From the NCBI GenBank assembly GCA_031291825.1, contig JARLIG010000008.1, positions 5,674 to 69,673 on the forward strand: a DNA stretch of 64,000 bases, given 5' to 3'. Position numbers and translations under genes: made by a program. Under the pieces are notes generated by a model, which worked only from the letters and a program-made list of their open reading frames with translations, was not told the origin of the DNA and ran no database searches. Positions 1-64,000 of this stretch are shown here, piece by piece. Source of the stretch: Minisyncoccota bacterium (GTDB lineage Bacteria > Patescibacteriota > Minisyncoccia > Phycocordibacterales > UBA9973). Positions within the stretch are counted from its first letter, which is position 1. Each line of letters starts with the position of its first letter.

Positions 1-747
1 TCCACTAGCGGCATTTGTGCTGAGGTTTGCCCAAATGTAAGGCACCGACGAAGCACCTGAACCACCTACTGTCGTGAATTGAAGTTGTCCAAGAGGAACT
101 GAGTATGGCTGTGAACCAGTATTTGTGGTTCCAGTTTTAATATTAAAGGATAGAGTTTGATTAACTGATGCTGTAACAGCAACTTGGTCGCTATCTAAAA
201 TAGGAACAGTAAATGAACCAGAATCAGAAGGTGTGACGATGGTTATATTAGGTGTTGCGGTGGATGAAGGGTTTGTGAGGTGCGCGTTAGAAATGAAAAC
301 AGTAATTACATCGCCAGCATTGAGTGGATAAGTAGGAGTACCTGTAGGCGCAGTAAGGGTCAATGTGTTAGATCCATATGAAGCACCCCAGATAGTCGTT
401 GCACCAGCGGATGAAGCCATCGTTTCACCAGCGGCTGCACAAAAACCAGCAGCACTTGAAGTACCGTGCTCCAGACCAGTCGGACCGTGACAGACGTTTA
501 CATCACCGAAAACTGGCGTACCCGTAAAGGTGGCAAAGTTTATCGCGATTGTACCGCCGGCGGCAATTGCTGCAGTAGTTTTAAAAGCTATCGTATGTGA
601 TGACAGCGTGCTGACTGCTTGACGCGACATCGTATCTGATATTTTTGACAACGGACCCGTAGCATAGGTAAGTTGTGGACCGACAAGGAATACAAACAAG
701 GCGACTATCGTAAATGCACTAACAAACTTTGCAAATATATTTTTCAT
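1..747 (-). CDS. Secreted Gly/Thr/Ser-rich hypothetical surface protein; 5' part, truncated at the window edge
   Basis: Open minus-strand frame with ATG at 745-747. The N-terminal sequence MKNIFAKFVSAFTIVALFVFLVGPQLTYA looks like a signal peptide, followed by low-complexity T/S/G-rich sequence. It is absent from the ORF track because it runs off the window. Confidence 0.5.
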   Translation of the reverse strand, partial: MKNIFAKFVSAFTIVALFVFLVGPQLTYATGPLSKISDTMSRQAVSTLSSHTIAFKTTAAIAAGGTIAINFATFTGTPVFGDVNVCHGPTGLEHGTSSAAGFCAAAGETMASSAGATTIWGASYGSNTLTLTAPTGTPTYPLNAGDVITVFISNAHLTNPSSTATPNITIVTPSDSGSFTVPILDSDQVAVTASVNQTLSFNIKTGTTNTGSQPYSVPLGQLQFTTVGGSGASSVPYIWANLSTNAASG

Positions 748-847
748 TTTTTTAAAGATAATAATAATAACTCTACACATAATACTACTTTGCTTAATTT
801 TAAGTAAGTAAAAATATACATAAACTGTGGATAACTCCACAGACAAT

Positions 848-893
848 CCCAGACGTTGGACGTCTGGAAGAATACAGACGTCCAACGTCTGGG
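848..893. repeat. Palindromic repeat element: two inverted CCAGACGT-arm hairpin units, intergenic
   Basis: CCCAGACGTTGGACGTCTGG followed 9 nt later by GACGTCCAACGTCTGGG. The same family occurs at 34177-34224, 44772-44819, 54452-54499 and 61520-61537. Confidence 0.8.
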
Positions 894-897
894 AAAT

Positions 898-2592
898 TTA
901 AAATGTACTCGTCGCGATAAAATTAAGTGTATCGCTATAGTCATTGTGGGCGGGAGTAGCGGTACTGTTTTCTGCATTTACCATAATTTCCGCGCGTCCA
1001 GAATATAGTGCCGCATTTCCGGTATTGTAAATAATTTGTGGTGAAGTAGTGACCACTCCGACAGTATTTACATGTCCGGTTGTACAAGTTGCACCATTGA
1101 AAGGGGAAACCATATTAAAAGTTCCACTACCGTTTACGAGATTATCTTTGTCACAAATTCCATAATTGGCAACTCCAGGTGTCATGGTTGCGGTGGCAGA
1201 TGGGATAGTATCACTAGGCTTTGAAATAGATTTCAATGCGCCATTGGCTGACGAGACACTGACAACAGCTCCACTGCTTGCGTTGGTTGTCAGGTCAAAC
1301 CAAATAGAATTGATACTGCTTTCGTCGGAGTTGGAAGCTTGCGCAGTGGAAAGTATTCCTAAACCTACAGAATATGGAGCATAAGTTTCAGCGCTGGTTG
1401 ATGATGTGTCGTAAGTGCTTAATTTAAATGTGATGACTTGCGAAACAGTGGCTGAGGCTTCATTAGAAGTTCCAATAACATTACCGAATGCGTCTAAAGT
1501 CTGGACTACATAATAATATGTACCTGGAGCAAGACCTGTGTATGAATAGCTCGTAGCACTTCCGACAGAAGTGTAGGTGTAAGGACCGCCCGAAGTGCTT
1601 GACCATCCGACATTGTATCCAGAGACTGTCCAACCACCGACCGCGGTGGACGCAGGCCAGTTCAGATTTACTTGAGTGGCGACGGGTGTAGCAGTCAAAG
1701 TGCCGAGCGTGACTTGTGGATAATATAAAAATCCAAAATGCCCGATGAAATTTGTCGAAGACGCAACGTCAGTGAAAATAGTGTCACTGGAATCAATCAG
1801 TTGGAAGTTGGTGGATGTGCCATAATCGCCCATGGTGTTCATTACTGGGTCTTTGATAATAAAAGTTGAACCAGTCATACTGTCACTATCTATTGCTGTT
1901 GTCACTGCTTTAAAAGCAACGATATTTGTGTCGCTATTACTAGAAGCAGATAATGTTCCTGTGTTGTTGTAAGAACCAGCTGGTTGACTTATACCTTGTA
2001 CAATATAAGTAATCCATCCATGTGCACCAAAACTATCAGAAATAATTTGTGAAAATGGAGAATCAGGAGTAATAGATGATGTATCAGGCTTCAATTCTCC
2101 AAGAATTAAATCACTGCTACCAGTCGTAGTAATACTTCCACTTGAATAACTTGTAGAAGATGAAGTAAGGTTCACATTTCCGCCGTCATATGGATCTGCC
2201 GTTTTTAAGACACCACTATATTCCAAACACGACATAGTAATTATATTACTTGCAAACCCAGACATAGTTATTGCAGTGTTTCCTGCGGTAGTGTTGTAGG
2301 CATAAGCTACACCTACGTATGCATCAGACGAAGCAGTAACTTTTGTAAAAGAATCTCCTTGTGTGTCAGAAAAACTTATTCCAGATATACCTTGAAAATT
2401 AATTCTATACATCACCAACAAAAGATCACCAGCTCCTGTTGAAGAAAGAGAACACGTTGCAGTAGTGCTATTCACATCAACGGTTGTAGATTGGACTAGA
2501 TTTATAGATGCATGGGCTTTTGGTGCGTCAACAAAACCCATAGCAAAAATTAGAGAAAATATTATGATTGAAGGAATTATTTTTTTTATCAT
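898..2592 (-). CDS. Secreted Ser/Thr-rich hypothetical cell-surface protein
   Basis: 564-aa ORF with an N-terminal signal peptide (MIKKIIPSIIIFSLIFAMGFVDAPKAHA). The rest is low-complexity S/T/G-rich sequence with no recognised catalytic motif. Confidence 0.6.
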   Translation of the reverse strand: MIKKIIPSIIIFSLIFAMGFVDAPKAHASINLVQSTTVDVNSTTATCSLSSTGAGDLLLVMYRINFQGISGISFSDTQGDSFTKVTASSDAYVGVAYAYNTTAGNTAITMSGFASNIITMSCLEYSGVLKTADPYDGGNVNLTSSSTSYSSGSITTTGSSDLILGELKPDTSSITPDSPFSQIISDSFGAHGWITYIVQGISQPAGSYNNTGTLSASSNSDTNIVAFKAVTTAIDSDSMTGSTFIIKDPVMNTMGDYGTSTNFQLIDSSDTIFTDVASSTNFIGHFGFLYYPQVTLGTLTATPVATQVNLNWPASTAVGGWTVSGYNVGWSSTSGGPYTYTSVGSATSYSYTGLAPGTYYYVVQTLDAFGNVIGTSNEASATVSQVITFKLSTYDTSSTSAETYAPYSVGLGILSTAQASNSDESSINSIWFDLTTNASSGAVVSVSSANGALKSISKPSDTIPSATATMTPGVANYGICDKDNLVNGSGTFNMVSPFNGATCTTGHVNTVGVVTTSPQIIYNTGNAALYSGRAEIMVNAENSTATPAHNDYSDTLNFIATSTF

Positions 2593-2631
2593 GAATAAAT
2601 ATTCTGGTTGATATTATATTGTAAAATATTT

Positions 2632-2660
2632 TTGCAAAATAGGCAAAAATACACTAAGAT
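2632..2660 (+). promoter_or_regulatory. Putative sigma70-like promoter for the tRNA cluster
   Basis: TTGCAA at 2632-2637, a 17-nt spacer, then TAAGAT at 2655-2660, about 10 nt upstream of tRNA-Thr. Confidence 0.3.
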
Positions 2661-2669
2661 AACCAAGTC

Positions 2670-2745
2670 GCCGTTGTAGCTCAGTTGGTAGAGCACGTCA
2701 TTGGTAATGACGAGGTCATCGGTTCAATCCCGATCAACGGCTCCA
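2670..2745 (+). tRNA. tRNA-Thr (anticodon GGU)
   Basis: Cloverleaf by eye: acceptor GCCGTTG/CAACGGC, D-arm GCTC-AGTTGGTA-GAGC, anticodon arm CGTCA-TTGGTAA-TGACG, T-arm ATCGG-TTCAATC-CCGAT, and an encoded CCA. Confidence 0.85.
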
Positions 2746-2750
2746 TCTTT

Positions 2751-2809
2751 GCCGACGTAGCTCAGCTTGCCCCGCCTTGGCGGGGTGAAGTAGAGCATGA
2801 GAATTAGAA
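2751..2809 (+). pseudogene. tRNA-like 5'-half fragment (acceptor plus D-arm) with an inserted GC hairpin; not a complete tRNA
   Basis: GCCGACGTAGCTCAG resembles the 5' end of the upstream tRNA-Thr. It is followed by the hairpin CCCCGC-CTTG-GCGGGG and then GAAGTAGAGCA. No anticodon arm or T-arm can be built. Confidence 0.3.
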
Positions 2810-2883
2810 GCCGATATAGTTCAGTGGCAGAACACTACTTTCGTAAAGTAGGAACATGGGTTCGATTCCCATTCTCGGCTCCA
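2810..2883 (+). tRNA. tRNA-Thr (anticodon CGU)
   Basis: Acceptor GCCGATA/TCTCGGC with one mismatch. D-arm GTTC-AGTGGCAG-GAAC, anticodon arm CTACT-TTCGTAA-AGTAG, T-arm ATGGG-TTCGATT-CCCAT, and an encoded CCA. Confidence 0.8.
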
Positions 2884-2893
2884 AGAAAAAATT

Positions 2894-3784
2894 ATGGCAG
2901 AAGAAAATAATTCAACAATAGATGAACAAATAAAAAAGCTGGAGGAAGAAATGGTTAGTCCAGATTTTTGGAGTGACAAAATAAGAGCGCAAAATGTTTT
3001 AAGGGAACTGGCGGAATTGAAAGAAAAAAAAGAAGGCGTGAATAAATACGATAAAGGTAACGCCATCGTCACCATTATTTCCGGTGCGGGCGGAGACGAC
3101 GCCGAAGATTTTTCCAGTATGTTGCTTGCCATGTATATGAAATATGCCACGAAGAGAGGTTGGGGAATTTCTTTTGTGAGTGAACACAAGAACGACCAAG
3201 GCGGATATCGTAATGTTTCTTTTGAAGTCGAAGGGAAAAATGCTTATGGCACCTTAAAAAACGAAGGCGGAGTGCATCGTCTCGTACGCGTTTCACCTTT
3301 CAATGCAAAAAAATTACGGCATACTTCTTTTTCTTTAGTGGAAGTCTTGCCGAAGTTTTCCAAAATGGAAGAGCGCGACGTTGTATTGTCACCGGACGAT
3401 TTAAAAATAGAATTTGCGCGTTCCGGTGGTCCCGGCGGACAAAATGTAAACAAAAGAGAGACAGCTGTTCGCATCGTTCACATTCCGACAAACATTGCCG
3501 TTAGTGTTCGTACGGAACGTTCACAAGAACAAAACAAAGAACAAGCGCTCGCGATTCTTCGCGCAAAAATTTTCAAAAAAGCGGAAGCAGAAAAGAAATC
3601 GGTCGAAGAAAGTATGAAGCTGACTAAAGATACAGAGATTGAATGGGGCAATCAGATACGTTCTTATGTTTTGCATCCATACAAAATGGTCAAAGACCAC
3701 CGCACCGGCGCGGAGACATCAAACGTAGATGAAGTTTTGGATGGCAACTTAGATATTTTCATTGAGGCTGAGAAAAATTTGTGA
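2894..3784 (+). CDS. prfB: Peptide chain release factor 2
   Basis: Contains the SPF tripeptide (RVSPFNAKKLRHTSF) and the GGQ motif (SGGPGGQNVNKRETAVRIVHIPT). At 296 aa the N-terminus is short. There is no upstream frameshift segment, because a tRNA sits immediately 5'. Confidence 0.9.
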   Translation: MAEENNSTIDEQIKKLEEEMVSPDFWSDKIRAQNVLRELAELKEKKEGVNKYDKGNAIVTIISGAGGDDAEDFSSMLLAMYMKYATKRGWGISFVSEHKNDQGGYRNVSFEVEGKNAYGTLKNEGGVHRLVRVSPFNAKKLRHTSFSLVEVLPKFSKMEERDVVLSPDDLKIEFARSGGPGGQNVNKRETAVRIVHIPTNIAVSVRTERSQEQNKEQALAILRAKIFKKAEAEKKSVEESMKLTKDTEIEWGNQIRSYVLHPYKMVKDHRTGAETSNVDEVLDGNLDIFIEAEKNL

Positions 3785-3796
3785 TAAGATGAGTAA

Positions 3797-4465
3797 GTGA
3801 TTTATTTTAATAACGTTTCTAAAATTTATAAAGATGCCACTGCGCTTCTCGATATTACTTTTACGGTTGAGGCAGGGGAATTTGTTTCTATCGTCGGACA
3901 TTCCGGCGCCGGCAAGACGACTCTCACAAAAATGATTTTAGCGGAAGAGAATCCAACGGATGGAACTGTTTTTTTTGAATCAATCAATGTGCATAAACTA
4001 AAAAGCAAAGATTTGACCAAGCTGAGGCGTCGTATTGGCGTCGTTTTTCAGGATTATAAATTGCTCTCAAATAAGACTGCTTATGAAAACATCGCTTTTG
4101 CGATGGAAGCAGTCGGTAAAACAGAAGAAGAAATTGCTTCCGATGTTCCACATGTTTTAGAACTGGTGGATTTGAGTCATCGGGTGAGTCATTTTCCACA
4201 CGAAATGTCTGGTGGAGAACAACAGCGTCTAGCAATTGCACGTGCTATCATCAACCAACCAGAACTGATTATTGCTGATGAGCCGACGGGGAATTTGGAC
4301 CCAGTGAACACGCATGAGATAGTGCAGATTCTAAAAAAAATAAATGATTTGGGTACAACCGTGATTTTAACCACTCATAATCGCGGAGTAATTGATTCGC
4401 TTAACAAGAGAGTCATTACGATGGAGAATGGTAAAATTATTCGAGACACCAAGACTAGCAAGTAA
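3797..4465 (+). CDS. ftsE: Cell-division ABC ATPase FtsE
   Basis: GTG start. Walker A GHSGAGKTT, ABC signature LSGGEQQRLAIARA and Walker B IIADEPTGNLD. It sits immediately upstream of ftsX. Confidence 0.9.
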   Translation: MIYFNNVSKIYKDATALLDITFTVEAGEFVSIVGHSGAGKTTLTKMILAEENPTDGTVFFESINVHKLKSKDLTKLRRRIGVVFQDYKLLSNKTAYENIAFAMEAVGKTEEEIASDVPHVLELVDLSHRVSHFPHEMSGGEQQRLAIARAIINQPELIIADEPTGNLDPVNTHEIVQILKKINDLGTTVILTTHNRGVIDSLNKRVITMENGKIIRDTKTSK

Positions 4466-4480
4466 TGATATAATTCACTT

Positions 4481-5404
4481 ATGCCCATGACCAAATTTAA
4501 AAGAATAATCAAAGGCGGGTTCATAAACTTCAAAAGAGGTGGGATCGTTTCTTGGGCAGCGGTTTTAGTAGTCACCATTACTCTTTGTGTCATCACCTTA
4601 ATTATTCTTTTTCAAGCAGTTTTGCATTTTTCTCTTGACCAAGTCGAAAATAAAGTTGACGTGACGGTTTACTTCACTGTGGGCGCTCCGGAAGACCAGA
4701 TTCAAGCATTAAAAACTTCCTTGGAACAAATGCCGGAAGTGGCTTCTGTCGACTATACATCCGCCGACGATGCTTTAGCGCTTTTCCGCACTCGTCACGA
4801 AAATGATTATCCGACAATTCAGGCCTTGGATGAAATAGGAGAAAATCCACTCGGTGGATATTTGAACATTAAAGCTAAACAAGTTTCCGAATATGGAGAC
4901 ATCGCAAATTTCTTACAATCCGATAATGTGCTTTCTCTAAACTCAGCTTCGATTATTGATAAAGTAGATTATAATCAAAATGAGTTAGTGATTGATAGGT
5001 TAAATACGATTATTTCTAATGGACAAAAATTAGGCTTTTTAATCACTTTGATTTTGATAATTATTTCTATAATTGTTACTTTTAATACAATTCGCTTAAC
5101 AATTTTTATTTCCAAAGAAGAAATCGGGGTGATGGGTTTGGTTGGTGCCTCTAGAATGCACATTCGCGGACCGTTTATGATTGCTGGAGCAATTTACGGA
5201 ATTCTGGCGACGATTATTACCTTACTGCTTTTTTGGCCAGCAACTCTCTGGCTTGGACACAATATGACTGCTTTCCTAGGAATCAATATGTATGACTACT
5301 ATTTAGCCAGTTTCTTCCAAATTTTTACAATTCTTTTGTTATCGGGTATACTACTGGGAGTTATTTCGAGTTTCTTGGCAGTCAGGAAGTATTTAAATAA
5401 ATAA
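4481..5404 (+). CDS. ftsX: Cell-division permease-like protein FtsX
   Basis: 307-aa membrane protein with the FtsX topology: one N-terminal TM, a periplasmic domain, then three C-terminal TMs. It is adjacent to ftsE. Confidence 0.85.
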   Translation: MPMTKFKRIIKGGFINFKRGGIVSWAAVLVVTITLCVITLIILFQAVLHFSLDQVENKVDVTVYFTVGAPEDQIQALKTSLEQMPEVASVDYTSADDALALFRTRHENDYPTIQALDEIGENPLGGYLNIKAKQVSEYGDIANFLQSDNVLSLNSASIIDKVDYNQNELVIDRLNTIISNGQKLGFLITLILIIISIIVTFNTIRLTIFISKEEIGVMGLVGASRMHIRGPFMIAGAIYGILATIITLLLFWPATLWLGHNMTAFLGINMYDYYLASFFQIFTILLLSGILLGVISSFLAVRKYLNK

Positions 5405-5409
5405 AAATA

Positions 5410-7065
5410 ATGGCGATTAAAAAAGAAACAAAATATATTTTCGTGGTGGGTGGCGTTATTTCCGGAGTTGGGAAAGGTGTTACTGCCTCCTCCTTAGGAC
5501 TTATTTTGAAAAATCGCGGACTCAATGTTACTGCTATAAAAATCGACCCTTATATCAACGTAGATGCCGGTACGATGAATCCGACCGAACACGGAGAAGT
5601 CTTTGTGCTTTCTGATGGAGATGAAACAGACCAAGATATGGGCAATTATGAAAGGTTCATGGATTTAAATTTAACCCGTATAAACTATATGACGACGGGC
5701 CGAGTGTACAAGACAGTTATCGAAAAAGAACGAAATTTGGAATACAAGGGAAAGTGCGTGGAAGTCGTGCCGCATATTCCGCTTGAAGTTATCGGGCGCA
5801 TCAAGAAAGCTGGCGAGATGGCGAAAGCGGATGTCGTGATTGTGGAAGTAGGAGGCACTATCGGAGAATACCAAAATATTTTATTCTTAGAAGCTGCTAG
5901 AATGTTAAAAATGGAAAGTCCCAAGGATGTTATTTTTGTGATGGTTTCTTATTTACCGACGCCTGGTAAAATTGGCGAAATGAAAACCAAGCCGACTCAA
6001 TATGCTGTGCGAACTTTAAATGCCTCAGGTATCCAACCCGATTTTTTAATTGCTCGAGGCGAGTCAAACTTAGACGAAAAGAGAAAAGAAAAGCTTTCTA
6101 TTTTTTGCAGTATGCCATGTGAGAGAGTTATTTCTGCTCCGGACGTAGATAGTATCTATGATATACCTATTAATTTTGAAAAAGAAAAATTATCTGATAA
6201 GTTGTGTGATATCTTAGGTGTGGCTTGTAAAAAACCAGATGCAAAATTGTGGAATGCTTGGAAAAATTTTGCAAAGTATTCGCACAATGGTAAAGAAGTT
6301 GTAAAAATCGGAGTGGTGGGAAAATATTTTGATTCAGGAGACTACATGCTTTCTGATTCATATCTTTCCGTGATTGAAGCGATAAAATATTCGGCCTACT
6401 CACAGGGCAGGAAGCCAATAATCTCTTGGTTAAATTCTGTTGATTATGAAAAACATCCAGAAAAACTTAAAGAATTAAAAAAATTTGACGGGATTGTTGT
6501 GCCGGGGGGTTTTGGTTCACGTGGAGTAGAAGGGAATCTAAAAGTTGTAAAATTTGTACGAGAAAACAAAATTCCTTACTTTGGACTTTGTTATGGTATG
6601 CAAATGATGGTCATCGAATACGCGCGCAATGTTCTTGGTTTAAAAGATGCGCACACAAGAGAAGTCAGCCCAAGCTCAAAGCACCTAGTGATTGATATCA
6701 TGGAGTCTCAAAAGGAAATTTTGAAAAATAATTTATACGGAGGTTCGATGCGTCTCGGGAATTATGATGCAGTCTTGCGCGATGGGACAATTGCCAGAAA
6801 TAGTTATGGAAAGAAAGAAATAGTTGAAAGACATCGTCATCGCTATGAGGTCAATCCTTCATTTATCGGAGACTTGGAACAAGCTGGTCTAGTTTTCTCT
6901 GGACGTTCACCAGATGGACACTTGATGGAGATATGCGAATTACCAAAGAATAAACATCCATTTTTCTTGGGTACACAATTTCATCCTGAATTTTTAGCGC
7001 ACCCACTTCGTCCACATCCACTTTTCACGGCTTTTATCAAAGCTTGTATTCCAAAGAAAAAATAA
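5410..7065 (+). CDS. pyrG: CTP synthase
   Basis: The N-terminus YIFVVGGVISGVGKGVTASSLG matches the synthetase domain. The C-terminal class-I glutamine amidotransferase shows GLCYGMQ and a conserved His/Glu region. Length is 551 aa. Confidence 0.95.
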   Translation: MAIKKETKYIFVVGGVISGVGKGVTASSLGLILKNRGLNVTAIKIDPYINVDAGTMNPTEHGEVFVLSDGDETDQDMGNYERFMDLNLTRINYMTTGRVYKTVIEKERNLEYKGKCVEVVPHIPLEVIGRIKKAGEMAKADVVIVEVGGTIGEYQNILFLEAARMLKMESPKDVIFVMVSYLPTPGKIGEMKTKPTQYAVRTLNASGIQPDFLIARGESNLDEKRKEKLSIFCSMPCERVISAPDVDSIYDIPINFEKEKLSDKLCDILGVACKKPDAKLWNAWKNFAKYSHNGKEVVKIGVVGKYFDSGDYMLSDSYLSVIEAIKYSAYSQGRKPIISWLNSVDYEKHPEKLKELKKFDGIVVPGGFGSRGVEGNLKVVKFVRENKIPYFGLCYGMQMMVIEYARNVLGLKDAHTREVSPSSKHLVIDIMESQKEILKNNLYGGSMRLGNYDAVLRDGTIARNSYGKKEIVERHRHRYEVNPSFIGDLEQAGLVFSGRSPDGHLMEICELPKNKHPFFLGTQFHPEFLAHPLRPHPLFTAFIKACIPKKK

Positions 7066-7068
7066 ATT

Positions 7069-7689
7069 TTATTTCTTTTCTTCCTTCTTGTTTTTCTTAA
7101 TTACCTTTTTCTTCTTCTTTATTACCTTCTTGTCTACGAGGATTTCCTTCTCTAATTTTTTGATTTGCTTCTCTAATTTTTCTGTGCGGTCTGTCATTGC
7201 ATCTTTAAATTTATTAGTATGAACATTCAACATATCCGCGACATCCATCATGTCGGTGATATCTTCAATTGCCAGCAATATCAACGGTTTCATTTTCAAT
7301 TCTTCCTTGAGATGCATCTGTCGGGCATTCAAAATCATTACCTTGCGTCCGATTAAGGGAAATTTATGAATAACCTCGAAGCCTTTGAAGAAGGTATTTT
7401 TAGGTAGAATTTCTTCGAGTAGTCTACGCAGGTCAGGAATGTCCCATTGTCCATTTCCTAATTCATAAACAACCTTCTTTTCGGTATCTTTGGCTTCTAC
7501 TTGAAATGTGCGATAAAAAGGTTCATTGGCGGCCAAGACTCTTAAGTCTTTATCTAAAATTAAAACTGGCTCGCGAACGACATCTACGACTGTTTTGATG
7601 TAGGTCCAGCTTTCGTCCCAAAAACGTCCCACAAGGTCGATGGGTTCAATTTCAGAGCTTTTACTAGTCTGTGTTTTTTTTGCTTTCAT
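7069..7689 (-). CDS. PAS-domain protein with a lysine-rich C-terminal tail
   Basis: PAS-like core (EPVLILDKDLRVLAANEPFYRTF...GRKVMILNARQMH). The C-terminus is KKKKKVIKKNKKEEKK. Confidence 0.55.
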   Translation of the reverse strand: MKAKKTQTSKSSEIEPIDLVGRFWDESWTYIKTVVDVVREPVLILDKDLRVLAANEPFYRTFQVEAKDTEKKVVYELGNGQWDIPDLRRLLEEILPKNTFFKGFEVIHKFPLIGRKVMILNARQMHLKEELKMKPLILLAIEDITDMMDVADMLNVHTNKFKDAMTDRTEKLEKQIKKLEKEILVDKKVIKKKKKVIKKNKKEEKK

Positions 7690-7855
7690 ATCAATTTAGA
7701 CGTTTTAAAATATCAGTCATTACATTAACATTATTATTTAAAATATGCTATACTGCGTGTAGTAATATATACTCGTTTTATACGTTATATTTTTTCCTCT
7801 TGTAATAAAAATATACCTCACACGGCTCCATCTATACTGCTTTATCAACACGGCA

Positions 7856-8368
7856 ATGAACAAAAAAGAAGAAGAAAGGCAGCAGGCCATACTAACCGTA
7901 GCGCATCGCGATTACGAGAAAGGCCTAAATGCGCGAGCTTTTTTTAAAATTAGCAATCGTGAAATTAGTGAAGATTTAGTGCAAGATACTTTCATTAAAA
8001 CTTGGACCTATTTAGTGAAAGGAGGGAAGATTGAAATAATGAAAGCTTTTCTTTATCACGTCCTAAACAATTTGATTGTCGACCAATATCGAAAACATAA
8101 AACCAGTTCACTCGACTTGTTGATGGAAAAAGGTTTTGAACCTGTAGACACTGAGGCGAAAATTTTCTCTGAAATTTTAGATGGTAGAAAAGCTCTACTG
8201 CTTATCGCACGACTGCCAAAAAAATATCAAAGAGTTATGCGAATGCGTTATGTGCAAGACCTGACACTTAAAGAAATGTCGATGATTACTGGAAAATCAA
8301 AAAACACACTTGCCGTGCAGGCTTTCCGGGGACTCGAATTACTTAAAGCTTTACATAATACAGAATAA
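7856..8368 (+). CDS. RNA polymerase sigma factor, sigma-70 family (ECF-like)
   Basis: Region-2-like sequence (DLVQDTFIKTWTYL...YRKHK) and a region-4 helix-turn-helix (LPKKYQRVMRMRYVQDLTLKEMSMITGKSKNTL). Confidence 0.8.
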   Translation: MNKKEEERQQAILTVAHRDYEKGLNARAFFKISNREISEDLVQDTFIKTWTYLVKGGKIEIMKAFLYHVLNNLIVDQYRKHKTSSLDLLMEKGFEPVDTEAKIFSEILDGRKALLLIARLPKKYQRVMRMRYVQDLTLKEMSMITGKSKNTLAVQAFRGLELLKALHNTE

Positions 8369-8380
8369 AATTTGCATAAA

Positions 8381-8410
8381 AAAACTCCACTGGTTAGTGG
8401 AGTTTTTTTA
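8381..8410. terminator. Bidirectional rho-independent terminator
   Basis: Hairpin ACTCCACTGGTTAGTGGAGT followed by TTTTTTT. It lies between convergent genes. Confidence 0.7.
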
Positions 8411-8427
8411 TGCACAAGTTACTAATC

Positions 8428-10341
8428 TTATTGATTTAAAGCTGCTCGGGTTAATGGTCCGACAACTCCATCACCGCTTAAGTTGTGAGCTAGTTGGAAT
8501 TTAATTAGAGCTGCTTTGGTGTTGGCACCAAATACTCCATCAGTCAATAAACTGTAATTTAAAGATGCATTTAATAATGTTTGTAGTTCTGTAACAGCTG
8601 TGCCATTACTGCCACTTACGAGCAACGCAGTACCTAGGTTGTAAGTCGGTGCAACTCCAGCTATGGGTAGTTCTGGCGTGGTGTTATTATAACAAGTTTG
8701 ACCTGTGACTGTGCTAAATCCAACAGTCCCAAAACAGCCAACAATTATGTTGGTAGTATTACCAAAACATGATTGTCCAGTAGTCGTACTGAAGCCAACT
8801 GCTCTGTTGTCACAACCGAGAATCACCACCGGAAGTGTATTTGTTATTGTATTAACACCAGTATTTGGTAAGGTTGGAGTAGTTGTTGGTGTAGAAACTA
8901 CAGTTGTTGGATTCGTGCTTGAGCCACCATACAATTGTCCTCCGCCACCTCCCTGAGGAGAAACTGTCGCTGGAGGCGTTGAGGCTACTGTTACCGTAGC
9001 TGCCGCTCCAGCTGTAAAACCTGCAGAGAAGGTTGCTTGAACGGGTAATATTGTATAAGTATTTCCTAGAACGGTAGTACCGCTTACTGTGACTGTTGCG
9101 ACTGTGTTTCCTGAAGACAAAACAACGTTTGAAATAGTTCCCAAGTCAGTTACATTCGTTCCACCAAGTGTCCAATTACTATTCACTATGCCAGCTGTAG
9201 GGTCAAAAGTTCCTGTAGTTAATGTGTAAGTAATTACAGAAGTGCCTTGTGTGGTAGTCGCTGTGCCAATAGATAAAACTGGACTAACTACTGATGGATC
9301 AACAACAGTATTACCAATTAATGAAACGTCTGTTTGTCCTAAAGCTCGTCCTTGTAAGGTTGCACCATTTTGCATAGCAATAGTTGAAGACCCTGGACCA
9401 GCCAGAATGTTTCCTTCAAAAGTAGATGTGGTTTGTAGAGTAGATGTTCCAGCTACCGCCCAGAAAATATTCGCAGGTACAGCCCCGCCACTTAAAATAA
9501 CACTTTTCGCAGAACTGATATCAAGATTTCCGGGTATTTGAAATATCCAAACAGCACTCGAGCTTCCTGAAAGAGTAAGGTTGGTTGCAATATTTACGTC
9601 TCCAGAACCATCAAAAGTATAAACACCCGGAGCAAGTGTTAAACCGCCCAAGTTACAGGTGCCGCTGACACAGGCTCCTGCATCAAGCACGGTGGTGGCT
9701 GGAACGAGAGCGTTGTTGTATGCAGTAGTTAGGTCACTAGAAGCAGTTTGTTCTTTAGTTGGAGTTGGAACATTGTAATCGTACGCATATACATTTCCAG
9801 AAACTAAAGATGAAGTAGTGTAGGTTGTTGGGGGAACAGATAAAGCAAAACCAGTAATAGCAGTACTTGTTACTCCAGGACCCGTTCCAATATCTCCAGT
9901 GATGGCACTCGTACCAGTATTAGAAATTCCAGTATTAGAAAAAACGGCAAAATTAGTTAGACTTCCCAAGTTTACCGCCGTTGGTGCTACCACATAAGTG
10001 AATCCTCCAGTGGAAGTGATTGTCCCGGTATCAGTATTTGTCACCACAACGTTCTTCGCGCCGACCGTGCCGACAGGAGTAAGCGCTGTAATTTGCGTAG
10101 TGCTTACTACTACAACACTAGTCGCTGCAGTACCACCGACGGTAACAGTTGCGCCGGATGCAAACTGTGTTCCAGTAATGGTTATTGAGGTTCCACCGTT
10201 TACAATACCAAAAGCGGGAGCAATGCTGCCGATAGTGGGAGAGGAGGCAGCGAAAACCATATTAGGCACAACTGAAATAATAAACGCAAAAACTAGCACA
10301 AAAAGACCCATTCCTATCAAACTTTTATTAATATGTTTCAT
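8428..10341 (-). CDS. Secreted surface protein: IPT/TIG-like domain, DUF3494 ice-binding-like beta-helix domain, Cys-motif repeats, and a C-terminal peptidoglycan-binding domain
   Basis: Signal peptide, then an Ig-like segment (PTIGSIAPAFGIVNGGTSITITGTQF). DUF3494 hallmarks are NFAVFSNTGISNTGTSAITGDIGTGPGVTSTAITGF and ANIFWAVAGTSTLQTTSTFEGNILAGPGSSTIAMQNGATLQGRALGQTDVSLIGNTVV. An SPQGGGGGQLY motif and two GFSTxTGQxC repeats follow. The PG_binding_1-like C-terminus is LQTLLNASLNYSLLTDGVFGANTKAALIKFQLAHNLSGDGVVGPLTRAAL. Confidence 0.8.
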   Translation of the reverse strand: MKHINKSLIGMGLFVLVFAFIISVVPNMVFAASSPTIGSIAPAFGIVNGGTSITITGTQFASGATVTVGGTAATSVVVVSTTQITALTPVGTVGAKNVVVTNTDTGTITSTGGFTYVVAPTAVNLGSLTNFAVFSNTGISNTGTSAITGDIGTGPGVTSTAITGFALSVPPTTYTTSSLVSGNVYAYDYNVPTPTKEQTASSDLTTAYNNALVPATTVLDAGACVSGTCNLGGLTLAPGVYTFDGSGDVNIATNLTLSGSSSAVWIFQIPGNLDISSAKSVILSGGAVPANIFWAVAGTSTLQTTSTFEGNILAGPGSSTIAMQNGATLQGRALGQTDVSLIGNTVVDPSVVSPVLSIGTATTTQGTSVITYTLTTGTFDPTAGIVNSNWTLGGTNVTDLGTISNVVLSSGNTVATVTVSGTTVLGNTYTILPVQATFSAGFTAGAAATVTVASTPPATVSPQGGGGGQLYGGSSTNPTTVVSTPTTTPTLPNTGVNTITNTLPVVILGCDNRAVGFSTTTGQSCFGNTTNIIVGCFGTVGFSTVTGQTCYNNTTPELPIAGVAPTYNLGTALLVSGSNGTAVTELQTLLNASLNYSLLTDGVFGANTKAALIKFQLAHNLSGDGVVGPLTRAALNQ

Positions 10342-10392
10342 ATCAATAAAGGCGTTGCAGGAATCAAACTATTACAATGATACCTATGTCTT

Positions 10393-10764
10393 TTACTTAA
10401 TATTGAATTTGTTTTTGAGCACTAGCAAATGTATGTGAAAATGGTCAGGAATAGATTTTCTTTTATTTGTTGTTTCTACCATGTGTCCGTAGTTTTTTTC
10501 GAGATAGCTAGCTTTAATAAAATCAAATTCTTTTCTCTCTGCTTGGTTTAATTTTTCGTAAGTTGTGTGTCTTTTGGAAACAAGAATGTGATTTATTTTA
10601 GCGATAAGGTCCCAAGGATATTCATTGTTGATAATTTTCCAATATTTAAATTTTTTAATTGGCTTTATCTGACAGAGACGACAGCCATGATCCAAAAGTC
10701 CATTTGCTCGCATGCGCATATATTTGTCGTAAGTTTTTTTAGTTCTTAGGTCTTGGCTAGGCAT
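10393..10764 (-). CDS. HIT (histidine triad) family protein
   Basis: An N-terminal CRLCQI (C-x-x-C) and a C-terminal histidine triad DHFHIHLLV. Confidence 0.55.
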   Translation of the reverse strand: MPSQDLRTKKTYDKYMRMRANGLLDHGCRLCQIKPIKKFKYWKIINNEYPWDLIAKINHILVSKRHTTYEKLNQAERKEFDFIKASYLEKNYGHMVETTNKRKSIPDHFHIHLLVLKNKFNIK

Positions 10765-10836
10765 GTTTTTATTCTAGCAAATATAAAAAATAAATGCTGC
10801 GGATTTTCTCCATATCTATCGAATAGGGGATAATAT

Positions 10837-10992
10837 TTAAAAACCAGAATCTACGTCACTTACACCCTGGATGCTATTATCTGTTTTTGGAGATAGCGCT
10901 ATTTGTTGTTCGACTGAAATAGCGTAGAGATATATTGTAACCACGAGTAGAACAACTACTAGCACTGTTGTAATTTTAGATTTTTTTGACAT
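10837..10992 (-). CDS. Small hypothetical membrane peptide (51 aa)
   Basis: ORF not in the track: MSKKSKITTVLVVVLLVVTIYLYAISVEQQ... It has a single TM helix and lies in an otherwise empty 380-bp gap. Confidence 0.25.
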   Translation of the reverse strand: MSKKSKITTVLVVVLLVVTIYLYAISVEQQIALSPKTDNSIQGVSDVDSGF

Positions 10993-11080
10993 AGACTATA
11001 TATATTTAATATTACTTATATTAAATAAGCCGTAAAAAATTCAAAGCTATTACGTAAAAAATATGGGGAAGTAAGGTTTC

Positions 11081-11143
11081 AAAAACAACAAAACCCGTCC
11101 GCAAGGATGGACAACAGTCTCGTTGTCGCCCTGCGGCGGGTTT
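11081..11143 (-). terminator. GC-rich rho-independent terminator (minus strand)
   Basis: Long imperfect stem AAACCCGCCGCAGGGCGAC...GTCCATCCTTGCGGACGGGTTT followed by TTGTTGTTTTT on the minus strand. Confidence 0.6.
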
Positions 11144-11315
11144 AATGCAAATGATGGTGATTGAGCTCCGCACTGAGCTGGTTTATTTTATTTTGGGTAA
11201 TTGGGCTTACAAGCCACAACCCCACCAGAAGGAAACAGGCTGCGACTGCGACAATGAGAATGTATACCACAGCACAAACCCCAACCAACTTCTCATTATT
11301 GTTAGAAGCGGTCAT
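11142..11315 (-). CDS. Small hydrophobic peptide (57 aa) with a His-rich C-terminus
   Basis: Minus-strand ORF MTASNNNEKLVGVCAVVYILIVAVAACFLLVGLWLVSPITQNKINQLSAELNHHHLH with one TM helix. A strong terminator lies directly downstream. The sequence is GC-rich compared with its surroundings. It overlaps track ORFs 11145..11351 and 11161..11397 on the opposite strand. Confidence 0.35.
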   Translation of the reverse strand: MTASNNNEKLVGVCAVVYILIVAVAACFLLVGLWLVSPITQNKINQLSAELNHHHLH

Positions 11316-11450
11316 TTTTACACCTCTTCACAAAAAATACTACGTTTTTAATAAAAGTCAATTGATGCATTACCCTCCGTTGGACAAAAAAACATAGAAA
11401 ATGTTGTTTTTATCGTTGAGCCTGAAGTTCGTGAAGCAAAATCAGAAGAG

Positions 11451-11714
11451 ATGCACATTAAAAGGGGACAACTATTGCTCGGACTCTATGAAGGTGTGTC
11501 AAAAGCCAATCGAGGCGACGGATATTTCGGTGTGTTGCCAGACAAGATAACAATATTTCAACGTCCGATTGAATCACTCGCCATGGGTAATCCTGAAAAA
11601 TTAAAAGAAATTGTTTTTGGTGTAGTACGCCACGAAGTGGGACACCATCTTGGTTTTGATGAACCAGGCATACGGGCTCATGAAAAAGCACGTGATGAAA
11701 AAGAAAAAAATTAA
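11451..11714 (+). CDS. Zincin_1 (DUF1025)-like putative zinc metallopeptidase family protein; its N-terminus is apparently truncated
   Basis: LGLYEGV...LPDKITIFQRPIE...VVRHEVGHHLGFDE matches the family core. The reading frame stays open and homologous-looking back to 11355 (KSIDALPSVGQKNIENVVFIVEPE) but contains no ATG, GTG or TTG. Two consecutive TAA stops sit at 11349-11354. Confidence 0.65.
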   Translation: MHIKRGQLLLGLYEGVSKANRGDGYFGVLPDKITIFQRPIESLAMGNPEKLKEIVFGVVRHEVGHHLGFDEPGIRAHEKARDEKEKN

Positions 11715-11740
11715 ACACGATACTAAAAAGTTTAAGTATG

Positions 11741-11926
11741 TTATTTCTTAACTGAAAACCACTTCATTCTTATATACATATAGAGCATCCCAAGCGCGAA
11801 ACCCGCAGATACCGAGATAAAGGTCTGGAAGAGTGCAGCGTTTCCGAAAGACCATACCACAGTAAGGATAATCGCCCAGAGAACAGCAACTCCGCTTACG
11901 TATATGTACAATGGATATTTTTTCAT
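11741..11926 (-). CDS. Small two-TM membrane protein
   Basis: 61-aa ORF with two hydrophobic helices. Confidence 0.4.
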   Translation of the reverse strand: MKKYPLYIYVSGVAVLWAIILTVVWSFGNAALFQTFISVSAGFALGMLYMYIRMKWFSVKK

Positions 11927-11954
11927 AACTATATTATATCAAACTTTTCTGATG

Positions 11955-12025
11955 CTGGGAGACTTGGACTCGAACCAAGATAATATCCTCCAGAGGGATA
12001 TGTCCTACCATTAGACGATCTCCCA
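11955..12025 (-). tRNA. tRNA-Gln (anticodon CUG)
   Basis: Minus-strand cloverleaf: acceptor TGGGAGA/TCTCCCA with the U1:A72 pair typical of bacterial tRNA-Gln, anticodon arm TATCC-CTCTGGA-GGATA, T-arm CTTGG-TTCGAGT-CCAAG. CCA is not encoded. Confidence 0.85.
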
Positions 12026-12039
12026 ATACTTTAGGAAAC

Positions 12040-12068
12040 TTGCCTCGCCATTGAAGCGATCTCCCAAA
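12040..12068 (-). pseudogene. Duplicated 5'-half fragment of tRNA-Gln
   Basis: The minus strand reads TTGGGAGATCGCTTCAATGGCGAGGCAAG. This copies the acceptor and D-arm of the adjacent tRNA-Gln (TGGGAGATCGTCTAATGGTAGGA). Confidence 0.3.
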
Positions 12069-12138
12069 ATGGTACTCTAACTTTCTAAACTTAACACATT
12101 TTAACTTGAATTAGAAGTGATATATTGAAAATATGAAA

Positions 12139-12717
12139 TTAATGCATCAAGGCGACTCGGATGAATTCTACACCGATGGCCATTAAGATGAGCCCCATCA
12201 TATTGGCGAAAACCATTATTTCTTTTTTTCCGAATATTTTTAGAATATAAGGAGCGAGTAGGAAAATAATATAATTCAAAAGTAAATTACTTAAGACGCC
12301 CGCTAGTGTGAGCATGTAGCCGTATTCTTTGGCAAAGATGATGACGAGGCTTATCGTGCCGGGTCCAGCGATGAGGGGAGTGGCGAGTGGCATAATGCTC
12401 GGCTCTTCTTCGTGTTTGTGTTCTCGGTCTTCTTGTTTAAAGTCCAATCCGAAAAGTATTTTTATTCCTATGAGAAGTAGGGCGATACCGCCAGCGATAC
12501 GAAAGCTGTCCATGGAAATCTGAAAAAGATTTAAAATGCCGTTGCCTAAAAACATGAAAACTATCAGGATACTGCCAGCGTAAAGTATTGCTGAACGCGC
12601 GAATTTTCTTTTTCCAGCTTTATCGAGGGGGCTCGCAAAAGCGAGAAAAAACGGCACATTGCCGAGCGGGTCCATCACGCCGAAAACGGCGAAGAAAATT
12701 TGTATGAAATAAAGCAT
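12139..12717 (-). CDS. MarC family integral membrane protein (UPF0056)
   Basis: 192 aa, six TMs. The N-terminal MLYFIQIFFAVFGVMDPLGNVPFFL is typical of MarC/UPF0056. Confidence 0.8.
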   Translation of the reverse strand: MLYFIQIFFAVFGVMDPLGNVPFFLAFASPLDKAGKRKFARSAILYAGSILIVFMFLGNGILNLFQISMDSFRIAGGIALLLIGIKILFGLDFKQEDREHKHEEEPSIMPLATPLIAGPGTISLVIIFAKEYGYMLTLAGVLSNLLLNYIIFLLAPYILKIFGKKEIMVFANMMGLILMAIGVEFIRVALMH

Positions 12718-12721
12718 TTGT

Positions 12722-13624
12722 TTGATTCTAGCACAATTCTCTTTTCTAACAAAAATTTTTACTTTCTGCTATAATCATTTCGTGAAATTTTTTAAGAGTA
12801 AAATATTCAAAATAATCATTTATATCTTTGCCGCCATTGGCTTTGTCTTCACGATGGTTTTTATTGGTATGCAGTTCGGCATTTTTAATGTCCCTGGGTC
12901 CAATGCGGCTCGCAATAAGTCGCTAAACATTCCGAAGACAGCACCTCCAGAAGATTGCACTGATGCGGCGGAACAAAAATGTGATTGGAATAAAACCGTC
13001 GAATGGGATGTGCTAAAAACTGCTTTTACTAAAGATGCGCCAATCATAAACCAAGTTTCCACACAGGTAGGCATCTCGCCAATGATGCTCGTCGCAACCA
13101 TTTCACCCGAACAAATTCGTTTTTTCACTTCTAATCGCGAAAGTTTTAAAAAATATTTTGAGCCGCTGAAAATTTTAGTCTCACTTTCTCAATTCTCTCT
13201 CGGCATTTCGGGTATCAAAGAAGATACTGCCAAACAAATAGAAGCCTATGCGAATGACCCGACTAGTCCGTTTTACCCAGGAGCTGGCGCGGTAGCGCTC
13301 ATCGCTTATCCGCCAAATGTCGACCATGACACTGAACTTTTCAATCGCCTGACCGATGAACATAACCATTATTATTCTTATCTCTACACCGCGCTCTTTA
13401 TCAAAGAGATTGAGAGTCAGTGGGGGAACGCAGGCTTTGACATCACACAGCAACCAGAAGTTATCGCCACACTTTTCAATCTAGGCTTTGACCAGTCCGT
13501 GCCAAAAGCAAACCCTGTCGTTTCTGGTTCGCCGATTACGCTGGCGGGTAATACCTATATCTATGGTGAACTCGGAGCGCTTGTCTATAACTCAAACGAA
13601 TTTGATATGATTTTTACTAGATAG
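12722..13624 (+). CDS. Hypothetical membrane-anchored extracellular protein
   Basis: Long ORF. An in-frame GTG at 12782, preceded by TATAAT at about 12765-12770, is a more likely start. The N-terminal TM anchor is followed by a soluble domain of unknown family. Confidence 0.55.
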   Translation: MILAQFSFLTKIFTFCYNHFVKFFKSKIFKIIIYIFAAIGFVFTMVFIGMQFGIFNVPGSNAARNKSLNIPKTAPPEDCTDAAEQKCDWNKTVEWDVLKTAFTKDAPIINQVSTQVGISPMMLVATISPEQIRFFTSNRESFKKYFEPLKILVSLSQFSLGISGIKEDTAKQIEAYANDPTSPFYPGAGAVALIAYPPNVDHDTELFNRLTDEHNHYYSYLYTALFIKEIESQWGNAGFDITQQPEVIATLFNLGFDQSVPKANPVVSGSPITLAGNTYIYGELGALVYNSNEFDMIFTR

Positions 13625-13675
13625 TACAAAGCCATTGTTTTATAAAAAATTTTAAGGTGTATAATTATAATAGTT

Positions 13676-14086
13676 ATGAAATTCCCAGAAATATTTAAGC
13701 GAAAAGAGCCTGGTATTACTGGCAAGGAAAAGCCTATCGCAGAAAGATATCCGAGCGCTAGCCCTATGATGTTAGAATTTTTAGCCTTCAAAGAAGGACG
13801 AATTTCCTTAGAAGAATTATCTAATGATGCACTAATTCTGGTATATAAAGAAAAACAAAAATATTATGAGTATGAAGCAGAAAGATATAATGTCGTTAGG
13901 CATCCTGCAGATTTCAACGGTAGGGCACGTTCAGAATTTATTGGCAGTAGTGCTCACAATAAAACAGTGAAAGAGCAAGATGACAAAACTGCAAATGCAA
14001 GGCAGGAATTAAATAAAGTTCTTGCGGTGGTTAGAAAAAGAGGTTTACCAGAAGACCAACCTGATTTAAAACAAGACGTATATTAA
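13676..14086 (+). CDS. Hypothetical protein
   Basis: 136-aa ORF with no recognised motif. Confidence 0.45.
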   Translation: MKFPEIFKRKEPGITGKEKPIAERYPSASPMMLEFLAFKEGRISLEELSNDALILVYKEKQKYYEYEAERYNVVRHPADFNGRARSEFIGSSAHNKTVKEQDDKTANARQELNKVLAVVRKRGLPEDQPDLKQDVY

Positions 14087-14183
14087 AAATATTTTCCAGC
14101 TCTATTGACTTTTTCTATTTTTAGTTTAAAACAATGTAGTAAGTTCTTCAAACTAACTGGCGAGTACGCAAAAGGAGACAACG

Positions 14184-14438
14184 ATGGTTGTTTTAGAATC
14201 GCTTCGCATGGTTGGGCTTGTCTTGAGCCTAATCGGGCTAGGTATGTTTGCTGGGTCTTTTGTGGGCAGTAGCGCGTACAGAGGAATAACGCTGGTTTTC
14301 GCCGTTTTGGTGATGGTCGCTGGTGTTGGTTTAATGTACTGCACCATCATTATCATCCGTCGTCACAACCGTCCACCTTCTACGACGCCTAAACCAAGAC
14401 CACCTCTTCTGAAAAGGAGGACTGGATGGTTTGATTAA
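14184..14438 (+). CDS. Small two-TM membrane protein in a GC-rich islet
   Basis: Strong SD site (AAAGGAGA) 7 nt upstream of the ATG. Local G+C is clearly above the genome background. A hairpin plus T-rich tract at 14440-14485 lies downstream. Confidence 0.5.
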   Translation: MVVLESLRMVGLVLSLIGLGMFAGSFVGSSAYRGITLVFAVLVMVAGVGLMYCTIIIIRRHNRPPSTTPKPRPPLLKRRTGWFD

Positions 14439-14523
14439 AAAACATCACAGTCCCAACGGAGACCGCCACGTCTCTGACGGGGCTGTTTCTGTTTTATTCA
14501 CATGAAACTGATATAATAGAGAT

Positions 14524-15057
14524 ATGAAAAATATTAAAACTGTTTTGGTTGTTTTGGTTCTAGTGGCTCTGGTGCTACTCGGAGCTTATCTGATTTTTTT
14601 TCAAAACAAAACGACAACTCCGCCGATAGCGCCCACCAATCCAAATTCTCCAGTTGACACTTCCATAATATACAACAATACAATTTACGGGTTTACCTTT
14701 TCCTTGCCTAGCGATTGGAAAGGATATTCAATTATGAAAAATACATGGAATGGTCAACCACAGAATAATAATACTTCTGCGCAAACGGGACCCGAACTAT
14801 TGATAAGGAATCCAAATTGGACTGCAACCACACATTACGAAGATATACCTATAATGGTGTTTACCATATCACAATGGAATTCTTACGTGGCTGGAAATTT
14901 TGCCACATCCGCCGCGCCGTTTCCTGCAGCTGAACTTGGGCGAAATAATATTTATGTTTTTGCTATTCCTCCACGTTGGGATTATGACTACAGCCAAGGA
15001 TTTCAAGAAGCAGATACGATTGTAACTTCAAAACCTTTGCATCCTTTTGATTTATAA
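14524..15057 (+). CDS. Secreted hypothetical protein
   Basis: Signal anchor MKNIKTVLVVLVLVALVLLGAYLIFF followed by a TTPP linker. Confidence 0.5.
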   Translation: MKNIKTVLVVLVLVALVLLGAYLIFFQNKTTTPPIAPTNPNSPVDTSIIYNNTIYGFTFSLPSDWKGYSIMKNTWNGQPQNNNTSAQTGPELLIRNPNWTATTHYEDIPIMVFTISQWNSYVAGNFATSAAPFPAAELGRNNIYVFAIPPRWDYDYSQGFQEADTIVTSKPLHPFDL

Positions 15058-15058
15058 A

Positions 15059-15385
15059 ATGCAAGAACAAGCGCCACAAAATAAAAAAGAATCTTTGGAA
15101 CACATCCCGACGCTCGAAGAAGTGCGTTCGATTTTCAGGAGGTTAACAGAAAAAAAATTTAAAGAAGTTCGTCAGATTAATGACGAGAAAGGTCTTTACC
15201 TTTTTGATATTACTGCGCCAGGAGAATTGGAAGGCGAAGTCACAGAATATTCTTATCGCAGAGGGCAGACAGATAAACATGCAAATCCAATAGATTCAAT
15301 TCAAGTCACGTATTATGAATATGACAGACCAATCAGTGGCACGACTGTGGCAGAAATTGTGGATGGGGAGTGGAAGATTCTTTAA
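15059..15385 (+). CDS. Hypothetical protein
   Basis: ORF track 15047..15385. The ATG at 15059 avoids overlap with the upstream gene. Confidence 0.45.
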   Translation: MQEQAPQNKKESLEHIPTLEEVRSIFRRLTEKKFKEVRQINDEKGLYLFDITAPGELEGEVTEYSYRRGQTDKHANPIDSIQVTYYEYDRPISGTTVAEIVDGEWKIL

Positions 15386-15423
15386 TTTGTGTAAAGAAAA
15401 TTCTTGCGTAAGAAAAAAATATT

Positions 15424-15669
15424 ATGTACCACCTCTATATTTTAAAGTGTGCGGATAAAAGTTTATATACTGGCATCACTACTGATTTAAAACGCCGAGT
15501 GGGGGAACACAATAGCTCAAAATTGGGCGCGAGGTATACAAAGTCTAGGCGACCAGTCCAGTTGGTTTATTCTAAGAAATTTAAAAACAGGTCTTTGGCA
15601 TCCATTGCCGAAGCGAAAATTAAAAAATTATCGAGGGCAGAAAAATTAAAACTAATCAAAAGTAAGTAA
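15424..15669 (+). CDS. GIY-YIG nuclease family protein (small UPF0213-type)
   Basis: LYILKCADKSLYTGITTDLKRRVGEHN shows the GIY-YIG motifs. Length is 81 aa. Confidence 0.8.
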   Translation: MYHLYILKCADKSLYTGITTDLKRRVGEHNSSKLGARYTKSRRPVQLVYSKKFKNRSLASIAEAKIKKLSRAEKLKLIKSK

Positions 15670-15771
15670 TTTCCAATTCTTGCTTTTTATAAAATATTGT
15701 GTTATTCCGTAAAGGAACATCAGTACCCCGTAGCCGCAGAGAGTGGACGGGTAAAGAAAGGAAAATAAGTC

Positions 15772-16227
15772 ATGAATCTGTTGCTTGAAGCGCAGCAAAG
15801 TGTCACACCAGAGGAGGTTGCCAAGGTGGACCAATCGTTGCCAGCTGCTGACAAAGAGAACTCCGCGGATTTCATCGGAACTCTGCCGGCTGAATTGCAG
15901 AATCTTTGGACCTTCATGCAGAGGATGGTTGCAGAGATAGAAGCCGATACGGAAATCCTTGAGCGTAAAGCTACCTCTGTATTTTTCTCATCGGACTACG
16001 AAGAGAACCTGCCAGCCATCTTTCGTAAGAAGGTAGTCCTGACAAGAAAACTCAATTGCGCGAAGAAGGTCTTCTGGGCGGAAGTGGAAGCCCAGTTTGG
16101 TCTGAAGGAAGGCCAACAGGGTCTCGCTTTGCGGAAGGGGTGGGCGGTGGTGCATTATCTATACCCGCTCTGCGTCGTCGAACTTCGCCCCGCCAAGAGG
16201 GGTATCTTCGCTCGTCTTTTCAACTGA
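15772..16227 (+). CDS. Hypothetical protein encoded in a GC-rich island
   Basis: 151 aa with no recognised domain. Local G+C is far above background; one 60-bp stretch is ~58%. A hairpin terminator follows at 16270-16318. Confidence 0.5.
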   Translation: MNLLLEAQQSVTPEEVAKVDQSLPAADKENSADFIGTLPAELQNLWTFMQRMVAEIEADTEILERKATSVFFSSDYEENLPAIFRKKVVLTRKLNCAKKVFWAEVEAQFGLKEGQQGLALRKGWAVVHYLYPLCVVELRPAKRGIFARLFN

Positions 16228-16269
16228 CGAGAGTCGAACAACCAAACAATAAGAAAGGAGCCATCTATC

Positions 16270-16318
16270 GACCGCTTGTGAGAGGACCGCAAATCCTGCA
16301 AGCGGTCTTCTTATTTTT
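16270..16318 (+). terminator. Rho-independent terminator
   Basis: Stem GACCGCTTG...CAAGCGGTC followed by TTCTTATTTTT. Confidence 0.6.
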
Positions 16319-16436
16319 GGTGTAGTTTTTTTTAAATTACTAAACGTGTGCTTCTTTGTCTTTCGTAAATATAAAAGTTCCGTCTTTGTTGCTTGTGAAT
16401 TCAAATCGGTTAGTGTGTCTAATAAATAAAAAGAGT

Positions 16437-16470
16437 GAGGCCACGGTTTTTGGAAAACCGTGGCCTTTTG
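16437..16470 (-). terminator. Rho-independent terminator for the minus-strand island gene
   Basis: Perfect stem GGCCACGGTTTT/AAAACCGTGGCC. On the minus strand it is followed by a T-rich run. Confidence 0.65.
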
Positions 16471-16487
16471 AAGATGGTGCATGCGCG

Positions 16488-17006
16488 TTAGTTTGGGTGA
16501 ATTAGATATCGCTCTTCACGCATAGCCCTGCTGGCTCTTTGGCAGGAGTACGTCCATACAGGGAAGTGTTGGGAAACATCCCACAACATGGCGGATTTTG
16601 TTTCCTCCTTTGAGTAAGCGCTTGCCCTAAGGAAAAAACCTTTTCCGATTTGGTCGTACCACCTGATATTGTGGCGTCTAGTGTTTCTGACTTGGTCGCG
16701 AAAAAAGCCGACCAGCAAGAGTGTTTGAGAACCAGCAATTTCCAATATTTCTGGGTCTGGTGCTCCATAGAAATTCTCTGTGAGTGTTGGGATAACAAAG
16801 TTATCCAAAATCTCACAAAGGCTAACTGCTGGTCCCATAGTGTCCTCTTCAAAACGAGAGGTTTGCGCGTAATGCGCTAGGATGCTCGCAATGTAGAGTG
16901 TTTCCTCTCGACCCATACCTACTGGTGCGTTGTTTCGCAAGTGGTTGTAGAAGAACTGCATTGTTTGAGCTGAACCTACCGCCAGAAGTTCTCTAAGGTC
17001 ACTCAT
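16488..17006 (-). CDS. Hypothetical protein encoded in a GC-rich island
   Basis: The track ORF runs to 17084. The likely start is the ATG at 17004-17006, preceded by GGAGG. The 173-aa product begins MSDLRELLAVG and has no recognised domain. Confidence 0.5.
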   Translation of the reverse strand: MSDLRELLAVGSAQTMQFFYNHLRNNAPVGMGREETLYIASILAHYAQTSRFEEDTMGPAVSLCEILDNFVIPTLTENFYGAPDPEILEIAGSQTLLLVGFFRDQVRNTRRHNIRWYDQIGKGFFLRASAYSKEETKSAMLWDVSQHFPVWTYSCQRASRAMREERYLIHPN

Positions 17007-17160
17007 GCTTTGCCTCCAATGGATTTTGTTGCTTTCAAAATTAGTATAGATTATTGAGCTAAATATGCAAATAAAGTTACTCAATGGCTAGACTAGTTTT
17101 AATTTAAACAAAGTTGTATAGTTTAAGAGAAGTAACGCTCGTTATTTGAAAGGGGTTGGA

Positions 17161-17476
17161 TATGCCAGAGCCAGAGTCAAATAAGCAAGAGCTGCAAAAA
17201 CACTCCATGCCCGTGAAGTGCGTGACATGTGGGAAAGAGGAAGGGTTCCTTTACGTTGACACTATGGGCAATGCAGCAGGAGATATTTTTTTATACCTGC
17301 GTTGTTCAAAATGCGACACAAAATTGGTCATTCCACACAACTCTGTCAAGACGGGTATCTACTGTACCGGTCGAGATATTCAGATGGCTTCGAAGCAGAA
17401 GATGCTAACTGCTAAGGTGACCGATGACTTCGCCACATTCATGCTTGCCATCGGCATGCCCAACTCCCAACAATAA
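17161..17476 (+). CDS. Small zinc-ribbon protein (CxxC...CxxC) in a GC-rich island
   Basis: CVTCGKEEG ... CSKCDTKL. The SD-like AAAGGGG sits upstream of the ATG at 17161. Confidence 0.5.
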
Positions 17477-17501
17477 ACAACCCCAGTTTACAGAGAGCCT
17501 C

Positions 17502-17538
17502 GAGGGAGCAAGATTCGTTCTGCTCCCTCACTTTTTTG
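17502..17538 (+). terminator. Rho-independent terminator
   Basis: Stem GAGGGAGCAAG...CTGCTCCCTC followed by ACTTTTTTG. Confidence 0.7.
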
Positions 17539-17590
17539 TCTAGTAAGAAATATGGTATGCTTAGAACGCTTTTACAGTTAGTAAAAACAG

Positions 17591-19333
17591 ATGAAAATTC
17601 TCTACAATTATTTAAAAAAATATTGGAAGCTTTGTTTTTTAGTATTAATTTTGGCGGCCGTTAATCAAACCTTTTCTTTATTAGACCCGCTGATTTTTCG
17701 GCACGTGATAGATGACTATGCGGTAAAGTTTGATGCGCTAACATTACGACAATTTGCAGAAGGGGTTCTCTTTTTACTCGGGCTTGCGGTCGGAGCAGCT
17801 TTTGTCTCGCGCACCGCCAAGAATTTTCAAGATTATTATTTAAATACGGTGACGCAACGGCTCGGAGCGAAAATTTACAATGATGGCATCGAACATTCGC
17901 TTGCTTTGCCGTATGAAGTCTTTGAAGACCAACGAAGTGGAGAAACGCTCGGCATTTTGCAAAATGTGCGTCTAGCGAATGAAACATTTATGACTTCGTT
18001 TATCAACGTACTTTTTGTTTCGTTGATTGGTTTTGCTTTTGTCACGGTTTATGCGCTTTATATTTTTTGGGGAGTGGCTTTGGTTTTTGCTTTAACTGTA
18101 CCGATTATTGGCATCGCTAGTTATGTACTAACCAGCAAAGTAAAAAAAATTCAAAAAATAATATTGAGTGAAACGACGGCGCTAGCTGGCTCGACGACAG
18201 AATCTTTGAGAAATATTGAACTCGTCAAAAGTCTAGGTTTGGTAGACCAAGAAATTTTACGTTTGAATACCACGACGGACAAAATTTTAAAACTTGAGTT
18301 GAAAAAGTTGCGATACATCAGGAGTGTCAGTTTTGTGCAGGGAACACTGATTAATTTTATGCGTACCTGTATTTTGGGTTTTCTTTTGTATTTGGTTTTC
18401 ATTCATCGGGTGACTTTCGGAGAATTTTTCTCGCTCTATATTTATTCATTTTTTATCTTTGGTCCATTGCAGGATTTGGGAACAGTTATCAATAATTATC
18501 GTGATGCGGAAGTGTCGCTCGGAAAATTTAAAGAGATAATGGATGCGCCAGTTGAACCCGTGCCAGCTATTGCCGAGGAAATTGGTAAAATAAAAGCCCT
18601 AGAGTTCAGAGATGTTTCTTTTCAATACAATAGCGCCAAGCAACCTGCGCTTGATGATGTTTCTTTTAAAGTGCAAGCGGGGGAGACGATTGCCTTTGTC
18701 GGTCCATCTGGCGCTGGTAAGACGAGCTTGTTAAAACTTTTGGTTGGTTTATATGAACCCAAAAAAGGAAGCGTCCTCTATAACAATATTTCTGGCAAAG
18801 ATGTAAATTTAAATGAATTACGTGCGCAGTTTGGATTTGTCACGCAAGACACGCAACTTTTCGCTGGTTCTATAAGAGAAAATTTGCTTTTTGTAAATCC
18901 CAATGCGACCGAAGCGGAATGTTTAGAAGCACTTCAAAAAAGCGCAGCGAACTCGTTGCTCGCTCGTGCTGATAAAGGCATGGATACCGTAATTGGCGAA
19001 GGCGGAGTGAAAGTTTCTGGCGGAGAAAAGCAAAGACTTTCTATTGCTCGTGCTCTCTTACGCAAGCCCTCAGTTTTAATTTTTGATGAAGCGACTTCTT
19101 CCCTTGATTCTATTACTGAAGAAGAAATAACTAAAACGATTCGCGATGTGACGACAGGAGCGACGCGTATCACCATCTTAATTGCGCACCGACTTTCGAC
19201 GATTATGCATGCCGACCGAATTTATGTTTTAGAAAAAGGATTCTTGGAGGAAGTCGGCACACACGCGGAATTACTTAATAAAAAAGGCTTATATTACGCT
19301 ATGTGGCGTCAGCAAATTGGAGAAAGGATTTAA
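17591..19333 (+). CDS. ABC transporter, fused permease/ATP-binding (type I exporter, MsbA-like)
   Basis: Six N-terminal TMs. Walker A GPSGAGKTS, signature VSGGEKQRLSIARAL and Walker B LIFDEATSSLD. Confidence 0.9.
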   Translation: MKILYNYLKKYWKLCFLVLILAAVNQTFSLLDPLIFRHVIDDYAVKFDALTLRQFAEGVLFLLGLAVGAAFVSRTAKNFQDYYLNTVTQRLGAKIYNDGIEHSLALPYEVFEDQRSGETLGILQNVRLANETFMTSFINVLFVSLIGFAFVTVYALYIFWGVALVFALTVPIIGIASYVLTSKVKKIQKIILSETTALAGSTTESLRNIELVKSLGLVDQEILRLNTTTDKILKLELKKLRYIRSVSFVQGTLINFMRTCILGFLLYLVFIHRVTFGEFFSLYIYSFFIFGPLQDLGTVINNYRDAEVSLGKFKEIMDAPVEPVPAIAEEIGKIKALEFRDVSFQYNSAKQPALDDVSFKVQAGETIAFVGPSGAGKTSLLKLLVGLYEPKKGSVLYNNISGKDVNLNELRAQFGFVTQDTQLFAGSIRENLLFVNPNATEAECLEALQKSAANSLLARADKGMDTVIGEGGVKVSGGEKQRLSIARALLRKPSVLIFDEATSSLDSITEEEITKTIRDVTTGATRITILIAHRLSTIMHADRIYVLEKGFLEEVGTHAELLNKKGLYYAMWRQQIGERI

Positions 19334-19397
19334 TTAAATTAATCTTTTCATTACAACTTCACTTGCATTTGATATAATCCAAATGATAATTTAAATT

Positions 19398-19694
19398 ATG
19401 TCCGCGAACAGAAAACAATCACAGCAGGGTTTTGTTCCAGTATTTATCATCGCAATTATTGTGGTGCTTCTTGGCGGTTTTACAATATACAATTTAGAAA
19501 AAAACAATACTGGTATAACGGTGCAAAATCAAACCGCGGCTTCGATACAGTCTACGGGAAATACGCTTTCAGTAAAAAACAATACCCAAACTAAACCAGC
19601 GGTTACAACTGCCAAAGCCATGACGACCAAAACCAAGGTCTACAAAAAAGCTAGACATACGACTGCTAGTGATGACAGGGACGATGACGACTAA
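19398..19694 (+). CDS. Small membrane-anchored hypothetical protein
   Basis: TM anchor, a T/S-rich region and an acidic C-terminal tail (DDRDDDD). Confidence 0.4.
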   Translation: MSANRKQSQQGFVPVFIIAIIVVLLGGFTIYNLEKNNTGITVQNQTAASIQSTGNTLSVKNNTQTKPAVTTAKAMTTKTKVYKKARHTTASDDRDDDD

Positions 19695-19724
19695 ACTCTG
19701 CTATAATGTGTTCGTTATCTATTT

Positions 19725-20306
19725 ATGAACTTATATATAGTTTATGTGCTCAATATTTTGATTATCGCCCTACCGTTAGCAATTTTTGAAATTGTCATTG
19801 AGAAAAGTCATGGATGGGGAAGCGGTTGGCACAAAGACAGTTGGCATACTAAGCAATTTTTACCGCACAATCGTCTGGTAATATTTTTAGTAAAAATATT
19901 CAAAATCCCTCAGCCACTAAATTATCATTTTCTAATTTTCATTATCATGATTCCGTTTGTTTTTGCGCTCGAATATTATTATTCGCCTTACAATGCGATG
20001 TTTTTCTTGGCGATTTTTCTTGGTGTTTTAGTTGCCGAAGATTTTTTATGGTTTTTGCTTAATTGGCATTTTGATTCGCGCAAGCAGTTGTTGAAAGGTC
20101 CAAACGGCTCTATCTGGTGGCACAAGAATTGGATAAAAATTTCTAAGAATTATTATTTGCCAGTTTGTTACTTTTCTGCCTTGGCGCTAAGTATAATTAT
20201 TTTCTTTATTGCTAAGAGTGATACGTATGCGAACATTTCAAACAAGGTGACCACAGAAGTTAAACAACCCTTGACTGCTATCCGAAGTAAAATAAGCACG
20301 AGATAA
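19725..20306 (+). CDS. Hypothetical integral membrane protein
   Basis: 193 aa with multiple hydrophobic helices. Confidence 0.5.
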   Translation: MNLYIVYVLNILIIALPLAIFEIVIEKSHGWGSGWHKDSWHTKQFLPHNRLVIFLVKIFKIPQPLNYHFLIFIIMIPFVFALEYYYSPYNAMFFLAIFLGVLVAEDFLWFLLNWHFDSRKQLLKGPNGSIWWHKNWIKISKNYYLPVCYFSALALSIIIFFIAKSDTYANISNKVTTEVKQPLTAIRSKISTR

Positions 20307-20324
20307 ATTTGTTATAATTGTAGT

Positions 20325-20642
20325 ATGCAAACTTTTAGTGAACGGGTAGTCAAAATAGCGCTGGATATTCCTAAAGGTCGAGTCACGACTTATGGTCGGA
20401 TTGCGCGTGCGGCGGGCGCGGGTCCGATGGCCTCGCAAAGTATTACCGCGATTTTAGGCAAAGCTTACGAGCAAGGCGAAAAAAATATTCCTTTTCATCG
20501 CATCGTTTATGCTGATGGAACAGTTTGGCTTTCTGATAAATATAAAAAGAAAAGATTGGCTTTATACAAAAAAGAGGGAATTAAACTAGACAAAAATAAT
20601 CGTATTGTAAATTTCCGCGATATTTTATTTGAGTTTAATTAG
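20325..20642 (+). CDS. MGMT-family DNA-binding domain protein (alkyltransferase-like; the active-site Cys is replaced by Phe)
   Basis: TYGRIARAAG...NIPFHRIV aligns to the Ogt/Ada C-domain motif PCHRV. The nucleophilic Cys is substituted, as in Atl proteins. Confidence 0.65.
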   Translation: MQTFSERVVKIALDIPKGRVTTYGRIARAAGAGPMASQSITAILGKAYEQGEKNIPFHRIVYADGTVWLSDKYKKKRLALYKKEGIKLDKNNRIVNFRDILFEFN

Positions 20643-20651
20643 AAAGAAGTC

Positions 20652-21239
20652 TTATTCTTTTTCTAGAACTTCTATAATTTCTTCTGTGCTGCGTACCAAG
20701 CCAAGTCTTGGCAATATTTTTCCGACAGTGTGTTCGTGTTCTTCTTTAGACATGGCAGACATAGCATCTTCGGCAAAAATTTGATTGTATCCGTATTCAT
20801 AAGCGAATCGAGCGGTGCTCTCTACTCCCATGTGTGTGGCGATTCCACACAAGACAATTGTGTCTATTTTTCTGCGTCGTAACTGCAGTTCAAGTTCGGT
20901 TCCATAAAATGCTCCCCATTGTTTTTTGATGATAATTACTGCATTTCTTTCAGGCGAGAGTTCTGGAACTATTTCTGCCCAATCATCGGGCATCTGTCTG
21001 CTGCTATTCCAAGTGACGTCCGTTATTAGATTTAATCTTTCCTTGGGATCGGATCCAAAAGTAACTCTCACTAAAAAAATAGGCATATTATTTTTACGGA
21101 ATATCTTTAATAGTTGCGCAGTTTTTTCAATCACATCTTTGGCTGAATGTGGATATGTTTCTCCCGAAGTAATGCCTTTTTGTAAATCAATCACGACGAT
21201 GGCAGTTTTTATTTTATCAATAGTGAATGGCGTTTTCAT
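20652..21239 (-). CDS. Isochorismatase-family cysteine hydrolase
   Basis: TAIVVIDLQKG ... IDTIVLCGIATHMGVESTARFA shows the catalytic Asp, Lys and Cys pattern. Confidence 0.8.
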   Translation of the reverse strand: MKTPFTIDKIKTAIVVIDLQKGITSGETYPHSAKDVIEKTAQLLKIFRKNNMPIFLVRVTFGSDPKERLNLITDVTWNSSRQMPDDWAEIVPELSPERNAVIIIKKQWGAFYGTELELQLRRRKIDTIVLCGIATHMGVESTARFAYEYGYNQIFAEDAMSAMSKEEHEHTVGKILPRLGLVRSTEEIIEVLEKE

Positions 21240-21459
21240 AAATTTTATTTTTTAAGCAAGTAAATGTCTTTTAATATTTCAAGACCATGATGTTCAGGGT
21301 CTACTTTCGGATAAACTTTTTGTATCATACCATCTGGACCGACGAGATAGGAGATTCTTTTGTTGAAAAGTTCATATGTTTTTTATTTCAAGAATATTTA
21401 AAGTATAGCATACTAAAGCAATTGACATTTTGACTAAAATGTAGTAACGTATTTTTCAT

Positions 21460-22323
21460 ATGATTAAAAAGATAACAAGGGGCCATGTTTTCCCAAAAAT
21501 AAACAATTATTATAACTTATTATTAGCTGTAATCATGGTTTTAGTTACTGGAAGTATCTTTATTGGCACTGTTAAAGTCTTTGCGGACAGTACATCTCCA
21601 GTTGGCGATGTACAATTGTCTTCGGCTATCAATATAGTTTCTCCAAATGGAGGTGAGCAATGGGGAGCCGGAAGCACTTATTCGATTACTTGGATTGATA
21701 CAAGTCCTATATCAATGATTTGCAATGTCGGTGTCTCTCCTTGCGGTCTTGTCCAGAAATACGATATTTCTTACACTCCAGTCGGAGCGACAACCCAAAA
21801 TATTACTACAGCTGTTTCTGGAACTTCATATAATTGGACAATTCCAAGCAGTCAAGCAATTGGTTCTTATTCCATAAAGGTTTGTAAAACTGGTACCACC
21901 ACCTGCTCTACTAGTAACAGTTTTAGTATTGTCGCTGCTGGAAATGGGACTGTTTCAAGTTCTCCCCAAGGAGGCGGTGGTGGACAACTTTACTATCCTG
22001 TGACTGTTGCTCCAACTCCAACAACACCTACGACACCAGTAACCCCAACAACACCTCCAACTCCAGTTCCACAGGTTCTTGCCGCAGAAAAGTTTCACTT
22101 TACACTTTATCTTATGATGGGTATTCCATATAAAATGCCCGCACAGGTTAATGAAGTGACAGAACTTCAAAAATTCTTAAATGTTGCTGGATATTATCCT
22201 GGACCAATCGATGGAAAATTTAGTGCAACCTTGAAGGCAGCAGTCGTTGAATTCCAACTTGCTAATAATTTAGTCGGGGATGGAATTATCGGGCCATTAA
22301 CTCGCGCAGCGCTAAATAAATAA
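21460..22323 (+). CDS. Secreted protein with a C-terminal peptidoglycan-binding domain
   Basis: Signal anchor and an SPQGGGGGQLY motif, a PT-rich linker, and the C-terminal LQKFLNVAGYYPGPIDGKFSATLKAAVVEFQLANNLVGDGIIGPLTRAAL (PG_binding_1-like). Confidence 0.65.
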   Translation: MIKKITRGHVFPKINNYYNLLLAVIMVLVTGSIFIGTVKVFADSTSPVGDVQLSSAINIVSPNGGEQWGAGSTYSITWIDTSPISMICNVGVSPCGLVQKYDISYTPVGATTQNITTAVSGTSYNWTIPSSQAIGSYSIKVCKTGTTTCSTSNSFSIVAAGNGTVSSSPQGGGGGQLYYPVTVAPTPTTPTTPVTPTTPPTPVPQVLAAEKFHFTLYLMMGIPYKMPAQVNEVTELQKFLNVAGYYPGPIDGKFSATLKAAVVEFQLANNLVGDGIIGPLTRAALNK

Positions 22324-22342
22324 TATTGTTATAATAGAAACC

Positions 22343-23314
22343 ATGACTTCTTGGCTTAAAAAAATTTTTATACCAAACGTAGCAAATGAGAACTGCCCTT
22401 ATATATTAAGGAGTGAAAGCACTAAGAATATTATTGCAATTGTTATCTTTTTAGAGATTTTTACTTTTCTCATACCAGTTTTTACTCATCTCAATATGTC
22501 GGGAAACATGGCGACTGTTCTGCCAGGTATATTAGCTGATTTGACCAACCAAGAACGTCAAGATCAAAATCTTCCAGCTCTGATTGTCAGTCCATTGTTG
22601 AATGAAGCAGCACAAATGAAAGCCAACGATATGGCAGAAAATAGTTATTTTGCGCACACGAGTCCAGATGGTAAAACGCCATGGTATTGGCTTACACAAG
22701 TTGGATACAACTATCAATACGCTGGAGAAAATTTAGCTATTAATTTCAGTGATTCGCAGGATGTCGCAAATGCTTGGATGGCAAGTCCGGCTCATCGAGC
22801 TAATATTGTAAAAGGTAATTATACCGAAGTTGGGACTGGTGTGGCCACAGGCGTGTATCAAGGGCAGGAGACAACTTTTGTTGTTCAAGATTATGCGAAT
22901 CCTTTGCCCCCAGTTGTGGCAGAGACTACACCTGCACCCATAAAAACAGGAACAAAAACTACTAGTAATGTAGTGGTAAAACCAGCGACAAATGTTTTAG
23001 GAGCGGAAACTTTATCGACTCCAACCATAGTTGTAATTTCAGTATCTAATCCGACTTTTTGGCAAAAATTAATTGCTTCACCACGTAATACCACAAACAT
23101 TATTCTTGACACATTCTTTCTGTTGGTGCTGATTTCCTTAATTTTATATTTCTTTACAAAAATAAGAAATCACAATTTTGGTTTAATCACAAATGGCTTA
23201 ATGTCTCTCGTGGTTATCGGAGCTATTTTCTCTTTTAATTACTATGCTAGTTATCACAACATGGTTATTACTCAAAGTTTAGATTATAGATCAGTGGCTG
23301 TTTCTAGTTTGTAG
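22343..23314 (+). CDS. CAP-domain (SCP/PR-1/YkwD-like) protein with a C-terminal membrane anchor
   Basis: LTNQERQ...LNEAAQMKANDMAENSYFAHTSPDG...ENLA...AWMASPAHRANIV matches CAP-domain signatures. Confidence 0.75.
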   Translation: MTSWLKKIFIPNVANENCPYILRSESTKNIIAIVIFLEIFTFLIPVFTHLNMSGNMATVLPGILADLTNQERQDQNLPALIVSPLLNEAAQMKANDMAENSYFAHTSPDGKTPWYWLTQVGYNYQYAGENLAINFSDSQDVANAWMASPAHRANIVKGNYTEVGTGVATGVYQGQETTFVVQDYANPLPPVVAETTPAPIKTGTKTTSNVVVKPATNVLGAETLSTPTIVVISVSNPTFWQKLIASPRNTTNIILDTFFLLVLISLILYFFTKIRNHNFGLITNGLMSLVVIGAIFSFNYYASYHNMVITQSLDYRSVAVSSL

Positions 23315-24002
23315 TCTGTTGTGTCGTGACTGTAACCGTATAGTCTTGTATTGAGCCATCTTGCGCGGTGACGGTATAAATGACGGGATTAGTAAAGTCT
23401 TGTGCTGTGCCAGAATTTGGATAAATAGTTGCATTGTCAGAGATATCGACAGTTGGAGTTAGTGTAGTTAAATCTGTTCCAGCAGGAACCACGAGATTTA
23501 CTTGATATCCAGTGTTGTCGACTGAGCCATATACTTCTGGACTTAATCCTGCAAACGTAAAGGAGTTTATTAACTTATCTGAACTCAAGGTGGTTGTAGT
23601 TGGCTGGTCGGTAGACACAGTGGCTGTGTAACTTTGCGTGGAGCCATCTTCTGCTGTGACTGTATAAATTACGGGATTAGTAAAGTCTTGCGCGATATCC
23701 GAAGCTGGAGAGATGGTTGCGCCGTCAGACACAGAAATAGTTGGGATAAGTTTTGTTAGGTCCGTACCAGTTGGCACCACTAGATTGACTACATAATTAG
23801 TGTTATCAACAGCTCCATCTTCTTCTGGATTTAATCCAGAAAAAATAAAGGAGTTGATTAATTTATCAGAACTTTTTACTGTGCTTGTATTTATTGCAAT
23901 GCTTGTAGTCACAGTACTGGTCGTGCTTAAATACCAGATTCCCAAAGCCACAAAGACTACAACAATTATTGAAACATATAAGATTTTTAAACGTTTTGTC
24001 AT
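23304..24002 (-). CDS. Secreted protein with two tandem ~95-aa Ig-like repeats
   Basis: Near-identical repeats: SDKLINSF.F.GL.PE..G.VDNT.Y.VNLVVP.GTDLT.L.PT...SD.ATI.P.S..AQDFTNPVIYTVTA.DGS.Q.YT.TV. Confidence 0.6.
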   Translation of the reverse strand: MTKRLKILYVSIIVVVFVALGIWYLSTTSTVTTSIAINTSTVKSSDKLINSFIFSGLNPEEDGAVDNTNYVVNLVVPTGTDLTKLIPTISVSDGATISPASDIAQDFTNPVIYTVTAEDGSTQSYTATVSTDQPTTTTLSSDKLINSFTFAGLSPEVYGSVDNTGYQVNLVVPAGTDLTTLTPTVDISDNATIYPNSGTAQDFTNPVIYTVTAQDGSIQDYTVTVTTQQTTN

Positions 24003-24089
24003 AGTAGTTTATACGTATTTATTTACTGTCTTGGTTCAATTATCATAATTAGGATTATCAGCTCCAGCAATAAATGTTATAATTATATT

Positions 24090-25181
24090 ATGTCTTTTTT
24101 TGAAATTACTCGCAACTGGTATGGACGTTTTGAACGCCCAATTTCTTCTTTGTCCTTGATTGCGGGCTTCGTTTTTGATGCGTTGACCTTAAAAAGAGTA
24201 GATACATTATGGGAGAATTGTTGGATTATTGCGCATTTGATCATCGTGGGAGTTTTTATCGCCTTGATTCATCTGAAGAAAAATGAAGTGGGTGATGAAA
24301 AAAATCCCAGCAAGGCGCATTTTTGGTTTGTAAATATTTTGCAGTTCTTTTTTGGAGGACTGCTTTCAACTTTCTTGGTATTTTATTTCCGTAGCGCGGA
24401 TATCTTTGTTACTTGGCCGTTTATTTTATTATTAGCTTTGGCTTTTATTGCTAACGAATCTTTGAAACGTCATTATATTCGGTTTAGTTTTCAAATCAGT
24501 TTGTTCTTTCTTTCAGTTTATTCTTTTTCAATTTTTTTATTGCCCGTAATTTTACACCAAATCGGTCCACGAATATTTTTACTTTCCGGATTAGTTAGTT
24601 TGATTTTCATTACATTATTTGTTTTTGTTATATTTATTTTTATCCGAGATAGATTTAATGAGAGTAAAAAATTAATTTTCTTTTTGATTTTGGGCATATT
24701 TTTGATGGTCAATTTTTTGTATTTTACAAATTTGATTCCACCGATTCCGCTTTCTCTCAAAGATGGAGGTATTTACCATAGTCTAATCAAAGACGTGGAT
24801 GGGAATTACGATGTTTCCTATGAGGATTATGGTTGGAAGGGATATTTCCAAATGTATCCAAATTTTAGTGAAGTGGCCGGCGCTCCTGTGTATGCTTATA
24901 GTGCTGTTTTTTCTCCAACTAATTTAAATATTACGATTATTCATCAGTGGCAATATTATGATGATGCTCAGGGTAAATGGATTACTGACTTTACGATAAA
25001 CCTTCCAGTGGTCGGAGGACGGGGGGGTGGATTTAGGACTTATTCCGAAGACTCAAATCCAACGCCGGGGCATTGGCGGGTAAATATCATGACCACACAA
25101 GGGCAAATTATTGGTCGTTTGCGTTTCAATATTTTACCAGTCTTCACTCTACCATCATTTTCTTATGCTATAAAGCAATAA
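24090..25181 (+). CDS. Hypothetical polytopic membrane protein with a C-terminal extracellular domain
   Basis: 363 aa, at least seven TMs, and a soluble C-terminal ~130 aa. Confidence 0.5.
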   Translation: MSFFEITRNWYGRFERPISSLSLIAGFVFDALTLKRVDTLWENCWIIAHLIIVGVFIALIHLKKNEVGDEKNPSKAHFWFVNILQFFFGGLLSTFLVFYFRSADIFVTWPFILLLALAFIANESLKRHYIRFSFQISLFFLSVYSFSIFLLPVILHQIGPRIFLLSGLVSLIFITLFVFVIFIFIRDRFNESKKLIFFLILGIFLMVNFLYFTNLIPPIPLSLKDGGIYHSLIKDVDGNYDVSYEDYGWKGYFQMYPNFSEVAGAPVYAYSAVFSPTNLNITIIHQWQYYDDAQGKWITDFTINLPVVGGRGGGFRTYSEDSNPTPGHWRVNIMTTQGQIIGRLRFNILPVFTLPSFSYAIKQ

Positions 25182-25233
25182 GTTAAGCACCAATGTCTTT
25201 GTAATATTTAAAATCTTTAGTAAGATAGAATAT

Positions 25234-25797
25234 ATGATGGAAAAATTAAAATTTGCGTTATTTTCAATTGTTGTTTTAGCCCTAGTTGGAATTTTGGGAT
25301 ATTGGGCGGTTGCGACTATCAAATCGGGAAGTGAATTTGCCGCGACCCAAAAAATCGGAGAATTGCAACAACAAAACGAAGATTTAACCAAACAAATTGC
25401 TGACCTGACACAGCAACTTAACAATTCAGAGGCTCAGGTAGTAAGTCTGACACCAGCGCTGACGCAAACCGTCACTCCATCTACAACGCCCAATACATCG
25501 ACAAAAACTTCTACTAAGACAACTACTTATAAAAATCAAACACTCATAAATCAACTACAGCAACTTATTACGGATAACATCAACATGAAATTAAATTCGA
25601 CTGGCACTAGAGTCGGCACGGTGCAAACTTTCTTAAATCTTTACAACAATACTTCTAATAAGGTTGATAATGACTATGGAGCCAGTACCGTAAAAGCAAT
25701 TTCTGCTTTTCAAAAAGCTCAAGGTTTGACGGCCGATGGACAAGCTGGTGCTAGTACTTTTAATAAAATGATTAGTTGGCTCCAAAAACAGGGTTAG
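25234..25797 (+). CDS. Membrane-anchored coiled-coil protein with a C-terminal peptidoglycan-binding-like domain
   Basis: TM, then a coiled-coil (QQQNEDLTKQIADLTQQLNNSEAQ), then VQTFLNLYNN...YGASTVKAISAFQKAQGLTADGQAGASTFNKM. Confidence 0.55.
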   Translation: MMEKLKFALFSIVVLALVGILGYWAVATIKSGSEFAATQKIGELQQQNEDLTKQIADLTQQLNNSEAQVVSLTPALTQTVTPSTTPNTSTKTSTKTTTYKNQTLINQLQQLITDNINMKLNSTGTRVGTVQTFLNLYNNTSNKVDNDYGASTVKAISAFQKAQGLTADGQAGASTFNKMISWLQKQG

Positions 25798-25802
25798 TTT
25801 AA

Positions 25803-26912
25803 ATGATAGAATTTGCAAAAAAATATAAATTAATAATATTTAGTTGCTTAGGCGTTTTGATTATCGTTAGCGTTTTTGTTTTTTTCTTTACAAAGAAGCC
25901 AATAGTTAAAAAAACAACACCAATTGCCATAGTGACGACTCCGACTGCACCAGTTGTTACCACTACAAAACCAAACACTCCTGTAACTACCACATCCGTA
26001 AAACCAGTTCCACCACCTCCACCACCAGTAGGCACAGATAGATTTATTGTTTCTTTGACTGATACGCCAGATACTATCTCAGCTAATTTATTGAGTGGGG
26101 GATACATCGCTGACGCTACGGCTTTTTCTAATTTAATCGGCACAAAAATAATTTCACCAGGTGGTTATAAAATTTCGCAAGGCTGGACCACTGCGCAAAT
26201 GTTACAAGTGCTTTCCGGTAAACCATATATGAAATGGGTTTTGATTCCTCCGGGACTACGCAAAGAAGAAATCGCTGCACTGCTCGCTTCTACTTTGGGC
26301 TGGACTAAAAAACAAACCACTTATTTTATTACCAAAGACACGACCACCAAGCCGGAATATGTTGAAGGTGTTTACGCGCCAGATACTTATTTGATTCCAG
26401 TCGCAGAGACCACTACGCAAGTTACCACTAGATTGATTAATCAATTTAATCAAAATTTTTCTCCTTATCTTCCGCAATTTACCGCTAAAGATGTTAAGTG
26501 GACTTCGGCATTAACCCTTGCATCCATTGTGCAGCGTGAAGCGGCCAATGCAGCCGATATGCCACTCATCGCGGGAATTCTTTGGAACCGATTAAATCAA
26601 GGCATGCAGCTGGATGTAGATTCAACTTTGCAATACGCACGTGGAAATACAGGGAGTGGCTGGTGGGCGCCGATTACGGTGGCGGATAAAAAAATCGATT
26701 CTCCTTACAATACGTATATCCATACTGGTTTGCCTCCGCATCCGATTTCAAATCCAAGCATTGATGCGATTTCTGCAGTTCTAAATCCAGCCACCACAGA
26801 CTGCATATATTATTTACATGATAATAACCACATCACACACTGCTCGGTCACTTATGCCGAACAAGAAGCGAATGTGCAAAAATATCTTATAACTCCCCCT
26901 ACAACCAACTAA
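25803..26912 (+). CDS. mltG: Endolytic murein transglycosylase MltG (YceG family)
   Basis: N-terminal TM. YceG core LQYARGNTGSGWWAPITVADKKIDSPYNTYIHTGLPPHPISNPSIDAISAVLNP...YYLHD...HCSVTYAEQEANVQKY. Confidence 0.85.
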   Translation: MIEFAKKYKLIIFSCLGVLIIVSVFVFFFTKKPIVKKTTPIAIVTTPTAPVVTTTKPNTPVTTTSVKPVPPPPPPVGTDRFIVSLTDTPDTISANLLSGGYIADATAFSNLIGTKIISPGGYKISQGWTTAQMLQVLSGKPYMKWVLIPPGLRKEEIAALLASTLGWTKKQTTYFITKDTTTKPEYVEGVYAPDTYLIPVAETTTQVTTRLINQFNQNFSPYLPQFTAKDVKWTSALTLASIVQREAANAADMPLIAGILWNRLNQGMQLDVDSTLQYARGNTGSGWWAPITVADKKIDSPYNTYIHTGLPPHPISNPSIDAISAVLNPATTDCIYYLHDNNHITHCSVTYAEQEANVQKYLITPPTTN

Positions 26913-26939
26913 ATTTGCGCTTAAATAGAAATTTATTAA

Positions 26940-28127
26940 TTGGGGTATAATGGGTATATGGAACCTCTAGCTTCAAAAATACGCCCGAAAGTTTTAAAGG
27001 ATTTTATCGGCCAAGAGCATCTCGTGGGTGCTGGAAAGCCTTTGCGTATCGCAATAGAAAAGAAACATTTGTTTTCTTTTCTTCTTTGGGGTCCGCCAGG
27101 TGTTGGTAAGACGACACTGGCTCGGATGTATGCTGAAGCTCTCGACGCGGACTTTTTTCAGCTTTCTGCCGTTTCGGCGGGGAAGGATGACATTCGAAAA
27201 ATTATCGACCCCGATAGCAGAGCGAAGCTCGCTACGGGGCAGGAGAAGGAAAAAAAGCCCAAAGTACTTTTCTTAGATGAGATACATAGATTCAATAAAA
27301 GCCAGCAAGATTTTCTCTTGCCTTTTGTGGAGTCAGGGGAGTTGACCTTAATCGGCGCGACGACGGAGAATCCGAGTTTTGAAGTTATCTCTCCGCTTCT
27401 TTCACGTTGCCGAGTTTTTGTCTTGAATGAACTTTCAAATGACGAGATGTTGCTCATCATCGCACGAGTGGAAAAAAGTGAAAAAATAAAATTAGATGCC
27501 GCTTCAAAAGATTGGCTCGTAATGATGGCAAACGGCGATGCGCGCCAAGCCATCGCGATGTTCGAAGCCACTTTGCGTTTATATGGAAAAATAAATGTGG
27601 AAAATCTAAAAGAAACTTTGCAGTCAAAATTTTTGCGTTACGACAAAAGAGGCGAAGAGCACTACAACACCATCAGCGCTTTTATTAAAAGCATGCGCGC
27701 CAGCCAGCCTGACGCCGCGCTCTACTATATGTGCAGGATGATTGAATCTGGGGAAGACCCGATTTTTATTGCTCGACGAATGGTGGTTTTTGCGAGTGAA
27801 GATATTGGGCTCGCGGTGCCGACAGCGCTTGTTGTCGCGAACGCGGTTTTTCGTGCGGTGGAAACTATCGGTTTGCCAGAATGCGCGGAGAATTTAGCGC
27901 ACGGCGTGGTTTATTTGTCGCAAGCGAAAAAAGACCGCTCTGCTTATAATGCTTACCTCGCAGCTATGGAAGATGTAAAAAAATTCGGCAATTTGCCTAT
28001 ACCGCTCAATATCCGTAACCCAGTCACGAAGCTCATGAAAGAATTAGATTATGGAAAAGGTTATGAAAAATATACCAAAGAAGACCTTTTGCCCGAGAAA
28101 CTTAAAAAGAAGAAATATTTAAACTAA
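26940..28127 (+). CDS. rarA: Replication-associated recombination protein A (AAA+ ATPase RarA/MgsA)
   Basis: Walker A GPPGVGKTT, Walker B VLFLDEIHRFNKSQQD and sensor motifs. The C-terminal MgsA helical domain is present. Confidence 0.9.
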   Translation: MGYNGYMEPLASKIRPKVLKDFIGQEHLVGAGKPLRIAIEKKHLFSFLLWGPPGVGKTTLARMYAEALDADFFQLSAVSAGKDDIRKIIDPDSRAKLATGQEKEKKPKVLFLDEIHRFNKSQQDFLLPFVESGELTLIGATTENPSFEVISPLLSRCRVFVLNELSNDEMLLIIARVEKSEKIKLDAASKDWLVMMANGDARQAIAMFEATLRLYGKINVENLKETLQSKFLRYDKRGEEHYNTISAFIKSMRASQPDAALYYMCRMIESGEDPIFIARRMVVFASEDIGLAVPTALVVANAVFRAVETIGLPECAENLAHGVVYLSQAKKDRSAYNAYLAAMEDVKKFGNLPIPLNIRNPVTKLMKELDYGKGYEKYTKEDLLPEKLKKKKYLN

Positions 28128-28150
28128 TTTTAAAATGTTATAATGGGTGC

Positions 28151-29338
28151 ATGGAAAAGAAAAGATTTTTAGGTGTGGACCCGGACGTTGTCAGGTTGGG
28201 GTGGGTGAGCTTTTTGACAGATATCAGTTCGGAAGCAATTTTTTCTGTTTTCTCTATATTTTTCACAGTTATTTTAGGTGCTTCGGCGGCGTTGCTTGGG
28301 CTAGTGGAAGGGTTTGCCGATTTTTCGGCATCTTCACTCGATTATCTTTCTGGTTGGCTCTCGGATAAATCTGGTAAAAGAAAACCGCTTGCATTGATTG
28401 GTTATGGTTTTTCCACTTTAGCCAAAGCGATACTATTAGTGGCGACATCAGTCTCAGCGCTTGCTGCTTTTCGTATCATTGAACGTCTAGGGAAAAGTTT
28501 CCGTGGTCCGCCGAGAGATGCTTGGCTCGCTTCTGTCGCCGAAGAATCAAATAAAGGTTACGCTTTTGGTTTGCACAATGCGATGGATAAAGCAGGCGCA
28601 ATTTTGGGGCCACTCGTCGCTTACTTTTTACTTTTATGGATGGGGCAGGGTATGGGCACTTTTAAATTAATTTTTATTATCTCAATGTGTGGCGCAGTTG
28701 CGGCGGTTTTGGTTTTATTTTTCATGAAAGACCGCCCGGGAGCAACGCATGAAAAAGAAAATATTTTTAAAGCTTGGAAAACTTTGAGTGCTGGATTTAA
28801 AAGATATTTAGTTTCAGCTGGGATTTTTTCTTTAGCTTATTTCAGCTTTGGTTTTCTTTTGCTTAAAGCTTACAAAATCGGTTTTTCGATTAAAGATGTC
28901 GTTTTACTTTATGCGCTTTTCAATACTTCTTTTGTGGCGCTGTCAGTACCAATAGGGAAGCTGGGAGATTTTATTGGAAGAAAATATATCATTGTTTTGG
29001 AATATCTTATTTACATAACGATGTCCCTCGGTTTCGTTTTTGCCAAATCAAAAGCAGAAGTGATTATTTTATTTTTGATGTTTGGAATTTTTTACAGTAT
29101 CGATGAAGCACAAAGTAAAGTTTTTATCACTGACATCGAAAAAGATAGGCGAGCGACGGCTATCGGGATGTATAATTTTGTGACTGGTTTGATTTATCTG
29201 CCGGCGTCAGCTATTGCGGGATTCCTGTGGATTTTAAATCCAGCTTACGCTTTCATCTTTGCTGCCGCGGTGACCTTTATCGCGATGTGTGTATTTATTG
29301 TCCTTAAATCTTGGCGTAAACCAATATTATCAATATGA
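28151..29338 (+). CDS. MFS transporter
   Basis: 395 aa, 12 predicted TMs, and an MFS loop motif (GWLSDKSGKRKPL). Confidence 0.8.
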   Translation: MEKKRFLGVDPDVVRLGWVSFLTDISSEAIFSVFSIFFTVILGASAALLGLVEGFADFSASSLDYLSGWLSDKSGKRKPLALIGYGFSTLAKAILLVATSVSALAAFRIIERLGKSFRGPPRDAWLASVAEESNKGYAFGLHNAMDKAGAILGPLVAYFLLLWMGQGMGTFKLIFIISMCGAVAAVLVLFFMKDRPGATHEKENIFKAWKTLSAGFKRYLVSAGIFSLAYFSFGFLLLKAYKIGFSIKDVVLLYALFNTSFVALSVPIGKLGDFIGRKYIIVLEYLIYITMSLGFVFAKSKAEVIILFLMFGIFYSIDEAQSKVFITDIEKDRRATAIGMYNFVTGLIYLPASAIAGFLWILNPAYAFIFAAAVTFIAMCVFIVLKSWRKPILSI

Positions 29339-30006
29339 GTCTAAACATCAAAACAACTACAGACGAAGGAGAGGTGGCGAATTTTGTCGCTTCGGCGGTG
29401 CTTGATAAATTGCAATCAGGCAAGTGTGTTTTACTTTTTTTAACTGGCGGTTCTTCTATTTCTATTGGCGTAAAAATTGCCGATATCTTAAAACAAAAAG
29501 ATAAGAATTTACTAAAAAATTTAGTAGTTACTTTAACCGACGAAAGGTATGGTCCGGTGGACCACTTTAATTCAAACTTTTTTCAACTCACCGAAAAAGG
29601 TTTTTCATTGCCGAATGCAAAAATTATTCCTGTTTTAATTGACGATGATCGCAATATCACCACGGAAAAATTTGCGATACATCTTAATGAAGAATTCACC
29701 AAAGCGGAGTATAAAATAGGTCTGTTCGGTGTTGGCGTAGATGGTCACACCGCAGGAATTTTGCCGAATTCGGAAGCGACGCACGCGGATAAATTGGCTT
29801 TCACCTATGACACGGCGACATTTTCCAGAATCACGATGACTTTTAAGGCGATAGAGAAACTGGACGAAGCAGTTGTTTGGATGCAGGGCAAAGAAAAATG
29901 GCCTATAATAGAAGACCTTAAGACAGAGATAGATATCATAAAGCAACCAGCGCAAATTTTGAAAAAAGTTACATTATTAACAATCTTTAGTGATTACAAA
30001 AATTAA
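29335..30006 (+). CDS. pgl: 6-phosphogluconolactonase (NagB/Pgl family)
   Basis: LLFLTGGSS...FGVGVDGHTAGILPNS. It is the first gene of the pgl-gnd-zwf cluster. Confidence 0.7.
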   Translation: MSLNIKTTTDEGEVANFVASAVLDKLQSGKCVLLFLTGGSSISIGVKIADILKQKDKNLLKNLVVTLTDERYGPVDHFNSNFFQLTEKGFSLPNAKIIPVLIDDDRNITTEKFAIHLNEEFTKAEYKIGLFGVGVDGHTAGILPNSEATHADKLAFTYDTATFSRITMTFKAIEKLDEAVVWMQGKEKWPIIEDLKTEIDIIKQPAQILKKVTLLTIFSDYKN

Positions 30007-30011
30007 AAAAC

Positions 30012-30920
30012 ATGAAAATAGCGATTGATGGTTTGGGAAAAATGGGAGCACAGATTGCGAAAAAATTGCATGAAGGTGGGCATGAGGTGATTGTTTACAA
30101 TCGCAGTCCAAAATCTATCGATGAGATGGCTGCTTTGGGGATGAAACCAGCTTACGAAAAGGAAGATGTGGCAAAATATTTTGAAGGCGAGCAAGCGATT
30201 CTGTGGATAATGATACCATCTGATGCTGTTGACCAAGAGTTAGCGGAGTGGATGAAAATTTTACCGAAAGATAGTATTTTAATCGACGGAGGAAACTCTG
30301 ATTTTCGTCTGACGAAAAAACGCGCAGAATTAGTTGCACAAAGTGGCTCTGTTTTAATGGACGTCGGCACGAGTGGGGGAGTTTGGGGTTATCAAAACGG
30401 ATTTTGTATGATGGCGGGTGGAGATGCTGAAACTTTTAAAAAGATTGAATCGATTTTAAAAACATTAAAAAATCCTACTGGTGACTATCGCTATTTTGGA
30501 GAATCTGGCGCGGGGCATTATGTGAAAATGACGCACAATGCAATTGAGTATGGAATGATGGAAAGTTTGGCAGAGGGTTATCGTCTTTTAAAGGAAGGTC
30601 CGTATAAAAATTTGGATTTAGTTTCTGCCGGAGAAGTTTGGCAACATCATAGTGTCATAACTTCTTGGTTGAATGAGTTGACAGTCGGTGCTTTGAAAGA
30701 AAATTCAGAATTAAAAGATGTGGAAGGTGTGGTCGTAGAGTCTGGCGAAGCGCGTTTTGCATTAGAAGTTGGTAAAGAGTTTCAAATAGAAATGCCTTCT
30801 ATTCAAAGTGCTTTTGATGTACGAATTGCTTCACAAAAAGGAAAAATTAATTTTGCGACTAAATTATTGGCTTTGATGCGTAATGCTTTTGGCGGACATA
30901 AAATAAATGAACAAAAATAA
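30012..30920 (+). CDS. gnd: 6-phosphogluconate dehydrogenase, decarboxylating (short form)
   Basis: Rossmann motif IDGLGKMGAQIA and GESGAGHYVKMTHNAIEYGMM. Confidence 0.8.
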   Translation: MKIAIDGLGKMGAQIAKKLHEGGHEVIVYNRSPKSIDEMAALGMKPAYEKEDVAKYFEGEQAILWIMIPSDAVDQELAEWMKILPKDSILIDGGNSDFRLTKKRAELVAQSGSVLMDVGTSGGVWGYQNGFCMMAGGDAETFKKIESILKTLKNPTGDYRYFGESGAGHYVKMTHNAIEYGMMESLAEGYRLLKEGPYKNLDLVSAGEVWQHHSVITSWLNELTVGALKENSELKDVEGVVVESGEARFALEVGKEFQIEMPSIQSAFDVRIASQKGKINFATKLLALMRNAFGGHKINEQK

Positions 30921-31929
30921 TGATACAACCTTTATAATTTTTGGTGCCTCAGGAGATCTGGCTAAGCGTTATATATTGCCAGCGCTTCAAAACATGGATT
31001 TCCAAGGTGAGATTGTACCCATTTCTCGTAAAGATTATGGAAATTTAAAGAATCTAATTAGAGGAGATGGAGAAAAAATTTTTCATCTGGCGGTGCCTCC
31101 AGAAGCTGTGTCGGATGTCGTAAAATTAATTAGTGATAATTTTAGCGGAGACAAAATAAAAATAATGCTTGAGAAACCCTTTGGCAGAGATTTAGAATCT
31201 GCCAGGGTGTTGATTGAGCATATTGATAAATATTTTTCAGAGAATCAGATTTATCGAACCGACCATTATTTAGCAAAGCAGTCACTAGAGAGGGTGGTGA
31301 ATGAAAATTGGGAAAAAAAAGGAATTAGCAAGATAGAAATTATTGCCAGTGAGAAAATAGACATAGAAGGCAGAGTTAATTTTTATGAACAGACTGGAGC
31401 GTTGAAAGATTTTTTACAAAGCCATCTACTGGAAATGCTTGCCGTAGTGCTTTCTCAGTCATTTAATGAATCTCGTCGCTATGATGCCTTAAAGAATCTT
31501 CAGATAGTTTGCGATATAAAAAAACATGAGTGCGTAAAAAGAGGGCAGTATGAAGGATATCGCAAGGAGGTTGATAATGAGGAAAGTATGACGGAAACTT
31601 TTGTTTCGGTTAATATAATTTCACAAGACCCACAATGGCTTGGAGTGCCGATGGTTCTTTCTACCGGTAAAGCTTTATCAGAAAAATTTACGGAGATAAG
31701 AATCGAATACAAAGATAGCAGTAAAAAAGTTTTTAGTATCGAGCATGAGCCCGATGCTTACGGGCGAGTTATTAGAGCCGTTCTCGAAGGTAATCATGAC
31801 TTATTCATTGGCAGTGGTGAAATTCTAGAGACTTGGAGAATATTGGATTCCATCCAGCAATCTTGGAAAAATTCCAAAGAAAATTTAATCATCTATAAAA
31901 AAGGGAGTGCTGTTAATGAAATATTATGA
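30907..31929 (+). CDS. zwf: Glucose-6-phosphate dehydrogenase (short form)
   Basis: IFGASGDLAKRYILPAL is the NADP-binding motif, and RTDHYLAKQ matches the catalytic RIDHYLGKE motif. Confidence 0.7.
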   Translation: MNKNNDTTFIIFGASGDLAKRYILPALQNMDFQGEIVPISRKDYGNLKNLIRGDGEKIFHLAVPPEAVSDVVKLISDNFSGDKIKIMLEKPFGRDLESARVLIEHIDKYFSENQIYRTDHYLAKQSLERVVNENWEKKGISKIEIIASEKIDIEGRVNFYEQTGALKDFLQSHLLEMLAVVLSQSFNESRRYDALKNLQIVCDIKKHECVKRGQYEGYRKEVDNEESMTETFVSVNIISQDPQWLGVPMVLSTGKALSEKFTEIRIEYKDSSKKVFSIEHEPDAYGRVIRAVLEGNHDLFIGSGEILETWRILDSIQQSWKNSKENLIIYKKGSAVNEIL

Positions 31930-31939
31930 GTGAAATTTT

Positions 31940-33055
31940 ATGATTGCGATTTTTGTTCTCGTCATTTCAATATTTCTCGGACTGATGCATCTCATTATTT
32001 ATGAGGCACTTATTTCACTTTTTACTTTATCCACGACAGGGCAATTAATTCTCGGAATTATTCTAGTGGTGCTATGTTTTAGTTTTGTTTTGTCTTCGGT
32101 TTTTAATTTTAATTTCAATAATTTATTTACCAGAATTTATTATCGTATATCGGCGGCATGGCTCGGGATGGCTTTTTATTTGTTTCTAGTTTCTTGTCTG
32201 TATGTTTTAGCCCTTTCGGTTTTACCGACTTCTAGCGTGTCTATTTTGAACAATTTCGGAATTTTATTTTTTGCCTTGGCTGTCGTCGTTAGTATTTATG
32301 GTTTTTTTCATGCTCGCAATATTTTAATTAAGAATGTAAATATTGTCTTACCAAATTTGCCCAAAGGTTGGGAAGGTAAAAAAGCCGTTTTTATTAGCGA
32401 TATACATCTAGGCGCAGTCAATGGAGAAAATTTTGCTAAAAAAATTGTCACCAAAATAAATGAGCTCAATCCAGAAATGGTTTTAATCGGTGGAGACCTT
32501 TATGATGGGGTAAAAGTCAATGAATTAGCAATAGTAAAACCATTTGCAGATTTACACCCAACCCTTGGAACATATTTTGTGACAGGTAACCACGAGGAGT
32601 TTCGCGACAATAGCCTTTATCTTAAAGCTATTAGAAATATTGGGATTAGTGTTTTAACCAATGAAATATTAACCATAAACGGTTTACAGCTGGTTGGTGT
32701 AGATGACCGTGATTCGATAAATGCCGAAAAATTTAAAGTTATTCTTGAAAATTTAAAAATTGATAAAAATAAACCAACCATTCTTTTAAAGCACCAGCCA
32801 TTGCAACTTGATATAGCTGAGAAAGCAGGAATAAATTTACAAATTTCTGGGCACACACACAAAGCGCAAGTTTTTCCGCTTAATATTTCCACTCATTTTA
32901 TTTTCAAAGGTTATGATTATGGTTTTCGTATGTTGAAAAAAATGGCTGTTTATACTTCGAGCGGGGTAGGAACTTGGGGTCCGCCACTTCGCGTCGGCTC
33001 CGACAGTGAGATTGTTGTTTTAACTTTTACCACACCAGCTGAACCAAAGAAATAA
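31940..33055 (+). CDS. Membrane-anchored metallophosphoesterase (calcineurin-like)
   Basis: Four N-terminal TMs, then FISDIHLG...GGDLYDG...VTGNHEE...GHTHK, the metallophosphatase motifs. Confidence 0.8.
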   Translation: MIAIFVLVISIFLGLMHLIIYEALISLFTLSTTGQLILGIILVVLCFSFVLSSVFNFNFNNLFTRIYYRISAAWLGMAFYLFLVSCLYVLALSVLPTSSVSILNNFGILFFALAVVVSIYGFFHARNILIKNVNIVLPNLPKGWEGKKAVFISDIHLGAVNGENFAKKIVTKINELNPEMVLIGGDLYDGVKVNELAIVKPFADLHPTLGTYFVTGNHEEFRDNSLYLKAIRNIGISVLTNEILTINGLQLVGVDDRDSINAEKFKVILENLKIDKNKPTILLKHQPLQLDIAEKAGINLQISGHTHKAQVFPLNISTHFIFKGYDYGFRMLKKMAVYTSSGVGTWGPPLRVGSDSEIVVLTFTTPAEPKK

Positions 33056-33659
33056 TTATTACCAAGCAGACTTGAATAATAATATTCATTAAGACAAATG
33101 TGACCGCGAGCATTCCCAAATGATTAAAGAATTGCCAAGGGATAAAGACCAGCAGAATTATCAAAACCCAGACATTTTTTAAATCTTGCACCGATGGACC
33201 AATCATCGCTCCCATATTTAATAATAAAAATATTAAAACCCAATCTTTCCACAGAGTGAGATTGACATGGCTGAGAAATTTAAAGAAATCATTCAGGAAA
33301 AATTTCCAGTTAGTAAATGCCGGCATGATAAACTGATTCGCCAGAAAAAATTTATTGACTAAAAATAAAAAACCTATTCCTCCCAAAATCGGTGCGATAG
33401 AAATAAGTAAATTTCCCAATATCGGAACTTTTGGATTCGAGTAGGTGACTTGTGGCTGAATAGAGATGACTGTGTATTTGTGAATTTTTGCGCCCATCAA
33501 AAGAGCGAGAAGGGCGTGAGAACTTTCATGGATAAATGCTCCGAAATAGTAGAGTAAATGATTTATTTTGTAATTCAAAAAATGCCAGTTGAGCCAATTG
33601 CTGACATATCCGAGTGCGCTAATGATGATAATAATTATTCCGATCGTAAACTCCTGCAT
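33027..33659 (-). CDS. Polytopic membrane protein with an HExxH motif (putative membrane metalloprotease-like)
   Basis: AFIHESSHALLALLMGA lies within a TM region. Confidence 0.45.
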   Translation of the reverse strand: MQEFTIGIIIIIISALGYVSNWLNWHFLNYKINHLLYYFGAFIHESSHALLALLMGAKIHKYTVISIQPQVTYSNPKVPILGNLLISIAPILGGIGFLFLVNKFFLANQFIMPAFTNWKFFLNDFFKFLSHVNLTLWKDWVLIFLLLNMGAMIGPSVQDLKNVWVLIILLVFIPWQFFNHLGMLAVTFVLMNIIIQVCLVIIISLVQLVW

Positions 33660-33712
33660 CTTCTAAGATTAGCATGTTTATCTTTTTATTTTAAATTTGC
33701 TATAATACACTT

Positions 33713-34150
33713 ATGAAAATCGAATGGAACAAAGTAACTTGGTATTCTAAATTAATAGCCGTAATTTTATTTGTCGTGGTTTTTTATTTTGGTTTTTCTT
33801 TAGGTAAAGAAGCAGGGGAAATAGTGCCGACTATTCCGGTGCAAATACCTGTAGTAAAACCTATCAACACTGTCTCTTATTCTTGCGATGCAGGTAAGAC
33901 TATCGTCGCAGCTTTTTATCAAGGAGTAGCTAAACCAGTCGCAGCTGGAGATATGCCTATTCCGACTGGAAGTGTGGTTTTGAAGCTAAGCGATGGACGT
34001 TCCATGACCTTACCACAAACAATTTCCGCAGACGGAGGAAGGTATGCAAACAAAGACGAATCTTTTGTTTTTTGGAGTAAGGGCAATGGAGCTTTTGTAA
34101 CCGAAAGTGACCCAAATATCCAAACTTACAGCAATTGTGTTACAAAATAA
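33713..34150 (+). CDS. MliC-family (membrane-bound lysozyme inhibitor of C-type lysozyme)-like protein
   Basis: TM anchor, then YSCDAGKTIVAAFYQG...LSDGRSMTLPQTISADGGRYANKDESFVFWSKGNGAFVTESD...NCV, which matches the MliC pattern with two Cys. Confidence 0.6.
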   Translation: MKIEWNKVTWYSKLIAVILFVVVFYFGFSLGKEAGEIVPTIPVQIPVVKPINTVSYSCDAGKTIVAAFYQGVAKPVAAGDMPIPTGSVVLKLSDGRSMTLPQTISADGGRYANKDESFVFWSKGNGAFVTESDPNIQTYSNCVTK

Positions 34151-34176
34151 TTAATATTATATAGGTGTGGATAAAC

Positions 34177-34224
34177 CTCCAGACGTTGGACGTCTGTAAG
34201 CTTACAGACGTCCAACGTCTGGAG
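34177..34224. repeat. 48-bp perfect palindrome of the CCAGACGT repeat family (intergenic)
   Basis: CTCCAGACGTTGGACGTCTGTAAGCTTACAGACGTCCAACGTCTGGAG is its own reverse complement. Confidence 0.85.
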
Positions 34225-34324
34225 TCAATGCTTCATGAAATAAATTTCATTGAATCTTCATTTAAGAGGTGTATAATGTGCTAAGCAAAGGTCAAATTAA
34301 CAGTTAATTATTATTAATAAATTT

Positions 34325-34663
34325 ATGGAAAATATGGATAAAAAAGAATGTGGATGCGCAGAAGGTAAGTGTGCTTGTGGTTCTATGGGTCATATGCATG
34401 GTTGTCATGGTGGAATGTATCATCTTCTAAAAGTAGTTTTGAAGATTTTCATCCTAATCATTATCTTTTGGTGTGGATTCCAGCTTGGTCAAGAATCTGG
34501 TTTAATCAAGGCAGAATATGGACGCGCTATGATGATGAGTCAAAGAGGAGGTGCTTCTAATTTTGGAATGATGGGTGGTAATAGTGGTTGGAACAATAAT
34601 ACTTCTGGTGTTATGATTCCAGCAACCAACGCTACTCCTGTAGTGCCAACACCAGCTAAATAA
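34325..34663 (+). CDS. Small Cys/His-rich membrane protein with a Gly/Met-rich tail
   Basis: N-terminus CGCAEGKCACGSMGHMHGCHGGMYH, one TM, then GMMGGNSGWNNN. Confidence 0.45.
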   Translation: MENMDKKECGCAEGKCACGSMGHMHGCHGGMYHLLKVVLKIFILIIIFWCGFQLGQESGLIKAEYGRAMMMSQRGGASNFGMMGGNSGWNNNTSGVMIPATNATPVVPTPAK

Positions 34664-34684
34664 TTTTCAAATTAATATTTGAAT

Positions 34685-34730
34685 AAGATAAAACAAAAAC
34701 CCTCCAATTGGAGGGTTTTTGTTTTATCTT
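34685..34730. terminator. Bidirectional terminator (46-bp perfect palindrome)
   Basis: AAGATAAAACAAAAACCCTCCAATTGGAGGGTTTTTGTTTTATCTT between convergent genes. Confidence 0.75.
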
Positions 34731-34739
34731 ATTAATTAA

Positions 34740-35579
34740 TTAGAAACCGAAGATGTGAGAGAAGAATGAACCAATGGCACCAAAGAATCCCTTTGGTTGT
34801 GGAGTTGTAGCTGTTGTGCTCGTTGATGCTTTTTGATCAATTACGCTTGAGGCGGTAACTGAATTTCCATTTACTGTTCCTTGGACGACGACATTGTCAC
34901 CGACAGCTATATTTGAAATGGTAATGGTTGTTTGTCCTTGGATAATTTTTGCGTTTGTTACATCAACAGTATAGGTCACATTGCTCTTGTTTGTGATAGT
35001 AAGCGTATTACCACTTAAAGAGGTGACTGCTCCAGCAACTACGGGTTGTCCGTTGCCAGTGATTGGTGAAGTCTGGTTTTGACCTGGTTGGCCATTATTA
35101 CTTGCGCCTGGTGTTCTTGCCATAACGCCATCACGAATTGTCGTAGCGACAAGATTGGTTCCGGTTAATGTACCTTGGGCCATAATTGTATCCCCGACAA
35201 CGATGCTAGAGATTGTTCCTGCAGCGTTACTTTTTGTAATCGTTGCATTTGTGGCATCTACTGTGTAAGTGGTGGTTGTAGGAGTGGCACTAGTGGTTGT
35301 TGAACCAGTGGTGTTTGGTCTCATTCCATGGGTACTAGTAATAGTTATGATACTTCCATTTATAGCAGAAACTGTACCGAACACGCTAGGCTTCATCATG
35401 CTCTTCATTCCGCCCATATGACCAGCTCCTCCCCAAGCATGGGGTTGGCCAGCGTACGCGCCATTATTAGGTCCTCCTGTTGGAGTGGTTGTCGTTTGTG
35501 CGAAAGCGGGAACAGCCATAGTTAAAACTGCTAATGCTGCTAAACCTATAAAACTAGAAACATATTTTTTATTTTGCAT
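34740..35579 (-). CDS. Secreted Thr-rich protein with an N-terminal His/Met-rich motif
   Basis: Signal peptide, then GQPHAWGGAGHMGGMKSMMKP, then T/S/G-rich repeats with duplicated VGD.I/V..QGT segments. Confidence 0.5.
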   Translation of the reverse strand: MQNKKYVSSFIGLAALAVLTMAVPAFAQTTTTPTGGPNNGAYAGQPHAWGGAGHMGGMKSMMKPSVFGTVSAINGSIITITSTHGMRPNTTGSTTTSATPTTTTYTVDATNATITKSNAAGTISSIVVGDTIMAQGTLTGTNLVATTIRDGVMARTPGASNNGQPGQNQTSPITGNGQPVVAGAVTSLSGNTLTITNKSNVTYTVDVTNAKIIQGQTTITISNIAVGDNVVVQGTVNGNSVTASSVIDQKASTSTTATTPQPKGFFGAIGSFFSHIFGF

Positions 35580-35749
35580 ATATTAATTAGATTAATTATT
35601 AATTAGTAAACTTAATGAAGTAAACAATATATAACTTATAATAAACAGAATACGACATTTTCTGTGTGCTAATATATACGTGATATGTGAGGTAAATGGT
35701 GCATAACTTTGATGCACCATTTTTAATTATTTTGGCGTATAATATATAT

Positions 35750-37696
35750 ATGATGAAAATATTTAAAAAATCTAATTTGTTTCTATTTTCTTTTTTAGTA
35801 ATTATGTTTTCTATGTTTTCTATGTTTATTTCCACAGCCCACGCTACCGTGACTCCGACTCTTTCAGTGGCAGCTACTGGAGATGGAAATTCAGTTCAGG
35901 TTAATGTTATGGGAGACCCAAATGCCAGTGTTTTTATGGTTTATGTAAAAAGTGGTGCTGGACAACAGATACCTTTAATTGGAACTACCAGTGCCAGTGG
36001 ATTTTTGACTACCACCATCAGTAGCTCCTCTTATGGAATTGTTTCTGGCGCTCCAGTTTATGTCATATTGGATAATATCAATGGTCCGCAATCTGCCAAT
36101 GTGACTTGGCCAGCGGTGACTTCCTTGCTCTCTAGCGGTAACATGATTTCTCTCAGCCAAACCGGTTTGGTTTTGACAGTTGGACAATCATCAACAATTA
36201 CTGCTAGCAATTTAAATGGTAGTTCTTTATATTTATCCAGTAATTCTAATCCACTCATCGCCAATTTTAGTGTCAGTGGCTCTCAGATAACTGTTTTAGC
36301 TAATGGTTATGGCTCTACTACTGGAACGGTATGTTTAGTTAACAATACTACAAACTGTGCAAGCATCTATGTCATGGTTCAAAATAGTAGTGCAGTGCCA
36401 CTTAGTTTTAGTCAAAACAGTATTTCCTTGTCATCTGGACAATCTGTAGCTGTTCAGATTTCTGGTGGTTCTGGATCTTATTCTGTGCTTAGTAATTCTA
36501 GTCAAGGTGGCGCTTTAGTAACTACCAGTATTTCTGGACAAATTATTACTTTGACCACGGCTAGCACGAGTGGTTCTTCATCAATCACTGTTTGTTCTAC
36601 AAATATGAATTCTTGTGGAATTGTAAATGTTTCAATCGGTACGACTAATTCCACAACTACGGCAATTTCTTTTAGTCAAACAAATCCGACTGTAACTATC
36701 GGACAGAGCTCTAATATTAGTATCTATGGTCCCACCAGTAGTCTCTTTTATGTTTCTTCAAATTCAAATCCTAGTATTGTCCAAGCCAATTTATCTGGTA
36801 GTGTTCTGACCTTGCTTGGTATTGCTAATGGAACTTCCACAATAAGTGTTTGTTCTTCCTCAAGTAATTGTGGAACCTTAACTGTAACCGTCAGTCCTAA
36901 TTACAGTACAAACGGTGGAAATATTACACTAAGCCAAGACACTATCTCTCTTTCTGTTGGTCAGAATTCAAATATTACAGTTTCTGGTGGAACCATGCCC
37001 TATACCACTTTGATTACACCCAATAATATTTTTCAAGCGACGCTCAACAGTAACATATTGACGATTTATGGTCTTGCAGCAGGTTCGTCTTCGATGAGTG
37101 TGTGCTCAAACGGAACATGTGCTTCTGTTACTGTCACAGTTCTAGGAACAGGTTCAACTAGTTCTTATTTACCGGTGGGCTGTTACTCCACTGTCGGCTA
37201 TAGTCAAACGACAGGAATGTCTTGCTCGACAGTTGTTTCTGCCAACACCAGTACTATTTATCCAGCGGGTTGTTACTCTACTGTTGGTTATAGTCAAACT
37301 AGTGGCTTACCTTGTAGCTCTACATCTACTGCCACAACACCGACGGTGCCAGTTGATTGTACCGGAGCAGTCTATAGCATCTCCACTGGTCAAGCTTGTC
37401 CTGTCAGCACTATAATAACTACCCCAGTTGTCGCAACACCCACGACTGTTGCTACACCTACACCCGCATCAACAAATACCGCTTTTATTTTTACCACTCA
37501 ACTGAAGCTAGGTTCCACTGGTACTGCAGTAATTCAATTACAGAAAAAATTAAAAACATTAGGATTTTACAAAGGGAAAATTGATGGGGGATATGGAGCA
37601 GCAACAGAATTAGCGGTTAAGGCACTTCAAAAAGCTCATAAACTTTCTCAAGTAGGTGTCGTTGGTCCACAGACAAGAGCAATTTTAAATAAATAA
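35750..37696 (+). CDS. Large secreted surface protein: about five Big_2-like Ig repeats, Cys-motif repeats, and a C-terminal peptidoglycan-binding domain
   Basis: The track ORF starts at 35696. The signal peptide MMKIFKKSNLFLFSFLVIMFSMFSMFISTAHA begins at 35750. Repeats follow the pattern LS.SQ..ISLS.GQS..V.ISGG. The motifs GCYSTVGYSQTTGMSCS, GCYSTVGYSQTSGLPCS and CTGAVYSISTGQACP follow, then the C-terminal LKLGSTGTAVIQLQKKLKTLGFYKGKIDGGYGAATELAVKALQKAHKLSQVGVVGPQTRAIL. Confidence 0.75.
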   Translation: MMKIFKKSNLFLFSFLVIMFSMFSMFISTAHATVTPTLSVAATGDGNSVQVNVMGDPNASVFMVYVKSGAGQQIPLIGTTSASGFLTTTISSSSYGIVSGAPVYVILDNINGPQSANVTWPAVTSLLSSGNMISLSQTGLVLTVGQSSTITASNLNGSSLYLSSNSNPLIANFSVSGSQITVLANGYGSTTGTVCLVNNTTNCASIYVMVQNSSAVPLSFSQNSISLSSGQSVAVQISGGSGSYSVLSNSSQGGALVTTSISGQIITLTTASTSGSSSITVCSTNMNSCGIVNVSIGTTNSTTTAISFSQTNPTVTIGQSSNISIYGPTSSLFYVSSNSNPSIVQANLSGSVLTLLGIANGTSTISVCSSSSNCGTLTVTVSPNYSTNGGNITLSQDTISLSVGQNSNITVSGGTMPYTTLITPNNIFQATLNSNILTIYGLAAGSSSMSVCSNGTCASVTVTVLGTGSTSSYLPVGCYSTVGYSQTTGMSCSTVVSANTSTIYPAGCYSTVGYSQTSGLPCSSTSTATTPTVPVDCTGAVYSISTGQACPVSTIITTPVVATPTTVATPTPASTNTAFIFTTQLKLGSTGTAVIQLQKKLKTLGFYKGKIDGGYGAATELAVKALQKAHKLSQVGVVGPQTRAILNK

Positions 37697-37700
37697 AAAT

Positions 37701-39197
37701 TTATTCTACGTGTACTTTAATATCGGTCCGTTCGTTTTTTAGGTTGAGGAAAAGTATTGTAAATGAACCTAAAAATATTATTATTGAAGCAACCCAAAAT
37801 ACATAATCGTATGCGTCTATTTGAGCTTTTAACTCTATTAGAGTAATGTATTTTTGAATATCGAGAGGTATGTGGCTAGCAAGTCTACTGAAACTATTAA
37901 TAGCAAAGACATTTGTATTTGTTCTATCATTCAAGATTGTCGCAAAAATTGCGATACCGAACGCGCCAGCGATGTTTCGTACCAATGCGAGAATCGATGA
38001 AGCCACACCGATTTCGTGTTGTGGCACTACTGAGGCGATAATGTTTGTGCGTTGCGCCATTCCGAATCCGAGTCCGAAAGCCATGATTCCAAGTGGAAGC
38101 GCAATGTCGAGCGCAGTTGATTTAGCATCCATTCCAGTTAACATGAAAATACCAAGCGCGGCAACCAATGTACTGGCAAAGATTACATATTTAGATTTTA
38201 CTTTACCAGTCAGCATGCCACCAATCGGCGCCGCCACCATGATTGCTATTGCCATGGGCACAAAAAGATATCCTGATTGAGTGGCGTTATAACCTAAGAA
38301 AGTTTGCGCAAAAATCGGTATTAAAAATACACCACCCATCATTCCCATGAACACCACAAAGTTATTTACCAATGCATTCACAAATGCCGGAATTTTAAAG
38401 AATTTCAAGTCGACGATTGGCTCGGGAACATTTTGTTCTATTTTGATAAAGACGCCCAGTAGTATCACGACAAAGAAATAACATATTAAACTGTCGATTG
38501 CCATCCAGCCCCAAGTGGACCCTTGGTCTAAGACCAACACAAGAGCAGAAAGCATACCACCTAGAACAATCGCACCCCACCAGTCAAAATAAGTAGTTTT
38601 CTGTTCTGAACGTGATTCATTGATGAAACGGATAGCCATAAGCATACCCAAAATTCCGATAGGAAGGTTTATTAAAAAAACCGAACGCCATCCAAAGTTA
38701 TCAATCAACGGTCCTCCAATTAATGGTCCGAAGACTATCGCGGCGGCAAAAGAAGATGACCAGATGCCGAGCGCTTGTGCGCGCTCCTTGCCTTGTTTAA
38801 AGGTGATGGCTAATATCGCCATGGCGGTCGGATAGTCCGCGCTACCAGCGATTGATTGAATAATACGAAAAACAATCATCGAGGGAAGATTCCAAGAAAG
38901 TCCCGCCAAAACGGAGCCTAAAATAAAAATACTAAAACCCAGAACGTAAACTTTTTTACGCCCAATTGTATCTCCAAGTTTTCCCCAAATTGGTACGAAA
39001 ACAGCGTTGGCTAAAATATAAGCTGTGGCAATCCAGCCGGCAGCTGAGACAGTAATACCGAAATCACTGATTATTTTAGGTAATGCCAAATTAACAATCG
39101 TTTGGTCGAGTCTACCCAAGAATGTTCCGATAATAACAGTTAGCAATATCCACCAACGTAAATTTGATTCCTTTTTTTGACTTTTTTCTTCTTCCAT
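37701..39197 (-). CDS. MFS drug:H+ antiporter, DHA2 (EmrB/QacA-like, 14 TM)
   Basis: WWILLTVIIGTFLGRLDQTIVNLALPKI...GKLGDTIGRKKV are the DHA2 signature motifs. Length is 498 aa. Confidence 0.85.
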   Translation of the reverse strand: MEEEKSQKKESNLRWWILLTVIIGTFLGRLDQTIVNLALPKIISDFGITVSAAGWIATAYILANAVFVPIWGKLGDTIGRKKVYVLGFSIFILGSVLAGLSWNLPSMIVFRIIQSIAGSADYPTAMAILAITFKQGKERAQALGIWSSSFAAAIVFGPLIGGPLIDNFGWRSVFLINLPIGILGMLMAIRFINESRSEQKTTYFDWWGAIVLGGMLSALVLVLDQGSTWGWMAIDSLICYFFVVILLGVFIKIEQNVPEPIVDLKFFKIPAFVNALVNNFVVFMGMMGGVFLIPIFAQTFLGYNATQSGYLFVPMAIAIMVAAPIGGMLTGKVKSKYVIFASTLVAALGIFMLTGMDAKSTALDIALPLGIMAFGLGFGMAQRTNIIASVVPQHEIGVASSILALVRNIAGAFGIAIFATILNDRTNTNVFAINSFSRLASHIPLDIQKYITLIELKAQIDAYDYVFWVASIIIFLGSFTILFLNLKNERTDIKVHVE

Positions 39198-39868
39198 TAT
39201 TTATTAGTATAAACAGTTATTTTTGCAGACATTCCACTTTTCAATTCTGGATAATCAGAGACATTGAAACGGACTTTTACATCAAATTTTTCGATTGGAC
39301 GCTGGTCAGAAATATCAAAGAGCACACCAGTATCGTCAGAAACAGGGCTGACTTCATCAACAATCCCTTCATAAGTTTTTCCTGGAAAAGCGTCAACAGA
39401 AAAAGTCGCTCGTTGACCAGCCACGATATTTTTTAATCCTTTTGTTTCTTCTAATTGTCCTACAACTTTCATTTCAGTTACGTTTACGATAGAAACGACA
39501 GTTTGTCCAGGAGAGAAATAAGAACCTAAGACTTCTGGTGCGTAAGAAATAACTCCGCCATCTTTTGCGGAAATTGTTTCTGAACCTACTAGGGCGATAG
39601 GAGAGTTTGGTGTAACAACATCTCCCTCTTTAACATATAAAGCATTTAATACTCCAGGCGCAGAAGGCGCTAAGTTGATAATTGGCGCTTCAAGGTTTGA
39701 GTTTTCAATAAAAACACTATTTTTTTCCACCTGCCAGAATAGAAATAATCCAAGCAAGCCAAAAATAACTACAAATGAAAACAAACTATGCAACCAAGGT
39801 TTTTTGAAAAGATTTTTTTCTTTTGAAACGGTTTCGTGAATACTTTTTTCTTTTTTTTCTTCGTGCAT
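39197..39868 (-). CDS. HlyD-family membrane fusion protein (short form, no coiled-coil)
   Basis: TM anchor, a lipoyl-like segment VLNALYVKEGDVVTPNSPIALV, and a beta-barrel domain. Confidence 0.75.
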   Translation of the reverse strand: MHEEKKEKSIHETVSKEKNLFKKPWLHSLFSFVVIFGLLGLFLFWQVEKNSVFIENSNLEAPIINLAPSAPGVLNALYVKEGDVVTPNSPIALVGSETISAKDGGVISYAPEVLGSYFSPGQTVVSIVNVTEMKVVGQLEETKGLKNIVAGQRATFSVDAFPGKTYEGIVDEVSPVSDDTGVLFDISDQRPIEKFDVKVRFNVSDYPELKSGMSAKITVYTNK

Positions 39869-39876
39869 ATAATATA

Positions 39877-40974
39877 TTAGTTATTAGTAATAGAAGAATC
39901 GCTTGTAAAGTCAATGGCAGGAGAGTTTGGAGTAGCTATTTGTCCTGGCGTGATGGCAACTGATACAACAGTACCATTATCTGGAGCGGTAATTATTGTG
40001 TTTTCATAAGCAGCTTGCGCTATTTGCACTGCGCCTTCTGCGTTATCCATTTGCGCTTGAGCTGCAGCCACATCTTCTGGTCGAGCAGCGGTTACTAGAG
40101 CATCAAGAGATGCATTTGCTTGGTCAAGAGTGGCTTGGGCATTCGAAACTGCCTGAGTCTGTGTCTGTAGAGCTGACTGATAAGCATTGTAGTTAGCTAG
40201 GTAATTTGGTGCAGTATTGTTTGGTATTGGTATATTCCAAGTAGTGCCTAAATAAGAAGTGCCTGTAGGAAATTCCACATAGAGTCCAGTGCTTAGAATC
40301 GGTTCAGGAGTCGTTGTGCTGACAATTCCTGTTCCGTTTACAATACCTGAGATTGAGAAATACCCACTTTGACCTCCTTGGTTGATAACTAGATTGATTG
40401 TTCCTTCTGTGCTTCCCGCGTATGTCCCCGTGATCGAAGGTGCAGGTAAAGAAACATCTGTATTTGATTTTGCCACAATAGTAGAGTTTAAAAGATTTGC
40501 ATAAGCATTTGCGACTAAAAGTTTCTGTTGTTCGGTAACTCCACTTAAGTTCACTTGCGCAGAGTTCACAGCAGCCTTCGCAACATCGATAGCTGAGCTT
40601 GTAGCTCCGTTTATGATTTTTTGATAACTTGCCTTGGCTGATTCATAGGCGGCTTGTGCTTGAGCGAGGGCGCCTTGGGTATTTCCTGCATCTAGGGTTG
40701 CTAGAACTTGTCCTTTGACAACCTTGTCACCAGCTTTAACAGAAATAGAGTTGATTCTACCACCAGCTAGGAATCCTAAAGAAATATCCTGTGGCATCGA
40801 AGGATTGCTGCCTCCTTCAATTACATCTGCGTTAGTATTGTCTTGTATCACGGGCGTAGGTATATACTTATTTATTTTTTGATAACCGTAAACTCCTATA
40901 ATAGCTGCAATTACTAGGGAAATTATAATTATCTGTTTAGGGTGATTTAGTAACGATTTCATATGATTTTTCAT
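39877..40974 (-). CDS. HlyD-family membrane fusion protein (long form with coiled-coil)
   Basis: TM anchor, RINSISVKAGDKVVKGQVLATLD (biotin-lipoyl-like), and long Ala/Gln-rich coiled-coil segments. Confidence 0.75.
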   Translation of the reverse strand: MKNHMKSLLNHPKQIIIISLVIAAIIGVYGYQKINKYIPTPVIQDNTNADVIEGGSNPSMPQDISLGFLAGGRINSISVKAGDKVVKGQVLATLDAGNTQGALAQAQAAYESAKASYQKIINGATSSAIDVAKAAVNSAQVNLSGVTEQQKLLVANAYANLLNSTIVAKSNTDVSLPAPSITGTYAGSTEGTINLVINQGGQSGYFSISGIVNGTGIVSTTTPEPILSTGLYVEFPTGTSYLGTTWNIPIPNNTAPNYLANYNAYQSALQTQTQAVSNAQATLDQANASLDALVTAARPEDVAAAQAQMDNAEGAVQIAQAAYENTIITAPDNGTVVSVAITPGQIATPNSPAIDFTSDSSITNN

Positions 40975-40980
40975 AATTAA

Positions 40981-41403
40981 TTAATTTGTTATTAAAATTC
41001 TAATAATACGTTCAAAATTTTCATAATCTTTTTTGTTTAGTTTTGAAAGCATCTTTTTAAACATTAATTCCTTTTGTTTACATAACGATACGGAAAGCTT
41101 TTTTGAGGAAGTGGAGAGAACAATAAAAACGATACGCCTGTCTTTTTTATCATCAATTCTTTTTATCAGACCCTTCTTTTCCATTTCTTTCACAATCTCG
41201 GTGGCGGACGGGGGAGTGATTCCTAGGTGATCAGCAATACTCTTCATTGTCTCTTTCCCCGTCGGTCCGATGAAACCAAGAAGTTCAACTTGAGAAAAAG
41301 TTAAATCATGTTCAAATCCTTCTCTCTTAATGCTTTTTAAGATATTCTTTCTGAAGTTAAAAATTAAATCCGAAAGGCTAGATTTTGAATAAGTGTTTGA
41401 CAT
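40981..41403 (-). CDS. MarR-family transcriptional regulator
   Basis: Winged helix-turn-helix LTFSQVELLGFIGPTGKETMKSIADHLGITPPSATEIVKEMEKKGLIKRIDDKKDRRIV. It is the first gene of the efflux operon. Confidence 0.85.
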   Translation of the reverse strand: MSNTYSKSSLSDLIFNFRKNILKSIKREGFEHDLTFSQVELLGFIGPTGKETMKSIADHLGITPPSATEIVKEMEKKGLIKRIDDKKDRRIVFIVLSTSSKKLSVSLCKQKELMFKKMLSKLNKKDYENFERIIRILITN

Positions 41404-41495
41404 ATATTTATATAACTAATAGTTAGGTAGACTAAGTATATTCTATTTATAGTCTTTTGTCAAATAGCTTAACTTAGTGCTATAATCTATGGGTC

Positions 41496-41894
41496 ATGGA
41501 ACAAAATTTACAAGGATCAAATACTACTTTGCCGAATTTTTCATTTTCTGGCGTTTGTTCTGTTTGTCATCAGCCGATATTACCTCAATATTATTTTTGT
41601 CCAAATTGTGGAGCGAAGATAAATACCGCTCCGCTTTCTACCACACCACAAACTCAAGCTTGGATATATCTATTTAGTATCATTTTGCCACTGATAGCTT
41701 TTCTTTTTATTACTAGATGGCCTGGCGTAAAATACTATAAATCAAAAGACCCTAAGACGCATCGTATTGGACAAATAGCCTGGGCGCTTATTATCATATC
41801 CAGCTTGGTAACCATTGGGCTTGCATGGTATTGGACACAGCAGATGATTCAAAGCCAAATTCAGAGTATTAATACTGACTTTAGCGGAATATAA
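41496..41894 (+). CDS. Zinc-ribbon domain membrane protein
   Basis: CSVCHQ...CPNCG followed by two TM helices. Confidence 0.5.
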   Translation: MEQNLQGSNTTLPNFSFSGVCSVCHQPILPQYYFCPNCGAKINTAPLSTTPQTQAWIYLFSIILPLIAFLFITRWPGVKYYKSKDPKTHRIGQIAWALIIISSLVTIGLAWYWTQQMIQSQIQSINTDFSGI

Positions 41895-43051
41895 TGAATA
41901 AAAGACTTTGGACCTTCGTCGCAATTGTAATACTTGTATCAATTTCTGCTTTTTTTCTGTCGGGATTTTTTGCTGATGCGGTGACTTATAATAAAAGTGC
42001 TCCAGTAGTAAGGGTAGCTCAAACTACATCAGTTCTAGCTACTGCGCCAGTTGTCGTCACAATTCCACCACTTGACATCGCACTCTATGACAAAAAATTA
42101 AATATTCTTGCCAACAATCCTCCCGATCCTATTGTATATACTACCGTTAAAACAGTCACACAAAATTCAAAAGGTAAATCAATTACAACTATTACCAAAG
42201 TACCCGTTTCTCCACAGCCAGTTCCAGTTCATCTCTGGCCAGTCAAAACTGTTTATCCAAATGCTGGAGTGCTTTTGCCATTTAATCGTATCGTGGCTTA
42301 TTATGGAAATTTGTATTCAACTAAAATGGGAGTACTGGGAGAATATCCAGAAGATCAGATGTTGCAAATGTTGGAAGGGGAAGTAAAAAAATGGGAAGTA
42401 GCTGACCCGTCCACGCCAGTTATTCCAGCGCTTCAATATATAGCAGTGGTGGCACAGGGTAGTCCGGGAGCTAGTGGGATGTATCGAGCACGTATGCCAT
42501 TTTCGGAAATAGACAAAGTGATTGCGATGGCCGCAAAAATTAATGCGATTGTTTTCTTGGATGTGCAAGTTGGACTTTCCAATGTGCAGACAGAGGTTCC
42601 GCTTTTACAAAAATATTTAAAAATGCCAAACGTAGAGCTGGCGATTGACCCGGAGTTTTCGATGAAGACCGGCGCTCATCCAGGGACTGTCATTGGTACT
42701 TTTGATGCGACCGATATAAATTTTGTTTCAAACTATTTAGCTAATCTAGTAGACCAGAATAATCTCACCCCAAAAATTCTTGTTGTGCACCGTTTTACGG
42801 AAGGGATGATTACAAATTACAAACAAATTAAAACAACACCAGAGGTGCAGATTGTGATGAATATGGATGGTTGGGGAGACCAAGCTCATAAAATAGCCAC
42901 TTATAAGGAATTTATCTATGAAGAACCTGTACAGTTTACGGGAATAAAATTATTTTATAAGAACGACCTAACCGTTCCAGGTAGTGCGATGTTGACCCCA
43001 GCCCAGATTTTGAAACTAAATCCAGAGCCGATATATATTCAGTATCAATAA
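41894..43051 (+). CDS. Secreted hypothetical protein (possible TIM-barrel hydrolase-like fold)
   Basis: Signal anchor. No confidently recognised motif. Confidence 0.45.
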   Translation: MNKRLWTFVAIVILVSISAFFLSGFFADAVTYNKSAPVVRVAQTTSVLATAPVVVTIPPLDIALYDKKLNILANNPPDPIVYTTVKTVTQNSKGKSITTITKVPVSPQPVPVHLWPVKTVYPNAGVLLPFNRIVAYYGNLYSTKMGVLGEYPEDQMLQMLEGEVKKWEVADPSTPVIPALQYIAVVAQGSPGASGMYRARMPFSEIDKVIAMAAKINAIVFLDVQVGLSNVQTEVPLLQKYLKMPNVELAIDPEFSMKTGAHPGTVIGTFDATDINFVSNYLANLVDQNNLTPKILVVHRFTEGMITNYKQIKTTPEVQIVMNMDGWGDQAHKIATYKEFIYEEPVQFTGIKLFYKNDLTVPGSAMLTPAQILKLNPEPIYIQYQ

Positions 43052-43057
43052 GCGTTC

Positions 43058-43456
43058 TTGTGCTATAATTTTATTATGGATTCTCCAAAAGAAAAAAAAG
43101 CTTTTTCTCTCGTTGCTCGAATGAAAAGCGTTACGCATGCATGGCGTGGTGTTTGTGTATTTTTTAAAACGACTCATAATGTTTGGGTGCAGAGTTCTTG
43201 TTTCCTTTTCGAGATAATCTTAGCAATTATTCTGCGTATTTCAGGTATTGAATGGATTTTAGTTATTCTTTCAGGAGGTTTGTTGATAGTAGCTGAAGCG
43301 TTTAACACGGCTATCGAGATTGACATTGATTTAACTTCCCCTAATTATCATCCTTATGCCAGAGACACAAAAGATATCGCGGCGGGCGCAGTTTTGCTGA
43401 TGTCAATAATTACCGCCATTGTCGGATTAATCATTTTCTTGCCAAAGATTTTTTAG
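43058..43456 (+). CDS. dgkA: Diacylglycerol/undecaprenol kinase (DgkA family)
   Basis: EAFNTAIE...ARDTKDIAAGAVLLMSIITAIVG is the prokaryotic DAGK signature. The alternative ATG at 43076 is possible. Confidence 0.8.
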   Translation: MCYNFIMDSPKEKKAFSLVARMKSVTHAWRGVCVFFKTTHNVWVQSSCFLFEIILAIILRISGIEWILVILSGGLLIVAEAFNTAIEIDIDLTSPNYHPYARDTKDIAAGAVLLMSIITAIVGLIIFLPKIF

Positions 43457-43519
43457 ATGAATTTTAGATTAAATAGACTATTGCCTAATTTTTCTTAAAT
43501 TGATAGAATGTGAACACCT

Positions 43520-43921
43520 ATGAACAATCAAGTAAAAATTTTTCTTTCGATTATTGGTCTTCTAATTTTGGGTACAATTGCTGCGGTTTTATTACAACCT
43601 AAAAGCACGCCAGCGGCTCCTGGTAAATATGAGGCTCTAGCGCAATGTATAAAAGATTCTGGCGCTACTTTCTATGGAGCTTTTTGGTGTCCACATTGTC
43701 AGGCCGAAGAAGCAGACTTTCAAATGACCCGTCAAGCATTAGCAGCAATAGGTCTTTATACTGAATGTTCTACTGCAGATGGAACTGCGCAGACACAAGT
43801 ATGTATTGATAAAAAAATCCAGAGTTATCCAACTTGGGTGTTTAAGGATGGTTCAACCTTAACAGGCACAATTCCACTCGCTCAACTAGCGCAAAAAACT
43901 GGTTGTACAGTGCCACAATAA
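43520..43921 (+). CDS. Membrane-anchored thioredoxin-fold thiol:disulfide oxidoreductase (DsbA-like, CPHC active site)
   Basis: FWCPHCQ active-site motif after a TM anchor. Confidence 0.65.
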   Translation: MNNQVKIFLSIIGLLILGTIAAVLLQPKSTPAAPGKYEALAQCIKDSGATFYGAFWCPHCQAEEADFQMTRQALAAIGLYTECSTADGTAQTQVCIDKKIQSYPTWVFKDGSTLTGTIPLAQLAQKTGCTVPQ

Positions 43922-44484
43922 ATATGAATCCTGATGCCATCAATGATCTGAATATTGTTCTCGGACTTGGAGCTATCATGCTTCAGATTCTTTCTGTGAT
44001 TGCTTTGTTTTTGCTTTTTTTCCGTTCTAAGGATAGAAGCCGAAATTTTTATTTAGATTTTATTGATAAACATTTTTTGATTTTAGCCTTTTTGATTTCT
44101 TTGTTTTCTTCTATTTTTCCTTTAGTCTATTCTGAGATTATTAATTTTTTGCCGTGTGTGCTGTGTTGGTGGCAGAGAGTGTTTATGTTTCCAACTCTTT
44201 TTCTTTTTGCCACGGCGCTTTGGGATAATGACCGAAGAGTTGTTCGCTACGCTGCACCCTTGTTATCAATTGGCTTTTTAATTTCCGTTTATCATAATTT
44301 TAATTATTATTTTGGAGAGACTTCCAGCGCTCCTTGTGATGCGACAGGAGTGTCTTGTTATCAGCATTTAGTTTCGGTATTTGGAGGATATATTTCAATT
44401 CCCATGATGGCGCTTTCGTCATTTGTTGCGCTTCTGACACTTCTAGCTGTTGCTCATTTTTATAAAAAAGAAATAAAGGTTTAA
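43903..44484 (+). CDS. Disulfide bond formation protein B (DsbB/BdbC-like)
   Basis: Four TMs, a first-loop CVLCWWQR pair, and a second Cys pair in APCDATGVSC. It is adjacent to the DsbA-like gene. Confidence 0.65.
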   Translation: MYSATINMNPDAINDLNIVLGLGAIMLQILSVIALFLLFFRSKDRSRNFYLDFIDKHFLILAFLISLFSSIFPLVYSEIINFLPCVLCWWQRVFMFPTLFLFATALWDNDRRVVRYAAPLLSIGFLISVYHNFNYYFGETSSAPCDATGVSCYQHLVSVFGGYISIPMMALSSFVALLTLLAVAHFYKKEIKV

Positions 44485-44505
44485 TTATTAATTAACTACA
44501 AATCA

Positions 44506-44571
44506 CATGGGAAAGGGAAATAACGCATATCGAAAGGATGTGAAGAAGCCAAAAAAGGAAAAAAAGAAATA
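44506..44571 (+). CDS. Very small Lys-rich ORF (21 aa); speculative
   Basis: MGKGNNAYRKDVKKPKKEKKK followed directly by a strong terminator. No clear SD site. Confidence 0.15.
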
Positions 44572-44580
44572 GTTTAAAAA

Positions 44581-44612
44581 TCCCTCCGATTTATCTCGGA
44601 GGGATTTTTTGT
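44581..44612 (+). terminator. Rho-independent terminator
   Basis: TCCCTCCGATTTATCTCGGAGGGA followed by TTTTTTG. Confidence 0.75.
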
Positions 44613-44644
44613 TTAAAATTAATATAGATGATACAATCTTAAAA

Positions 44645-46234
44645 ATGCAAGAAATTAACACCCAAATATTAATTATTGATTTAGGTTCTCAATACACGGA
44701 AATAATCAGACGCAGTTTGCGTTATTTGGGATTTCGCTCAACCATAATTTCTCCGGAGGAACTTTTAGAGGCTCCAGACGTTGGACGTCTGGAAGCTTCC
44801 AGACGTCCAACGTCTGGAGCGGGAGCCAACTTGAAGAGCATTATTTTATCTGGTGGTAGCGCCAGTGTCTATGATGGAGATGCTCCTAAAATTCCAAAAG
44901 AAATATTAGATTTAGGTATTCCAATTTTGGGCATTTGTTATGGAATGCAATGGTTGGCTTATGTCAACAATCCTGACTCTGTGCATAAAGTTAAAGAGGG
45001 TAAATCATATGGTCCTGTTGAAGTGACTTTAAGCAAAAGCAAACTTTTTGAAAATTTAAGCGAAAAGAATAATGGAAAGATAAATGCATGGTCCAGCCAT
45101 GGAGATTCAGTAAAAAAAGTTCCAGCTGACTTTAGTATTATTGCTACTTCCAAAGACGGTGTAGTGATTGAAGGTATGGAGTGTCAGGCGAAAAATATTT
45201 ATGCTGTGCAGTTTCATCCAGAAGTGGAGCAAACCGAAGATGAAAATATTATTTTAAATAATTTTGCTTCAAAAATTTGTAATTGCATTTTAGATTATGA
45301 CAAAAAAAATATCATAGAAGAAATTAGAACAAATACCAAAAAAATATTAGGTAATGGCACGGCAATTATTGGAGTCTCCGGCGGAGTTGATTCTACGACC
45401 TTGGCTGCTATTTTGGCGCCAGCACTAGGTGAGCAATTGAAAGCATTTGTGATTGATACTGGCGGAATGCGCAAAGATGAAGTTGAGAGGGTAAGAGAAA
45501 TCGCTAAAAAAGCAGGTGTAAACCTGGAAGTAATTGATAGGTATAAAAATAAATTTGTGGAAAGTGTGGGGAAGAGCATTGATGCTGAAGAAAAACGTGC
45601 TCACTTTCGAGCAGTTTACGGGGAAGTATTTCAAGAAGTGGCGAAATCCTATGGTGCAACCCATATGATTCAAGGAACTTTGGCGACTGATTTGATTGAA
45701 TCTGGTGGTGCCGGAAAGTCTGCTTTAATTAAGACACATCACAATGTTGACCTTAAACTTGGATTGAAGGAAATAATACCATTGTCTGATTTTTTCAAAT
45801 TTGAAGTGCGAGAACTAGCACGTGAATTTGGATTGGAAGAATTATTAACTAATCGTCAGCCTTTCCCAGGCCCAGGTTTGTATTTGCGAATTGTTGGAGT
45901 AAAAGTCACAGAAGAATTATTGGAGATTGTTCGAGAGGCAGATTATGAAGTGACACAAATTCTAAAAAAACACAATGTTTATAAGGATATTTCTCAAACT
46001 ATTGTGGCGCTCCTCGGAGTAAATACTGTGGGAGTAAAAGGCGATGGCAGAGTCTATGGATATTCTTTGGTGGTGCGTACCGTGGAGACAATTGATTTTA
46101 TGACAGTCAAGGGATTTTACTTAGAGAAAGTTATCTGTGAAGAAATAACTAGCGCGTTGGTCAAGCATCCAAAAATTGTTCGAGTGTTTTTTGATTGGAC
46201 GACCAAACCTCCAGCAACGACTGAATTTGAATAA
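44645..46234 (+). CDS. guaA: GMP synthase (glutamine-hydrolysing), carrying a 16-aa in-frame palindromic-repeat insertion
   Basis: The track ORF starts at 44609, but a terminator overlaps it, so the ATG at 44645 (MQEINTQILIIDLGSQYTE) is preferred. GATase signature GICYGMQ, ATP-PPase P-loop GVSGGVDSTT, and C-terminal KPPATTEFE are present. Confidence 0.95.
   Translation: MQEINTQILIIDLGSQYTEIIRRSLRYLGFRSTIISPEELLEAPDVGRLEASRRPTSGAGANLKSIILSGGSASVYDGDAPKIPKEILDLGIPILGICYGMQWLAYVNNPDSVHKVKEGKSYGPVEVTLSKSKLFENLSEKNNGKINAWSSHGDSVKKVPADFSIIATSKDGVVIEGMECQAKNIYAVQFHPEVEQTEDENIILNNFASKICNCILDYDKKNIIEEIRTNTKKILGNGTAIIGVSGGVDSTTLAAILAPALGEQLKAFVIDTGGMRKDEVERVREIAKKAGVNLEVIDRYKNKFVESVGKSIDAEEKRAHFRAVYGEVFQEVAKSYGATHMIQGTLATDLIESGGAGKSALIKTHHNVDLKLGLKEIIPLSDFFKFEVRELAREFGLEELLTNRQPFPGPGLYLRIVGVKVTEELLEIVREADYEVTQILKKHNVYKDISQTIVALLGVNTVGVKGDGRVYGYSLVVRTVETIDFMTVKGFYLEKVICEEITSALVKHPKIVRVFFDWTTKPPATTEFE
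44772..44819. repeat. 48-bp perfect palindrome (CCAGACGT family) inserted in-frame inside guaA
   Basis: CTCCAGACGTTGGACGTCTGGAAGCTTCCAGACGTCCAACGTCTGGAG translates as (A)PDVGRLEASRRPTSG. Removing exactly these 48 bp gives a contiguous canonical GATase loop. Confidence 0.85.
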
Positions 46235-46247
46235 TTTTTTTTTAAAA

Positions 46248-46946
46248 ATGATTACAAAAATTTTAAAAGAGATAGAATCAAAGAAAAATAAAAAGAAAGA
46301 CAAAACGCTTTCTAGGTTTTTTAAGACGGGCAAAGGGGAATACGGAGAGGGAGATATTTTTTGGGGTTTAACTGTTCCAGTTTCCCGCCAGATTGCTTTG
46401 AAGCATAAAGATTTGCCGTTGTCAGATGTAAATTTATTGTTAAAAAACAAAGTTCACGAAGTGCGTTTGATTGGCTTACTTGTATTAGTGGATAAATATA
46501 AACGTTCGTCATTTTCTGAAAAAGAAAAAATAGCTAAATTTTACTTAAAAAATACTAAATATGTGAACAATTGGGATTTAGTTGATTTATCCTCACATTA
46601 TATTTTGGGTGATTATTTATTAAGTCAGCCTAAAAAAGATATTTTGGTTCAATTAGCAAAATCAAAAAATTTATGGGAACAAAGAATTGCTATTGTCTCC
46701 ACCTATGCATTTATTAGGCGCGAGAAGTTAGATGAAACTTTTAAAATTGCGAAGATGTTTTTAGGACATGACCATGATCTGATTCACAAGGCGACTGGTT
46801 GGATGCTTCGTGAGGCGGGTAAGAAAGATGAAAAAGCCTTGCGTAAATTTTTAGACGCCAATCTTTCTAAGATGCCTCGTACGATGCTTCGTTATGCAAT
46901 AGAAAAATTCGGAGAGGATATTCGGATGGAATATTTAAAGAAATAA
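46248..46946 (+). CDS. DNA alkylation repair protein (AlkD-like HEAT-repeat glycosylase family)
   Basis: FFKTGKGEYGEGDIFWGLTVPVSRQIA...NNWDLVDLSSHYILGDYL...NLWEQRIAIVSTYAFIRR...HDLIHKATGWMLREAGKKDE...MPRTMLRYAIEKF closely matches the DNA_alkylation family. The track ORF starts at 46176, inside guaA. Confidence 0.85.
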   Translation: MITKILKEIESKKNKKKDKTLSRFFKTGKGEYGEGDIFWGLTVPVSRQIALKHKDLPLSDVNLLLKNKVHEVRLIGLLVLVDKYKRSSFSEKEKIAKFYLKNTKYVNNWDLVDLSSHYILGDYLLSQPKKDILVQLAKSKNLWEQRIAIVSTYAFIRREKLDETFKIAKMFLGHDHDLIHKATGWMLREAGKKDEKALRKFLDANLSKMPRTMLRYAIEKFGEDIRMEYLKK

Positions 46947-46971
46947 ATTTTTGTGATATACTGGTTTTATT

Positions 46972-47217
46972 ATGGCAGATAAAGCAATCAAAGATGATAT
47001 TAAAGACCAAACGACTAGTTATGTGACAGCAGCGCTTGGATTAGTGGCTGGTTTGGCTTGGAATGACGCAATTAAGTCTTTAATTGAGGCTGTTTTTCCG
47101 TTTGCGGCGACTGGTATTTTTGCGAAATTTCTATACGCAATCATTATAACCTTAGTAGTTGTTTTTATCAGTAGGTCAATATTACGCACATCTTCTTCAG
47201 CTACAATGAAGAAGTAG
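46972..47217 (+). CDS. Small two-TM membrane protein
   Basis: 81 aa. Hydrophobic segments GLVAGLAW and FLYAIIITLVVVFI. Confidence 0.4.
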   Translation: MADKAIKDDIKDQTTSYVTAALGLVAGLAWNDAIKSLIEAVFPFAATGIFAKFLYAIIITLVVVFISRSILRTSSSATMKK

Positions 47218-47228
47218 AAATTAATTTT

Positions 47229-48896
47229 TTAAAAAATTCTCCTCAAGAGACTCATGAACCAGTTTTTGTGTATAGGTTCTATTTGAGTTATGGTAACCGG
47301 AAACACAGTTGCATTTATTGCACTGGCTATGTTTTGTACTGCTGGATTTTCTGACTTTACAATTGTTGCAACTTCCTTTTTTGGAATATTTTTAATAACT
47401 GATACAGTGTTTGTATTTTCTCCATTAATGATAGGTGGAGTCGTTTCACCTACAGATGTAATATTCATCGCAACATTTTGTTTTTCAAAAGTTTGCATTG
47501 CTTGGTTCCAAGTTTTTCCAGATAACGCAGAATTGACATAAGCAGTTTCCCAAATTTTAGTTTGAAGGTCTGCGTCTTTCACTCCACCATCAATATCTTG
47601 AATAGTGGCTAAGTAATCAAGTGGAGTTTTTGGAGCAGTGCCGTCTGTGGGTTTGGTTAACCAATCTGCTGGTTTTTCATTTTGCGCCAAAATTCCTTCT
47701 ATGGCCCAAGCGGTTGAAGAAGCATTGTCATTCCAACTGCCATCCGCCCTCTCACTTTGTTCTAAGAAATTTTCTGCATTTGCCAGAGCGTCTTTTACTT
47801 GTCCGACTTGATTGAAAGCAGATAGAGCCTCCATCGCCGCGCCAGTCATATCTACACTATCGCTATCCCAAGAGCCATCACTACCTTGTTTGCTTAATAT
47901 AAAATTTATATCACTACTTATAATTGGGTCACTCTGCGTGTATCCAGCATTTTGTAAAACGATTAGAGCAAAAATATCATCATTGTCTTCGTTTGGGTCG
48001 CCGAATTGTTTTCCGTCAAAACTCGTAACTATTTTTCCAATATAATTTTCTCCATTCGTGTCGTAAGGATTGAGTCCAAGAGCCATCAACGCCATCGCGC
48101 GTCTTTCATAGTCGGTTAAGATTGGGTTTTCCATTGTCTCTCCATCAAGATATTTTGTTAACTTTATTGTTTGTGATTCATAATTTCCTGAAGCAAGAGC
48201 TATAGCTGCCCAGTCAGTGTATAAATCTCCGTCAAAAGAACCGTCAGTTCCTTGTTGGGCAGTTAGAAAATCAAAAGCTTTTCCCGTATCAAAAGTCGGG
48301 GTAGTTGTTACTATTGGCGTAGGTATAGATGCGATTGTTGCTACTGTGGAAGGCGCTGCTGGTGTGGTTGTAGATGTATTTGAAGGAGTATTGTCGTTCA
48401 ATTGTCCGCCTCCAGAACCAACTGGAGCGGGTGGAATTAACGAATTAATATTAATTGTAACTTGGTCTCCTAAACTATTATTATTAAAATCATCAAGCTG
48501 GAACATGATCGTGTCTCCAGCAGAGATTGGTAACTCAGTTGCTCCAAAATTAGCTGAAGTGCCGTTTTGATAAATTGCCCAATATTGGCTACTGGGGTCA
48601 GCAGCCACATTATTAATTGCAGTAATAAAAAGGCCATACTGAGGATCATTTGAAAATTGTGGATTAGATATAGCACCATTATTTTCTGCTGCCTCTAGTG
48701 CACAAATGGCAAGATATGAGTTTGTAAAACCCGCTTGTGGATAATTGTGAACTACTCCGTTCGTGTCGGTGACAGAGCAACTAGATGGTACATCTACTGA
48801 GGTTGTAATATTTAACCCTGCTGCATGAACAGTATTAAAAAAACCAAAAATAACGAAACTTGCTAAAACTATAAATATACTTATTTTATTTTTCAT
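47229..48896 (-). CDS. Secreted protein with an N-terminal DUF4430 beta-domain and a prenyltransferase/squalene-cyclase-like alpha/alpha-toroid repeat domain (transcobalamin-like domain set)
   Basis: Signal peptide. DUF4430-like GLFITAINNVAADPSSQYWAIYQNGTSANFGATELPISAGDTIMFQL. An SGGGQL motif. Repeated Q..DGS(W/F) segments (GTDGSFDGDLYTDWAAIAL, QGSDGSWDSDSVDMTGAAMEAL, RADGSWNDNASSTAWAIEGIL) are typical of alpha-alpha toroid prenyltransferase/terpene-cyclase repeats. Confidence 0.75.
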   Translation of the reverse strand: MKNKISIFIVLASFVIFGFFNTVHAAGLNITTSVDVPSSCSVTDTNGVVHNYPQAGFTNSYLAICALEAAENNGAISNPQFSNDPQYGLFITAINNVAADPSSQYWAIYQNGTSANFGATELPISAGDTIMFQLDDFNNNSLGDQVTININSLIPPAPVGSGGGQLNDNTPSNTSTTTPAAPSTVATIASIPTPIVTTTPTFDTGKAFDFLTAQQGTDGSFDGDLYTDWAAIALASGNYESQTIKLTKYLDGETMENPILTDYERRAMALMALGLNPYDTNGENYIGKIVTSFDGKQFGDPNEDNDDIFALIVLQNAGYTQSDPIISSDINFILSKQGSDGSWDSDSVDMTGAAMEALSAFNQVGQVKDALANAENFLEQSERADGSWNDNASSTAWAIEGILAQNEKPADWLTKPTDGTAPKTPLDYLATIQDIDGGVKDADLQTKIWETAYVNSALSGKTWNQAMQTFEKQNVAMNITSVGETTPPIINGENTNTVSVIKNIPKKEVATIVKSENPAVQNIASAINATVFPVTITQIEPIHKNWFMSLLRRIF

Positions 48897-48910
48897 GATT
48901 TAAAAACTAA

Positions 48911-49378
48911 TTAATAATCTGACTTCTCATATTTCCAAGAGACGACATCTCCAGGGTTTATCTTATAATTTGAAATACCAATTTGTGCTTCTATACCGTT
49001 CACATAGTAAATCCAAACCAAGCTATTACTATTTTTTATTCCGTTTATTTCATTTATAAATTTACCCATACTCATATAATTTTGTTCGGTGAAATTTATT
49101 TTTCCTTCACTTCGGAGCTGGCTCATAAAATCATAGACACTCATTTTCTGTGTAATGGCATCTTCATAGCTGACTCCGTTTATTTCTAAAACAGTTTCAA
49201 TTGTTTTGGTCTGGCTGACAGGTTTATTTGCTGTGGTATTTAGATTTAAATTTTCTGAAATGGCAGGAAGGTTAGTCGTCTGTTGTTTTGGAGCTCCGTG
49301 TGGAATAAAGAAAAATAATCCTAATAATATTAAAACTATGATGACCACTATAATTATTTTTATTTTTTTATTTTTCAT
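48911..49378 (-). CDS. Membrane-anchored DUF4430 domain protein
   Basis: TM anchor, then VYDFMSQLRSEGKINFT...MGKFINEINGI...LVWIYYVNGIEAQIGISNYKINPGDVVSWKYE matches the DUF4430 consensus (YW.Y.VNG....G.S.Y.L..GD.I.W.Y). Confidence 0.7.
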   Translation of the reverse strand: MKNKKIKIIIVVIIVLILLGLFFFIPHGAPKQQTTNLPAISENLNLNTTANKPVSQTKTIETVLEINGVSYEDAITQKMSVYDFMSQLRSEGKINFTEQNYMSMGKFINEINGIKNSNSLVWIYYVNGIEAQIGISNYKINPGDVVSWKYEKSDY

Positions 49379-49394
49379 AAATTAAGCACAAAAA

Positions 49395-49590
49395 AAATCC
49401 TGCCAGATAGAATCCAGAGCAGAATTTGGGGTCCTTCAAATAAAGAGATAAATGAAGGCAAAGAGACTTTTGTCCTGCTCGGGAATACATGAAACGATTG
49501 GTATTCGGACTTGTCTTCGACCTAGGTCGAAGCTTACCGTAGCGGCACTGTACTGGAATCAAACCAGTTTCCCCAATAGTTTCTTTTCGT
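49395..49590 (-). ncRNA. Candidate cobalamin riboswitch in the leader of the DUF4430 operon
   Basis: The minus strand reads UAUUGGGGAAACUGGUUUGAUUCCAGUACAGUGCCGCUACGGUAAGC...(hairpin)...GAAGACAAGUCCGAAUACCAAUCG. This matches the B12-element core GGGAA-n3-GGUG-nAAnUCC...CnG-nCCCGCCACUGU and the 3' AAGUCAGGAUACC block. An expression-platform hairpin and U8 tract lie at about 49391-49420. Confidence 0.4.
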
Positions 49591-49632
49591 TTTCAAATGA
49601 ACTCACTCTAGTATATACTTACCCTATATCTT

Positions 49633-50070
49633 ATGTCAAAGAAAAGTGTGGAAACAAAAAAAAAGAAAATTATGGTCTTTGGAACTTTCGACGGTCTACA
49701 TAAAGGTCATGTTGATTTTTTTAAACAGGCTAAAAACTTCATAAAAAATTCATTTTTAATTGTTTCAATAGCTAGAGATAAAAATGTTTTAAAAATAAAA
49801 GGGGAGTATCCAAGTTTAAAAGAGGGAGAACGGGTCGCCTTAGTTGAAAGTTGTAAACTAGCTGATAAAGTTATTTTGTCTGGTACAAAAAACCATATTC
49901 CACATATTGTGAAAATCCGTCCAGATATTATTGCTCTAGGTTACGACCAAAAAGCCTATGTGAAAGATTTAAAAAAAGATTTAAAAAACAAGGGTGTTTT
50001 AGTTAAAATCATACGTCTTAAACCTTACAAGGAACATGTTTATAAGAATCACTTGCTAAAAATTAAGTGA
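49633..50070 (+). CDS. Cytidylyltransferase-superfamily protein, closest to archaeal-type FAD synthase RibL (FMN adenylyltransferase)
   Basis: (H/T)xGH motif GTFDGLHKGH. LIVSIARD...LKGE.P...ERV..V...K.ADKVILG...IRPDIIALGYDQ parallels RibL. The start may be the ATG at 49672 (MVFGTFDG). Confidence 0.6.
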   Translation: MSKKSVETKKKKIMVFGTFDGLHKGHVDFFKQAKNFIKNSFLIVSIARDKNVLKIKGEYPSLKEGERVALVESCKLADKVILSGTKNHIPHIVKIRPDIIALGYDQKAYVKDLKKDLKNKGVLVKIIRLKPYKEHVYKNHLLKIK

Positions 50071-50086
50071 TAAATATAATAATTAT

Positions 50087-51391
50087 ATGCAAGAAATAGA
50101 TATCATAAAATTCATCAAAAAACATTTTGCTCACACAGATTTTCTAAAGGTTTTTCTTTTTAGTTTTTTCTTCTTTCTGGTTTTCGTGTTAGTTGGGGCG
50201 GGTGTATTGTGGCATTACAGAGCCAAGGTATTTGGATTTTTAGGTAAAGAATATATGCAAGAAATTCAAAATGAAAATGCTTCCAGTGTAGGAAGTCCGA
50301 CCACTCCAGCTTTTTCACAAGATTCTTTTGTGATTGGCGCAGTAAAAAAGACTAATCCAGCCGTAGTGTCAGTGATTATTTCTGAAAATGTTCCAAAGTA
50401 TGATGAATATACTGATCCGAATCAACAAACCAATCCATTTGGAGATCTATTCCCTGGTTTTAGTTTTAACGTACCAGAATATAAACAGGATGGAACACAA
50501 AATGAAGAAGTTGGAGGTGGTTCAGGATTCTTGATTTCCAGCGATGGTTTGATTGTTACTAATAAGCATGTTGTTGACCAGACTGGAGCTACTTATACTG
50601 TTTTCACCAATGATGGAAAAAAGTATGCTGCTAAAATTGTTGCAAAAGATCCAGTACTGGATATTGCTTTGATTAAAATCACACCGCCGATTGGCGTGAG
50701 GTTTCCTTATTTGACGCTCGGTAATTCGGATAGTTTGCAGTTAGGGCAGAGTGTTATTGCTATTGGTAATGCACTCGGAGAATATAAAAATTCTGTTTCC
50801 GTTGGCGTCGTATCTGGACTATCAAGGTCTATTACGGCTGGAGATGAATCATCTGGAACTTCTGAAGTTTTAGATCACGTTATTCAGACAGACGCAGCAA
50901 TTAATCCTGGAAATTCTGGCGGTCCGTTGCTGGACTTATCTGGAGAAGTTATCGGGGTAAACGTTGCTGTGGCAGAAGGTTCACAGAGCGTTGGCTTTGC
51001 TTTGCCGATTAATAGTGTAAAGAGCGCGATTCTTTCAGTGGAAAATACTGGTAAAATCATTCGTCCATATTTAGGTGTTCGTTATGTGCAAATAGATGCA
51101 GCGATGCAACAAGCCAATAATCTTTCTGTTGCTTATGGGGCTTTGATAAAGGCTGGGGATAATGCAGACGAGTTGGCAGTAATTCCTGGTTCTCCGGCAG
51201 ATAAAGCTGGTCTCGTAGAAAACGACATCATTTTAGATGTTAACGGTGTAAAGCTAGACGACACCAACAGTCTTTCTGATGTTATTCGTGGTGACACCGT
51301 TGGACAAGTAATTACTTTGACTATCTTACACAAAGGAGTTCAAAAAACAGTCTCAGTGACTCTAGAAGCTGCACCAGATACTACTTCATAA
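50087..51391 (+). CDS. htrA: HtrA/DegP-family serine protease with a C-terminal PDZ domain
   Basis: Catalytic triad context TNKHVV, D(IALIKI) and GNSGGPLLD. PDZ motif GLVENDIILDVNGVKL. N-terminal TM. Confidence 0.9.
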   Translation: MQEIDIIKFIKKHFAHTDFLKVFLFSFFFFLVFVLVGAGVLWHYRAKVFGFLGKEYMQEIQNENASSVGSPTTPAFSQDSFVIGAVKKTNPAVVSVIISENVPKYDEYTDPNQQTNPFGDLFPGFSFNVPEYKQDGTQNEEVGGGSGFLISSDGLIVTNKHVVDQTGATYTVFTNDGKKYAAKIVAKDPVLDIALIKITPPIGVRFPYLTLGNSDSLQLGQSVIAIGNALGEYKNSVSVGVVSGLSRSITAGDESSGTSEVLDHVIQTDAAINPGNSGGPLLDLSGEVIGVNVAVAEGSQSVGFALPINSVKSAILSVENTGKIIRPYLGVRYVQIDAAMQQANNLSVAYGALIKAGDNADELAVIPGSPADKAGLVENDIILDVNGVKLDDTNSLSDVIRGDTVGQVITLTILHKGVQKTVSVTLEAAPDTTS

Positions 51392-51394
51392 TGT

Positions 51395-52558
51395 TTAAAT
51401 ATCAGCCTTGCGAATAGTTGAGGCGAGGTAAACTCCAAAAAGCATCATCAACCCCAAGACGGGGAAGATGAAATTAAATTTCGGTAGAAAAATAAAAACC
51501 ATTAAGGCCACAATCGGTCCAGTAATGTAAGCCAAAGGACTTGTGCTACGGTAAATTCCGACAAATTCTTCATTTTCTGGTTTGATGTGTTTAAAAAAAT
51601 ACGAGTCACTCATGACTTCGACAGTTGCGGCGCCGACTCGAGTCAAGAAAAGCAATGCTGCCCATATCCAAATCTCTGGTTTTTGAATAAAGAACAGAGA
51701 AATGGTTGAAATAGAAATAATAAAAAATCCAACCATCAACATTTTTCTTTCACCGACCTTATCTGAATATCTTCCCATTGAAGACTCAATCAACACAAAA
51801 GGTAAGAGCATTATGGTAAAAATTATAGCAATATCTTTCCAAGTGAAACCTAAATAAGAATATAGATATATAGGTGTATAAATAATCATCCAGCAATAGA
51901 AGAACTGCAGAAGAAAATCTATACTATATGAACGTAAAAGATTTTTATTTTTTATAAAATCCTTAACATAACTTAAGATTTTTAATCTGTCGTATTTTGG
52001 GTCTGGAATATTTTTGAGTCCAAATAAAGATAATAGGAAAAATAATATCATTATAAAAAAAGCAATGATATAAATTGTTTTCAAGGGAAAATTTCCAAAA
52101 ACTGTTCCGGATAATAATTGTGCCACGACCCAAGCAAAATTACTTAAAGCAAGATAGATACCTCTAATTCTTCCAGTTGCTGATTCCTTAGAAAATATCT
52201 TTAATAATTCATCCAACGAAAAGAAAACTACGATATTTAAGGCAAAGCCAAGAACAAAAGAACATACAGCAGAAAAAGCATTAGTAGATAATGCCAACCA
52301 CAGTATCGATAGAGTATTAAGTCCAATTACTAACAATAAAAATCTATGCCCTCCAATTTTTCTAAAAACCCTTGGAGCAAACAAAAGCATCAAGATAGAA
52401 ACGAGTGAACCTAAGGTATAAACTAATCCAACAAATCTCTCACCGATAAACGGTGAGAGAAAACTGGAGTTTATATAAGACATCAACGCTATTGGAATTG
52501 ATGCCAAGAAACCCGCAAAGTATATAATTATTCTGTCACGCTTCATATTTTTAAACAC
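51395..52558 (-). CDS. MFS-type transporter
   Basis: 387 aa and 12 TMs. Confidence 0.65.
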   Translation of the reverse strand: MFKNMKRDRIIIYFAGFLASIPIALMSYINSSFLSPFIGERFVGLVYTLGSLVSILMLLFAPRVFRKIGGHRFLLLVIGLNTLSILWLALSTNAFSAVCSFVLGFALNIVVFFSLDELLKIFSKESATGRIRGIYLALSNFAWVVAQLLSGTVFGNFPLKTIYIIAFFIMILFFLLSLFGLKNIPDPKYDRLKILSYVKDFIKNKNLLRSYSIDFLLQFFYCWMIIYTPIYLYSYLGFTWKDIAIIFTIMLLPFVLIESSMGRYSDKVGERKMLMVGFFIISISTISLFFIQKPEIWIWAALLFLTRVGAATVEVMSDSYFFKHIKPENEEFVGIYRSTSPLAYITGPIVALMVFIFLPKFNFIFPVLGLMMLFGVYLASTIRKADI

Positions 52559-54578
52559 TCAAGATTACAGGAATGACTAGAGGTCTCTTGGCAGTTTTTT
52601 GGTATAAGAATTTTGAAATATTTTCTCCCAAGTTGGCTTTAATGTGGTCAAAATCCATATTGTTTTCACCCTGATTTAAGGAAAGGGGAACCTTGGCAGT
52701 CATATCTTCGATTGATTTTTTAATAATGATTCTAACCTGACGCAGAAGTTCTTGATTTTCTTTTAAGTAAACAAATCCTCTGGAAATTAAGTCTGGAGAT
52801 TTTTTGAGCTTTCCAGTTTTTTGGTCAAGCAAAGCAATGATGACAAACATACCATCTTGTGAAAGCATCTGACGGTCTCGGATGACGACATCTTGGGTGT
52901 CAGAGACGGAAGTGCCGTCCACCAACATTGGTCCACTTGGAGCTGTTTCTTTTCTTCTTGTTATTTTTTGTCCATCAGCGGATATTTCAATTATTGAACC
53001 ATTGTCTGGTACGACAATATTTTCTTCTGACATCCCCAGTTCCATTGCTAGCTCTTTGTGTTTTTCCAAAAAAGAATGATTTCCATGAATTGGAATAAAG
53101 AATTTTGGATGAGTCTTGTGGTGAAGCCATTTAATGTCTTCTTGGTTGCCGTGACCAGTCGCGTGAACAAAGTCTTCTCCAGCAGTGCGGTAACTGATAA
53201 TTTTTACACCCTGTCTAGTTAAACCATCTTTCATTTTTTGAACCTTAAGTTCATTACCTGGAATGATGGAGGCAGAAAGAATGATTGTATCACCTTTGTG
53301 GAGTTTAAATTTAGTGTGTGATTTATTGGCTGCGCGATTGAGTGAAGCAAATTCTTCGCCTTGCGCGCCAGTCATTAAGATAATGACTTTATTTGGAGGA
53401 TAATTATCAGCATCTTCAATTGGAATAATCGTGCCCTTTTTTGGGGTGAAAAGTCCAGCTTCAATTGCTACATCGATGTTTGTTTTCATCGAACGTCCAT
53501 CCAAAACTATTTTTTTACCCATGGTCTCTGCAAATTTAACAATATGAGCCAATCTGGTAATATGTGAAGCGAAAGCGGCAATAATCATTCGACCTTGTAC
53601 TTTTTTTATTAAATTCTCAAGTCCTTGGTGGACTTTTATTTCCGGTAGAGAAAAACCTTCATTTTCGATATTAGTGGAATCAGTCATCAAAAGAAGCACT
53701 TTAGCTTTGTCGAAAATTGAATATTCTCTTTCTTCATCTTTGGCGACGACTCCGTCTACTTGGTCTAGCTTATAATCTCCCGGAGTGACAATCCAGCCGT
53801 TGGCGGTTTCGATAATTATTCCCATTGAGTCTGGAATAGTATGGGTGACACCGAAGAATCGGATTTTTATTTTTCCACAAGTTATAACTGAATCTTTTTC
53901 TACAATAACTTCTTTCATGGGTGCTAATTGTGGAAATTCTGCTTGACGTTTTCGCATCATCAAGATAGAAAGATTTCTAGAATAAACTGGTGGGTTTCCA
54001 ATGCGTGAAAGTACCAATGGTACACCACCAATGTGGTCTAAGTGCCCGTGAGTAATCAAAAGCGCACGAATTTTATCTTTGCGTTCTTCTAGATAAGTCG
54101 TATTTGGTATCACATAGTCAACTCCAGGGGTGGCTTCAGTAGAAAAAAGCATACCAGCATCAATAATAACGATGTCGTCATCGATTTCGATAGCAGTCAT
54201 ATTTTTCCCAATTTCTTCTACTCCGCCGAGCGGGATAATACGCACCACGCCTTTTTCTGGTGGGGGAATTTTTGCCATGTTAGCGTTCTTGTATTGATTT
54301 TTTTGAGGAAAAGAGCCAGTGGAAGAACTTGGTCCAAATCTTTTTTTGGTATATTGATATGTAGAACTTTTTAAGTTTCTTTTATTTTGCGTGTTTCTTC
54401 CAGGTGTCCCGTGTTTTTGGATGACAGATGTTCCACGTCTTGATAAATTACCTCCAGACGTTCCACGTCTGGAAGCTTCCAGACGTGGAACGTCTGGAGA
54501 AGCTGAGTTTGTACCTTTGTTTTCCTCCTTAGTGTCCTTTGTTATAGACGAGAAAGAGAGTCTTGTTTTTTTTGTCAT
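52551..54578 (-). CDS. rnj: Ribonuclease J (metallo-beta-lactamase/beta-CASP), with a repeat-containing N-terminal extension
   Basis: HxHxDH motif LITHGHLDHIGGVP and beta-CASP motifs. The track ORF is 675 aa. The canonical RNase J body starts at M101 (MAKIPPPEKGVVRIIPLGGVEEIGKN; ATG at 54276-54278). The preceding 100 aa contain a CCAGACG palindrome copy. Confidence 0.9.
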   Translation of the reverse strand: MTKKTRLSFSSITKDTKEENKGTNSASPDVPRLEASRRGTSGGNLSRRGTSVIQKHGTPGRNTQNKRNLKSSTYQYTKKRFGPSSSTGSFPQKNQYKNANMAKIPPPEKGVVRIIPLGGVEEIGKNMTAIEIDDDIVIIDAGMLFSTEATPGVDYVIPNTTYLEERKDKIRALLITHGHLDHIGGVPLVLSRIGNPPVYSRNLSILMMRKRQAEFPQLAPMKEVIVEKDSVITCGKIKIRFFGVTHTIPDSMGIIIETANGWIVTPGDYKLDQVDGVVAKDEEREYSIFDKAKVLLLMTDSTNIENEGFSLPEIKVHQGLENLIKKVQGRMIIAAFASHITRLAHIVKFAETMGKKIVLDGRSMKTNIDVAIEAGLFTPKKGTIIPIEDADNYPPNKVIILMTGAQGEEFASLNRAANKSHTKFKLHKGDTIILSASIIPGNELKVQKMKDGLTRQGVKIISYRTAGEDFVHATGHGNQEDIKWLHHKTHPKFFIPIHGNHSFLEKHKELAMELGMSEENIVVPDNGSIIEISADGQKITRRKETAPSGPMLVDGTSVSDTQDVVIRDRQMLSQDGMFVIIALLDQKTGKLKKSPDLISRGFVYLKENQELLRQVRIIIKKSIEDMTAKVPLSLNQGENNMDFDHIKANLGENISKFLYQKTAKRPLVIPVILSV
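54428..54499. repeat. CCAGACGT-family palindrome (loop variant TTCCA/TGGAA) plus an upstream half-unit, within the rnj 5' region
   Basis: CTCCAGACGTTCCACGTCTGGAAGCTTCCAGACGTGGAACGTCTGGAG at 54452-54499, preceded by ATGTTCCACGTCTTG at 54429-54443. In the long rnj frame it translates as SPDVPRLEASRRGTSG, the same frame as in guaA. Confidence 0.85.
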
Positions 54579-54592
54579 TAATTATTTTTTTA

Positions 54593-56347
54593 TTACTTAC
54601 TAAATATTTTCCAAACGTTTTCCGTCTCGGTATACCATGAATATACGTTTGAAAAACGATCTTCAGCAGAAGTGATGTTCTCGATAGAAATCCCTTTTAC
54701 TTTTGGCGACACTACATATATAAATTTTGGACTGTATAGAAAGACGGCAGGCATGTCTTGTTCGATATCAGTTTCAAATTGAGTGTAATCTTTAATTTGG
54801 GCTTGTTCGTTGATGTTTGTGGCGGCATCTTCTAAAAGTTTATCCACTTTAGCGTTGGTATACATGGCGACATTTAGTCCAGGATCGTTTCGTTCTGAAG
54901 AATTCCAGAAAGCCAACAGGTCCGACGCATGATTGATGATTTCTCCAAACAAGAGAGCATCATAATCCCTAGGACGGATGACGCTTTGATTTAGATTACC
55001 GATTTCAAAAGTCTTGATGTCGACTTTTATTCCAACCGTCGCTAAATCTTGCTGTATCAATCCAGCGGTTTGTACGAGTTCTGGAGCATCACTGGTTGAA
55101 ATAGAAAATTCCAAAGGCGTGAGAGTTTTCTTTTTATTTTTATCAATCATTGTTTTCTGCAAGAAGCCGCTAGTACCCATCGTCCAGCCGTCTTTAGCCA
55201 AGTTGCTTTTTACGTTTTGTAGAATCTGGTCGCGACTCATATTGTTCGTTCCACTCAGTACCTGATAAGACATGATGCTTGGCGGTATCGGATTGTCAAT
55301 CACGACGCCATATCCAAACAATACTTGATTTACTATATTGTCTTTGTCGATAACTTGGTCGATAGACTTAGTGACCACTTTGTCGGTAAAAATTCTATTT
55401 TGATTTTGATTAAAAAATAGTCCAAAAACTCTTGGAAGCACAGAGGAATCTATTTCGTAATTTCTTTCTTTTAAAATATCTGCGTTTAAAGGAGTAATCG
55501 AACTTATCTGGTCTACTGTCCCATTCTCAAGAGCATTTATTAATCCGTCTTCGTCGGAATAAAAATACATATTCATGTCTTTGATATATGGTTCACCTAA
55601 AATAAATCTGCTAAAGGAGGTTAATTGATAAGAATCGATAACCCCTGATGATTCTTTGTTCACATTTTTAACCATATAAGGGCCAGAGCCGATAGGATTT
55701 ATGTTGGCGCTATTTAATTCTACTGCTGAATTTCCCCAGATAGACGCTGGCATGATGCCAAGTGTTGCGCTATCAAGAAAATCAGGATAAGGTTGTTTTA
55801 AAGTGAACTCTATGGTCTTATCGTCTATTTTGCTTGCAGTCACACCCTCCCAGTCAACTTCGCGAGGACTTTGGATAATAGGGTCCTTGGCTTCATTTAC
55901 TGTAAAGACAACATCGTCGGCAGTTACTGGTTCTCCGTTTTGGAAATATATTTTATCTTTTAGGGTGAAAGTATAAGTGAGGCCATCTTTGGACATCGTA
56001 TAATTTGCTGCCAAGTCAGGAGTGATTGTTCCATCAGAATTTTTTCTCATTAGCCCGGAATAAATGAGCGATACCATATCTAGGTCAGCAGGAGAGCTGG
56101 CGAGGATGGGGTTGATAAAACGTGGAGTTCCGACAATGCCTTCCGAGAGAGAGCCACCGTGGAGCGGAACACTCACCATCATCATTTTATTAATACTTTC
56201 TAAGATACATGCCGTGCTGATAATGAGTATTAAAACTAGCGCAGCGAAAATGATACGTTCCTTTTTAGAGAAAATATGAAAAACTGAATTAATTTGATCT
56301 TTTTTAGGCAATTTAAAATTGCGGATCTGACTATAAAATTTTCCCAT
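54593..56347 (-). CDS. Extracellular solute-binding protein family 5 (oligopeptide/dipeptide ABC substrate-binding, OppA-like)
   Basis: 584 aa, N-terminal TM anchor, and SBP_bac_5-type fold motifs. There is no adjacent permease within the window. Confidence 0.8.
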   Translation of the reverse strand: MGKFYSQIRNFKLPKKDQINSVFHIFSKKERIIFAALVLILIISTACILESINKMMMVSVPLHGGSLSEGIVGTPRFINPILASSPADLDMVSLIYSGLMRKNSDGTITPDLAANYTMSKDGLTYTFTLKDKIYFQNGEPVTADDVVFTVNEAKDPIIQSPREVDWEGVTASKIDDKTIEFTLKQPYPDFLDSATLGIMPASIWGNSAVELNSANINPIGSGPYMVKNVNKESSGVIDSYQLTSFSRFILGEPYIKDMNMYFYSDEDGLINALENGTVDQISSITPLNADILKERNYEIDSSVLPRVFGLFFNQNQNRIFTDKVVTKSIDQVIDKDNIVNQVLFGYGVVIDNPIPPSIMSYQVLSGTNNMSRDQILQNVKSNLAKDGWTMGTSGFLQKTMIDKNKKKTLTPLEFSISTSDAPELVQTAGLIQQDLATVGIKVDIKTFEIGNLNQSVIRPRDYDALLFGEIINHASDLLAFWNSSERNDPGLNVAMYTNAKVDKLLEDAATNINEQAQIKDYTQFETDIEQDMPAVFLYSPKFIYVVSPKVKGISIENITSAEDRFSNVYSWYTETENVWKIFSK

Positions 56348-56433
56348 AAATTAAAAATACATTGCAAGCACGAGAAATTCTTTTAGTAAAAAAAATCAGT
56401 ACTCTACAAACATTCTTTCGTTCTTACTAGTTT

Positions 56434-56676
56434 TTAAATCTGCGCTTTGATAATTATAGACAAAAGTGCCAAAAAAGCAAAAAGGAAGGCACAAACAATA
56501 GACAAATAAAAGAGGAACTTTTCAAAGCCTCGACGGGTGTGATGAAAAGCGCTGGAGTCATCTCCACCGAGCGCACCACCCATACCAGCAGCTGATTGCT
56601 GAAGCAGAATAGCTGTTACCAATATAACTGAAACAATAATCTGCACATAAGGCAGAAACTTAGCTAACAAATTCAT
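56434..56676 (-). CDS. secG: Preprotein translocase subunit SecG
   Basis: LLQQSAAGMGGALGGDDSSAFHHTRRG...LSIVCAFLFAFLALLSI shows the SecG Gly-rich loop between two TMs. The track ORF starts at 56754. The ATG at 56674-56676 (MNLLAKF) is preferred and avoids overlap. Confidence 0.7.
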   Translation of the reverse strand: MNLLAKFLPYVQIIVSVILVTAILLQQSAAGMGGALGGDDSSAFHHTRRGFEKFLFYLSIVCAFLFAFLALLSIIIKAQI

Positions 56677-56686
56677 ACAGAGATTA

Positions 56687-57742
56687 TTGCATATTTGGAG
56701 TAAAGATGCAATACATGATATAATTTTTGATATGAAAAACGACAAAAATAACAATCAGCTTTCAATATTAGGTTTGTTCGAGAAATTATTCCATAATTTT
56801 AATGCTCGCGCGATGAAGGATGCGACACTCGCTTTCAAGAAGCATCTAGATGACGGCGGCAAGATGTTTCTCGCGATGGGCGGAGCGATGTCTTCTGCTC
56901 AGATGGGTATCACGCTTGCTTCTATGATTAAAGAAAATAAGATTCATGCGATTTCTTGCACTGGCGCAAACTTGGAAGAATCTGTTTTTCGTCTTGTGGC
57001 GCACAATAGTTATAAAGATTATCCAGATTATCGATATTTTACCAAGGAAGATGATGAGGCGATTTTAAATCGCGGAGAACGTCGCGTGACCGATACTTCC
57101 ATTCCCGAAGAAGAAGCTTTCCGTGTGGTGGAGCCGATTATTTTAAAACGTTGGAAAGAAGCGGAAAAAAACGGCGAGCGTTTTTTTCCGCATGAATATT
57201 TTTACCAAATACTTTTGTCGGATGAATTAAAAGGTAAATACGAGGGCAGTCCAGAACATTGCTGGCTCTTGGAAGCGGCGAAGAAAAATTTACCGATTGT
57301 GGTGCCAGGTTGGGAAGACTCTACTTTGGGAAATATTTTTGCTGGATATTGTAAGGCAGGAGAAATTAAACCTAGTGTCATGAAGACAGGAGTGGAATAC
57401 ATGATGTATCTTTACGACCGATACACTGAGCTTGCGGCGGGAGGTCCAGGACTTGGCTTCTTCCAGATTGGTGGAGGAATTTCTGGAGACTTTCCGATTT
57501 GTGTCGTGCCTTCTATAAAATATGATTTGAAAAAACCAGTGCGACCTTGGGGATATTTCTGCCAGATTTCTGATAGTACCACTTCTTACGGTTCGTATTC
57601 TGGAGCGACTCCAAATGAAAAAATAACTTGGGATAAACTCACTAAAGAAACTCCAATGTTCGTCATCGAGTCGGATGCCACCATCGTCGCTCCTCTGATG
57701 TTTGAAGCCATTTTAGACCGCTACACTTTATCCCTCAAATAG
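56687..57742 (+). CDS. Deoxyhypusine synthase-like protein
   Basis: FLAMGGAMSSAQMGITLASMIKENKIHAISCTGANLEE and the C-terminal region match the DHS family. The start may be the downstream ATG (MKNDKNNN). Confidence 0.8.
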   Translation: MHIWSKDAIHDIIFDMKNDKNNNQLSILGLFEKLFHNFNARAMKDATLAFKKHLDDGGKMFLAMGGAMSSAQMGITLASMIKENKIHAISCTGANLEESVFRLVAHNSYKDYPDYRYFTKEDDEAILNRGERRVTDTSIPEEEAFRVVEPIILKRWKEAEKNGERFFPHEYFYQILLSDELKGKYEGSPEHCWLLEAAKKNLPIVVPGWEDSTLGNIFAGYCKAGEIKPSVMKTGVEYMMYLYDRYTELAAGGPGLGFFQIGGGISGDFPICVVPSIKYDLKKPVRPWGYFCQISDSTTSYGSYSGATPNEKITWDKLTKETPMFVIESDATIVAPLMFEAILDRYTLSLK

Positions 57743-57756
57743 TTCATAATATAAAC

Positions 57757-58293
57757 ATGAAAGAGGAAATAGACGACAATGTCATAGACGATATTTTAGT
57801 CGCAGCCTATCCTGAATATAAGACTACTTTTCCTGAGCGTTATATTGACCATTACTTAGAACAATATAGAATCTACCTACTCATCTTTGATAATCTTTCC
57901 GACCGTCGTCAAAAGTCCAACGAATTTTTTCTTGCAATCAATACCGCTATTATGGGCATTATGGGATATTTTGAAATCAAAACTATTTCTGATTCGCAGA
58001 CAATTTTTGTTTTAGTTCCGCTCGTCGGTATGGCGATTTGTTTTTGCTGGTATCGAATGATTTTATCTTACAGTCAGTTAAATCGTGCAAAATTTAAAGT
58101 CATTCATACGCTCGAACAGAAATTGCCAGCTAAGCTTTTTGATACTGAGTGGCAGATTTTAGGCGGTGGGAAAAATCGCAGTAAATATTTTCCACTTTCA
58201 CACGCGGAGAGATTCATTCCGATAATTTTCATCGTGCTATATATCATTATTTTTATAGTAAATTCTCCCGTCGCCAAGTTTCTTAGTCTTTGA
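57757..58293 (+). CDS. Hypothetical two-TM membrane protein
   Basis: 178 aa. A soluble N-terminus is followed by a TM, a W-Y-R...SYSQLNRAKFKVIHTLE segment, and a C-terminal TM. The family is uncertain. Confidence 0.45.
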   Translation: MKEEIDDNVIDDILVAAYPEYKTTFPERYIDHYLEQYRIYLLIFDNLSDRRQKSNEFFLAINTAIMGIMGYFEIKTISDSQTIFVLVPLVGMAICFCWYRMILSYSQLNRAKFKVIHTLEQKLPAKLFDTEWQILGGGKNRSKYFPLSHAERFIPIIFIVLYIIIFIVNSPVAKFLSL

Positions 58294-58333
58294 AATCTTG
58301 AAATAAAAACTCTCCTCATACGGCATAACTTAC

Positions 58334-58486
58334 ATGTTAATAACAATCGCAGTTATTTTGTTGGTTCTATGGCTTCTAGGTTTTATGAGTGGCTATGTTT
58401 TAGGAGGATTTATTCACGTTCTCTTGGTTGTAGCGATCATTCTATTTTTGATCCGTATCATTCAAGGCAGAAATCCACTTAAATAA
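58334..58486 (+). CDS. lmo0937-family small membrane protein (50 aa)
   Basis: MLITIAVILLVLWLLGFMSGYVLGGFIHVLLVVAIILFLIRIIQGRNPLK matches the typical family sequence. It is not in the ORF track because it is under 60 aa. Confidence 0.55.
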   Translation: MLITIAVILLVLWLLGFMSGYVLGGFIHVLLVVAIILFLIRIIQGRNPLK

Positions 58487-58525
58487 TCTAGACAAAATAA
58501 ACACTCTAGGTGTAATATTTAGTAT

Positions 58526-59623
58526 ATGAAAAAAATACTATTGTTTTGTGCAATGGTTTTTTCGTTTCTATTTTTACAAACTAATCAGGCGCAAGCTTCG
58601 TATCATTTCTCAAATTATAAAGGCCGGCCACCGATACATGTTTTGGGTGGAGCGACAAAAACTCCAAGCGGAATCACTCCCTCGCAAATAAAAAATTTCT
58701 ATAATCTTCCGACTTCTGGCGGACACGGCACGATTGTAATCATCGGTGCTTATGATGATTCGGCAATTGAAAAAGATTTAAATATTTTTAGTACACAATT
58801 TAATTTACCAAGTTGCACGACTGCTAATGGATGTTTTACTAAACATAAAATGTCTGCGACGGTGAAAAGCAATAGTGGTTGGGCGATGGAAACTAGTCTG
58901 GATATTGAATGGGCACATGCGATTGCTCCAAATGCAAAAATTATGCTAGTGGAAGCTGTTACTCCTTCCGGCGCGAATTTATTAAAGGCGGTGGATTATG
59001 CGGCCAGTGTAAAAGATGCAAGTGCAATTTCTATGAGTTGGGGTGGAGCGGAATTTCCCGAAGAAACAAATCTTGATTCACATTTCCAAAGTGTTTCTGG
59101 CGCGCCGTTTTTCGCTTCGTCGGGAGACAACGGCGCGGGCGCATCTTGGCCGGCAGCTTCGCCCGATGTTATCGGTGTCGGTGGGACGACAATAGCTGTA
59201 AAAAGTGATGGAACATTTTCCAAAGAAACAGCTTGGACGGGAAGTGGAGGTGGGGTCAGTGCTTATGAAAAAGAACCAACTTTTCAAAATGGATATTCAA
59301 TACCGAAGGCGGGAGGTATGCGCGCGGTTCCTGATGTTGCTTATGATGCGAATCCCACTTCTGGTTTTCCGATTGAGCGAGGTGGAAAATGGTATGTCGT
59401 GGGTGGAACATCAGCTGGCGCGCCGCAATGGGCGGCCATTGCGGCGCTAGGAAGTGGAATAAATTTAAATAATCTTTACGGAGATAAAAATGGAGATAAC
59501 AACGGAAAATATTTTCGTGATATTACAGCCGGTTCCAACGGCGATTGCGGATATTATTGTTCAGCACGAAAACATTATGACTATATTACGGGTTTAGGCA
59601 GTCCATTGACAGACAGCTTCTAG
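58526..59623 (+). CDS. S53 (sedolisin)-like or S8-like serine peptidase
   Basis: Pro-domain-like ITPSQIKNFYNLP. GHGTIVIIGAYDDSAIEKDLNIFSTQFNLPSCTTANGCF. Catalytic Ser context GGTSAGAPQWAAIAAL. Confidence 0.75.
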   Translation: MKKILLFCAMVFSFLFLQTNQAQASYHFSNYKGRPPIHVLGGATKTPSGITPSQIKNFYNLPTSGGHGTIVIIGAYDDSAIEKDLNIFSTQFNLPSCTTANGCFTKHKMSATVKSNSGWAMETSLDIEWAHAIAPNAKIMLVEAVTPSGANLLKAVDYAASVKDASAISMSWGGAEFPEETNLDSHFQSVSGAPFFASSGDNGAGASWPAASPDVIGVGGTTIAVKSDGTFSKETAWTGSGGGVSAYEKEPTFQNGYSIPKAGGMRAVPDVAYDANPTSGFPIERGGKWYVVGGTSAGAPQWAAIAALGSGINLNNLYGDKNGDNNGKYFRDITAGSNGDCGYYCSARKHYDYITGLGSPLTDSF

Positions 59624-59678
59624 GTGTTGCATTTTGCTAGGTTTTTGGTAAGGTTTGGGTGAGAGGAGTACCAATCAA

Positions 59679-59879
59679 ATGAACATCCCTGGGAGTGTGG
59701 ACTATCGCAGGTTTGAGAGTGAGGGGGTCTGTGTGTTTACAACTTCTTCGGGTTTTACTGGAGAAGGAGCCTCCTTAAACGCAGCTGTAAAAGCTGCACA
59801 AGCAAAAGAAAAGGAAGGAGGGTTACTCAGTGAGCAAGTTGCAAACAGAGAAGTCATTTGCGGAAGCATCCTTGCCTGA
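59679..59879 (+). CDS. Small hypothetical protein (66 aa) in a GC-rich islet
   Basis: The ATG is preceded by GAGAGGAG. It overlaps the next small ORF by about 50 nt in a different frame. Confidence 0.3.
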   Translation: MNIPGSVDYRRFESEGVCVFTTSSGFTGEGASLNAAVKAAQAKEKEGGLLSEQVANREVICGSILA

Positions 59880-60072
59880 AGAGCAACCTGCTTTGAGGCC
59901 GAAGTGCTCGCTCCCAATAGTTATTTCCATTTTTGGAGACGAGGGTGACGGTGCAGTCAGTAGTGCCATGCAACGCAGAAAAAACTTCAGAGCTCTTCTC
60001 GTAGCATTCACACAACATTTCGATGGGGTTACTGTCGAAGAACTTGCCGAAGAAAAAGGGGAAAAGTTTTAA
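59830..60072 (+). CDS. Small hypothetical protein (80 aa) in a GC-rich islet
   Basis: A GTG start with the perfect SD site AAGGAGG 7 nt upstream. A hairpin lies at 60086-60118 downstream. Confidence 0.35.
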   Translation: MSKLQTEKSFAEASLPEEQPALRPKCSLPIVISIFGDEGDGAVSSAMQRRKNFRALLVAFTQHFDGVTVEELAEEKGEKF

Positions 60073-60190
60073 ATCATTTGTGTGCCGGGGTAGCGAATTG
60101 AAAAATCGCCCCCGGCATTCGCTTGTCTAATAAATTTATTTTGATTTTATATATGAACTCTGTCATAGTTTAAGAGAAGGGAGACGTACC

Positions 60191-60406
60191 ATGAACAACA
60201 AAAAGATTGACCCGCCGTTACCGCCTGTCAATTTCGAGTTGGTGAAAGTTGACGGCGTGCAGATGTTTGAAGTATGCCTCCCGATTTACGGGGAGGTCAG
60301 GGCTGTTGGGGCTAACTACTCAGAAGCTCTCGCGAGTGCTTCTTTCTTGAGAGAGATGGCGAAAAGTCTTATCGAAGAACTTTGCGGTCCAGGACCGCAC
60401 AACTAA
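60191..60406 (+). CDS. Small hypothetical protein (71 aa) in a GC-rich islet
   Basis: SD site GGGAG 7 nt upstream of the ATG, with a perfect 16-bp hairpin immediately after the stop. Confidence 0.45.
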   Translation: MNNKKIDPPLPPVNFELVKVDGVQMFEVCLPIYGEVRAVGANYSEALASASFLREMAKSLIEELCGPGPHN

Positions 60407-60410
60407 AACC

Positions 60411-60446
60411 ATGCCGACGAGAACTCAGAGAGTTCTCGTCGGCATA
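60411..60446 (+). terminator. Perfect 16-bp stem hairpin (terminator-like)
   Basis: ATGCCGACGAGAACTC aga GAGTTCTCGTCGGCAT. The downstream T-tract is weak. Confidence 0.5.
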
Positions 60447-60473
60447 AAACTATCTGCGTGCTAGAATAAACAG

Positions 60474-60728
60474 ATGAATTACATTCACGTCGCTGTCACT
60501 GCTGGCGCCAAAAAAGAATCTTTCTCGCCCCGTCGCTCGGGAGCGACAGGGGTAAAACCTTCAAAGGACCATTTTGAAATTTCTGTCAAAGAAAAAGCCG
60601 AGCGCAACATGGCAAACACTCGCGTGTTAGAAATCATCGCCGAACATTTTAATGTGCCGAAAAACAAAGTCCGCATAATCAACGGTCACAGACATCCCTC
60701 AAAACTTTTAGTGATAGAAGAAGATTAA
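60474..60728 (+). CDS. DUF167/YggU-family protein
   Basis: HVAVTAGAKKESFSP...HFEISVKEKAERNMANTRVLEIIAEHFNVPKNKVRIINGHRHPSKLLVI matches the YggU (UPF0235) pattern. Confidence 0.7.
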   Translation: MNYIHVAVTAGAKKESFSPRRSGATGVKPSKDHFEISVKEKAERNMANTRVLEIIAEHFNVPKNKVRIINGHRHPSKLLVIEED

Positions 60729-61012
60729 ACGACTGGAGGTTTCTTTATATTTCTGTATCTGATAACTAGGAAAATCGTGATGCTCATCGTCACCAAGCTC
60801 ACAAAATTTGAAATAGCCGAGCCGAAGTCATGATGCAGGGAAGTATCGACAACCACGATGCCGACAGCGACCCAAGTCAAAAGATACATAGATAGAGAAA
60901 TGTCGTTTGAACTTTTGGTTTTAATTAACTTATAGATTTGTGGAACTCCAGAAATTAAAAACAAAATTGCTGGTAAGTAAAAGATATACTGCATTTGAAT
61001 ACTATACATCAA
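60725..61012 (-). CDS. SemiSWEET / PQ-loop family membrane protein
   Basis: 95 aa, three TMs, and the PQ motif LISGVPQIYKLIKTKSSNDISLSMY. Confidence 0.6.
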   Translation of the reverse strand: MMYSIQMQYIFYLPAILFLISGVPQIYKLIKTKSSNDISLSMYLLTWVAVGIVVVDTSLHHDFGSAISNFVSLVTMSITIFLVIRYRNIKKPPVV

Positions 61013-61034
61013 ATTTTAAAAAATAAAAATTAAA

Positions 61035-61073
61035 GAGACGTCGGTATCCTGCGAAGCAGGAGCCCGACGTCTG
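61035..61073. repeat. GACGTC-containing 9-bp-stem palindrome with a nested hairpin, in a divergent intergenic region
   Basis: AGACGTCGG tatCCTGCgaaGCAGGag CCGACGTCT. It is related to the CCAGACGT repeat family. Confidence 0.5.
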
Positions 61074-61092
61074 GGCTGTGCTAAACTAGTGA

Positions 61093-61515
61093 GTGCTTAA
61101 AAATAAAATTTACAATTTTTTTGGCAGGCGATATGTCGTCAGACGCAGAGTGATACGCGTTGCAGGGCCAAAGAAAATTCTCGGCCATCTCACGGCAAAA
61201 GATTTTAAGGAAAATAAAAAGGCATCGTATGCGCTCATAACCGAGAGGATTGCATATTTCAATCAATCGGGAGAATTTCCGGTAGGGAAGATATTTATAA
61301 AAAATCAAAAGACCAGATGGGGCAGCTGCTCAGGAAAAAGAAATTTGAGTTTCAATTACAAACTCCTTTTTCTGCCGGAAAATCTAAGAGACTATATTAT
61401 CATTCACGAACTCTGCCATCTAAAGGAAATGAATCATTCCAAAAATTTCTGGTCCCTCGTCGCCCTCCAAGTGCCAAATTACAAATCCCTCCGCAGACAA
61501 ATCAAGCCTTACTAG
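61093..61515 (+). CDS. YgjP-like (DUF45) putative metal-dependent hydrolase / metallopeptidase
   Basis: YIIIHELCHLKEMNHSKNFWSLV matches the family motif HELcHl.e.nHs..FW. Confidence 0.75.
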   Translation: MLKNKIYNFFGRRYVVRRRVIRVAGPKKILGHLTAKDFKENKKASYALITERIAYFNQSGEFPVGKIFIKNQKTRWGSCSGKRNLSFNYKLLFLPENLRDYIIIHELCHLKEMNHSKNFWSLVALQVPNYKSLRRQIKPY

Positions 61516-61519
61516 AATT

Positions 61520-61537
61520 CCAGACGTCCAACGTCTG
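61520..61537. repeat. Single CCAGACGT hairpin unit immediately after a stop codon
   Basis: CCAGACGTCCAACGTCTG begins 5 nt after the TAG of the YgjP-like gene. Confidence 0.7.
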
Positions 61538-61616
61538 TAGGTTTATCCACATTTAGATATTACTATATAGTATATATACAAATATAATGTTTTAAATTCA
61601 TGGTATTATATATTAT

Positions 61617-62621
61617 ATGAATAGGGTATTAGCTAAAAAACAAAGCTTAGGTCAGTTTTTCACAACAAATGATTTTTGGCTCAAAGATCATGTCTTGAAA
61701 TTTATAAAATCTACAAAAGCTGAGATTGCTTTTGACCCTTTTGCTGGTGATGGTGATTTATTAAGAGTAGCAAAAAAAATTGGTTTTAAAAAAATAAAAG
61801 GATTAGATATAGATAAAAATCTGAAGTGGGAATACAATGATAGCCTTTTGAGTATTCCAAAAATAAAAAAATCAATTATCATCACTAATCCACCGTATTT
61901 AACCAACTACAGCGCCAAGAGGAAGGGAGTTTACGAGGATGTTAAGAAATATTTTGATATTTGTAATTATGATGATATATACCAACTAGCCATTGAAAAA
62001 TGTCTAGAGAATGAATTTGGAGTAATGATTATTCCAGAAACTTTTATAAATTCAAAATTTCCAAAACATCGCTTAGTAAGTATTACAATAATTGAAGAGC
62101 AACTATTTAATGACACAGAAAATCCTGTTTGTGTCATATGTTTCAATGGCGAAGAGAAAAATTACGAAGATGTAAAAGTTTACAAAAATGAGAAATTTCT
62201 TGGAAGCCTGGGTTTTTTTGAAAAAATGAGAAAGATACCAAGCAAGAATACTTACGTAAAATTTAATTCTCTAAAAGGACAAATTGCCTTAAGAGCAGTA
62301 GATACAACAAATCCCCAAAGACCTATTTCTTTTATGAAACCAGAAGAAATGGACTATGATCTGACAACTATTAAACATAGTTCAAGATTGATTACACTAA
62401 TTGAATTAAATGCCACAAAAGATACAATAGATAAAATAATTATTTATAGCAATAAAGCACTTTTTGATTTTAGAAAAAAGACATCAGATGTTTTACTGTC
62501 TCCGTTTAAGGGGAATAAGAAAAATGGTGAAAGGAGAAGGAGGCTTGATTATTTGACAGCAAGAGCAATCTTAGAAGAAGCACATGATTTTACTCAAACA
62601 GGTAAATTATTTCCTTTGTAA
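61617..62621 (+). CDS. Type II N6-adenine DNA methyltransferase (gamma-class amino-methyltransferase)
   Basis: Motif X-like LGQFFTT, motif I DPFAGDGDLL, and motif IV ITNPPY. Confidence 0.8.
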   Translation: MNRVLAKKQSLGQFFTTNDFWLKDHVLKFIKSTKAEIAFDPFAGDGDLLRVAKKIGFKKIKGLDIDKNLKWEYNDSLLSIPKIKKSIIITNPPYLTNYSAKRKGVYEDVKKYFDICNYDDIYQLAIEKCLENEFGVMIIPETFINSKFPKHRLVSITIIEEQLFNDTENPVCVICFNGEEKNYEDVKVYKNEKFLGSLGFFEKMRKIPSKNTYVKFNSLKGQIALRAVDTTNPQRPISFMKPEEMDYDLTTIKHSSRLITLIELNATKDTIDKIIIYSNKALFDFRKKTSDVLLSPFKGNKKNGERRRRLDYLTARAILEEAHDFTQTGKLFPL

Positions 62622-62624
62622 AAA

Positions 62625-63599
62625 ATGAAAAACAATTTAGAATTATTTGAATACTCGCTTAAGAAACCTGAGCCTCTTATTGATGAAGCCTATGTTAAAT
62701 CACAGGATTTAGTTATTTCTGTTAATGATAAAAAACCAAATAGTTTAATGAAAAGCAATTTGGAGTTGCTAGAAAATATTTCTGCCTACAAAATTTCTCA
62801 AAAATCAAAAAATTTGAAAATGCTCAAACAAATAATTGATAATATTAGGTCATGTTTAAATACACCAAATATTAATTACTCAGAATTTTCAAGTTTTTGG
62901 TCTGTCACAGATGTATCTTACAGTTCATATAAGAAATTATCGGAAAACGAACAGATACATTTTCTTGAGGAAGTTATAAAAAAATATATAGAACACAGAC
63001 ATGGTATGTATTTGGGTTATGGTTATACACCTGTGACATTACAAGTAAGCAAGGATGCGAAAGCGCACAAACAGAGTGGTCCTCTTGGTGTAAAAAAAGT
63101 AGGATCAATTTTAAGAACACACGGTTTTAAACCACTTGAAGGATTAAATTTAAAGAATTTTTTATCACAAAATCTTGTTTACATTGATACAGATAAAACT
63201 GGTAAAAAACTATTTAAAGAAATTATTAAAGAAAATAATTTAAATTTTAAATGGGGTAAAAAATCAGACAATAAGATGCCAGACGTTTTGTTTAAATATA
63301 AGGGAAATCTGTTTATTGTTGAACACAAACACATGAAAGAAGGGGGTGGTGGACAAAACAAACAAGTAAACGAAGTTATTCAATTCATAAATTATTCAGA
63401 GAATAATTCAAAAATTAAAGTGCACTATGTAACATTTATGGATGGTAGATATTTCAATATGTTCAGTGATAAAAGTTTCAGAGAAAAAAGTAAAATTCCT
63501 ACTCAGGTAGCTAATATAAAAAATGCTTTGAAAAATAATCCGAATAATTATTTTGTTAACACGGATGGTTTTAAAGAACTATTAAAAAGTATAATATAA
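62625..63599 (+). CDS. Putative type II restriction endonuclease (PD-(D/E)xK), partner of the upstream methyltransferase
   Basis: MPDVLFKYKGNLFIVEHK provides a PD...(E)xK catalytic arrangement. It starts 4 nt after the methyltransferase stop. Confidence 0.55.
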   Translation: MKNNLELFEYSLKKPEPLIDEAYVKSQDLVISVNDKKPNSLMKSNLELLENISAYKISQKSKNLKMLKQIIDNIRSCLNTPNINYSEFSSFWSVTDVSYSSYKKLSENEQIHFLEEVIKKYIEHRHGMYLGYGYTPVTLQVSKDAKAHKQSGPLGVKKVGSILRTHGFKPLEGLNLKNFLSQNLVYIDTDKTGKKLFKEIIKENNLNFKWGKKSDNKMPDVLFKYKGNLFIVEHKHMKEGGGGQNKQVNEVIQFINYSENNSKIKVHYVTFMDGRYFNMFSDKSFREKSKIPTQVANIKNALKNNPNNYFVNTDGFKELLKSII

Positions 63600-63606
63600 T
63601 AAATTA

Positions 63607-63777
63607 CATGTTAGCTAAATTATTTACAAAAGATAATAAAAAAGATTCAGAATTCTCTAAGTTTATCAGAGAAGCTTCTTCGAGTAAGAAGAAGAAAGTT
63701 TTCATGGATGTTTTAAAAAGGGCAACCGAAGATCAAAGAAAAATTCTAAATGAACCAATAACAACAAAAACCGCATA
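63607..63777 (+). CDS. Small hypothetical protein (56 aa)
   Basis: MLAKLFTKDNKKDSEFSKFIREASSSKKKKVFMDVLKRATEDQRKILNEPITTKTA, with a terminator overlapping the stop. Confidence 0.3.
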
Positions 63778-63796
63778 ACAGCGGTTTTTGTTTTTC
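63766..63796 (+). terminator. Rho-independent terminator
   Basis: AAAAACCGC ataaca GCGGTTTTT followed by GTTTTT. Confidence 0.7.
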
Positions 63797-63815
63797 ATCT
63801 ATGTTATAATCCTCC

Positions 63816-64000
63816 CATGATTACCAAAGAACAATACATAGAGAGTTTAGTGAAGGAGATTGAGATTATTAAACATTTAGCAGGGAAGATTGATGCGAGT
63901 AAGTTGGATTATCGGCCAACAGAGAAACAGCGAACCACGCTGGAGCTTTTGCAATACTTGGGGCAGTTTGCGCACACAGGCATCAGTGCATACATTGCAG
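63816..64000 (+). CDS. DinB/YfiT-like family protein (partial, runs off the window)
   Basis: MITKEQYIESLVKEIEIIKHLAGKIDASKLDYRPTEKQRTTLELLQYLG. The N-terminal pattern is typical of DinB_2-like four-helix-bundle proteins. Confidence 0.4.

Follow-up and report, generated by a model that had tools for sequence, protein, structure and literature searches.

A hairpin repeat family in a Patescibacterial genome that probably belongs to a REP-RAYT system

Background

The REP sequences of the Proteobacteria, such as the REP/BIME elements of Escherichia coli with the transposase TnpAREP (PDB 4ER8) and the REPINs of Pseudomonas, are short GC-rich chromosomal hairpins that occur mostly as inverted pairs, have their intergenic copies near the 3' ends of the upstream genes and are accompanied by no target-site duplications. 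The gene for the Y1 HUH transposase (RAYT) holds a conserved chromosomal position and is flanked by the same hairpins, an arrangement termed a REPtron. Work on REP-RAYT systems has, to our knowledge, been confined almost entirely to Proteobacteria and Cyanobacteria. Palindromes that are read in frame within housekeeping genes, also as dimers, adding 16-30 residues at tolerant sites, are a feature of intragenic REPs and of the Rickettsia palindromic elements (RPE), reportedly described by Ogata et al. in 2000. We know of no dedicated transposase for the RPEs or for the REPs that carry a CGTC tag.

Most described REPs carry an unpaired GTAG or CGTC tag, and intragenic REPs have been documented for other families (Di Nocera et al. 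2013, PMC3733652). A housekeeping-like synteny has been reported for the RAYTs (PMC5581495). TnpAREP subclasses 2.4 and 2.8 are found mainly in Cyanobacteria and Bacteroidetes, in a study that sampled no Patescibacteria (Quentin et al. 2018, PMC6006769).

The present analysis concerns a repeat family in a 64-kb stretch of DNA from a Patescibacterial metagenome-assembled genome (Candidatus Pacebacteria/Paceibacterota; hereafter the window; 38% GC), which a first-pass annotation had described as REP/MITE-like. The Patescibacteria, bacteria of ultra-small size, are considered to have genomes reduced to about 1 Mb. No paper found in literature searches names REPs together with any group of the Patescibacteria or of the candidate phyla radiation. 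The repeats are probably REP sequences, mostly in the form of inverted, REPIN-like doublets, of a Patescibacterial REP-RAYT system, and they share with the Proteobacterial systems the features listed above, the REPtron arrangement being seen in relatives and the gene position there being apparently conserved.

Results and Discussion

The repeat units and their loci

Nine intact hairpin units, one decayed unit and one long variant were identified in the window, distributed over six loci. The unit is a 19-nt hairpin, CCAGACGT-NNN-ACGTCTGG, with an 8-bp stem and a 3-nt loop; it is also written in full form as CCAGACGTNNNACGTCTGG / CCAGACGTYSRACGTCTGG, TGTGGATAAAC being a flank of the unit. The arm CCAGACGT occurs 16 times on the two strands, where dinucleotide shuffles gave 0.65 +/- 0.70 occurrences with a maximum of 3, and the full hairpin pattern, searched with up to two mismatches allowed, returned nine units (849-867, 874-892, 34179-34197, 34204-34222, 44774-44792, 44799-44817, 54454-54472, 54479-54497 and 61520-61538) where none was expected. 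The dispersed family proposed by the first-pass annotation is thus real, and the coordinates given there were all right. The window thus has, within 64 kb, a short hairpin-forming unit in many copies at a density of about one unit per 7 kb; an isolated half-site at 63279 is at chance level.

Pairing of the units in inverted orientation, which is typical of REPs, is seen at four of the six loci. Three of these four doublets are perfect 48-bp palindromes. In the general plan of such a palindrome, two inverted units surround an AAGCTT centre. The annotation had described perfect palindromes of 44-48 bp with TGG/CCA loops; the doublet at 848-893 is imperfect and 46 bp long, and the loops are as described in general, with TCC/GGA in the doublet of the RNase J gene. 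As single-stranded DNA, a unit folds at -7.5 kcal/mol and the doublets fold at -25 to -28 kcal/mol (z = -10 to -14). The features are as follows (coordinates, strand where one applies, description).

825-842, minus strand: small hairpin, CTGTGGAGTTATCCACAG then TTTATGTATA, terminator-like on the minus strand, adjoining doublet 1
826-834: perfect DnaA-box 9-mer TGTGGATAA, within the small hairpin 825-842
848-893: putative REP doublet 1, imperfect 46-bp palindrome with centre GAAGAATACA, units 849-867 (TGG loop) and 874-892 (CCA loop), intergenic, single-stranded fold -24.8 kcal/mol
34166-34174, plus strand: perfect DnaA-box 9-mer TGTGGATAA, joined to doublet 2 through the junction TGTGGATAAACCT-CCAGACGT
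34177-34224: putative REP doublet 2, perfect 48-bp palindrome with centre TAAGCTTA, intergenic, single-stranded fold -26.8 kcal/mol
44772-44819: putative REP doublet 3, perfect 48-bp palindrome with centre GAAGCTTC, in frame in guaA
54425-54441: decayed third unit CAGATGTTCCACGTCTT in the RNase J gene, encoding SRRGTS, with a rare loop variant in common with doublet 4
54452-54499: putative REP doublet 4, perfect 48-bp palindrome with TCC/GGA loops, in frame in the RNase J gene
61035-61074: long variant, outer stem AGACGTCGG/CCGACGTCT enclosing an unrelated inner hairpin, single-stranded fold -16.2 kcal/mol
61520-61538: putative single REP unit CCAGACGT-CCA-ACGTCTGT, single-stranded fold -6.3 kcal/mol
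61543-61551, minus strand: perfect 9-mer TTATCCACA, 4 nt beyond the single unit

The palindrome noticed earlier at 61035 proved to be a related long hairpin, in whose outer stem the REP stem is extended by CGG/CCG loop bases. The genes on its two sides are divergent, the syntenic site of a related locus (L063) lacks it, and a similar long form is present at the guaA site of another relative (L203). At the borders of the units the flanks vary from copy to copy (CT/AG, CC/GG, TT/TA); comparison of these flanks revealed no unpaired conserved GTAG or CGTC tag at the foot of the window hairpins, GTAG occurring only by overlap in CTGTAGG at 61535-61541. The four doublets have no common target consensus at their borders, the left flanks reading ...AAAC, ...GAGG, ...TTAC and ...CAAT.

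The sequence TGTGGATAA(A)C is common to the 5' side of the three intergenic copies, and the junction TGTGGATAAACCT-CCAGACGT of doublet 2 recurs at 61551 (reverse complement) and in L063, which carries a unit-plus-box 92% identical to the 61520 locus at a different position. The box TTATCCACA was considered as a general part of the repeat and rejected: in 594 kb of Patescibacterial sequence, the window included, 6 of 28 boxes lie near hairpins, which is an enrichment, but they do so in either orientation and in a minority of cases.

Position relative to genes and the terminator question

Three copies lie next to stop codons, as had been annotated, at gaps of 4, 26 and 4 nt, and all three are between genes of the same direction. 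Between doublet 1 and the stop of ORF 898-2592, on the minus strand, there are 4 nt, and the doublet is upstream of another minus-strand gene, which starts near 745. Doublet 2 begins 26 nt after the stop of ORF 33713-34150 (MliC-like), about 100 nt upstream of ORF 34325-34663. The single unit, separated by 4 nt from the stop of ORF 61093-61515 (YgjP-like), is upstream of an Eco57I-like methylase gene (61617-62621).

Such positions raise the alternative that the repeats are RNA elements selected by the host as terminators, attenuators or stabilisers of mRNA 3' ends, with the transposase association described below being secondary. Location 4-26 nt past a stop codon at three of the six loci, between same-direction genes, is the usual one for REPs believed to work at the RNA level (PMC3733652), the stability of the hairpins is very high, and copy 1 is terminator-like on the strand of its upstream gene. 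However, a consensus terminator scan made no call at copies 2 and 5, which are without a T-tract, and found a weak tail, TTGTCTGTGG, at copy 1; two perfect doublets lie in essential genes, where termination would be harmful, and ordinary stem-plus-T-run terminators of unrelated sequence occur elsewhere in the window (for example 8373-8414, 34682-34733 and 63763-63792). Since T-tracts are lacking or marginal and two doublets are intragenic, the repeats are not canonical intrinsic terminators, and the terminator role suggested by the first-pass annotation is weakened accordingly. At gathering thresholds Rfam has no family at the repeats, its matches in the window being three tRNAs and one cobalamin riboswitch, and the recurrence of one stem at unrelated genes and beside a Y1 transposase gene in three genomes is unlike a set of independent terminators. 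Host-selected RNA elements are thus an unlikely explanation of the family. As constituents of a REP-RAYT system, the copies at the three gene 3' ends may still stabilise or attenuate RNA, as possible side effects and not as the reason for the family.

Copies within guaA and the RNase J gene

The location of the family is not extragenic throughout: the annotation had noted both intergenic and intragenic copies, and two of the six loci are in frame inside guaA and the RNase J gene (rnj). In guaA (44645-46234, plus strand), doublet 3 adds 16 residues, APDVGRLEASRRPTSG, within the GATase domain; in rnj (52551-54578, minus strand), doublet 4 lies in an N-terminal extension and encodes SPDVPRLEASRRGTSG. 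Both doublets are read in the identical reading frame and are free of stops, doublet 3 with its GAAGCTTC centre being stop-free in all six frames, whereas the TAAGCTTA centre of the intergenic doublet 2 creates a TAA in one reading frame. Both intragenic sites are tolerant, namely a loop-like part of the GuaA GATase domain in which homologues vary, and a disordered-looking N-terminal tail of RNase J. The copies probably persist inside genes because 48 bp amount to 16 codons, stop-free in six frames when the centre is GAAGCTTC, and because they fall in such tolerant regions. Two in-frame copies inside essential genes are unusual, yet precedented.

The guaA doublet is orthologous in genomes with 84-86% GuaA identity (about 80% DNA identity), is present as a remnant in one other genome and is absent in more distant relatives; it constitutes the insertion of a whole 48-bp block and not an accumulation of point changes. 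In one genome (L202) all four arms of the guaA doublet read CCAGGTGT/ACACCTGG, and in another (L201) the doublet is decayed and a different REP type is present elsewhere in the gene. An orthologous triple of RNase J units is present in L204; the three units have one loop variant within each genome, and the variant differs between genomes. Since orthologues of both intragenic loci are present in genomes with a DNA identity of about 80%, the insertions are old, which weakens the earlier suggestion of an active or recently active element. The intragenic copies also evolve in concert. No transposition events were observed, every copy that is comparable across genomes (guaA, RNase J) being old; the perfect symmetry of the palindromes points to continuing homogenisation and is the sole pointer to activity.

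Short, palindromic, non-coding elements dispersed in a metagenome-assembled genome could also be classical MITEs whose parent is a DDE-type insertion sequence, or palindromic chimeras produced in the assembly, and both alternatives were considered. Target-site duplications, which the annotation had proposed to look for, are not visible as direct repeats flanking any of the four doublets; a Pfam scan of approximately 60 ORFs found no DDE transposase and hence no parent insertion sequence in the window, and the elements, at 19-48 bp, are below the usual size of MITEs. The absence of a target-site duplication fits a Y1 transposase better than a classical MITE. Assemblies made independently from other samples (L200, L202, L203 and L204) have the same doublets at corresponding places in the genes, with the guaA and rnj reading frames intact across them, which excludes the artefact that would have undone the first-pass annotation. 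Both forms of this alternative are extremely improbable, and the REP-RAYT reading is the one pursued below.

A Y1 transposase associated with the hairpin in other Patescibacteria

A Y1 HUH transposase gene of approximately 220 codons, flanked by the hairpin stem of the window, lies beside uvrC in three other Patescibacterial contigs (L095, L120 and L206). In L095 (Parcubacteria), ORF 2723-3385 matches Y1_Tnp (PF01797) with 31.9 bits against a cutoff of 23, and CCAGACGTCCGAC[A/G]TCTGG stands on both sides of the gene and once inside it. The same arrangement is found in L120, with a protein 81% identical, and in L206, with a protein 66% identical and a GC content of 38% like that of the window; all three transposases carry an in-frame copy of the hairpin within their own gene. 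The gene is located between uvrC and uvrA in the three loci that extend over both flanks (L095, L120 and L205), and the short contig L206 has uvrC on one side. Thus, a Y1 transposase of the cognate type, which the annotation had suggested might be found elsewhere, does accompany the same stem; together with the fold described below it upholds the REP half of the earlier REP/MITE-like designation, the MITE half failing for want of target-site duplications.

The transposase family comprises 3420 homologues at E <= 1e-5, some of them labelled RayT; the taxon names given among the best 120 of the 3420 are Patescibacterial except for two entries named 'bacterium' and one KSB1 (P0079). At 73 of 80 metagenomic loci the gene is flanked by hairpins of at least 8 bp in the stem and 3 nt in the loop, with the architecture of the window units and with lineage-specific stems, and at 54 of the 80 the lineage-specific hairpin is also found in frame inside the transposase gene. 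These internal hairpins occupy two fixed positions of the protein (approximately residues 60-70 and 155-168) and co-vary with the flanking hairpins. On one contig, two family members 6 kb apart have a different hairpin type each (L189/L190).

The family has the combination of features that marks RAYTs, namely a Y1_Tnp domain, an HuH motif and, four residues after the catalytic Tyr, a polar metal ligand. In an alignment of 24 sequences (A2), the HuH motif is kept as NPNHYH, the Tyr has an Asn at +4, and H84, H86, Y144 and N148 do not vary. E. coli TnpAREP likewise has an Asn there, as its third metal ligand, where IS608 has Gln (PMC6006769). An AlphaFold2 model (pLDDT 81.9, pTM 0.80) had as its top Foldseek match in the PDB the E. 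coli RAYT with its REP hairpin (4ER8_A; E = 5.3e-5; TM-score 0.44 when normalised to query length and 0.56 when normalised to target length); the TnpA structures of IS608 and ISDra2 came next. The predicted fold of the transposase thus agrees best with that of the solved RAYT. The family profile had no match among PDB sequences, and the NCBIfam model REP_Tyr_transpos (NF047646) scored 22.1 bits, far below its cutoff of 80; the relationship of the Patescibacterial family to the curated RAYTs is a distant one.

No Y1 transposase was found in the 64-kb window by tblastn and the Pfam scan of approximately 60 ORFs, and uvrC and uvrA are absent from it, so that the cognate enzyme of this genome is deduced from relatives, and its gene is most likely located outside the window, between uvrC and uvrA. 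Dispersed hairpins near the other Patescibacterial RAYT genes are sparse (6 in 292 kb), so that in many lineages the hairpins may be chiefly a feature of the transposase locus and not of a proliferating population. About a third of the hairpin copies in related loci (16 of 43) lie in long open frames.

Patescibacteria rely on imported DNA and nucleotides, and the uptake sequences of Neisseria also form inverted pairs after genes. The units could be bound by a DNA-binding protein of the host or serve as signals for DNA uptake, spread by uptake bias or selection; the identical 19-mer is present in several Patescibacterial lineages of 29-53% GC, inverted pairs stand at gene ends and within genes, and a perfect DnaA-box 9-mer stands next to each of three intergenic loci. 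However, the density of the window is low for an uptake signal and that of relatives far lower, the guaA copy arrived as a whole block, and the stem varies by lineage and tracks the adjacent transposase gene, which is the pattern of REP-RAYT co-evolution and not that of a conserved receptor. Such a host-protein or uptake origin is very improbable.

Proposed mechanism

Judging from the transposase family, the hairpin would fold in single-stranded DNA, for example in the lagging-strand template at a replication fork, and would be recognised in its folded form by a dimeric Y1 HUH transposase (RAYT), which would cut through a tyrosine-DNA intermediate and rejoin the DNA elsewhere without target-site duplication. 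The copies are inherited vertically over long periods and are kept symmetrical and lineage-specific, presumably through homogenisation by conversion between arms or by replacement through the transposase; the pattern is observed in the intragenic copies, and the process is a presumed one.

A more far-reaching and rather doubtful possibility is that Patescibacteria carry an ancient REP-RAYT subclass of their own that extends its action from spacers to coding DNA, keeps its own hairpin at the two fixed in-frame positions of the transposase and actively rewrites the copies in essential genes to the current stem of the lineage. The four guaA arms changed together in L202 and the common loop variant of the RNase J units in each genome fit such rewriting. 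If so, the enzyme would be a domesticated editor of single-stranded DNA, maintaining and perhaps regulating through its hairpins, and the family would not be a decaying selfish repeat.

Comparison with described repeat families

The family differs from the Proteobacterial REPs in the absence of the unpaired GTAG tag that adjoins their hairpins. REPINs are about 100 bp long, whereas here the 3-nt loop and the 6-bp spacer of the doublet give rise to a near-perfect 48-bp palindrome. The transposase, at approximately 220 residues, has NPNHYH and LFQGKFK where HVH and WQ motifs are usual in RAYTs, and the host is a Patescibacterium, from a group with genomes of about 1 Mb, instead of a Proteobacterium, with the share of copies in open frames noted above. 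In having a REP inserted in frame within the transposase gene, the family resembles TnpAREP subclasses 2.4 and 2.8, which also exceed the 150-residue core, and subclass 2.8 has HYH in the HuH motif, as here; the two fixed positions of the internal hairpins and their co-variation with the flanks set the Patescibacterial genes apart.

In the CGTC-type REPs, CGTC is an unpaired end tag, whereas here ACGTC is within the stem. The RPEs resemble the intragenic copies in their in-frame placement, but RPE-1 elements are 100-150 bp long and unrelated in sequence. A dedicated transposase, of which we know none for either group, is evident for the Patescibacterial hairpins.

When contigs were scanned with the hairpin pattern, the matches listed were mostly from Acidobacteriota (Pyrinomonadaceae/Blastocatellia; among loci L001-L119), in which a GTAG-tagged REP has the identical 8-bp stem CCAGACGT/ACGTCTGG, a 3-nt loop and inverted pairs, and flanks a Y1 transposase (L110, L118) as the Patescibacterial hairpin does. 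Unlike in the window, GGTAG precedes the hairpin and the loops are GCA/GAA/TTC/TGC; the elements are composite, with paired units approximately 105-118 bp apart, about 190 bp with the outer hairpins, and further hairpins. The enzyme there is a 148-residue IS200-like protein with a Y-x3-Q-x2-HH motif. Homology of the two transposases sharing this stem was considered and rejected, no BLASTP similarity being found, and the Acidobacteriota REP is most likely an independent family.

Implications and other observations

The streamlined Patescibacterial genomes thus still retain a hairpin repeat family and a dedicated tyrosine transposase. The family explains recurrent odd short peptide inserts, such as PDVGRLEASRRPTSG here and xLGxxxSKx in relatives, which could otherwise be mistaken for functional motifs or assembly errors. 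As orthologous intragenic copies can be traced across genomes, the concerted evolution of REPs and their co-evolution with the transposase become directly measurable. The perfect 48-bp palindromes are likely trouble spots in assembly and cloning and may serve as handy strain markers.

Two other origins considered for the repeats were ruled out. Firmicute BOX/RUP-like (streptococcal) repeats and an engineered linker with HindIII/AatII sites were rejected on the 100% match of GuaA to a Candidatus Pacebacteria MAG and on the orthologous copies in other assemblies. A link of the repeats to the Eco57I-like methylase and a Tsp45I-like nuclease beside copy 5 was not evident; Tsp45I cuts at GTSAC, which is absent from the unit. 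A further palindrome at 59420-59447, GC-rich, in a gene and conserved in L063, was rejected as a member of the family. It encodes APQWAAIAA in a GTSAGAP motif that resembles a serine-protease active site.

Occurrence and organisation of the hairpin units

The octamer CCAGACGT occurs 16 times in the window, on both strands, as compared with 0.65 +/- 0.70 times in dinucleotide-preserving shuffles, and nine intact units were marked by the full hairpin pattern with at most two mismatches, where the expectation is zero. Inverted pairs were found at four loci, two of them inside genes; the dispersed family of intergenic and intragenic hairpins recognised in the first-pass annotation is thus upheld, and all of its coordinates hold.

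Hairpin units and related palindromes in the window (unit starts from the pattern scan)
848-893: inverted pair, imperfect palindrome CCCAGACGTTGGACGTCTGG-AAGAATA-CAGACGTCCAACGTCTGGG; units start at 849 and 874
34177-34224: intergenic inverted pair, perfect 48-bp palindrome round AAGCTT; units start at 34179 and 34204
44772-44819: inverted pair in guaA, perfect 48-bp palindrome round AAGCTT; units start at 44774 and 44799
54425-54441: decayed tenth unit, RNase J gene (rnj, minus strand)
54452-54499: inverted pair in rnj (minus strand), perfect 48-bp palindrome round AAGCTT; units start at 54454 and 54479
61035-61074: long variant palindrome between divergent genes
61520-61538: single unit, start at 61520

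As single-stranded DNA, a single unit has a folding energy of -7.5 kcal/mol and a doublet forms one long hairpin of -25 to -28 kcal/mol. The loops had been described as TGG/CCA, and the sole factual correction concerns the RNase J doublet, with TCC/GGA. The palindrome at 61035-61074, earlier taken as related, retains the repeat stem and the CGG/CCG loop bases in its outer stem, while its inner hairpin is unrelated; it is counted as a family variant because the related contig L203 has a comparable long form at its guaA site.

The window (GC content 38%) is an ordinary chromosomal stretch by Pfam scans of about 60 ORFs, in which no transposase, integrase or phage genes were detected. Its genes include prfB, ftsEX, pyrG, pentose-phosphate genes, guaA, rnj, secG, transporters and numerous proteins with peptidoglycan-binding domains. 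The encoded GuaA agrees at every residue (100% identity) with MDR3519529.1, which comes from a 100-kb contig of a MAG named 'Candidatus Pacebacteria/Paceibacterota bacterium', and a Candidatus Nomurabacteria contig (L063) is about 85% identical to the window at 58.3-61.5 kb; these matches mark the host as a Patescibacterium.

The guaA doublet lies within the GATase domain and adds 16 residues (APDVGRLEASRRPTSG), while the rnj doublet and the decayed unit lie within the N-terminal extension of RNase J (encoded peptide SPDVPRLEASRRGTSG...SRRGTS). Both doublets are read in the identical frame; with the GAAGCTTC centre, all frames of the 48-mer are free of stop codons, and in the intergenic copy at 34177 the TAAGCTTA centre puts a TAA into one of them. 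The three other canonical loci lie 4-26 nt after the stop codon of the upstream gene, all between co-directional genes. This placement immediately 3' of stop codons had been noticed earlier and stands, but the terminator function proposed from it is weak: a consensus scan called only the copy at 848-893, and that weakly, with no call for those at 34177 and 61520. Moreover, conventional terminators (a stem followed by a T-run) with unrelated sequences are present in this genome, and two doublets reside inside essential genes.

Three of the four intergenic repeat loci have a perfect DnaA-box 9-mer (TGTGGATAA/TTATCCACA) beside them, at 826-834, 34166-34174 and, on the minus strand, 61543-61551, with the flank TGTGGATAA(A)C at all three; the 64 kb contain only six perfect copies of this 9-mer. 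If the unit is read with its TGG loop, the box in each case precedes it on the 5' side, and one and the same junction, TGTGGATAAACCT, recurs at two window loci and in L063. Such boxes accompany repeats at L063 2899-2935 and at a further locus, L053 (2707-2740); at other Patescibacterial loci they are enriched near hairpins in either orientation.

Putative cognate transposases in related genomes

The Parcubacterial locus L095 has a 220-aa ORF (2723-3385) between units at 2660 and 3393, and a further in-frame unit within the ORF itself. The ORF product scores 31.9 bits with Pfam Y1_Tnp, where the cutoff is 23, and has a weak match to NCBIfam REP_Tyr_transpos. The protein has 3420 homologues (E <= 1e-5), and among the best 120 of these the taxa, where a name was given, are all Patescibacterial except two named only 'bacterium' and one KSB1, some being labelled 'REP element-mobilizing transposase RayT'. 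Conserved in the family alignment are the HuH motif, as NPNHYH, and a Tyr that is followed by Asn at +4; Asn at this position is the third metal ligand in E. coli TnpAREP, IS608 having Gln (PMC6006769). For the predicted fold (AlphaFold2; pLDDT 82, pTM 0.80), the best match in the PDB is 4ER8, the RAYT-REP complex of E. coli, and the transposases of IS608 and ISDra2 come next.

A survey of 80 metagenomic loci encoding family members looked for perfect hairpins (stem of at least 8 bp, loop of 3 nt) no more than about 130 bp from either end of the gene or from both. Flanking hairpins, typically (C)ACTTGGNNGT-nnn-ACNNCCAAGT(G) with a stem varying by lineage, were present at 73 genes, mostly on both sides. 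One or two in-frame internal copies of the gene's own lineage-specific hairpin were found in 54 of the 80 (e.g. L156 1085-1117 and 1364-1396; L169 349-375 and 640-666), at two recurrent protein positions with xLGxxxSKx-type peptides (L120-L199), and between lineages the internal stems vary together with the flanking ones. A role as uptake signals or protein-binding sites fits poorly with the way the stem follows the adjacent transposase gene, or with a guaA copy that is a block insertion.

The window's own CCAGACGT stem flanks the transposase gene in L095 and the two genes nearest to it, in L120 (81% identity to the L095 protein) and L206 (66%), the last matching the window in GC content. A Y1 transposase gene with this hairpin at its flanks, of the kind anticipated elsewhere, is thus present on contigs of relatives, and the reading of the repeat as a REP-type hairpin family with a RAYT-like Y1 transposase is supported. 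In L095, L120 and L205, whose contigs cover both flanks, the gene has uvrC on one side and uvrA on the other; on the short contig L206 its neighbour on one side is uvrC. None of uvrC, uvrA or a Y1 transposase was found in the 64-kb window, so the gene, if this genome has one, lies outside it; its predicted location is between uvrC and uvrA.

One contig (Ga0209541_10002790) carries two family members about 6 kb apart (L189 and L190), each with its own hairpin type (ACTTGGGTGT and ACTTGGGGGC), so that this genome may contain two REP-RAYT systems. The large uvrA-like gene beside the transposase gene of L205 contains a doublet of a different REP type (GGAAGT-CCG-ACTTCC, 12099-12136); intragenic REPs have been described repeatedly in uvrA (PMC3733652).

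Inheritance of the intragenic copies

The closest four or five GuaA homologues carry the insert or a remnant at the same position, and it is absent from homologues more than about 17% divergent. In L200 it reads GCAGACGT-TGG-ACGTCTG / ACAGACGT-CCA-ACGTCTGC, the centre being 3 bp shorter, and in L202 CCAGGTGT-CGG-ACACCTGG AAGCTT CCAGGTGT-CCG-ACACCTGG, so that all four arms have changed in a compensatory way. L203 has a long variant and one canonical unit; in L201 the doublet is decayed and another REP type, CAACTTGGACAT-ccg-ATGTCCAAGTTG, occurs elsewhere in the gene. The RNase J layout (inverted unit, unit, unit) is common to the window and the related contig L204, all three units having GGA/TCC loops in the former and ACG/CGT loops in the latter.

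The comparison of copy positions that had been proposed for strains, made here between genomes, places the guaA doublet and the RNase J triple at the same sites in relatives, and the intragenic loci are accordingly old and vertically inherited. Units are alike within a genome though the flanking coding DNA has diverged by about 20%, a pattern of concerted evolution. An assembly artefact is argued against by the recurrence of the same copies in independent assemblies. Of the REP/MITE-like behaviour suggested previously, the REP part stands, and the absence of target duplications argues against the MITE part. The proposal of an active or recently active element is tempered by the age of the intragenic loci; unit density nevertheless remains high, at one per 7 kb, as against six further copies in the 292 kb that surround transposase genes of other Patescibacteria.

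The same stem in other genomes and relation to known systems

In a scan with CCAGACGTNNNACGTCTGG over one genome per species, the non-random matches among those listed were of two kinds, Patescibacterial (Nomura-, Yonath- and Paceibacterota, Minisyncoccia, Saccharibacteria), with CCA/CCG/TGG/CGG-type loops as in the window, and Acidobacteriota, massive in Pyrinomonadaceae and Blastocatellia. The Acidobacterial hairpin has GGTAG in front and is part of a larger composite element. Among loci L001-L119, a GTAG-tagged REP whose stem is likewise CCAGACGT/ACGTCTGG is abundant in Pyrinomonadaceae, Blastocatellia and Chloracidobacterium, its inverted pairs lying about 105-118 bp apart inside composite elements with further hairpins (e.g. 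L032 2109-2233). Two inverted units 554 bp apart in L110 (4945-5517) enclose a 148-aa Y1_Tnp gene (75 bits); L118 (2191-2692) is similar, with a 148-aa Y1 transposase and a hairpin on one side. This IS200-like enzyme (motif Y-x3-Q-x2-HH) looks unrelated to the Patescibacterial one, and the shared stem may reflect convergence.

REPs, their doublets (REPINs) and RAYTs are well described (PMC3116915, PMC5581495, PMC6006769), as are intragenic in-frame REPs and Rickettsia RPEs (PMC3733652) and REPs in frame within tnpAREP genes of subclasses 2.4 and 2.8 (PMC6006769). The present family differs in lacking a GTAG or CGTC foot, in a very short spacer that yields a true 48-bp palindrome, in its divergent 220-aa transposase, in its host phylum (Patescibacteria) and in the share of its copies in coding sequence, 16 of the 43 hairpins away from transposase genes lying in open frames of at least 200 codons. 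Within the literature searched, nothing relevant was found on RAYT/REP together with Patescibacteria, Parcubacteria or CPR.

Other features of the window

Downstream of the single unit at 61520 are an Eco57I-like methylase ORF (61617-62621) and an ORF (62625-63599) with a sub-threshold Tsp45I-like match (22.6 bits, Pfam cutoff 25). The DNA between two repeat clusters of L063 (about 2950-3250) reads like a methylase gene start, and because of these resemblances the repeats near 61617-63599 may border a variable restriction-modification island.

A perfect GC-rich palindrome with a 12-bp stem (59420-59447, inside ORF 58526-59623) was considered as a family member and rejected, being unrelated to the repeat. 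It encodes APQWAAIAA within a GTSAGAP motif resembling a serine-protease active site, and is 100% conserved in L063 while adjacent codons differ.

The release-factor ORF at 2810-3784 (PCRF and RF-1 domains) begins directly after a tRNA-Thr gene and looks N-terminally short or frameshifted, since the PCRF profile is matched only from position 95; prfB is often frameshifted or short-looking at its N-terminus. A cobalamin riboswitch (Rfam, 40 bits; 49479-49621, minus strand) lies upstream of two DUF4430-domain genes (47229-49378), one of which also has a squalene-hopene-cyclase-like domain. Predicted surface proteins ending in PG_binding_1 are encoded at 8428-10341, 21460-22323, 25234-25797 and 35696-37696, one of them combining TIG and ice-binding-like domains.

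Follow-up and report, generated by a model that had tools for sequence, protein, structure and literature searches.

A GC-rich patch of three small genes in a genome of Candidatus Pacebacteria (Patescibacteria/CPR) is probably a mosaic of three independent single-gene units that were acquired at different times at a small hotspot of gene turnover. The patch lies at positions 15700-17545 of the 64-kb stretch of DNA analyzed here, hereafter the window. Its mosaic nature is visible in composition, in the boundaries of the units, in their presence and absence among relatives, in the conservation of a promoter and a hairpin, and in purifying selection on the middle gene, orfB; it further suggests an order of events, a high-GC type of donor, and the expression of orfA and orfC as proteins. 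As a feature, the patch is of an ordinary kind, a small site at which genes turn over, with some details of interest. The elements of the locus are, from left to right:

15424-15669, plus strand: GIY-YIG gene, 81 aa, catalytic domain only, native composition; left anchor of the locus
15663-16420: orfA segment, ~758 bp, holding orfA with its SD and own terminator; missing in relatives L011 and L167
15772-16227, plus strand: orfA, 151-aa orphan with the most foreign composition of the window; AAGGA 9-13 nt upstream
16278-16318, plus strand: orfA intrinsic terminator, 13-bp stem then TTATTTTT
16438-16466, minus strand: orfB hairpin terminator, 13 bp, loop of 3; conserved; folds on both strands
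16488-17006, minus strand: orfB, 172 aa, soluble all-alpha protein of an uncharacterised family of Acidobacteriota and Patescibacteria
17013-17071, minus strand: orfB SD (GGAGG; plus-strand CCTCC at 17013-17017), leader of ~40 nt, and promoter
17077-17560: orfC segment, strain-specific, from the orfB promoter to the ABC transporter; holds orfC and its terminator
17162-17476, plus strand: orfC, 104-aa orphan with CxxC at 20-23 and 48-51 and foreign codon usage
17502-17537, plus strand: orfC intrinsic terminator, 9-bp GC-rich stem then TTTTTT

Composition and expression signals of the patch

The three genes named by an earlier sequence-only reading of this DNA are all present in the ORF list where it had placed them. 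That reading had also described an abrupt rise in G+C over a background of about 35%. The rise is real, at 45.7% for 15700-17545 (top 0.6% among windows of the same size), but the mean of the 64-kb profile is 38.3%, and another GC-rich stretch at ~58.9-60.7 kb reaches 46.5%; the patch is therefore not unique at that scale. A cluster of small GC-rich ORFs without homologues is also found at 59.65-60.4 kb of the window. OrfA, at 51.8% G+C, is the GC-richest 456-bp stretch of the whole 64 kb. Codon usage, which the reading had proposed to compute alongside windowed G+C, deviates for all three genes, as is expected of genomic islands: their GC3 values (orfA 0.603, orfB 0.471, orfC 0.558) are the highest three in the window, where 58 native ORFs average 0.331 (sd 0.071), with a z of 3.2 for orfC, and their synonymous-usage z scores are -5.6, -2.8, and -5.0, respectively. 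AAG, GAG, and CTG are elevated in the three genes and TTA is nearly missing.

The deviation in composition and codon usage is stronger for orfA and orfC than for orfB. The former two are also rich in G-ending codons (G3 0.34 and 0.28 vs 0.16; AAG 0.62 vs 0.21), and in orfB the GC3 excess within the window comes mainly from C in place of T at NNY codons (C 0.65 vs 0.31), with G3 near background. The neighboring GIY-YIG gene has a GC3 of 0.41 (z 1.1).

Each gene of the patch has an SD (orfB GGAGG, orfA AAGGA, orfC AAGG), and no SD-like match precedes 32 of 56 native ORFs, even with generous start choice, or the GIY-YIG and ABC genes; the contrast in SD strength drawn by the sequence-only reading is roughly right. 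An intrinsic terminator likewise follows each gene as a GC-rich hairpin and T-run directly past the stop codon, and all three hairpins fold better than shuffled sequence: 16278-16313 with its T-run at -25.3 kcal/mol (z -3.4), 17502-17529 with its T-run at -22.3 kcal/mol (z -2.7), and 16438-16466 with a z of -6.4 on the minus and -4.7 on the plus strand. A simple terminator scanner flagged just 16438-16466. Rfam returned no RNA family in the patch at gathering thresholds, and two sub-threshold chance matches only.

OrfB is a self-contained unit

OrfB forms a self-contained unit of ~650 bp (16421-17072) composed of a conserved sigma-70 promoter, leader, GGAGG, coding sequence, and covarying hairpin. 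A promoter scan locates TTTGCATATTT-N11-CTATACT at 17043-17071, the single exact match to this motif within 64 kb. Eight other distinct orfB loci carry the promoter unchanged (9 with the window), and 5 more have it with at most two mismatches; it always lies immediately upstream of orfB, and sequence farther upstream is unrelated between loci. At the other end, 9 loci have the hairpin after orfB; 99% of its cells are paired there, compensatory changes occur in 6 of 13 pairs, and in relatives it also terminates the convergent GIY-YIG gene. The start of orfB, which the sequence-only reading had corrected to 17006, is confirmed by 52 aligned homologues that all begin there. Purifying selection acts on the protein, with dN/dS of 0.19 and 0.11; dS against L167 is saturated.

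None of the three proteins had been assigned to a family by the sequence-only reading. This holds in curated libraries (nothing significant in Pfam, NCBIfam, PHROGs, or PADLOC), but one search with orfB gave 132 homologues at E<=0.001, and a different search gave 448 representative clusters (50% identity). No significant Pfam or PADLOC match appears in any of 53 family members, PADLOC giving two isolated matches only (E 0.009 and 0.022). Alignment A1 contains eight invariant residues (F18, F19, Y38, E89, G100, F101, F102, and G121). The protein has a pI of 5.95 and no TM segments, and its AF2 model (pLDDT 82.5) consists of 9 helices; in Foldseek, it found nothing at E<0.5 in PDB or BFVD. Designed helical repeats, the sole PDB matches to the orfB profile, were rejected as compositional, P0123 at the top of the profile search was a tandem-repeat artefact, and a second 172-aa ORF of L001 was rejected as an orfB paralogue.

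Across more than 150 loci, orfB homologues are solitary and their neighbors unrelated. Neighborhood clustering of 80+ loci yielded no conserved partner; GroEL lies downstream of an orfB homologue in a single Vicinamibacterales subclade only, and the second-largest neighborhood "cluster" proved to be a shadow ORF on the antisense strand of high-GC DNA. The family spans high-GC Acidobacteriota and low-GC Patescibacteria, and in the latter the gene is typically a GC-rich islet of its own size. At some 20 distinct low-GC loci, the homologue stands 10-20 G+C points above its flanks, and the rise is gene-sized in most of them, a few also having GC-rich neighbors; G3 and NNR-G are likewise elevated in homologues from other low-GC genomes. 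In Acidobacteriota, the G+C of the gene is in line with that of the genome. Neighbor-joining trees, the only kind built, never recovered sequences from low-GC hosts as monophyletic (0/100 bootstraps); two of these cluster with a Vicinamibacterales-type clade at 99%, and a GC-rich Patescibacteria clade has 60% support. Most of the related loci are metagenome contigs, with hosts inferred from G+C and neighboring genes.

By a rough estimate, a donor GC3 of at least 0.8 would leave ~0.45-0.5 after about one substitution per synonymous site. The notion that selection must hold orfB GC-rich despite the saturated dS against L167 was dropped as unnecessary.

OrfA and orfC are missing from the relatives compared

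The left anchor of the locus is a GIY-YIG superfamily protein that matches Pfam PF01541 over profile positions 1-77 of 78 (E 4e-17, 62.7 bits, cutoff 22.6). The gene is present in a single copy in the 64 kb and is under strong purifying selection (dN/dS of 0.08 against L011), and the 81-aa protein presumably resembles the widespread UPF0213/YhbQ-type stand-alone GIY-YIG proteins.

Comparison with relatives separates the three genes of the patch. The window, L011, L167, and L169 form a clade with 97% NJ bootstrap. In L011, orfB (75% aa identity), the shared hairpin, and the GIY-YIG gene (90% aa identity) are directly adjacent; window positions 15663-16420 are missing, all sequence past the orfB promoter is unrelated, and with both flanks unrelated the GIY-YIG and orfB pair is all that it has in common with the window. 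L167 carries an ABC transporter 87% identical (aa) to the window's orthologue and has orfB, then the shared hairpin, then a GIY-YIG remnant with an internal deletion; orfA is absent. By blastn, alignments, and a three-way alignment, the GIY-YIG gene and orfB hairpin are only 15-40 bp apart in these two relatives. The slot of orfC is filled in L167 by ~2.4 kb of different small genes with native G+C (tblastx, alignments, and gene table) and in L011 by unrelated DNA (tblastx and alignments). Of the 2-3 relatives compared, L011 and L167 each lack the orfA segment and the orfC segment at this site, with the polarity, insertion here or deletion there, resting on two relatives for orfA and one for orfC. 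Elsewhere, orfB lies between homologues of the window genes at 60.5 and 61.2 kb in L013 and adjoins a YceG homologue in L001. Small GC-rich ORF clusters without homologues were also observed flanking orfB in L170 and L001.

Horizontal acquisition, as the sequence-only reading had it, is supported in part, by the foreign composition and codon usage of all three genes and by the absence of orfA and orfC from the relatives compared, but not in the form of one island. That reading had named orthologues at the same site in all relatives as evidence against acquisition; for orfB, such orthologues exist in L011 and L167, and for orfA and orfC none were found in the relatives compared.

No homologue of either orphan turned up among database proteins, in viral contigs, phages, or plasmids, or anywhere in the loci compared, beside the other orfB copies included. 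Searching 5.8 billion proteins returned only orfA itself for orfA and only orfC itself, annotated as 70 aa, for orfC. In the NCBI annotation, orfC begins at an internal Met that lacks an SD, and the first CxxC is left out; an SD-like AAGG(GG) precedes the 104-aa form, whose start is at 17162. OrfC is a putative zinc ribbon, all family matches (zinc-ribbon, S27e, FdhE_C, and DmmA among them) being sub-threshold. The single-sequence AF2 model of orfA, a helical hairpin with a pLDDT of 56, was left out of the fold search because of low confidence. Because homologues are absent, the gene status of orfA and orfC rests on ORF length, GC periodicity, and SD and terminator signals; orfA has GC1/2/3 of 0.60/0.36/0.60, a coding-like periodicity.

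A proposed order of events

We propose that orfB is the core of the patch and would have been acquired before the window genome split from L011, L167, and L169. In relatives it occupies this locus as well, with the GIY-YIG gene beside it and the ABC transporter close by, which argues for an older acquisition that may have stayed in place and partly ameliorated. OrfA would have come later, within a ~758-bp insertion fitted precisely into the gap from the GIY-YIG stop codon to the shared hairpin. A promoter scan upstream of orfA gave no match, which, with orfA's own terminator, suggests that the gene is most likely read from the GIY-YIG promoter; the GIY-YIG transcript probably reads into orfA, and the two are probably co-transcribed. 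OrfC, with its SD and terminator, may have replaced earlier content between the orfB promoter and the ABC transporter. One point against the mosaic is that neither inserted segment shows a mobility gene, a target-site duplication, or a terminal repeat; a repeat search around the segments, 15663-16420 included, found no target-site duplication or terminal inverted repeat, only short matches at chance level.

Alternative explanations

Four other accounts of the patch, and one extension of the mosaic, were weighed. It is unlikely, though worth keeping in mind, that orfA, orfC, or both are chance open frames in decaying foreign DNA of higher G+C rather than genes. The lack of homologues among 5.8 billion proteins, the low-confidence model of orfA, the different NCBI annotation of orfC, and the comparable clusters of small, homologue-less GC-rich ORFs beside orfB in L170 and L001 and at 59.65-60.4 kb of the window are consistent with such decay. 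However, 151 open codons in DNA of 52% G+C with the periodicity given above argue for a gene in the case of orfA, as do two correctly spaced CxxC pairs in that of orfC; both have a well-spaced SD and a clean terminator directly downstream, and tblastx in any frame found no trace or remnant of a larger gene at either.

A selfish-nuclease cassette, in which the GIY-YIG (or an HNH-like) nuclease mobilizes itself together with the orfB unit and break repair captures DNA such as orfA, is improbable. GIY-YIG orthologues (53-90% aa identity) do occur within 6 kb of orfB in L011, L013/L097, L092, and L001, as in the window, with a remnant in L167, and they do so in three orientations and at least three genomic locations with a single copy in the window; L011 shares the nuclease and orfB pair alone, the orfA insertion falls precisely at the 3' end of the GIY-YIG gene, and an ORF with an HNH-like motif overlaps the 3' end of orfB in L012, L093, and L048. 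Yet the protein, at 81 aa, comprises the catalytic domain alone and lacks a DNA-binding domain, its gene is native in composition and strongly constrained, most orfB loci have no nuclease nearby, and the HNH-like ORF has no Pfam match. Shared ancestry explains part of the linkage because the clade has 97% support. Neither a targeting domain nor an empty target site, the marks of a homing-endonuclease cassette, was found, and no recognition site or empty-site polymorphism was seen at the compared loci.

The mosaic can be extended into a broader picture that we regard as a long shot: the ~650-bp orfB unit might be an autonomous single-gene cassette of an undescribed kind that is exchanged between Acidobacteriota and Patescibacteria, possibly via host-episymbiont contacts, and that relocates within Patescibacteria with small stand-alone nucleases (GIY-YIG or HNH-like) whose breaks make its flanks traps for orphans such as orfA and orfC.

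We consider it quite improbable that the three genes are native and highly expressed, with G+C, SDs, and terminators reflecting expression-linked codon bias. Such bias could give the same NNY shift in orfB, whose G3 is near background, and would suit its strongly conserved consensus-like promoter, GGAGG, and strong terminator. Against this, the G-ending enrichment of orfA and orfC is not the usual pattern of translational selection in AT-rich genomes, G3 and NNR-G are indeed elevated in the orfB homologues of other low-GC genomes, and relatives lack orfA and orfC, for which no homologues were found at all. The window holds no ribosomal-protein or EF-Tu gene that could act as a reference set.

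The sequence-only reading had taken the patch for a single inserted 1.8-kb defence, addiction, or phage-derived module, and a three-gene island that works in one of these ways or as a toxin-antitoxin pair, its zinc-ribbon protein acting as regulator, is very improbable and largely refuted by missing co-occurrence: the three genes are adjacent, foreign in composition, and divergently or convergently arranged with an SD and a terminator each, and L170 has a 61-aa CxxC...CxxC ORF divergently upstream of orfB, within ~3 kb of GC-rich DNA that holds further small ORFs and has an IS3 transposase close by, but orfB occurs without these partners in the >150 loci, relatives hold it at this locus without orfA or orfC, homologues of the latter two are found nowhere, including beside other orfB copies, and the L170 ORF is not similar in sequence to orfC, the faint orfC match there (E 0.065) being a different 98-aa ORF ~4 kb downstream.

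Searches for defence, phage, and mobility functions agree with the absence of such a module, and we found no evidence of a defence, toxin-antitoxin, or phage origin. In PADLOC-DB, orfA, orfB, orfC, and an upstream 112-aa protein have no match at E<=1, and no PHROG falls below E 0.03 for the three proteins; viral contigs (IMG/VR), phages (INPHARED), BFVD, and plasmids contain no match to the three genes. Toxin-antitoxin genes are expected as a pair that co-occurs across genomes in a co-transcribed operon, usually with little or no space between the genes or with an overlap; here, the neighbors of orfB are unrelated, orfA converges on orfB, orfC points away from it, and every gene ends at a terminator of its own. 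A phage remnant is likewise not indicated, with neither viral homologues nor flanking repeats. No integrase or transposase is encoded among the flanking genes scanned (13.7-19.3 kb), and the nearest tRNA (Gln, 11954-12025) is 3.4 kb from the patch.

Relation to known systems

Homing-endonuclease cassettes of the phage T4 seg/mob type combine a small intergenic GIY-YIG ORF with varying linked DNA at differing loci. The present locus is similar in that a small intergenic GIY-YIG ORF is linked to variable DNA and to different loci in relatives. It differs in that the protein is a catalytic domain of ~80 aa alone, with native composition and low dN/dS, and in that its homing would be putative. In integrons, a gene cassette is a promoterless ORF with a hairpin, inserted downstream of a transcribed gene. 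OrfA has the same arrangement, a promoterless ORF then a hairpin downstream of a transcribed gene, but its hairpin has the T-run of an ordinary intrinsic terminator, there is one cassette only, and no integron integrase (IntI) or attI was seen near the patch. Type II toxin-antitoxin and small defence modules resemble the patch in having small adjacent genes of foreign composition, here with one putative zinc ribbon; unlike them, the present partners co-occur nowhere else, have no PADLOC match, include a gene that is solitary in >150 loci, and are each monocistronic with their own terminator.

A close likeness to the mosaic is found among small islets and single transferred genes of Patescibacteria, which have atypical G+C and codons, orphan or hypothetical cargo, and variable presence from one relative to another (PMC12455944). 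Horizontal transfer and genomic islands are reported to be common in this group, and GIY-YIG domain proteins are listed among its transferred genes (PMC12455944). Unlike the islands described there, the patch has no integrase, tRNA-end insertion, or repeat boundary, and it probably comprises an older syntenic orfB unit and two younger single-gene segments rather than one island.

Implications

In a streamlined CPR genome, what looks like an island can consist of single genes acquired separately and layered over time instead of forming a functional module, although this finding alone carries limited weight. OrfB defines a sizeable family without a Pfam entry (~450 clusters at 50% identity) that has a confident all-helical model and no PDB neighbor. 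As the family is almost exclusive to Acidobacteriota and Patescibacteria, it is a candidate for tracing the exchange of genes between the two. Finally, to our knowledge no genetic tools exist for Pacebacteria, and the orfB promoter (TTTGCATATTT-N11-CTATACT) and its covarying terminator could provide ready-made expression signals for these bacteria.

The GC-rich patch is best explained as a gene-turnover hotspot

The best-supported reading of the GC-rich patch at 15700-17545 is a small gene-turnover hotspot. At its core would be orfB, a single-gene unit from an uncharacterised family that is older, under functional constraint and partly ameliorated; on either side of it lie what may be two younger, strain-specific orphan cassettes, orfA and orfC.

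15424-15669 (+), GIY-YIG gene
15772-16227 (+), orfA
16438-16466, orfB hairpin
16488-17006 (-), orfB
17043-17071 (-), orfB promoter, TTTGCATATTT-N11-CTATACT (-35 and -10 boxes, 17-nt spacing)
17162-17476 (+), orfC

What the sequence-only reading observed was essentially right, once its background G+C is corrected. The three ORFs are present as it described, and its placement of the orfB start at 17006 agrees with the start of 52 aligned homologues. Each gene carries a Shine-Dalgarno (SD) motif at SD distance (GGAGG for orfB, AAGGA for orfA, AAGG(GG) for orfC), and SD usage in native genes is indeed weak: with the start chosen generously, 32 of 56 native ORFs lack an SD-like match, including the flanking GIY-YIG and ABC transporter genes. 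Each of the three hairpins, all followed by a T-run, gives a significantly better fold than shuffled sequence does. G+C does rise abruptly, to 45.7% (top 0.6% of equal-size windows), but from a window mean of 38.3% rather than the ~35% background first given. The richest 456-bp stretch in the window is orfA itself (51.8%), and ~58.9-60.7 kb matches the patch at the 1.8-kb scale. The foreign signal is clearer in codons than in overall G+C. GC3 is 0.603, 0.471 and 0.558 in orfA, orfB and orfC versus 0.331±0.071 in 58 other ORFs, with synonymous-usage z-scores of -5.6, -2.8 and -5.0, respectively; AAG, GAG and CTG are increased and TTA is nearly gone.

The three products correspond, with full identity, to P4L63_01235, 01240 and 01245, annotated as hypothetical proteins on a ~100 kb contig of a Candidatus Pacebacteria MAG, and none has a meaningful match in Pfam, NCBIfam, PHROGs or PADLOC. 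A search of 5.8 billion protein clusters returns orfA and orfC only as matches to themselves, and neither resembles anything in IMG/VR, in phage genomes, in plasmids or in the 170 fetched loci. The claim that no family is recognisable stands for these two, and for orfB in curated libraries, but orfB has many homologues outside those libraries.

orfB is a conserved, stand-alone gene

One search returned 132 orfB homologues and another 448 representative clusters at 50% identity, nearly all of them stand-alone proteins of 160-180 aa. Among species-representative genomes, the hosts are mostly Acidobacteriota (Vicinamibacterales, Bryobacteraceae), with a minority in Patescibacteria (Nomura-, Sacchari-, Paceibacterota, Minisyncoccia) and a few in Acidimicrobiia. 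Two Acidobacteriota MAGs each carry two paralogues on separate contigs (L058/L061 and L080/L082), so the family can be multi-copy there. The alignment features strongly conserved LAHYAQTS and LLLxGFFRDQ...RHN..WYD motifs, and the protein is predicted to be soluble and mildly acidic. A confident AlphaFold model (pLDDT 82.5) comprises nine helices; no structural neighbours were found in PDB or BFVD. Purifying selection acts on orfB, as dN/dS is 0.19 (window versus L011) and 0.11 (L001 versus L170). P0123, which ranks first in a profile search, is a 2038-aa “protein” in which a unit of ~60 aa is repeated in tandem ~33 times; it seems to be a repeat array in DNA read as protein rather than a relative of orfB.

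The orfB promoter motif is a single exact match in the 64-kb window. It recurs exactly at eight further distinct orfB loci and with at most two mismatches at five more, and past the -35 box the loci have unrelated sequences. Downstream of the stop codon, nine loci share a GC-rich hairpin of 12-13 bp with compensatory changes in 6 of 13 pairs and 99% of cells paired. Promoter and hairpin thus make orfB a self-contained, conserved transcription unit spanning ~16421 to 17072.

Relatives carry orfB without orfA and orfC

Two or three relatives are informative at the locus itself, on contigs with crude ORF calls and with hosts inferred from G+C and neighbouring genes. In L011, orfB (75% aa identity), the same hairpin and a convergent GIY-YIG gene (90% aa) directly adjoin one another; the orfA-bearing stretch of the window, 15663-16420, is absent, and DNA past the orfB promoter and past GIY-YIG is unrelated to the window. 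L167 runs from an orthologue of the ABC transporter (87% aa identity across 270 residues) through ~2.4 kb of small genes with native G+C to orfB (59% aa; GC3 0.57 versus 0.2-0.35 in flanks), the same hairpin and a GIY-YIG remnant; there is neither orfA nor orfC. The original proposal, that all three genes were acquired together as one module for defence or addiction or of phage origin, is not supported: L011 and L167 have orfB without the other two, and PHROGs and PADLOC give no meaningful match.

Window, L011, L167 and L169 form a clade (97% bootstrap, neighbour-joining), so orfB and GIY-YIG are probably old residents of this locus. Judged by the same few relatives, orfA appears to have come in with a ~758-bp insertion that separates the stop codon of GIY-YIG from the hairpin, and a ~480-bp orfC segment (17077-17560) appears to have displaced other DNA from the interval that runs from the orfB promoter to the ABC gene. 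Neither segment has a detectable target-site duplication or terminal repeat. Because the promoter scan found no match upstream of orfA, and GIY-YIG is not followed by a terminator before orfA begins, read-through from GIY-YIG would be the simplest source of orfA transcription. Around 16296-16492, four short-read Logan contigs from four sequencing runs (L007-L010) match the window at 100% identity, and every one of them stops in the spacer that lies downstream of the orfA terminator and ahead of the orfB hairpin, which could reflect population heterogeneity or merely assembly difficulty at the hairpin.

Possible nuclease-linked mobility and probable inter-phylum transfer

A rival model of nuclease-linked mobility, in which GIY-YIG would mobilise the orfB unit, stays alive as GIY-YIG orthologues lie near orfB in six lineages and three orientations. 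Against it, the protein consists of a catalytic domain and nothing more (81 aa), and the composition of its gene is native, with dN/dS at 0.08. In L167 the nuclease gene is decaying beside an intact orfB that stays. In three loci the orfB 3' end is overlapped by a 122-136-aa ORF that contains an HNH-like motif (HH..P.S.GG...N...H..WH) and has no Pfam match.

L167 3861-3987, convergent to orfB, GIY-YIG pseudogene, internal deletion between MYHLYIIRCADKTLYTG and KAEAKIKKLTRS-stop
L012 2831-3241, HNH-like-motif ORF
L093 2809-3219, HNH-like-motif ORF
L048 2868-3272, HNH-like-motif ORF

Under the hotspot reading, orfB would itself have arrived from elsewhere. Its G+C equals genome G+C in Acidobacteriota and lies 10-20 points above the flanks in ~20 distinct low-GC loci, where the rise is usually exactly gene-sized and both C3 and G3 are elevated; a few Patescibacteria copies (L028, L030, L060, L113) are fully ameliorated. 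In neighbour-joining trees, with hosts assigned by G+C and neighbours, sequences from low-GC hosts are monophyletic in 0 of 100 bootstraps, and two group with a Vicinamibacterales-type clade (99% support). These groupings and the gene-sized rises fit a history in which high-GC donors passed the gene between phyla several times and its G+C then ameliorated gradually. As dS between window and L167 is saturated, a residual GC3 of ~0.5 is roughly what a donor GC3 of at least 0.8 would be expected to leave, so no special G+C maintenance need be invoked.

At other loci in related genomes, orfB sits within larger GC-rich blocks made up of small orphan ORFs (L170 4044-7156, L001 5400-7066; 52-58% G+C in genomes of ~33-39%), next to an IS3 transposase in L170 and a large serine recombinase in L001, where orfB also adjoins a YceG homologue. 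L170 has a 61-aa CxxC...CxxC ORF divergent from orfB, laid out as orfC is in the window, without sequence similarity. In L013, orfB is accompanied by GIY-YIG and a P-loop helicase-like gene, and the group is flanked by homologues of the YggU-like and YgjP-like genes that the window has at 60.5 and 61.2 kb; aa identity of these neighbours to the window reaches 92%.

In the window, a second GC-rich patch (59655-60406, context 58526-61515; 46-47% G+C) adjoins a YggU-like/YgjP-like pair. It holds only small ORFs (74, 80 and 71 aa; none of at least 100 aa in 59623-61093), and ORF 60191-60406 has a GC3 of 0.58. Although the CPR genome is small, it has a cobalamin riboswitch at 49479-49621 (-) that passes the Rfam gathering threshold (40 bits).

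Follow-up and report, generated by a model that had tools for sequence, protein, structure and literature searches.

Rickettsia palindromic elements of the RPE-1 type, said to have been described by Ogata and co-workers in 2000 (cited in PMC3733652), are reportedly palindromic repeats that lie in frame and free of stop codons within conserved genes, in surface regions of the proteins, and are missing from the orthologues. RPE-1 is approximately 100–150 bp long and specific to Rickettsia, and we know of no transposase for it. Mitochondria harbor GC-cluster and double-hairpin elements, and those of yeast have 'byp' inserts, which are bypassed by the ribosome.

The REP/REPIN–RAYT systems of Proteobacteria such as E. 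coli and Pseudomonas (Nunvar 2010, PMC2817692; Bertels et al. 2017, PMC5581495; structure 4er8) combine short GC-rich hairpin units with a RAYT, an HUH/Y1 enzyme related to the IS200/IS605 transposases. REPs lying within genes are known from Di Nocera et al. 2013 (PMC3733652), who reported GTAG REPs in Opitutus terrae and reclassified RPE-4 and RPE-6 of R. conorii as CGTC REPs; in these genes, dimers or grouped repeats encode 20 to 30 amino acids.

We analyzed a 64-kb window, meaning the whole stretch of 64,000 nucleotides, and examined a 48-mer, CTCCAGACGTTGGACGTCTGGAAGCTTCCAGACGTCCAACGTCTGGAG, that is identical to its own reverse complement and lies within guaA (Table 1). This palindrome is probably (roughly 0.8) a REPIN of a Paceibacteria/Nomurabacteria (CPR) repeat family that is associated with a putatively single-copy RAYT. 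An earlier sequence-only reading had proposed a perfect 48-bp palindrome; its coordinates were exact, and the symmetry even extends by one base on each side to 50 bp (44771–44820), with 25-nt arms that are 100% complementary. The doublet consists of a left unit (approximately 44772–44795) and a right unit (approximately 44796–44819) around the centre AAGCTT (44793–44798). The RNA is predicted to form a stem of 23 bp (−48.9 kcal/mol, z −10.4) and the DNA a structure of −31 kcal/mol, and a single unit by itself a 9-bp hairpin. No stop codon occurs in three frames of the 48-mer, and since it is a palindrome, all six frames are stop-free. The earlier claim of a stop-free element therefore holds for every frame of the guaA copy, but the property belongs to the arms and not to the element as a whole: intergenic doublets mostly have the TAA-bearing centre TAAGCTTA, whereas the copies in ORFs have GAAGCTTC or another stop-free centre. 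With up to 3 mismatches allowed, the full 48-mer matched the window twice (0.00 expected). Its 19-nt half unit matched 9 times (0.01 expected).

Table 1. Features of the window, with repeats named according to the favored reading
Feature	Position	Strand	Remarks
guaA (GMP synthase, 529 aa), intact host gene	44645..46234	+	Pfam GATase (residues 9-209), GMP_synt_C
REPIN (REP doublet) in guaA	44772..44819	.	Perfect palindrome, translated (A)PDVGRLEASRRPTSG(A)
Intergenic REPIN	34177..34224	.	Perfect palindrome, centre TAAGCTTA; starts 27 nt past the stop of an MliC-like gene
DnaA-box-like TGTGGATAA flank of the 34177..34224 REPIN	34166..34174	-	Recurrent one-sided flank
Intergenic REPIN	847..894	.	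Imperfect centre GAAGAATA; 3 nt past the stop of minus-strand ORF 898-2592
RNase J gene, second host of an in-frame copy	52551..54578	-	Pfam RNase_J_b_CASP, RNase_J_C, Lactamase_B
REPIN within the RNase J N-terminal extension	54452..54499	.	Minus-strand reading SPDVPRLEASRRGTSG
Degenerate third REP unit beside the RNase J REPIN	54425..54443	.	Read ...SRRGTS...
Single REP unit	61520..61538	.	5 nt past the stop of a YgjP-like ORF; followed by GGTTTATCCACA

The guaA product is 100% identical to NCBI MDR3519529.1 and matched PDB GuaA entries with E-values down to 3e-89. The element occupies codons 43–59, at the β2–β3 connection, and the ORF translation together with the Pfam GATase assignment bore out the proposed in-frame placement within the glutamine-amidotransferase domain. 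Removal of the 48 bp yields ...PEELLEAGANLKSIILSGG, as had been claimed, and the PDB GuaA homologues are gapped by approximately 11–15 residues exactly there. About 110 of 120 related GuaA proteins possess the canonical PPEKSLEWIKENKPKG segment, with lengths of 509–516 aa, indicating that the loop of 16 additional residues is not an ancestral feature of GuaA. The empty site was found in GuaA proteins at 81–84% identity (P0008 and P0009) and in more than 100 others lacking the insert. In the AF2 model, residues 46–60, between the helix 37–42 and the strand 65–70, have pLDDT values below 50; the 16-residue insert is thus predicted to be a disordered loop in an otherwise intact enzyme. The closest relative (P0241, GuaA at least 90% identical) carries an insert of a different build, and further relatives have decayed copies or none. 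Relative to the window copy, the guaA copy in the metagenome locus L053 has 5 changed positions in each arm, every one of which is compensated. Comparison of the empty and filled orthologues revealed no target-site duplication at guaA, and no terminal inverted repeats were visible there besides the hairpin itself. Perfect palindromes can also arise from MDA or assembly errors, for example as chimeric inverted duplications. Such an artefact has a negligible probability here and is effectively refuted by the recurrence of the element at several sites in the window and by the agreement of independent assemblies (NCBI, ENA, JGI, and Logan), in which the element was found at the orthologous guaA and RNase J sites as well.

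The palindrome recurs within the same genome: the window contains four doublets, together with one or two single units, where approximately none would be expected. Two of the doublets are intergenic, one lies in guaA, and one lies at the N-terminus of RNase J, where it is read in the same frame as the guaA copy. The intergenic copies (two doublets and the single unit) begin 3, 27, and 5 nt downstream of stop codons. At the site orthologous to the 34177..34224 doublet, the locus L024 has a single unit instead. The RNase J doublet has TCC/GGA loops in place of TGG/CCA, and its orthologues in L021 and L058 have different arm variants. The RNase J arms in three genomes read TTCCA, TTGGA, and TCGTA. 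The YgjP-like ORF flanked by hairpins (61093–61515) was considered as a transposase and rejected, as it is a truncated M48-type metallopeptidase.

Searches with a 20-mer of the window element gave 47 metagenome loci and one GTDB Nomurabacteria genome, which contains 6 full doublets. The density in the window, approximately 5 copies per 64 kb, is low beside classical REPIN populations; a DNA-uptake sequence was rejected, because copies are far too sparse for one and the element is long. Among 90 sites (the window and loci L001–L052), we counted 41 inverted head-to-head doublets and 40 singles, and approximately 70 sites (~80%) are intergenic, located outside long ORFs and immediately 3' of stop codons. 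The unit is 22 nt long, and the doublets span 41–53 nt, with arms of 24–25 nt that are 100% complementary. The consensus is a ~22-nt REP hairpin, CTCCAGACGT-TGG-ACGTCTGGAG, present as two inverted copies around a short variable centre. Both sides had changed in 16 of 20 base pairs, in a sequence set that had been chosen for being nearly palindromic, so that the paired percentage is inflated; compensatory changes are present in the long hairpin and also in the unit hairpins. The family in the window shows no evident unpaired terminal tag of the GTAG or CGTC type known from the described REP superfamilies. The conserved CTC that precedes CAGACGT is part of the stem, being paired with GAG, and the sole asymmetric feature is the TGTGGATAA flank, which is fixed on one side, as TGTGGATAA(A/C)C, at approximately 40% of the sites. 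The unit variant of L062 starts with GTAGCGG, yet its TAG lies within the stem. An Rfam scan of the window at gathering thresholds detected tRNAs and one cobalamin riboswitch only, and a permissive scan of an intergenic copy returned only sub-threshold matches to miRNA-precursor hairpins, with no described RNA family fitting. A single exact 18-mer match was obtained in 2.9 million viral contigs, a count judged to be no more than chance would give for an 18-mer in a collection of this size, which argues that the element is not phage-borne.

Outside the window, we found in-frame copies in atpG (ATP synthase gamma), in an Aminotran_5 cysteine desulfurase gene, and in mnmA and a glycerate-kinase-like DUF4147/MOFRL gene, in the latter two between two domains. 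The reading frame of the guaA copy is shared by those in RNase J, atpG, and a small Ada-like protein, as might be expected if the peptide PDVGRLEASRRPTSG were a selected protein module, such as an interaction or targeting motif, with the palindrome as a secondary feature. This explanation is highly improbable, because non-coding copies are in the majority, the copies in cysteine desulfurase and MnmA are read in other frames, and the DNA symmetry is conserved while residues are swapped (G/P in guaA, P/G in RNase J); moreover, the insert is a low-confidence loop in the AF2 model. The frame bias is expected from a filter for hydrophilic, flexible peptides. A search of three frame translations of the insert against a collection of 5.8 billion proteins gave no scoring match and was uninformative.

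We detected a conserved transposase gene of ~220 aa in five loci (L005, L027, L028, L029, and L039) that had been recovered via the hairpin sequence alone, and in L061 and L062, which were fetched via the transposase protein. REP units are located 1–150 nt from the ends of the gene in all these loci, including all five cases within the 276 kb of hairpin-fetched DNA. The protein matched Pfam Y1_Tnp (29.6 bits; cut-off 23), and REP_Tyr_transpos was its sole NCBIfam match (E = 2e-6, below the equivalog cut-off); these weak scores (26–30 bits) indicate a distant relative of the RAYTs. The motifs YYHxYNRG and HFH (the HUH motif) and two Tyr residues are invariant. A sequence search against the PDB gave no match, and the fold search alone did: with the AF2 model (pLDDT 85.8), the best Foldseek hit was 4er8_A (E = 2e-6), the REP-associated tyrosine transposase of E. 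coli in complex with a REP hairpin. Homologues are already named RayT in the source databases. The units flanking the gene have the constant loop GTTGGAC/GTCCAAC and covarying stems (CAGACGT, TAGACGT, and TAGGGGT), and the neighborhood (RAYT, a 215-aa protein, a giant Ig-like protein, and L10/L12) is conserved across L061, L062, and L063, with partial conservation in L005 and L039.

These observations bear on the possibility that the repeat is a true RPE-type element or another MITE family, unrelated to RAYT, moved by a classical transposase or none, with the proximity of RAYT being coincidental. In-frame, stop-free insertion missing from orthologues is the hallmark of RPEs, and a tblastn search detected no RAYT homologue in the 64-kb window. 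We nevertheless regard this possibility as very unlikely, since the units and doublets fall short of 100–150 bp, the host is a member of Candidatus Paceibacterota, guaA displays neither extra terminal inverted repeats nor a target-site duplication, five RAYT genes with adjacent units occur in the 276 kb of hairpin-fetched DNA, and the loci fetched with the RAYT protein carry hairpins too. The sequence-only reading had likened the palindrome to the Rickettsia palindromic elements; such behavior (in frame, stop-free, and absent from orthologues) was confirmed in guaA and in other housekeeping genes, and the repeat is multi-copy. Neither of the outcomes that the reading had named as refuting it occurred, as most related GuaA proteins lack the 16 residues and the palindrome is found elsewhere in the genome. 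Membership in the RPE family was not borne out, the element more probably being a REP doublet. On this view, the element behaves like a Rickettsia palindromic element without being one.

Alternatively, the hairpins could be host-selected functional structures rather than mobile DNA, each copy being kept for a local role. Candidate roles include stabilization of RNA or termination behind genes, RNase III cleavage or ribosome pausing within mRNAs, and protein binding to DNA beside the DnaA-box-like motif; a host function would also be compatible with a REPIN origin. The position of the intergenic copies shortly after stop codons, the highly stable 23-bp stem, and the flank fixed on one side at approximately 40% of the sites would fit such roles, as would the compensated transitions by which the orthologous intragenic copies (guaA in L053 and the RNase J arms) keep perfect symmetry. 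In addition, the window and L054 have REP cores identical at 34 of 34 positions, although the genes are 76% identical and the third codon positions only 50%. However, identical sequences appear in unrelated contexts and reading frames, and no T-run follows the hairpins. The differently built insert of P0241 and the decayed or absent copies in other relatives indicate turnover, which argues against a fixed function, and no local function is needed to account for the spread, given the association with a transposase. We therefore consider this explanation improbable. A terminator as the sole explanation was rejected because of the missing T-run and the copies within ORFs.

A related proposal, to which we give a small but somewhat greater chance, is that the intragenic REPINs are not passive and are kept consensus-like and perfectly palindromic through re-copying or conversion by the RAYT system or through use of the hairpins by the host. 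In the latter case, the 23-bp hairpins in the guaA and rnj mRNAs and the hairpins by DnaA-box-like sites might act as regulatory or processing signals. If the proposal were true, it would mean an actively maintained or functional REPIN population in coding sequence and would argue that RAYT is retained in streamlined CPR bacteria for the benefit of the host. The palindromy of the intragenic copies persists, by way of compensated changes, across genomes whose synonymous sites are near-saturated.

Under the favored REPIN reading, and by analogy with the known enzymes, the RAYT would attach to the hairpin on single-stranded DNA and catalyze its cleavage and rejoining, thereby placing copies of units and doublets at new sites. 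We infer that the RAYT of this family is responsible for the transposition. Most surviving copies lie directly 3' of stop codons, and copies landing in genes would normally be lost. Intragenic survival would need three features together: a kept frame, a stop-free centre, and a hydrophilic peptide, rich in Pro, Gly, Ser, and Arg, that falls in a loop or linker able to accommodate it. The guaA doublet lies in the short helix/loop between β2 and β3 and would be read through as a 16-residue loop. Hints of mobility are provided by the filled and empty guaA sites, the differently built inserts in near relatives, and the presence of a singlet in one genome and a doublet in another at an orthologous intergenic site.

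The family resembles RPE-1 in its in-frame, stop-free insertions that are absent from orthologues (guaA, RNase J, atpG, cysteine desulfurase, mnmA, and DUF4147/MOFRL) and is set apart from RPEs by its Candidatus Paceibacterota host, its 22-nt units, and its RAYT link; no sequence relation to RPE-1 is expected. Unlike a classical MITE, the element consists of hairpins alone, lacking the terminal inverted repeats of a parent IS and a target-site duplication. With the mitochondrial GC-cluster elements it shares the form of small GC-rich hairpins that can enter coding sequence in AT-rich compact genomes. Unlike 'byp' inserts, which belong to a different genetic system, the ORF copies are always in frame and stop-free, indicating translation rather than bypassing; as they also lack the TAA typical of intergenic copies, translational bypass or excision was judged unlikely.

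The closest likeness is to the proteobacterial REP/REPIN–RAYT systems, with which the family shares short hairpin units rich in GC, their pairing into inverted doublets that fold as one long hairpin, a mainly extragenic location near the 3' ends of ORFs, genome-specific unit variants, and a putatively single-copy and syntenic HUH/Tyr transposase flanked by units (here in related genomes) whose fold is closest to that of the E. coli RAYT. It differs in its streamlined CPR host, its low copy number here, the transposase (~220 aa), which has an additional helical region at its C-terminus and scores weakly against profiles, the one-sided TGTGGATAA(A/C)C flank without an evident unpaired GTAG, and the presence of several copies in frame within essential genes. 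As for the intragenic REPs of PMC3733652, units and dimers are read through in known protein genes, and unrelated proteins tolerate the insertion. The CPR doublet, in comparison, encodes 16 residues and belongs to a different sequence family and phylum; its units are RAYT-linked, in contrast to the CGTC repeats and RPEs without an associated transposase (PMC3733652), and its orthologous intragenic copies can be traced across relatives with their symmetry kept. The element is thus not new in kind, as intragenic REPs and RAYTs are both established. The suggestion that such an element was uncharacterized in CPR genomes stands for the lineage only, considering that intragenic REPs, including RPE-4 and RPE-6, are known (PMC3733652) and that automatic annotation already labels RAYT genes in Patescibacteria; our literature search turned up no paper that connects RAYT or REPIN to CPR.

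The REPIN reading would extend REP/REPIN–RAYT systems to the Candidate Phyla Radiation, whose members are among the most gene-poor bacteria, and the retention of a transposase and its hairpins in such genomes calls for explanation. The guaA site offers a natural series across relatives, comprising a consensus copy, a compensated variant, a single unit, decayed copies, and empty sites, which could be used to distinguish selection, conversion, and re-insertion in the maintenance of REPINs. For annotation, the 16-residue 'PDVGRLE...SRRPTSG' loops in CPR housekeeping proteins would be repeat-encoded, not lineage-specific functional motifs.

The 48-bp palindrome that the sequence-only reading had reported in frame within guaA was correctly described. 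Its sequence, CTCCAGACGTTGGACGTCTGGAAGCTTCCAGACGTCCAACGTCTGGAG, is identical to its own reverse complement and lacks stop codons in every frame, and the symmetry extends one base further on each side (44771–44820), giving two 25-nt arms with 100% complementarity. The host gene encodes an intact GMP synthase, which matches GuaA structures in the PDB down to E 3e-89 and shares 100% identity with NCBI MDR3519529.1, a protein of a Candidatus Paceibacterota MAG. The GICYGMQ and FHPE regions, which we take to be the catalytic motifs of class I amidotransferases, are conserved in the alignment. The element occupies codons 43–59 and reads (A)PDVGRLEASRRPTSG(A), at a position where solved GuaA homologues align with a gap of ~11–15 residues. 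In the AlphaFold model, residues 46–60, between a short helix (37–42) and a strand (65–70), have pLDDT <50; elsewhere the enzyme is modelled with confidence. We infer that the insert would be translated as a harmless surface loop. As RNA, the element is predicted to form a perfect stem of 23 bp (−48.9 kcal/mol, z −10.4); as DNA, its folding energy is −31 kcal/mol, and one unit on its own gives a 9-bp hairpin.

Coordinates of the repeat copies and other features (window positions unless a metagenome locus, L, is named)
Feature	Position	Strand	Remark
guaA (GMP synthase)	44645–46234	+	Pfam GATase (residues 9–209), GMP_synt_C, PP-loop region
REP doublet	847–894		begins 3 nt past the stop of a minus-strand ORF
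REP doublet	34177–34224		perfect palindrome, centre TAAGCTTA; 27 nt past the stop of an MliC-like gene
REP doublet	44772–44819		in guaA
Degenerate REP unit	54425–54443
REP doublet	54452–54499		within the RNase J gene
Single REP unit	61520–61538		5 nt past a stop
DnaA-box-like motif	826–834, 34166–34174, 61543–61551
DnaA-box-like motif, other loci	L050 1160–1175, L034 857–871		examples of many
~215-aa conserved protein	L005 163–696, L039 935–1573, L061 10911–11558, L062 4815–5462		beside the RAYT or in its neighbourhood
Cobalamin riboswitch	49479–49621	-	Rfam RF00174, 40 bits vs gathering score 31.5
tRNAs	2670–2742, 2810–2880, 11955–12025
Inverted repeat	34673–34742		35-nt arms, no spacer, 89% complementary, around AAAACCCTCCAA/TTGGAGGGTTTT

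The palindrome belongs to a repeat family with several further copies in the window. Allowing ≤3 mismatches, the 48-mer matches the window twice (0.00 expected), and its 19-nt half unit nine times (0.01 expected). When each species was represented by one genome, the doublet turned up in just one other, a Nomurabacteria MAG distinct from the window's genome, with six copies. Metagenomes of groundwater, peat and other samples contained the 20-mer CTCCAGACGTTGGACGTCTG at 47 loci. Among the 90 REP sites located in the window and loci L001–L052, 41 are inverted doublets (centres 5–13 nt), 40 are single hairpins (CTCCAGACGT-TGG-ACGTCTGGAG, stem 10–12 bp) and six are doublets of the opposite arrangement. 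Most sites lie 3' of genes, with ~70 of the 90 outside any long ORF. At one orthologous intergenic site (flank 76% identical), L024 (862–879) carries one REP unit next to a DnaA-box-like motif and the window (34177–34224) a full doublet, which suggests that doublets form from singlets in place, or revert to singlets.

Copies also lie in frame in several other essential genes, whose identities were confirmed by Pfam: ATP synthase gamma (peptide SPDVGRLPSRRPTSGG), a class-V aminotransferase/cysteine desulfurase (in another frame, LQTLDVWEKFPDVQRLD), RNase J (three related genomes), MnmA (separating the PRC-barrel from the C-terminal barrel) and a DUF4147/MOFRL glycerate-kinase-like enzyme, where the copy likewise falls between two domains. 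The window's RNase J copy, SPDVPRLEASRRGTSG on the minus strand, uses the same frame as guaA. The REP arms are intrinsically free of stops, and their commonest frame encodes a Pro/Gly/Ser/Arg-rich peptide. In most intergenic doublets the centre, for example TAAGCTTA or TAATTTA, puts a TAA into the frame commonest within ORFs, and only 8 of 47 intergenic doublets are stop-free in all six frames, whereas the checkable ORF copies are all stop-free in the frame used, most of them in all six (the automatic stop-codon table mislabels two sites having an adjacent third unit). This pattern fits translation through the element combined with a survival filter and is at odds with excision or bypass. Two genes already holding a REPIN (an inverted REP doublet) contain second, diverged palindromes: atpG of L036 (1805–1853, CCCAGAAGACGGTCTTCGG...CCGAAGACCGTCTTCTGGGG, peptide ...GENPRRPSSG...) and guaA of L055 (3551–3577, CAACTTGGACATCCGATGTCCAAGTTG).

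An ancestral GuaA loop is at odds with the homologues, ~110 of 120 of which have the canonical PPEKSLEWIKENKPKG-IILSGG segment and a length of 509–516 aa. Within the closest clade (82–85% identity), comparison at the DNA level revealed variants at the same position: a perfect palindrome in L053 (CCCAGGTGTCGGACACCTGGAAGCTTCCAGGTGTCCGACACCTGGG), a 41-nt doublet with consensus arms in L054, a long-hairpin variant in L055, a single unit in L057, a decayed copy in L058, and no copy in L056 and L059, the latter keeping the canonical helix. The L053 copy differs from the window's by five transitions per arm, each of them balanced by a compensating change in the unit hairpin as well as in the opposite arm. 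A GuaA at least 90% identical (P0241) carries a differently built insert, SDVGHPLLRVSDVSSEDPRRPTSV, and related inserts, shifted by a few residues, occur in more distant homologues (P0018, P0020, P0084). The window and L054 genes share 76% identity overall and only 50% at third codon positions, and their two 17-nt REP cores agree at 34 of 34 positions. The site thus turns over quickly, with hairpin sequence and symmetry held. Candidate causes of this retention are selection on the nucleotide sequence, conversion between arms or between copies, and repeated insertion. The RNase J arms likewise differ between genomes and are always matched within one: TTCCA/TGGAA (window), TTGGA/TCCAA (L021) and TCGTA/TACGA (L058). 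Across 21 distinct doublets, two-sided changes were seen in 16 of the 20 pairs of the long hairpin and in 8 of the 14 pairs of the unit hairpin; part of these reflects flipped unit order, and the set was selected for near-palindromy, so that the percentage paired is not independent evidence.

We detected a homologous ORF of ~235 aa in the unit-rich loci L005 and L039 and, by tblastn, in L027, L028 and L029; L002 holds a fragment, and the 64-kb window no homologue. The 276 kb of DNA fetched solely via the hairpin thus holds five transposase genes, all with REP units 15–150 nt from their ends. The protein matches Pfam Y1_Tnp (IS200-like; 29.6 bits vs cut-off 23), and NCBIfam gives a single match, 'REP-associated tyrosine transposase', at E 2e-6 and short of the equivalog cut-off. 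The family has ~2800 members, some labelled in source databases 'REP element-mobilizing transposase RayT' or 'REP-associated tyrosine transposase [Patescibacteria group bacterium]'. YYHxYNRG, the HUH motif (HFH), LFQGxFKS and two tyrosines are invariant. The structure that the AlphaFold model (pLDDT 85.8) matches best is that of the E. coli RAYT in complex with a REP hairpin (4er8, E 2e-6), and the IS608 and ISDra2 transposases rank next. In two loci fetched via the protein, the RAYT has units on both sides, TAGACGTCCAACGTCTA in L061 and TAGGGGTTGGACCGCTA and GTAGCGGTCCAACCCCTA in L062; these are genome-specific, with a conserved GTTGGAC/GTCCAAC loop and covarying stems. L061 also contains a second stem variant, TAGGGGT-TGG-ACCCCTA, in doublet and in single form (2787–2823 and 4267–4289), and its RAYT is flanked by TAGACGT-type units, indicating two REP subfamilies in one genome. 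The RAYT lies in a conserved gene setting, with a 215-aa protein and a giant Ig-like surface protein and then L10/L12, in keeping with the domesticated, single-copy state described for RAYTs (PMC5581495). The 215-aa protein has no Pfam match and bears the motif NLPPDPG...NGIRDDVE.

The guaA element is best interpreted as a REPIN, made of two REP hairpins, from a REP-RAYT system of Paceibacteria whose RAYT is seen in related loci. The family shares most defining features of REP/REPIN-RAYT systems, but their unpaired GTAG or CGTC tag has no evident counterpart here. By analogy with the E. coli and Pseudomonas systems (PMC2817692, PMC5581495, structure 4er8), the RAYT would bind the hairpin in single-stranded DNA, then cut and join it, so that units spread; intragenic copies would be survivors of selection. 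The proposed kinship with Rickettsia palindromic elements holds for in-frame insertion, but membership fails on host, length and the absence of a transposase that characterizes those elements. Read-through intragenic REPs have been reported from Opitutus terrae, R. conorii and others, where dimers or grouped copies encode 20–30 residues, and R. conorii RPE-4 and RPE-6 have been reclassified as REPs (PMC3733652).

Some 40% of REP sites have a DnaA-box-like motif, TGTGGATAA(A/C)C, at a fixed 5 nt from the hairpin core and on one side only. Exact TTATCCACA occurs six times in the window (0.6 expected), three of them adjoining REPs. In L061 and L062, the stretch from the REPs to the RAYT start contains the similar motifs TTGTCCACA and TTTTCCACA. 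The flank may mark a target site, belong to the mobile unit, or be a site for DnaA or a promoter.

Directly downstream of the window's single REP unit lies an ORF encoding an Eco57I-type restriction-modification methylase domain (61617–62621). A nested hairpin (61036–61072, AGACGTCGG-TATCCTGCGAAGCAGGAGC-CCGACGTCT) closely precedes a YgjP-like metallopeptidase ORF (61093–61515), which may be a truncated gene because it matches only the C-terminal half of the Pfam profile (positions 113–205 of 207); the 15-mer CAGGAGCCCGACGTC recurs beside a REP in L031 (2614–2628). The inverted repeat between ORFs 34325–34663 (+) and 34740–35579 (−) is unrelated to the REP family and is probably a bidirectional terminator.

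Our literature searches found no paper linking RAYT or REPIN with CPR/Patescibacteria. What is new here is best regarded as the lineage of a REPIN/RAYT system, with intragenic copies, the kind of element being already known. Worth pursuing is that intragenic copies stay symmetric and consensus-like though synonymous sites are near saturation between genomes, as is the one-sided DnaA-box-like flank.
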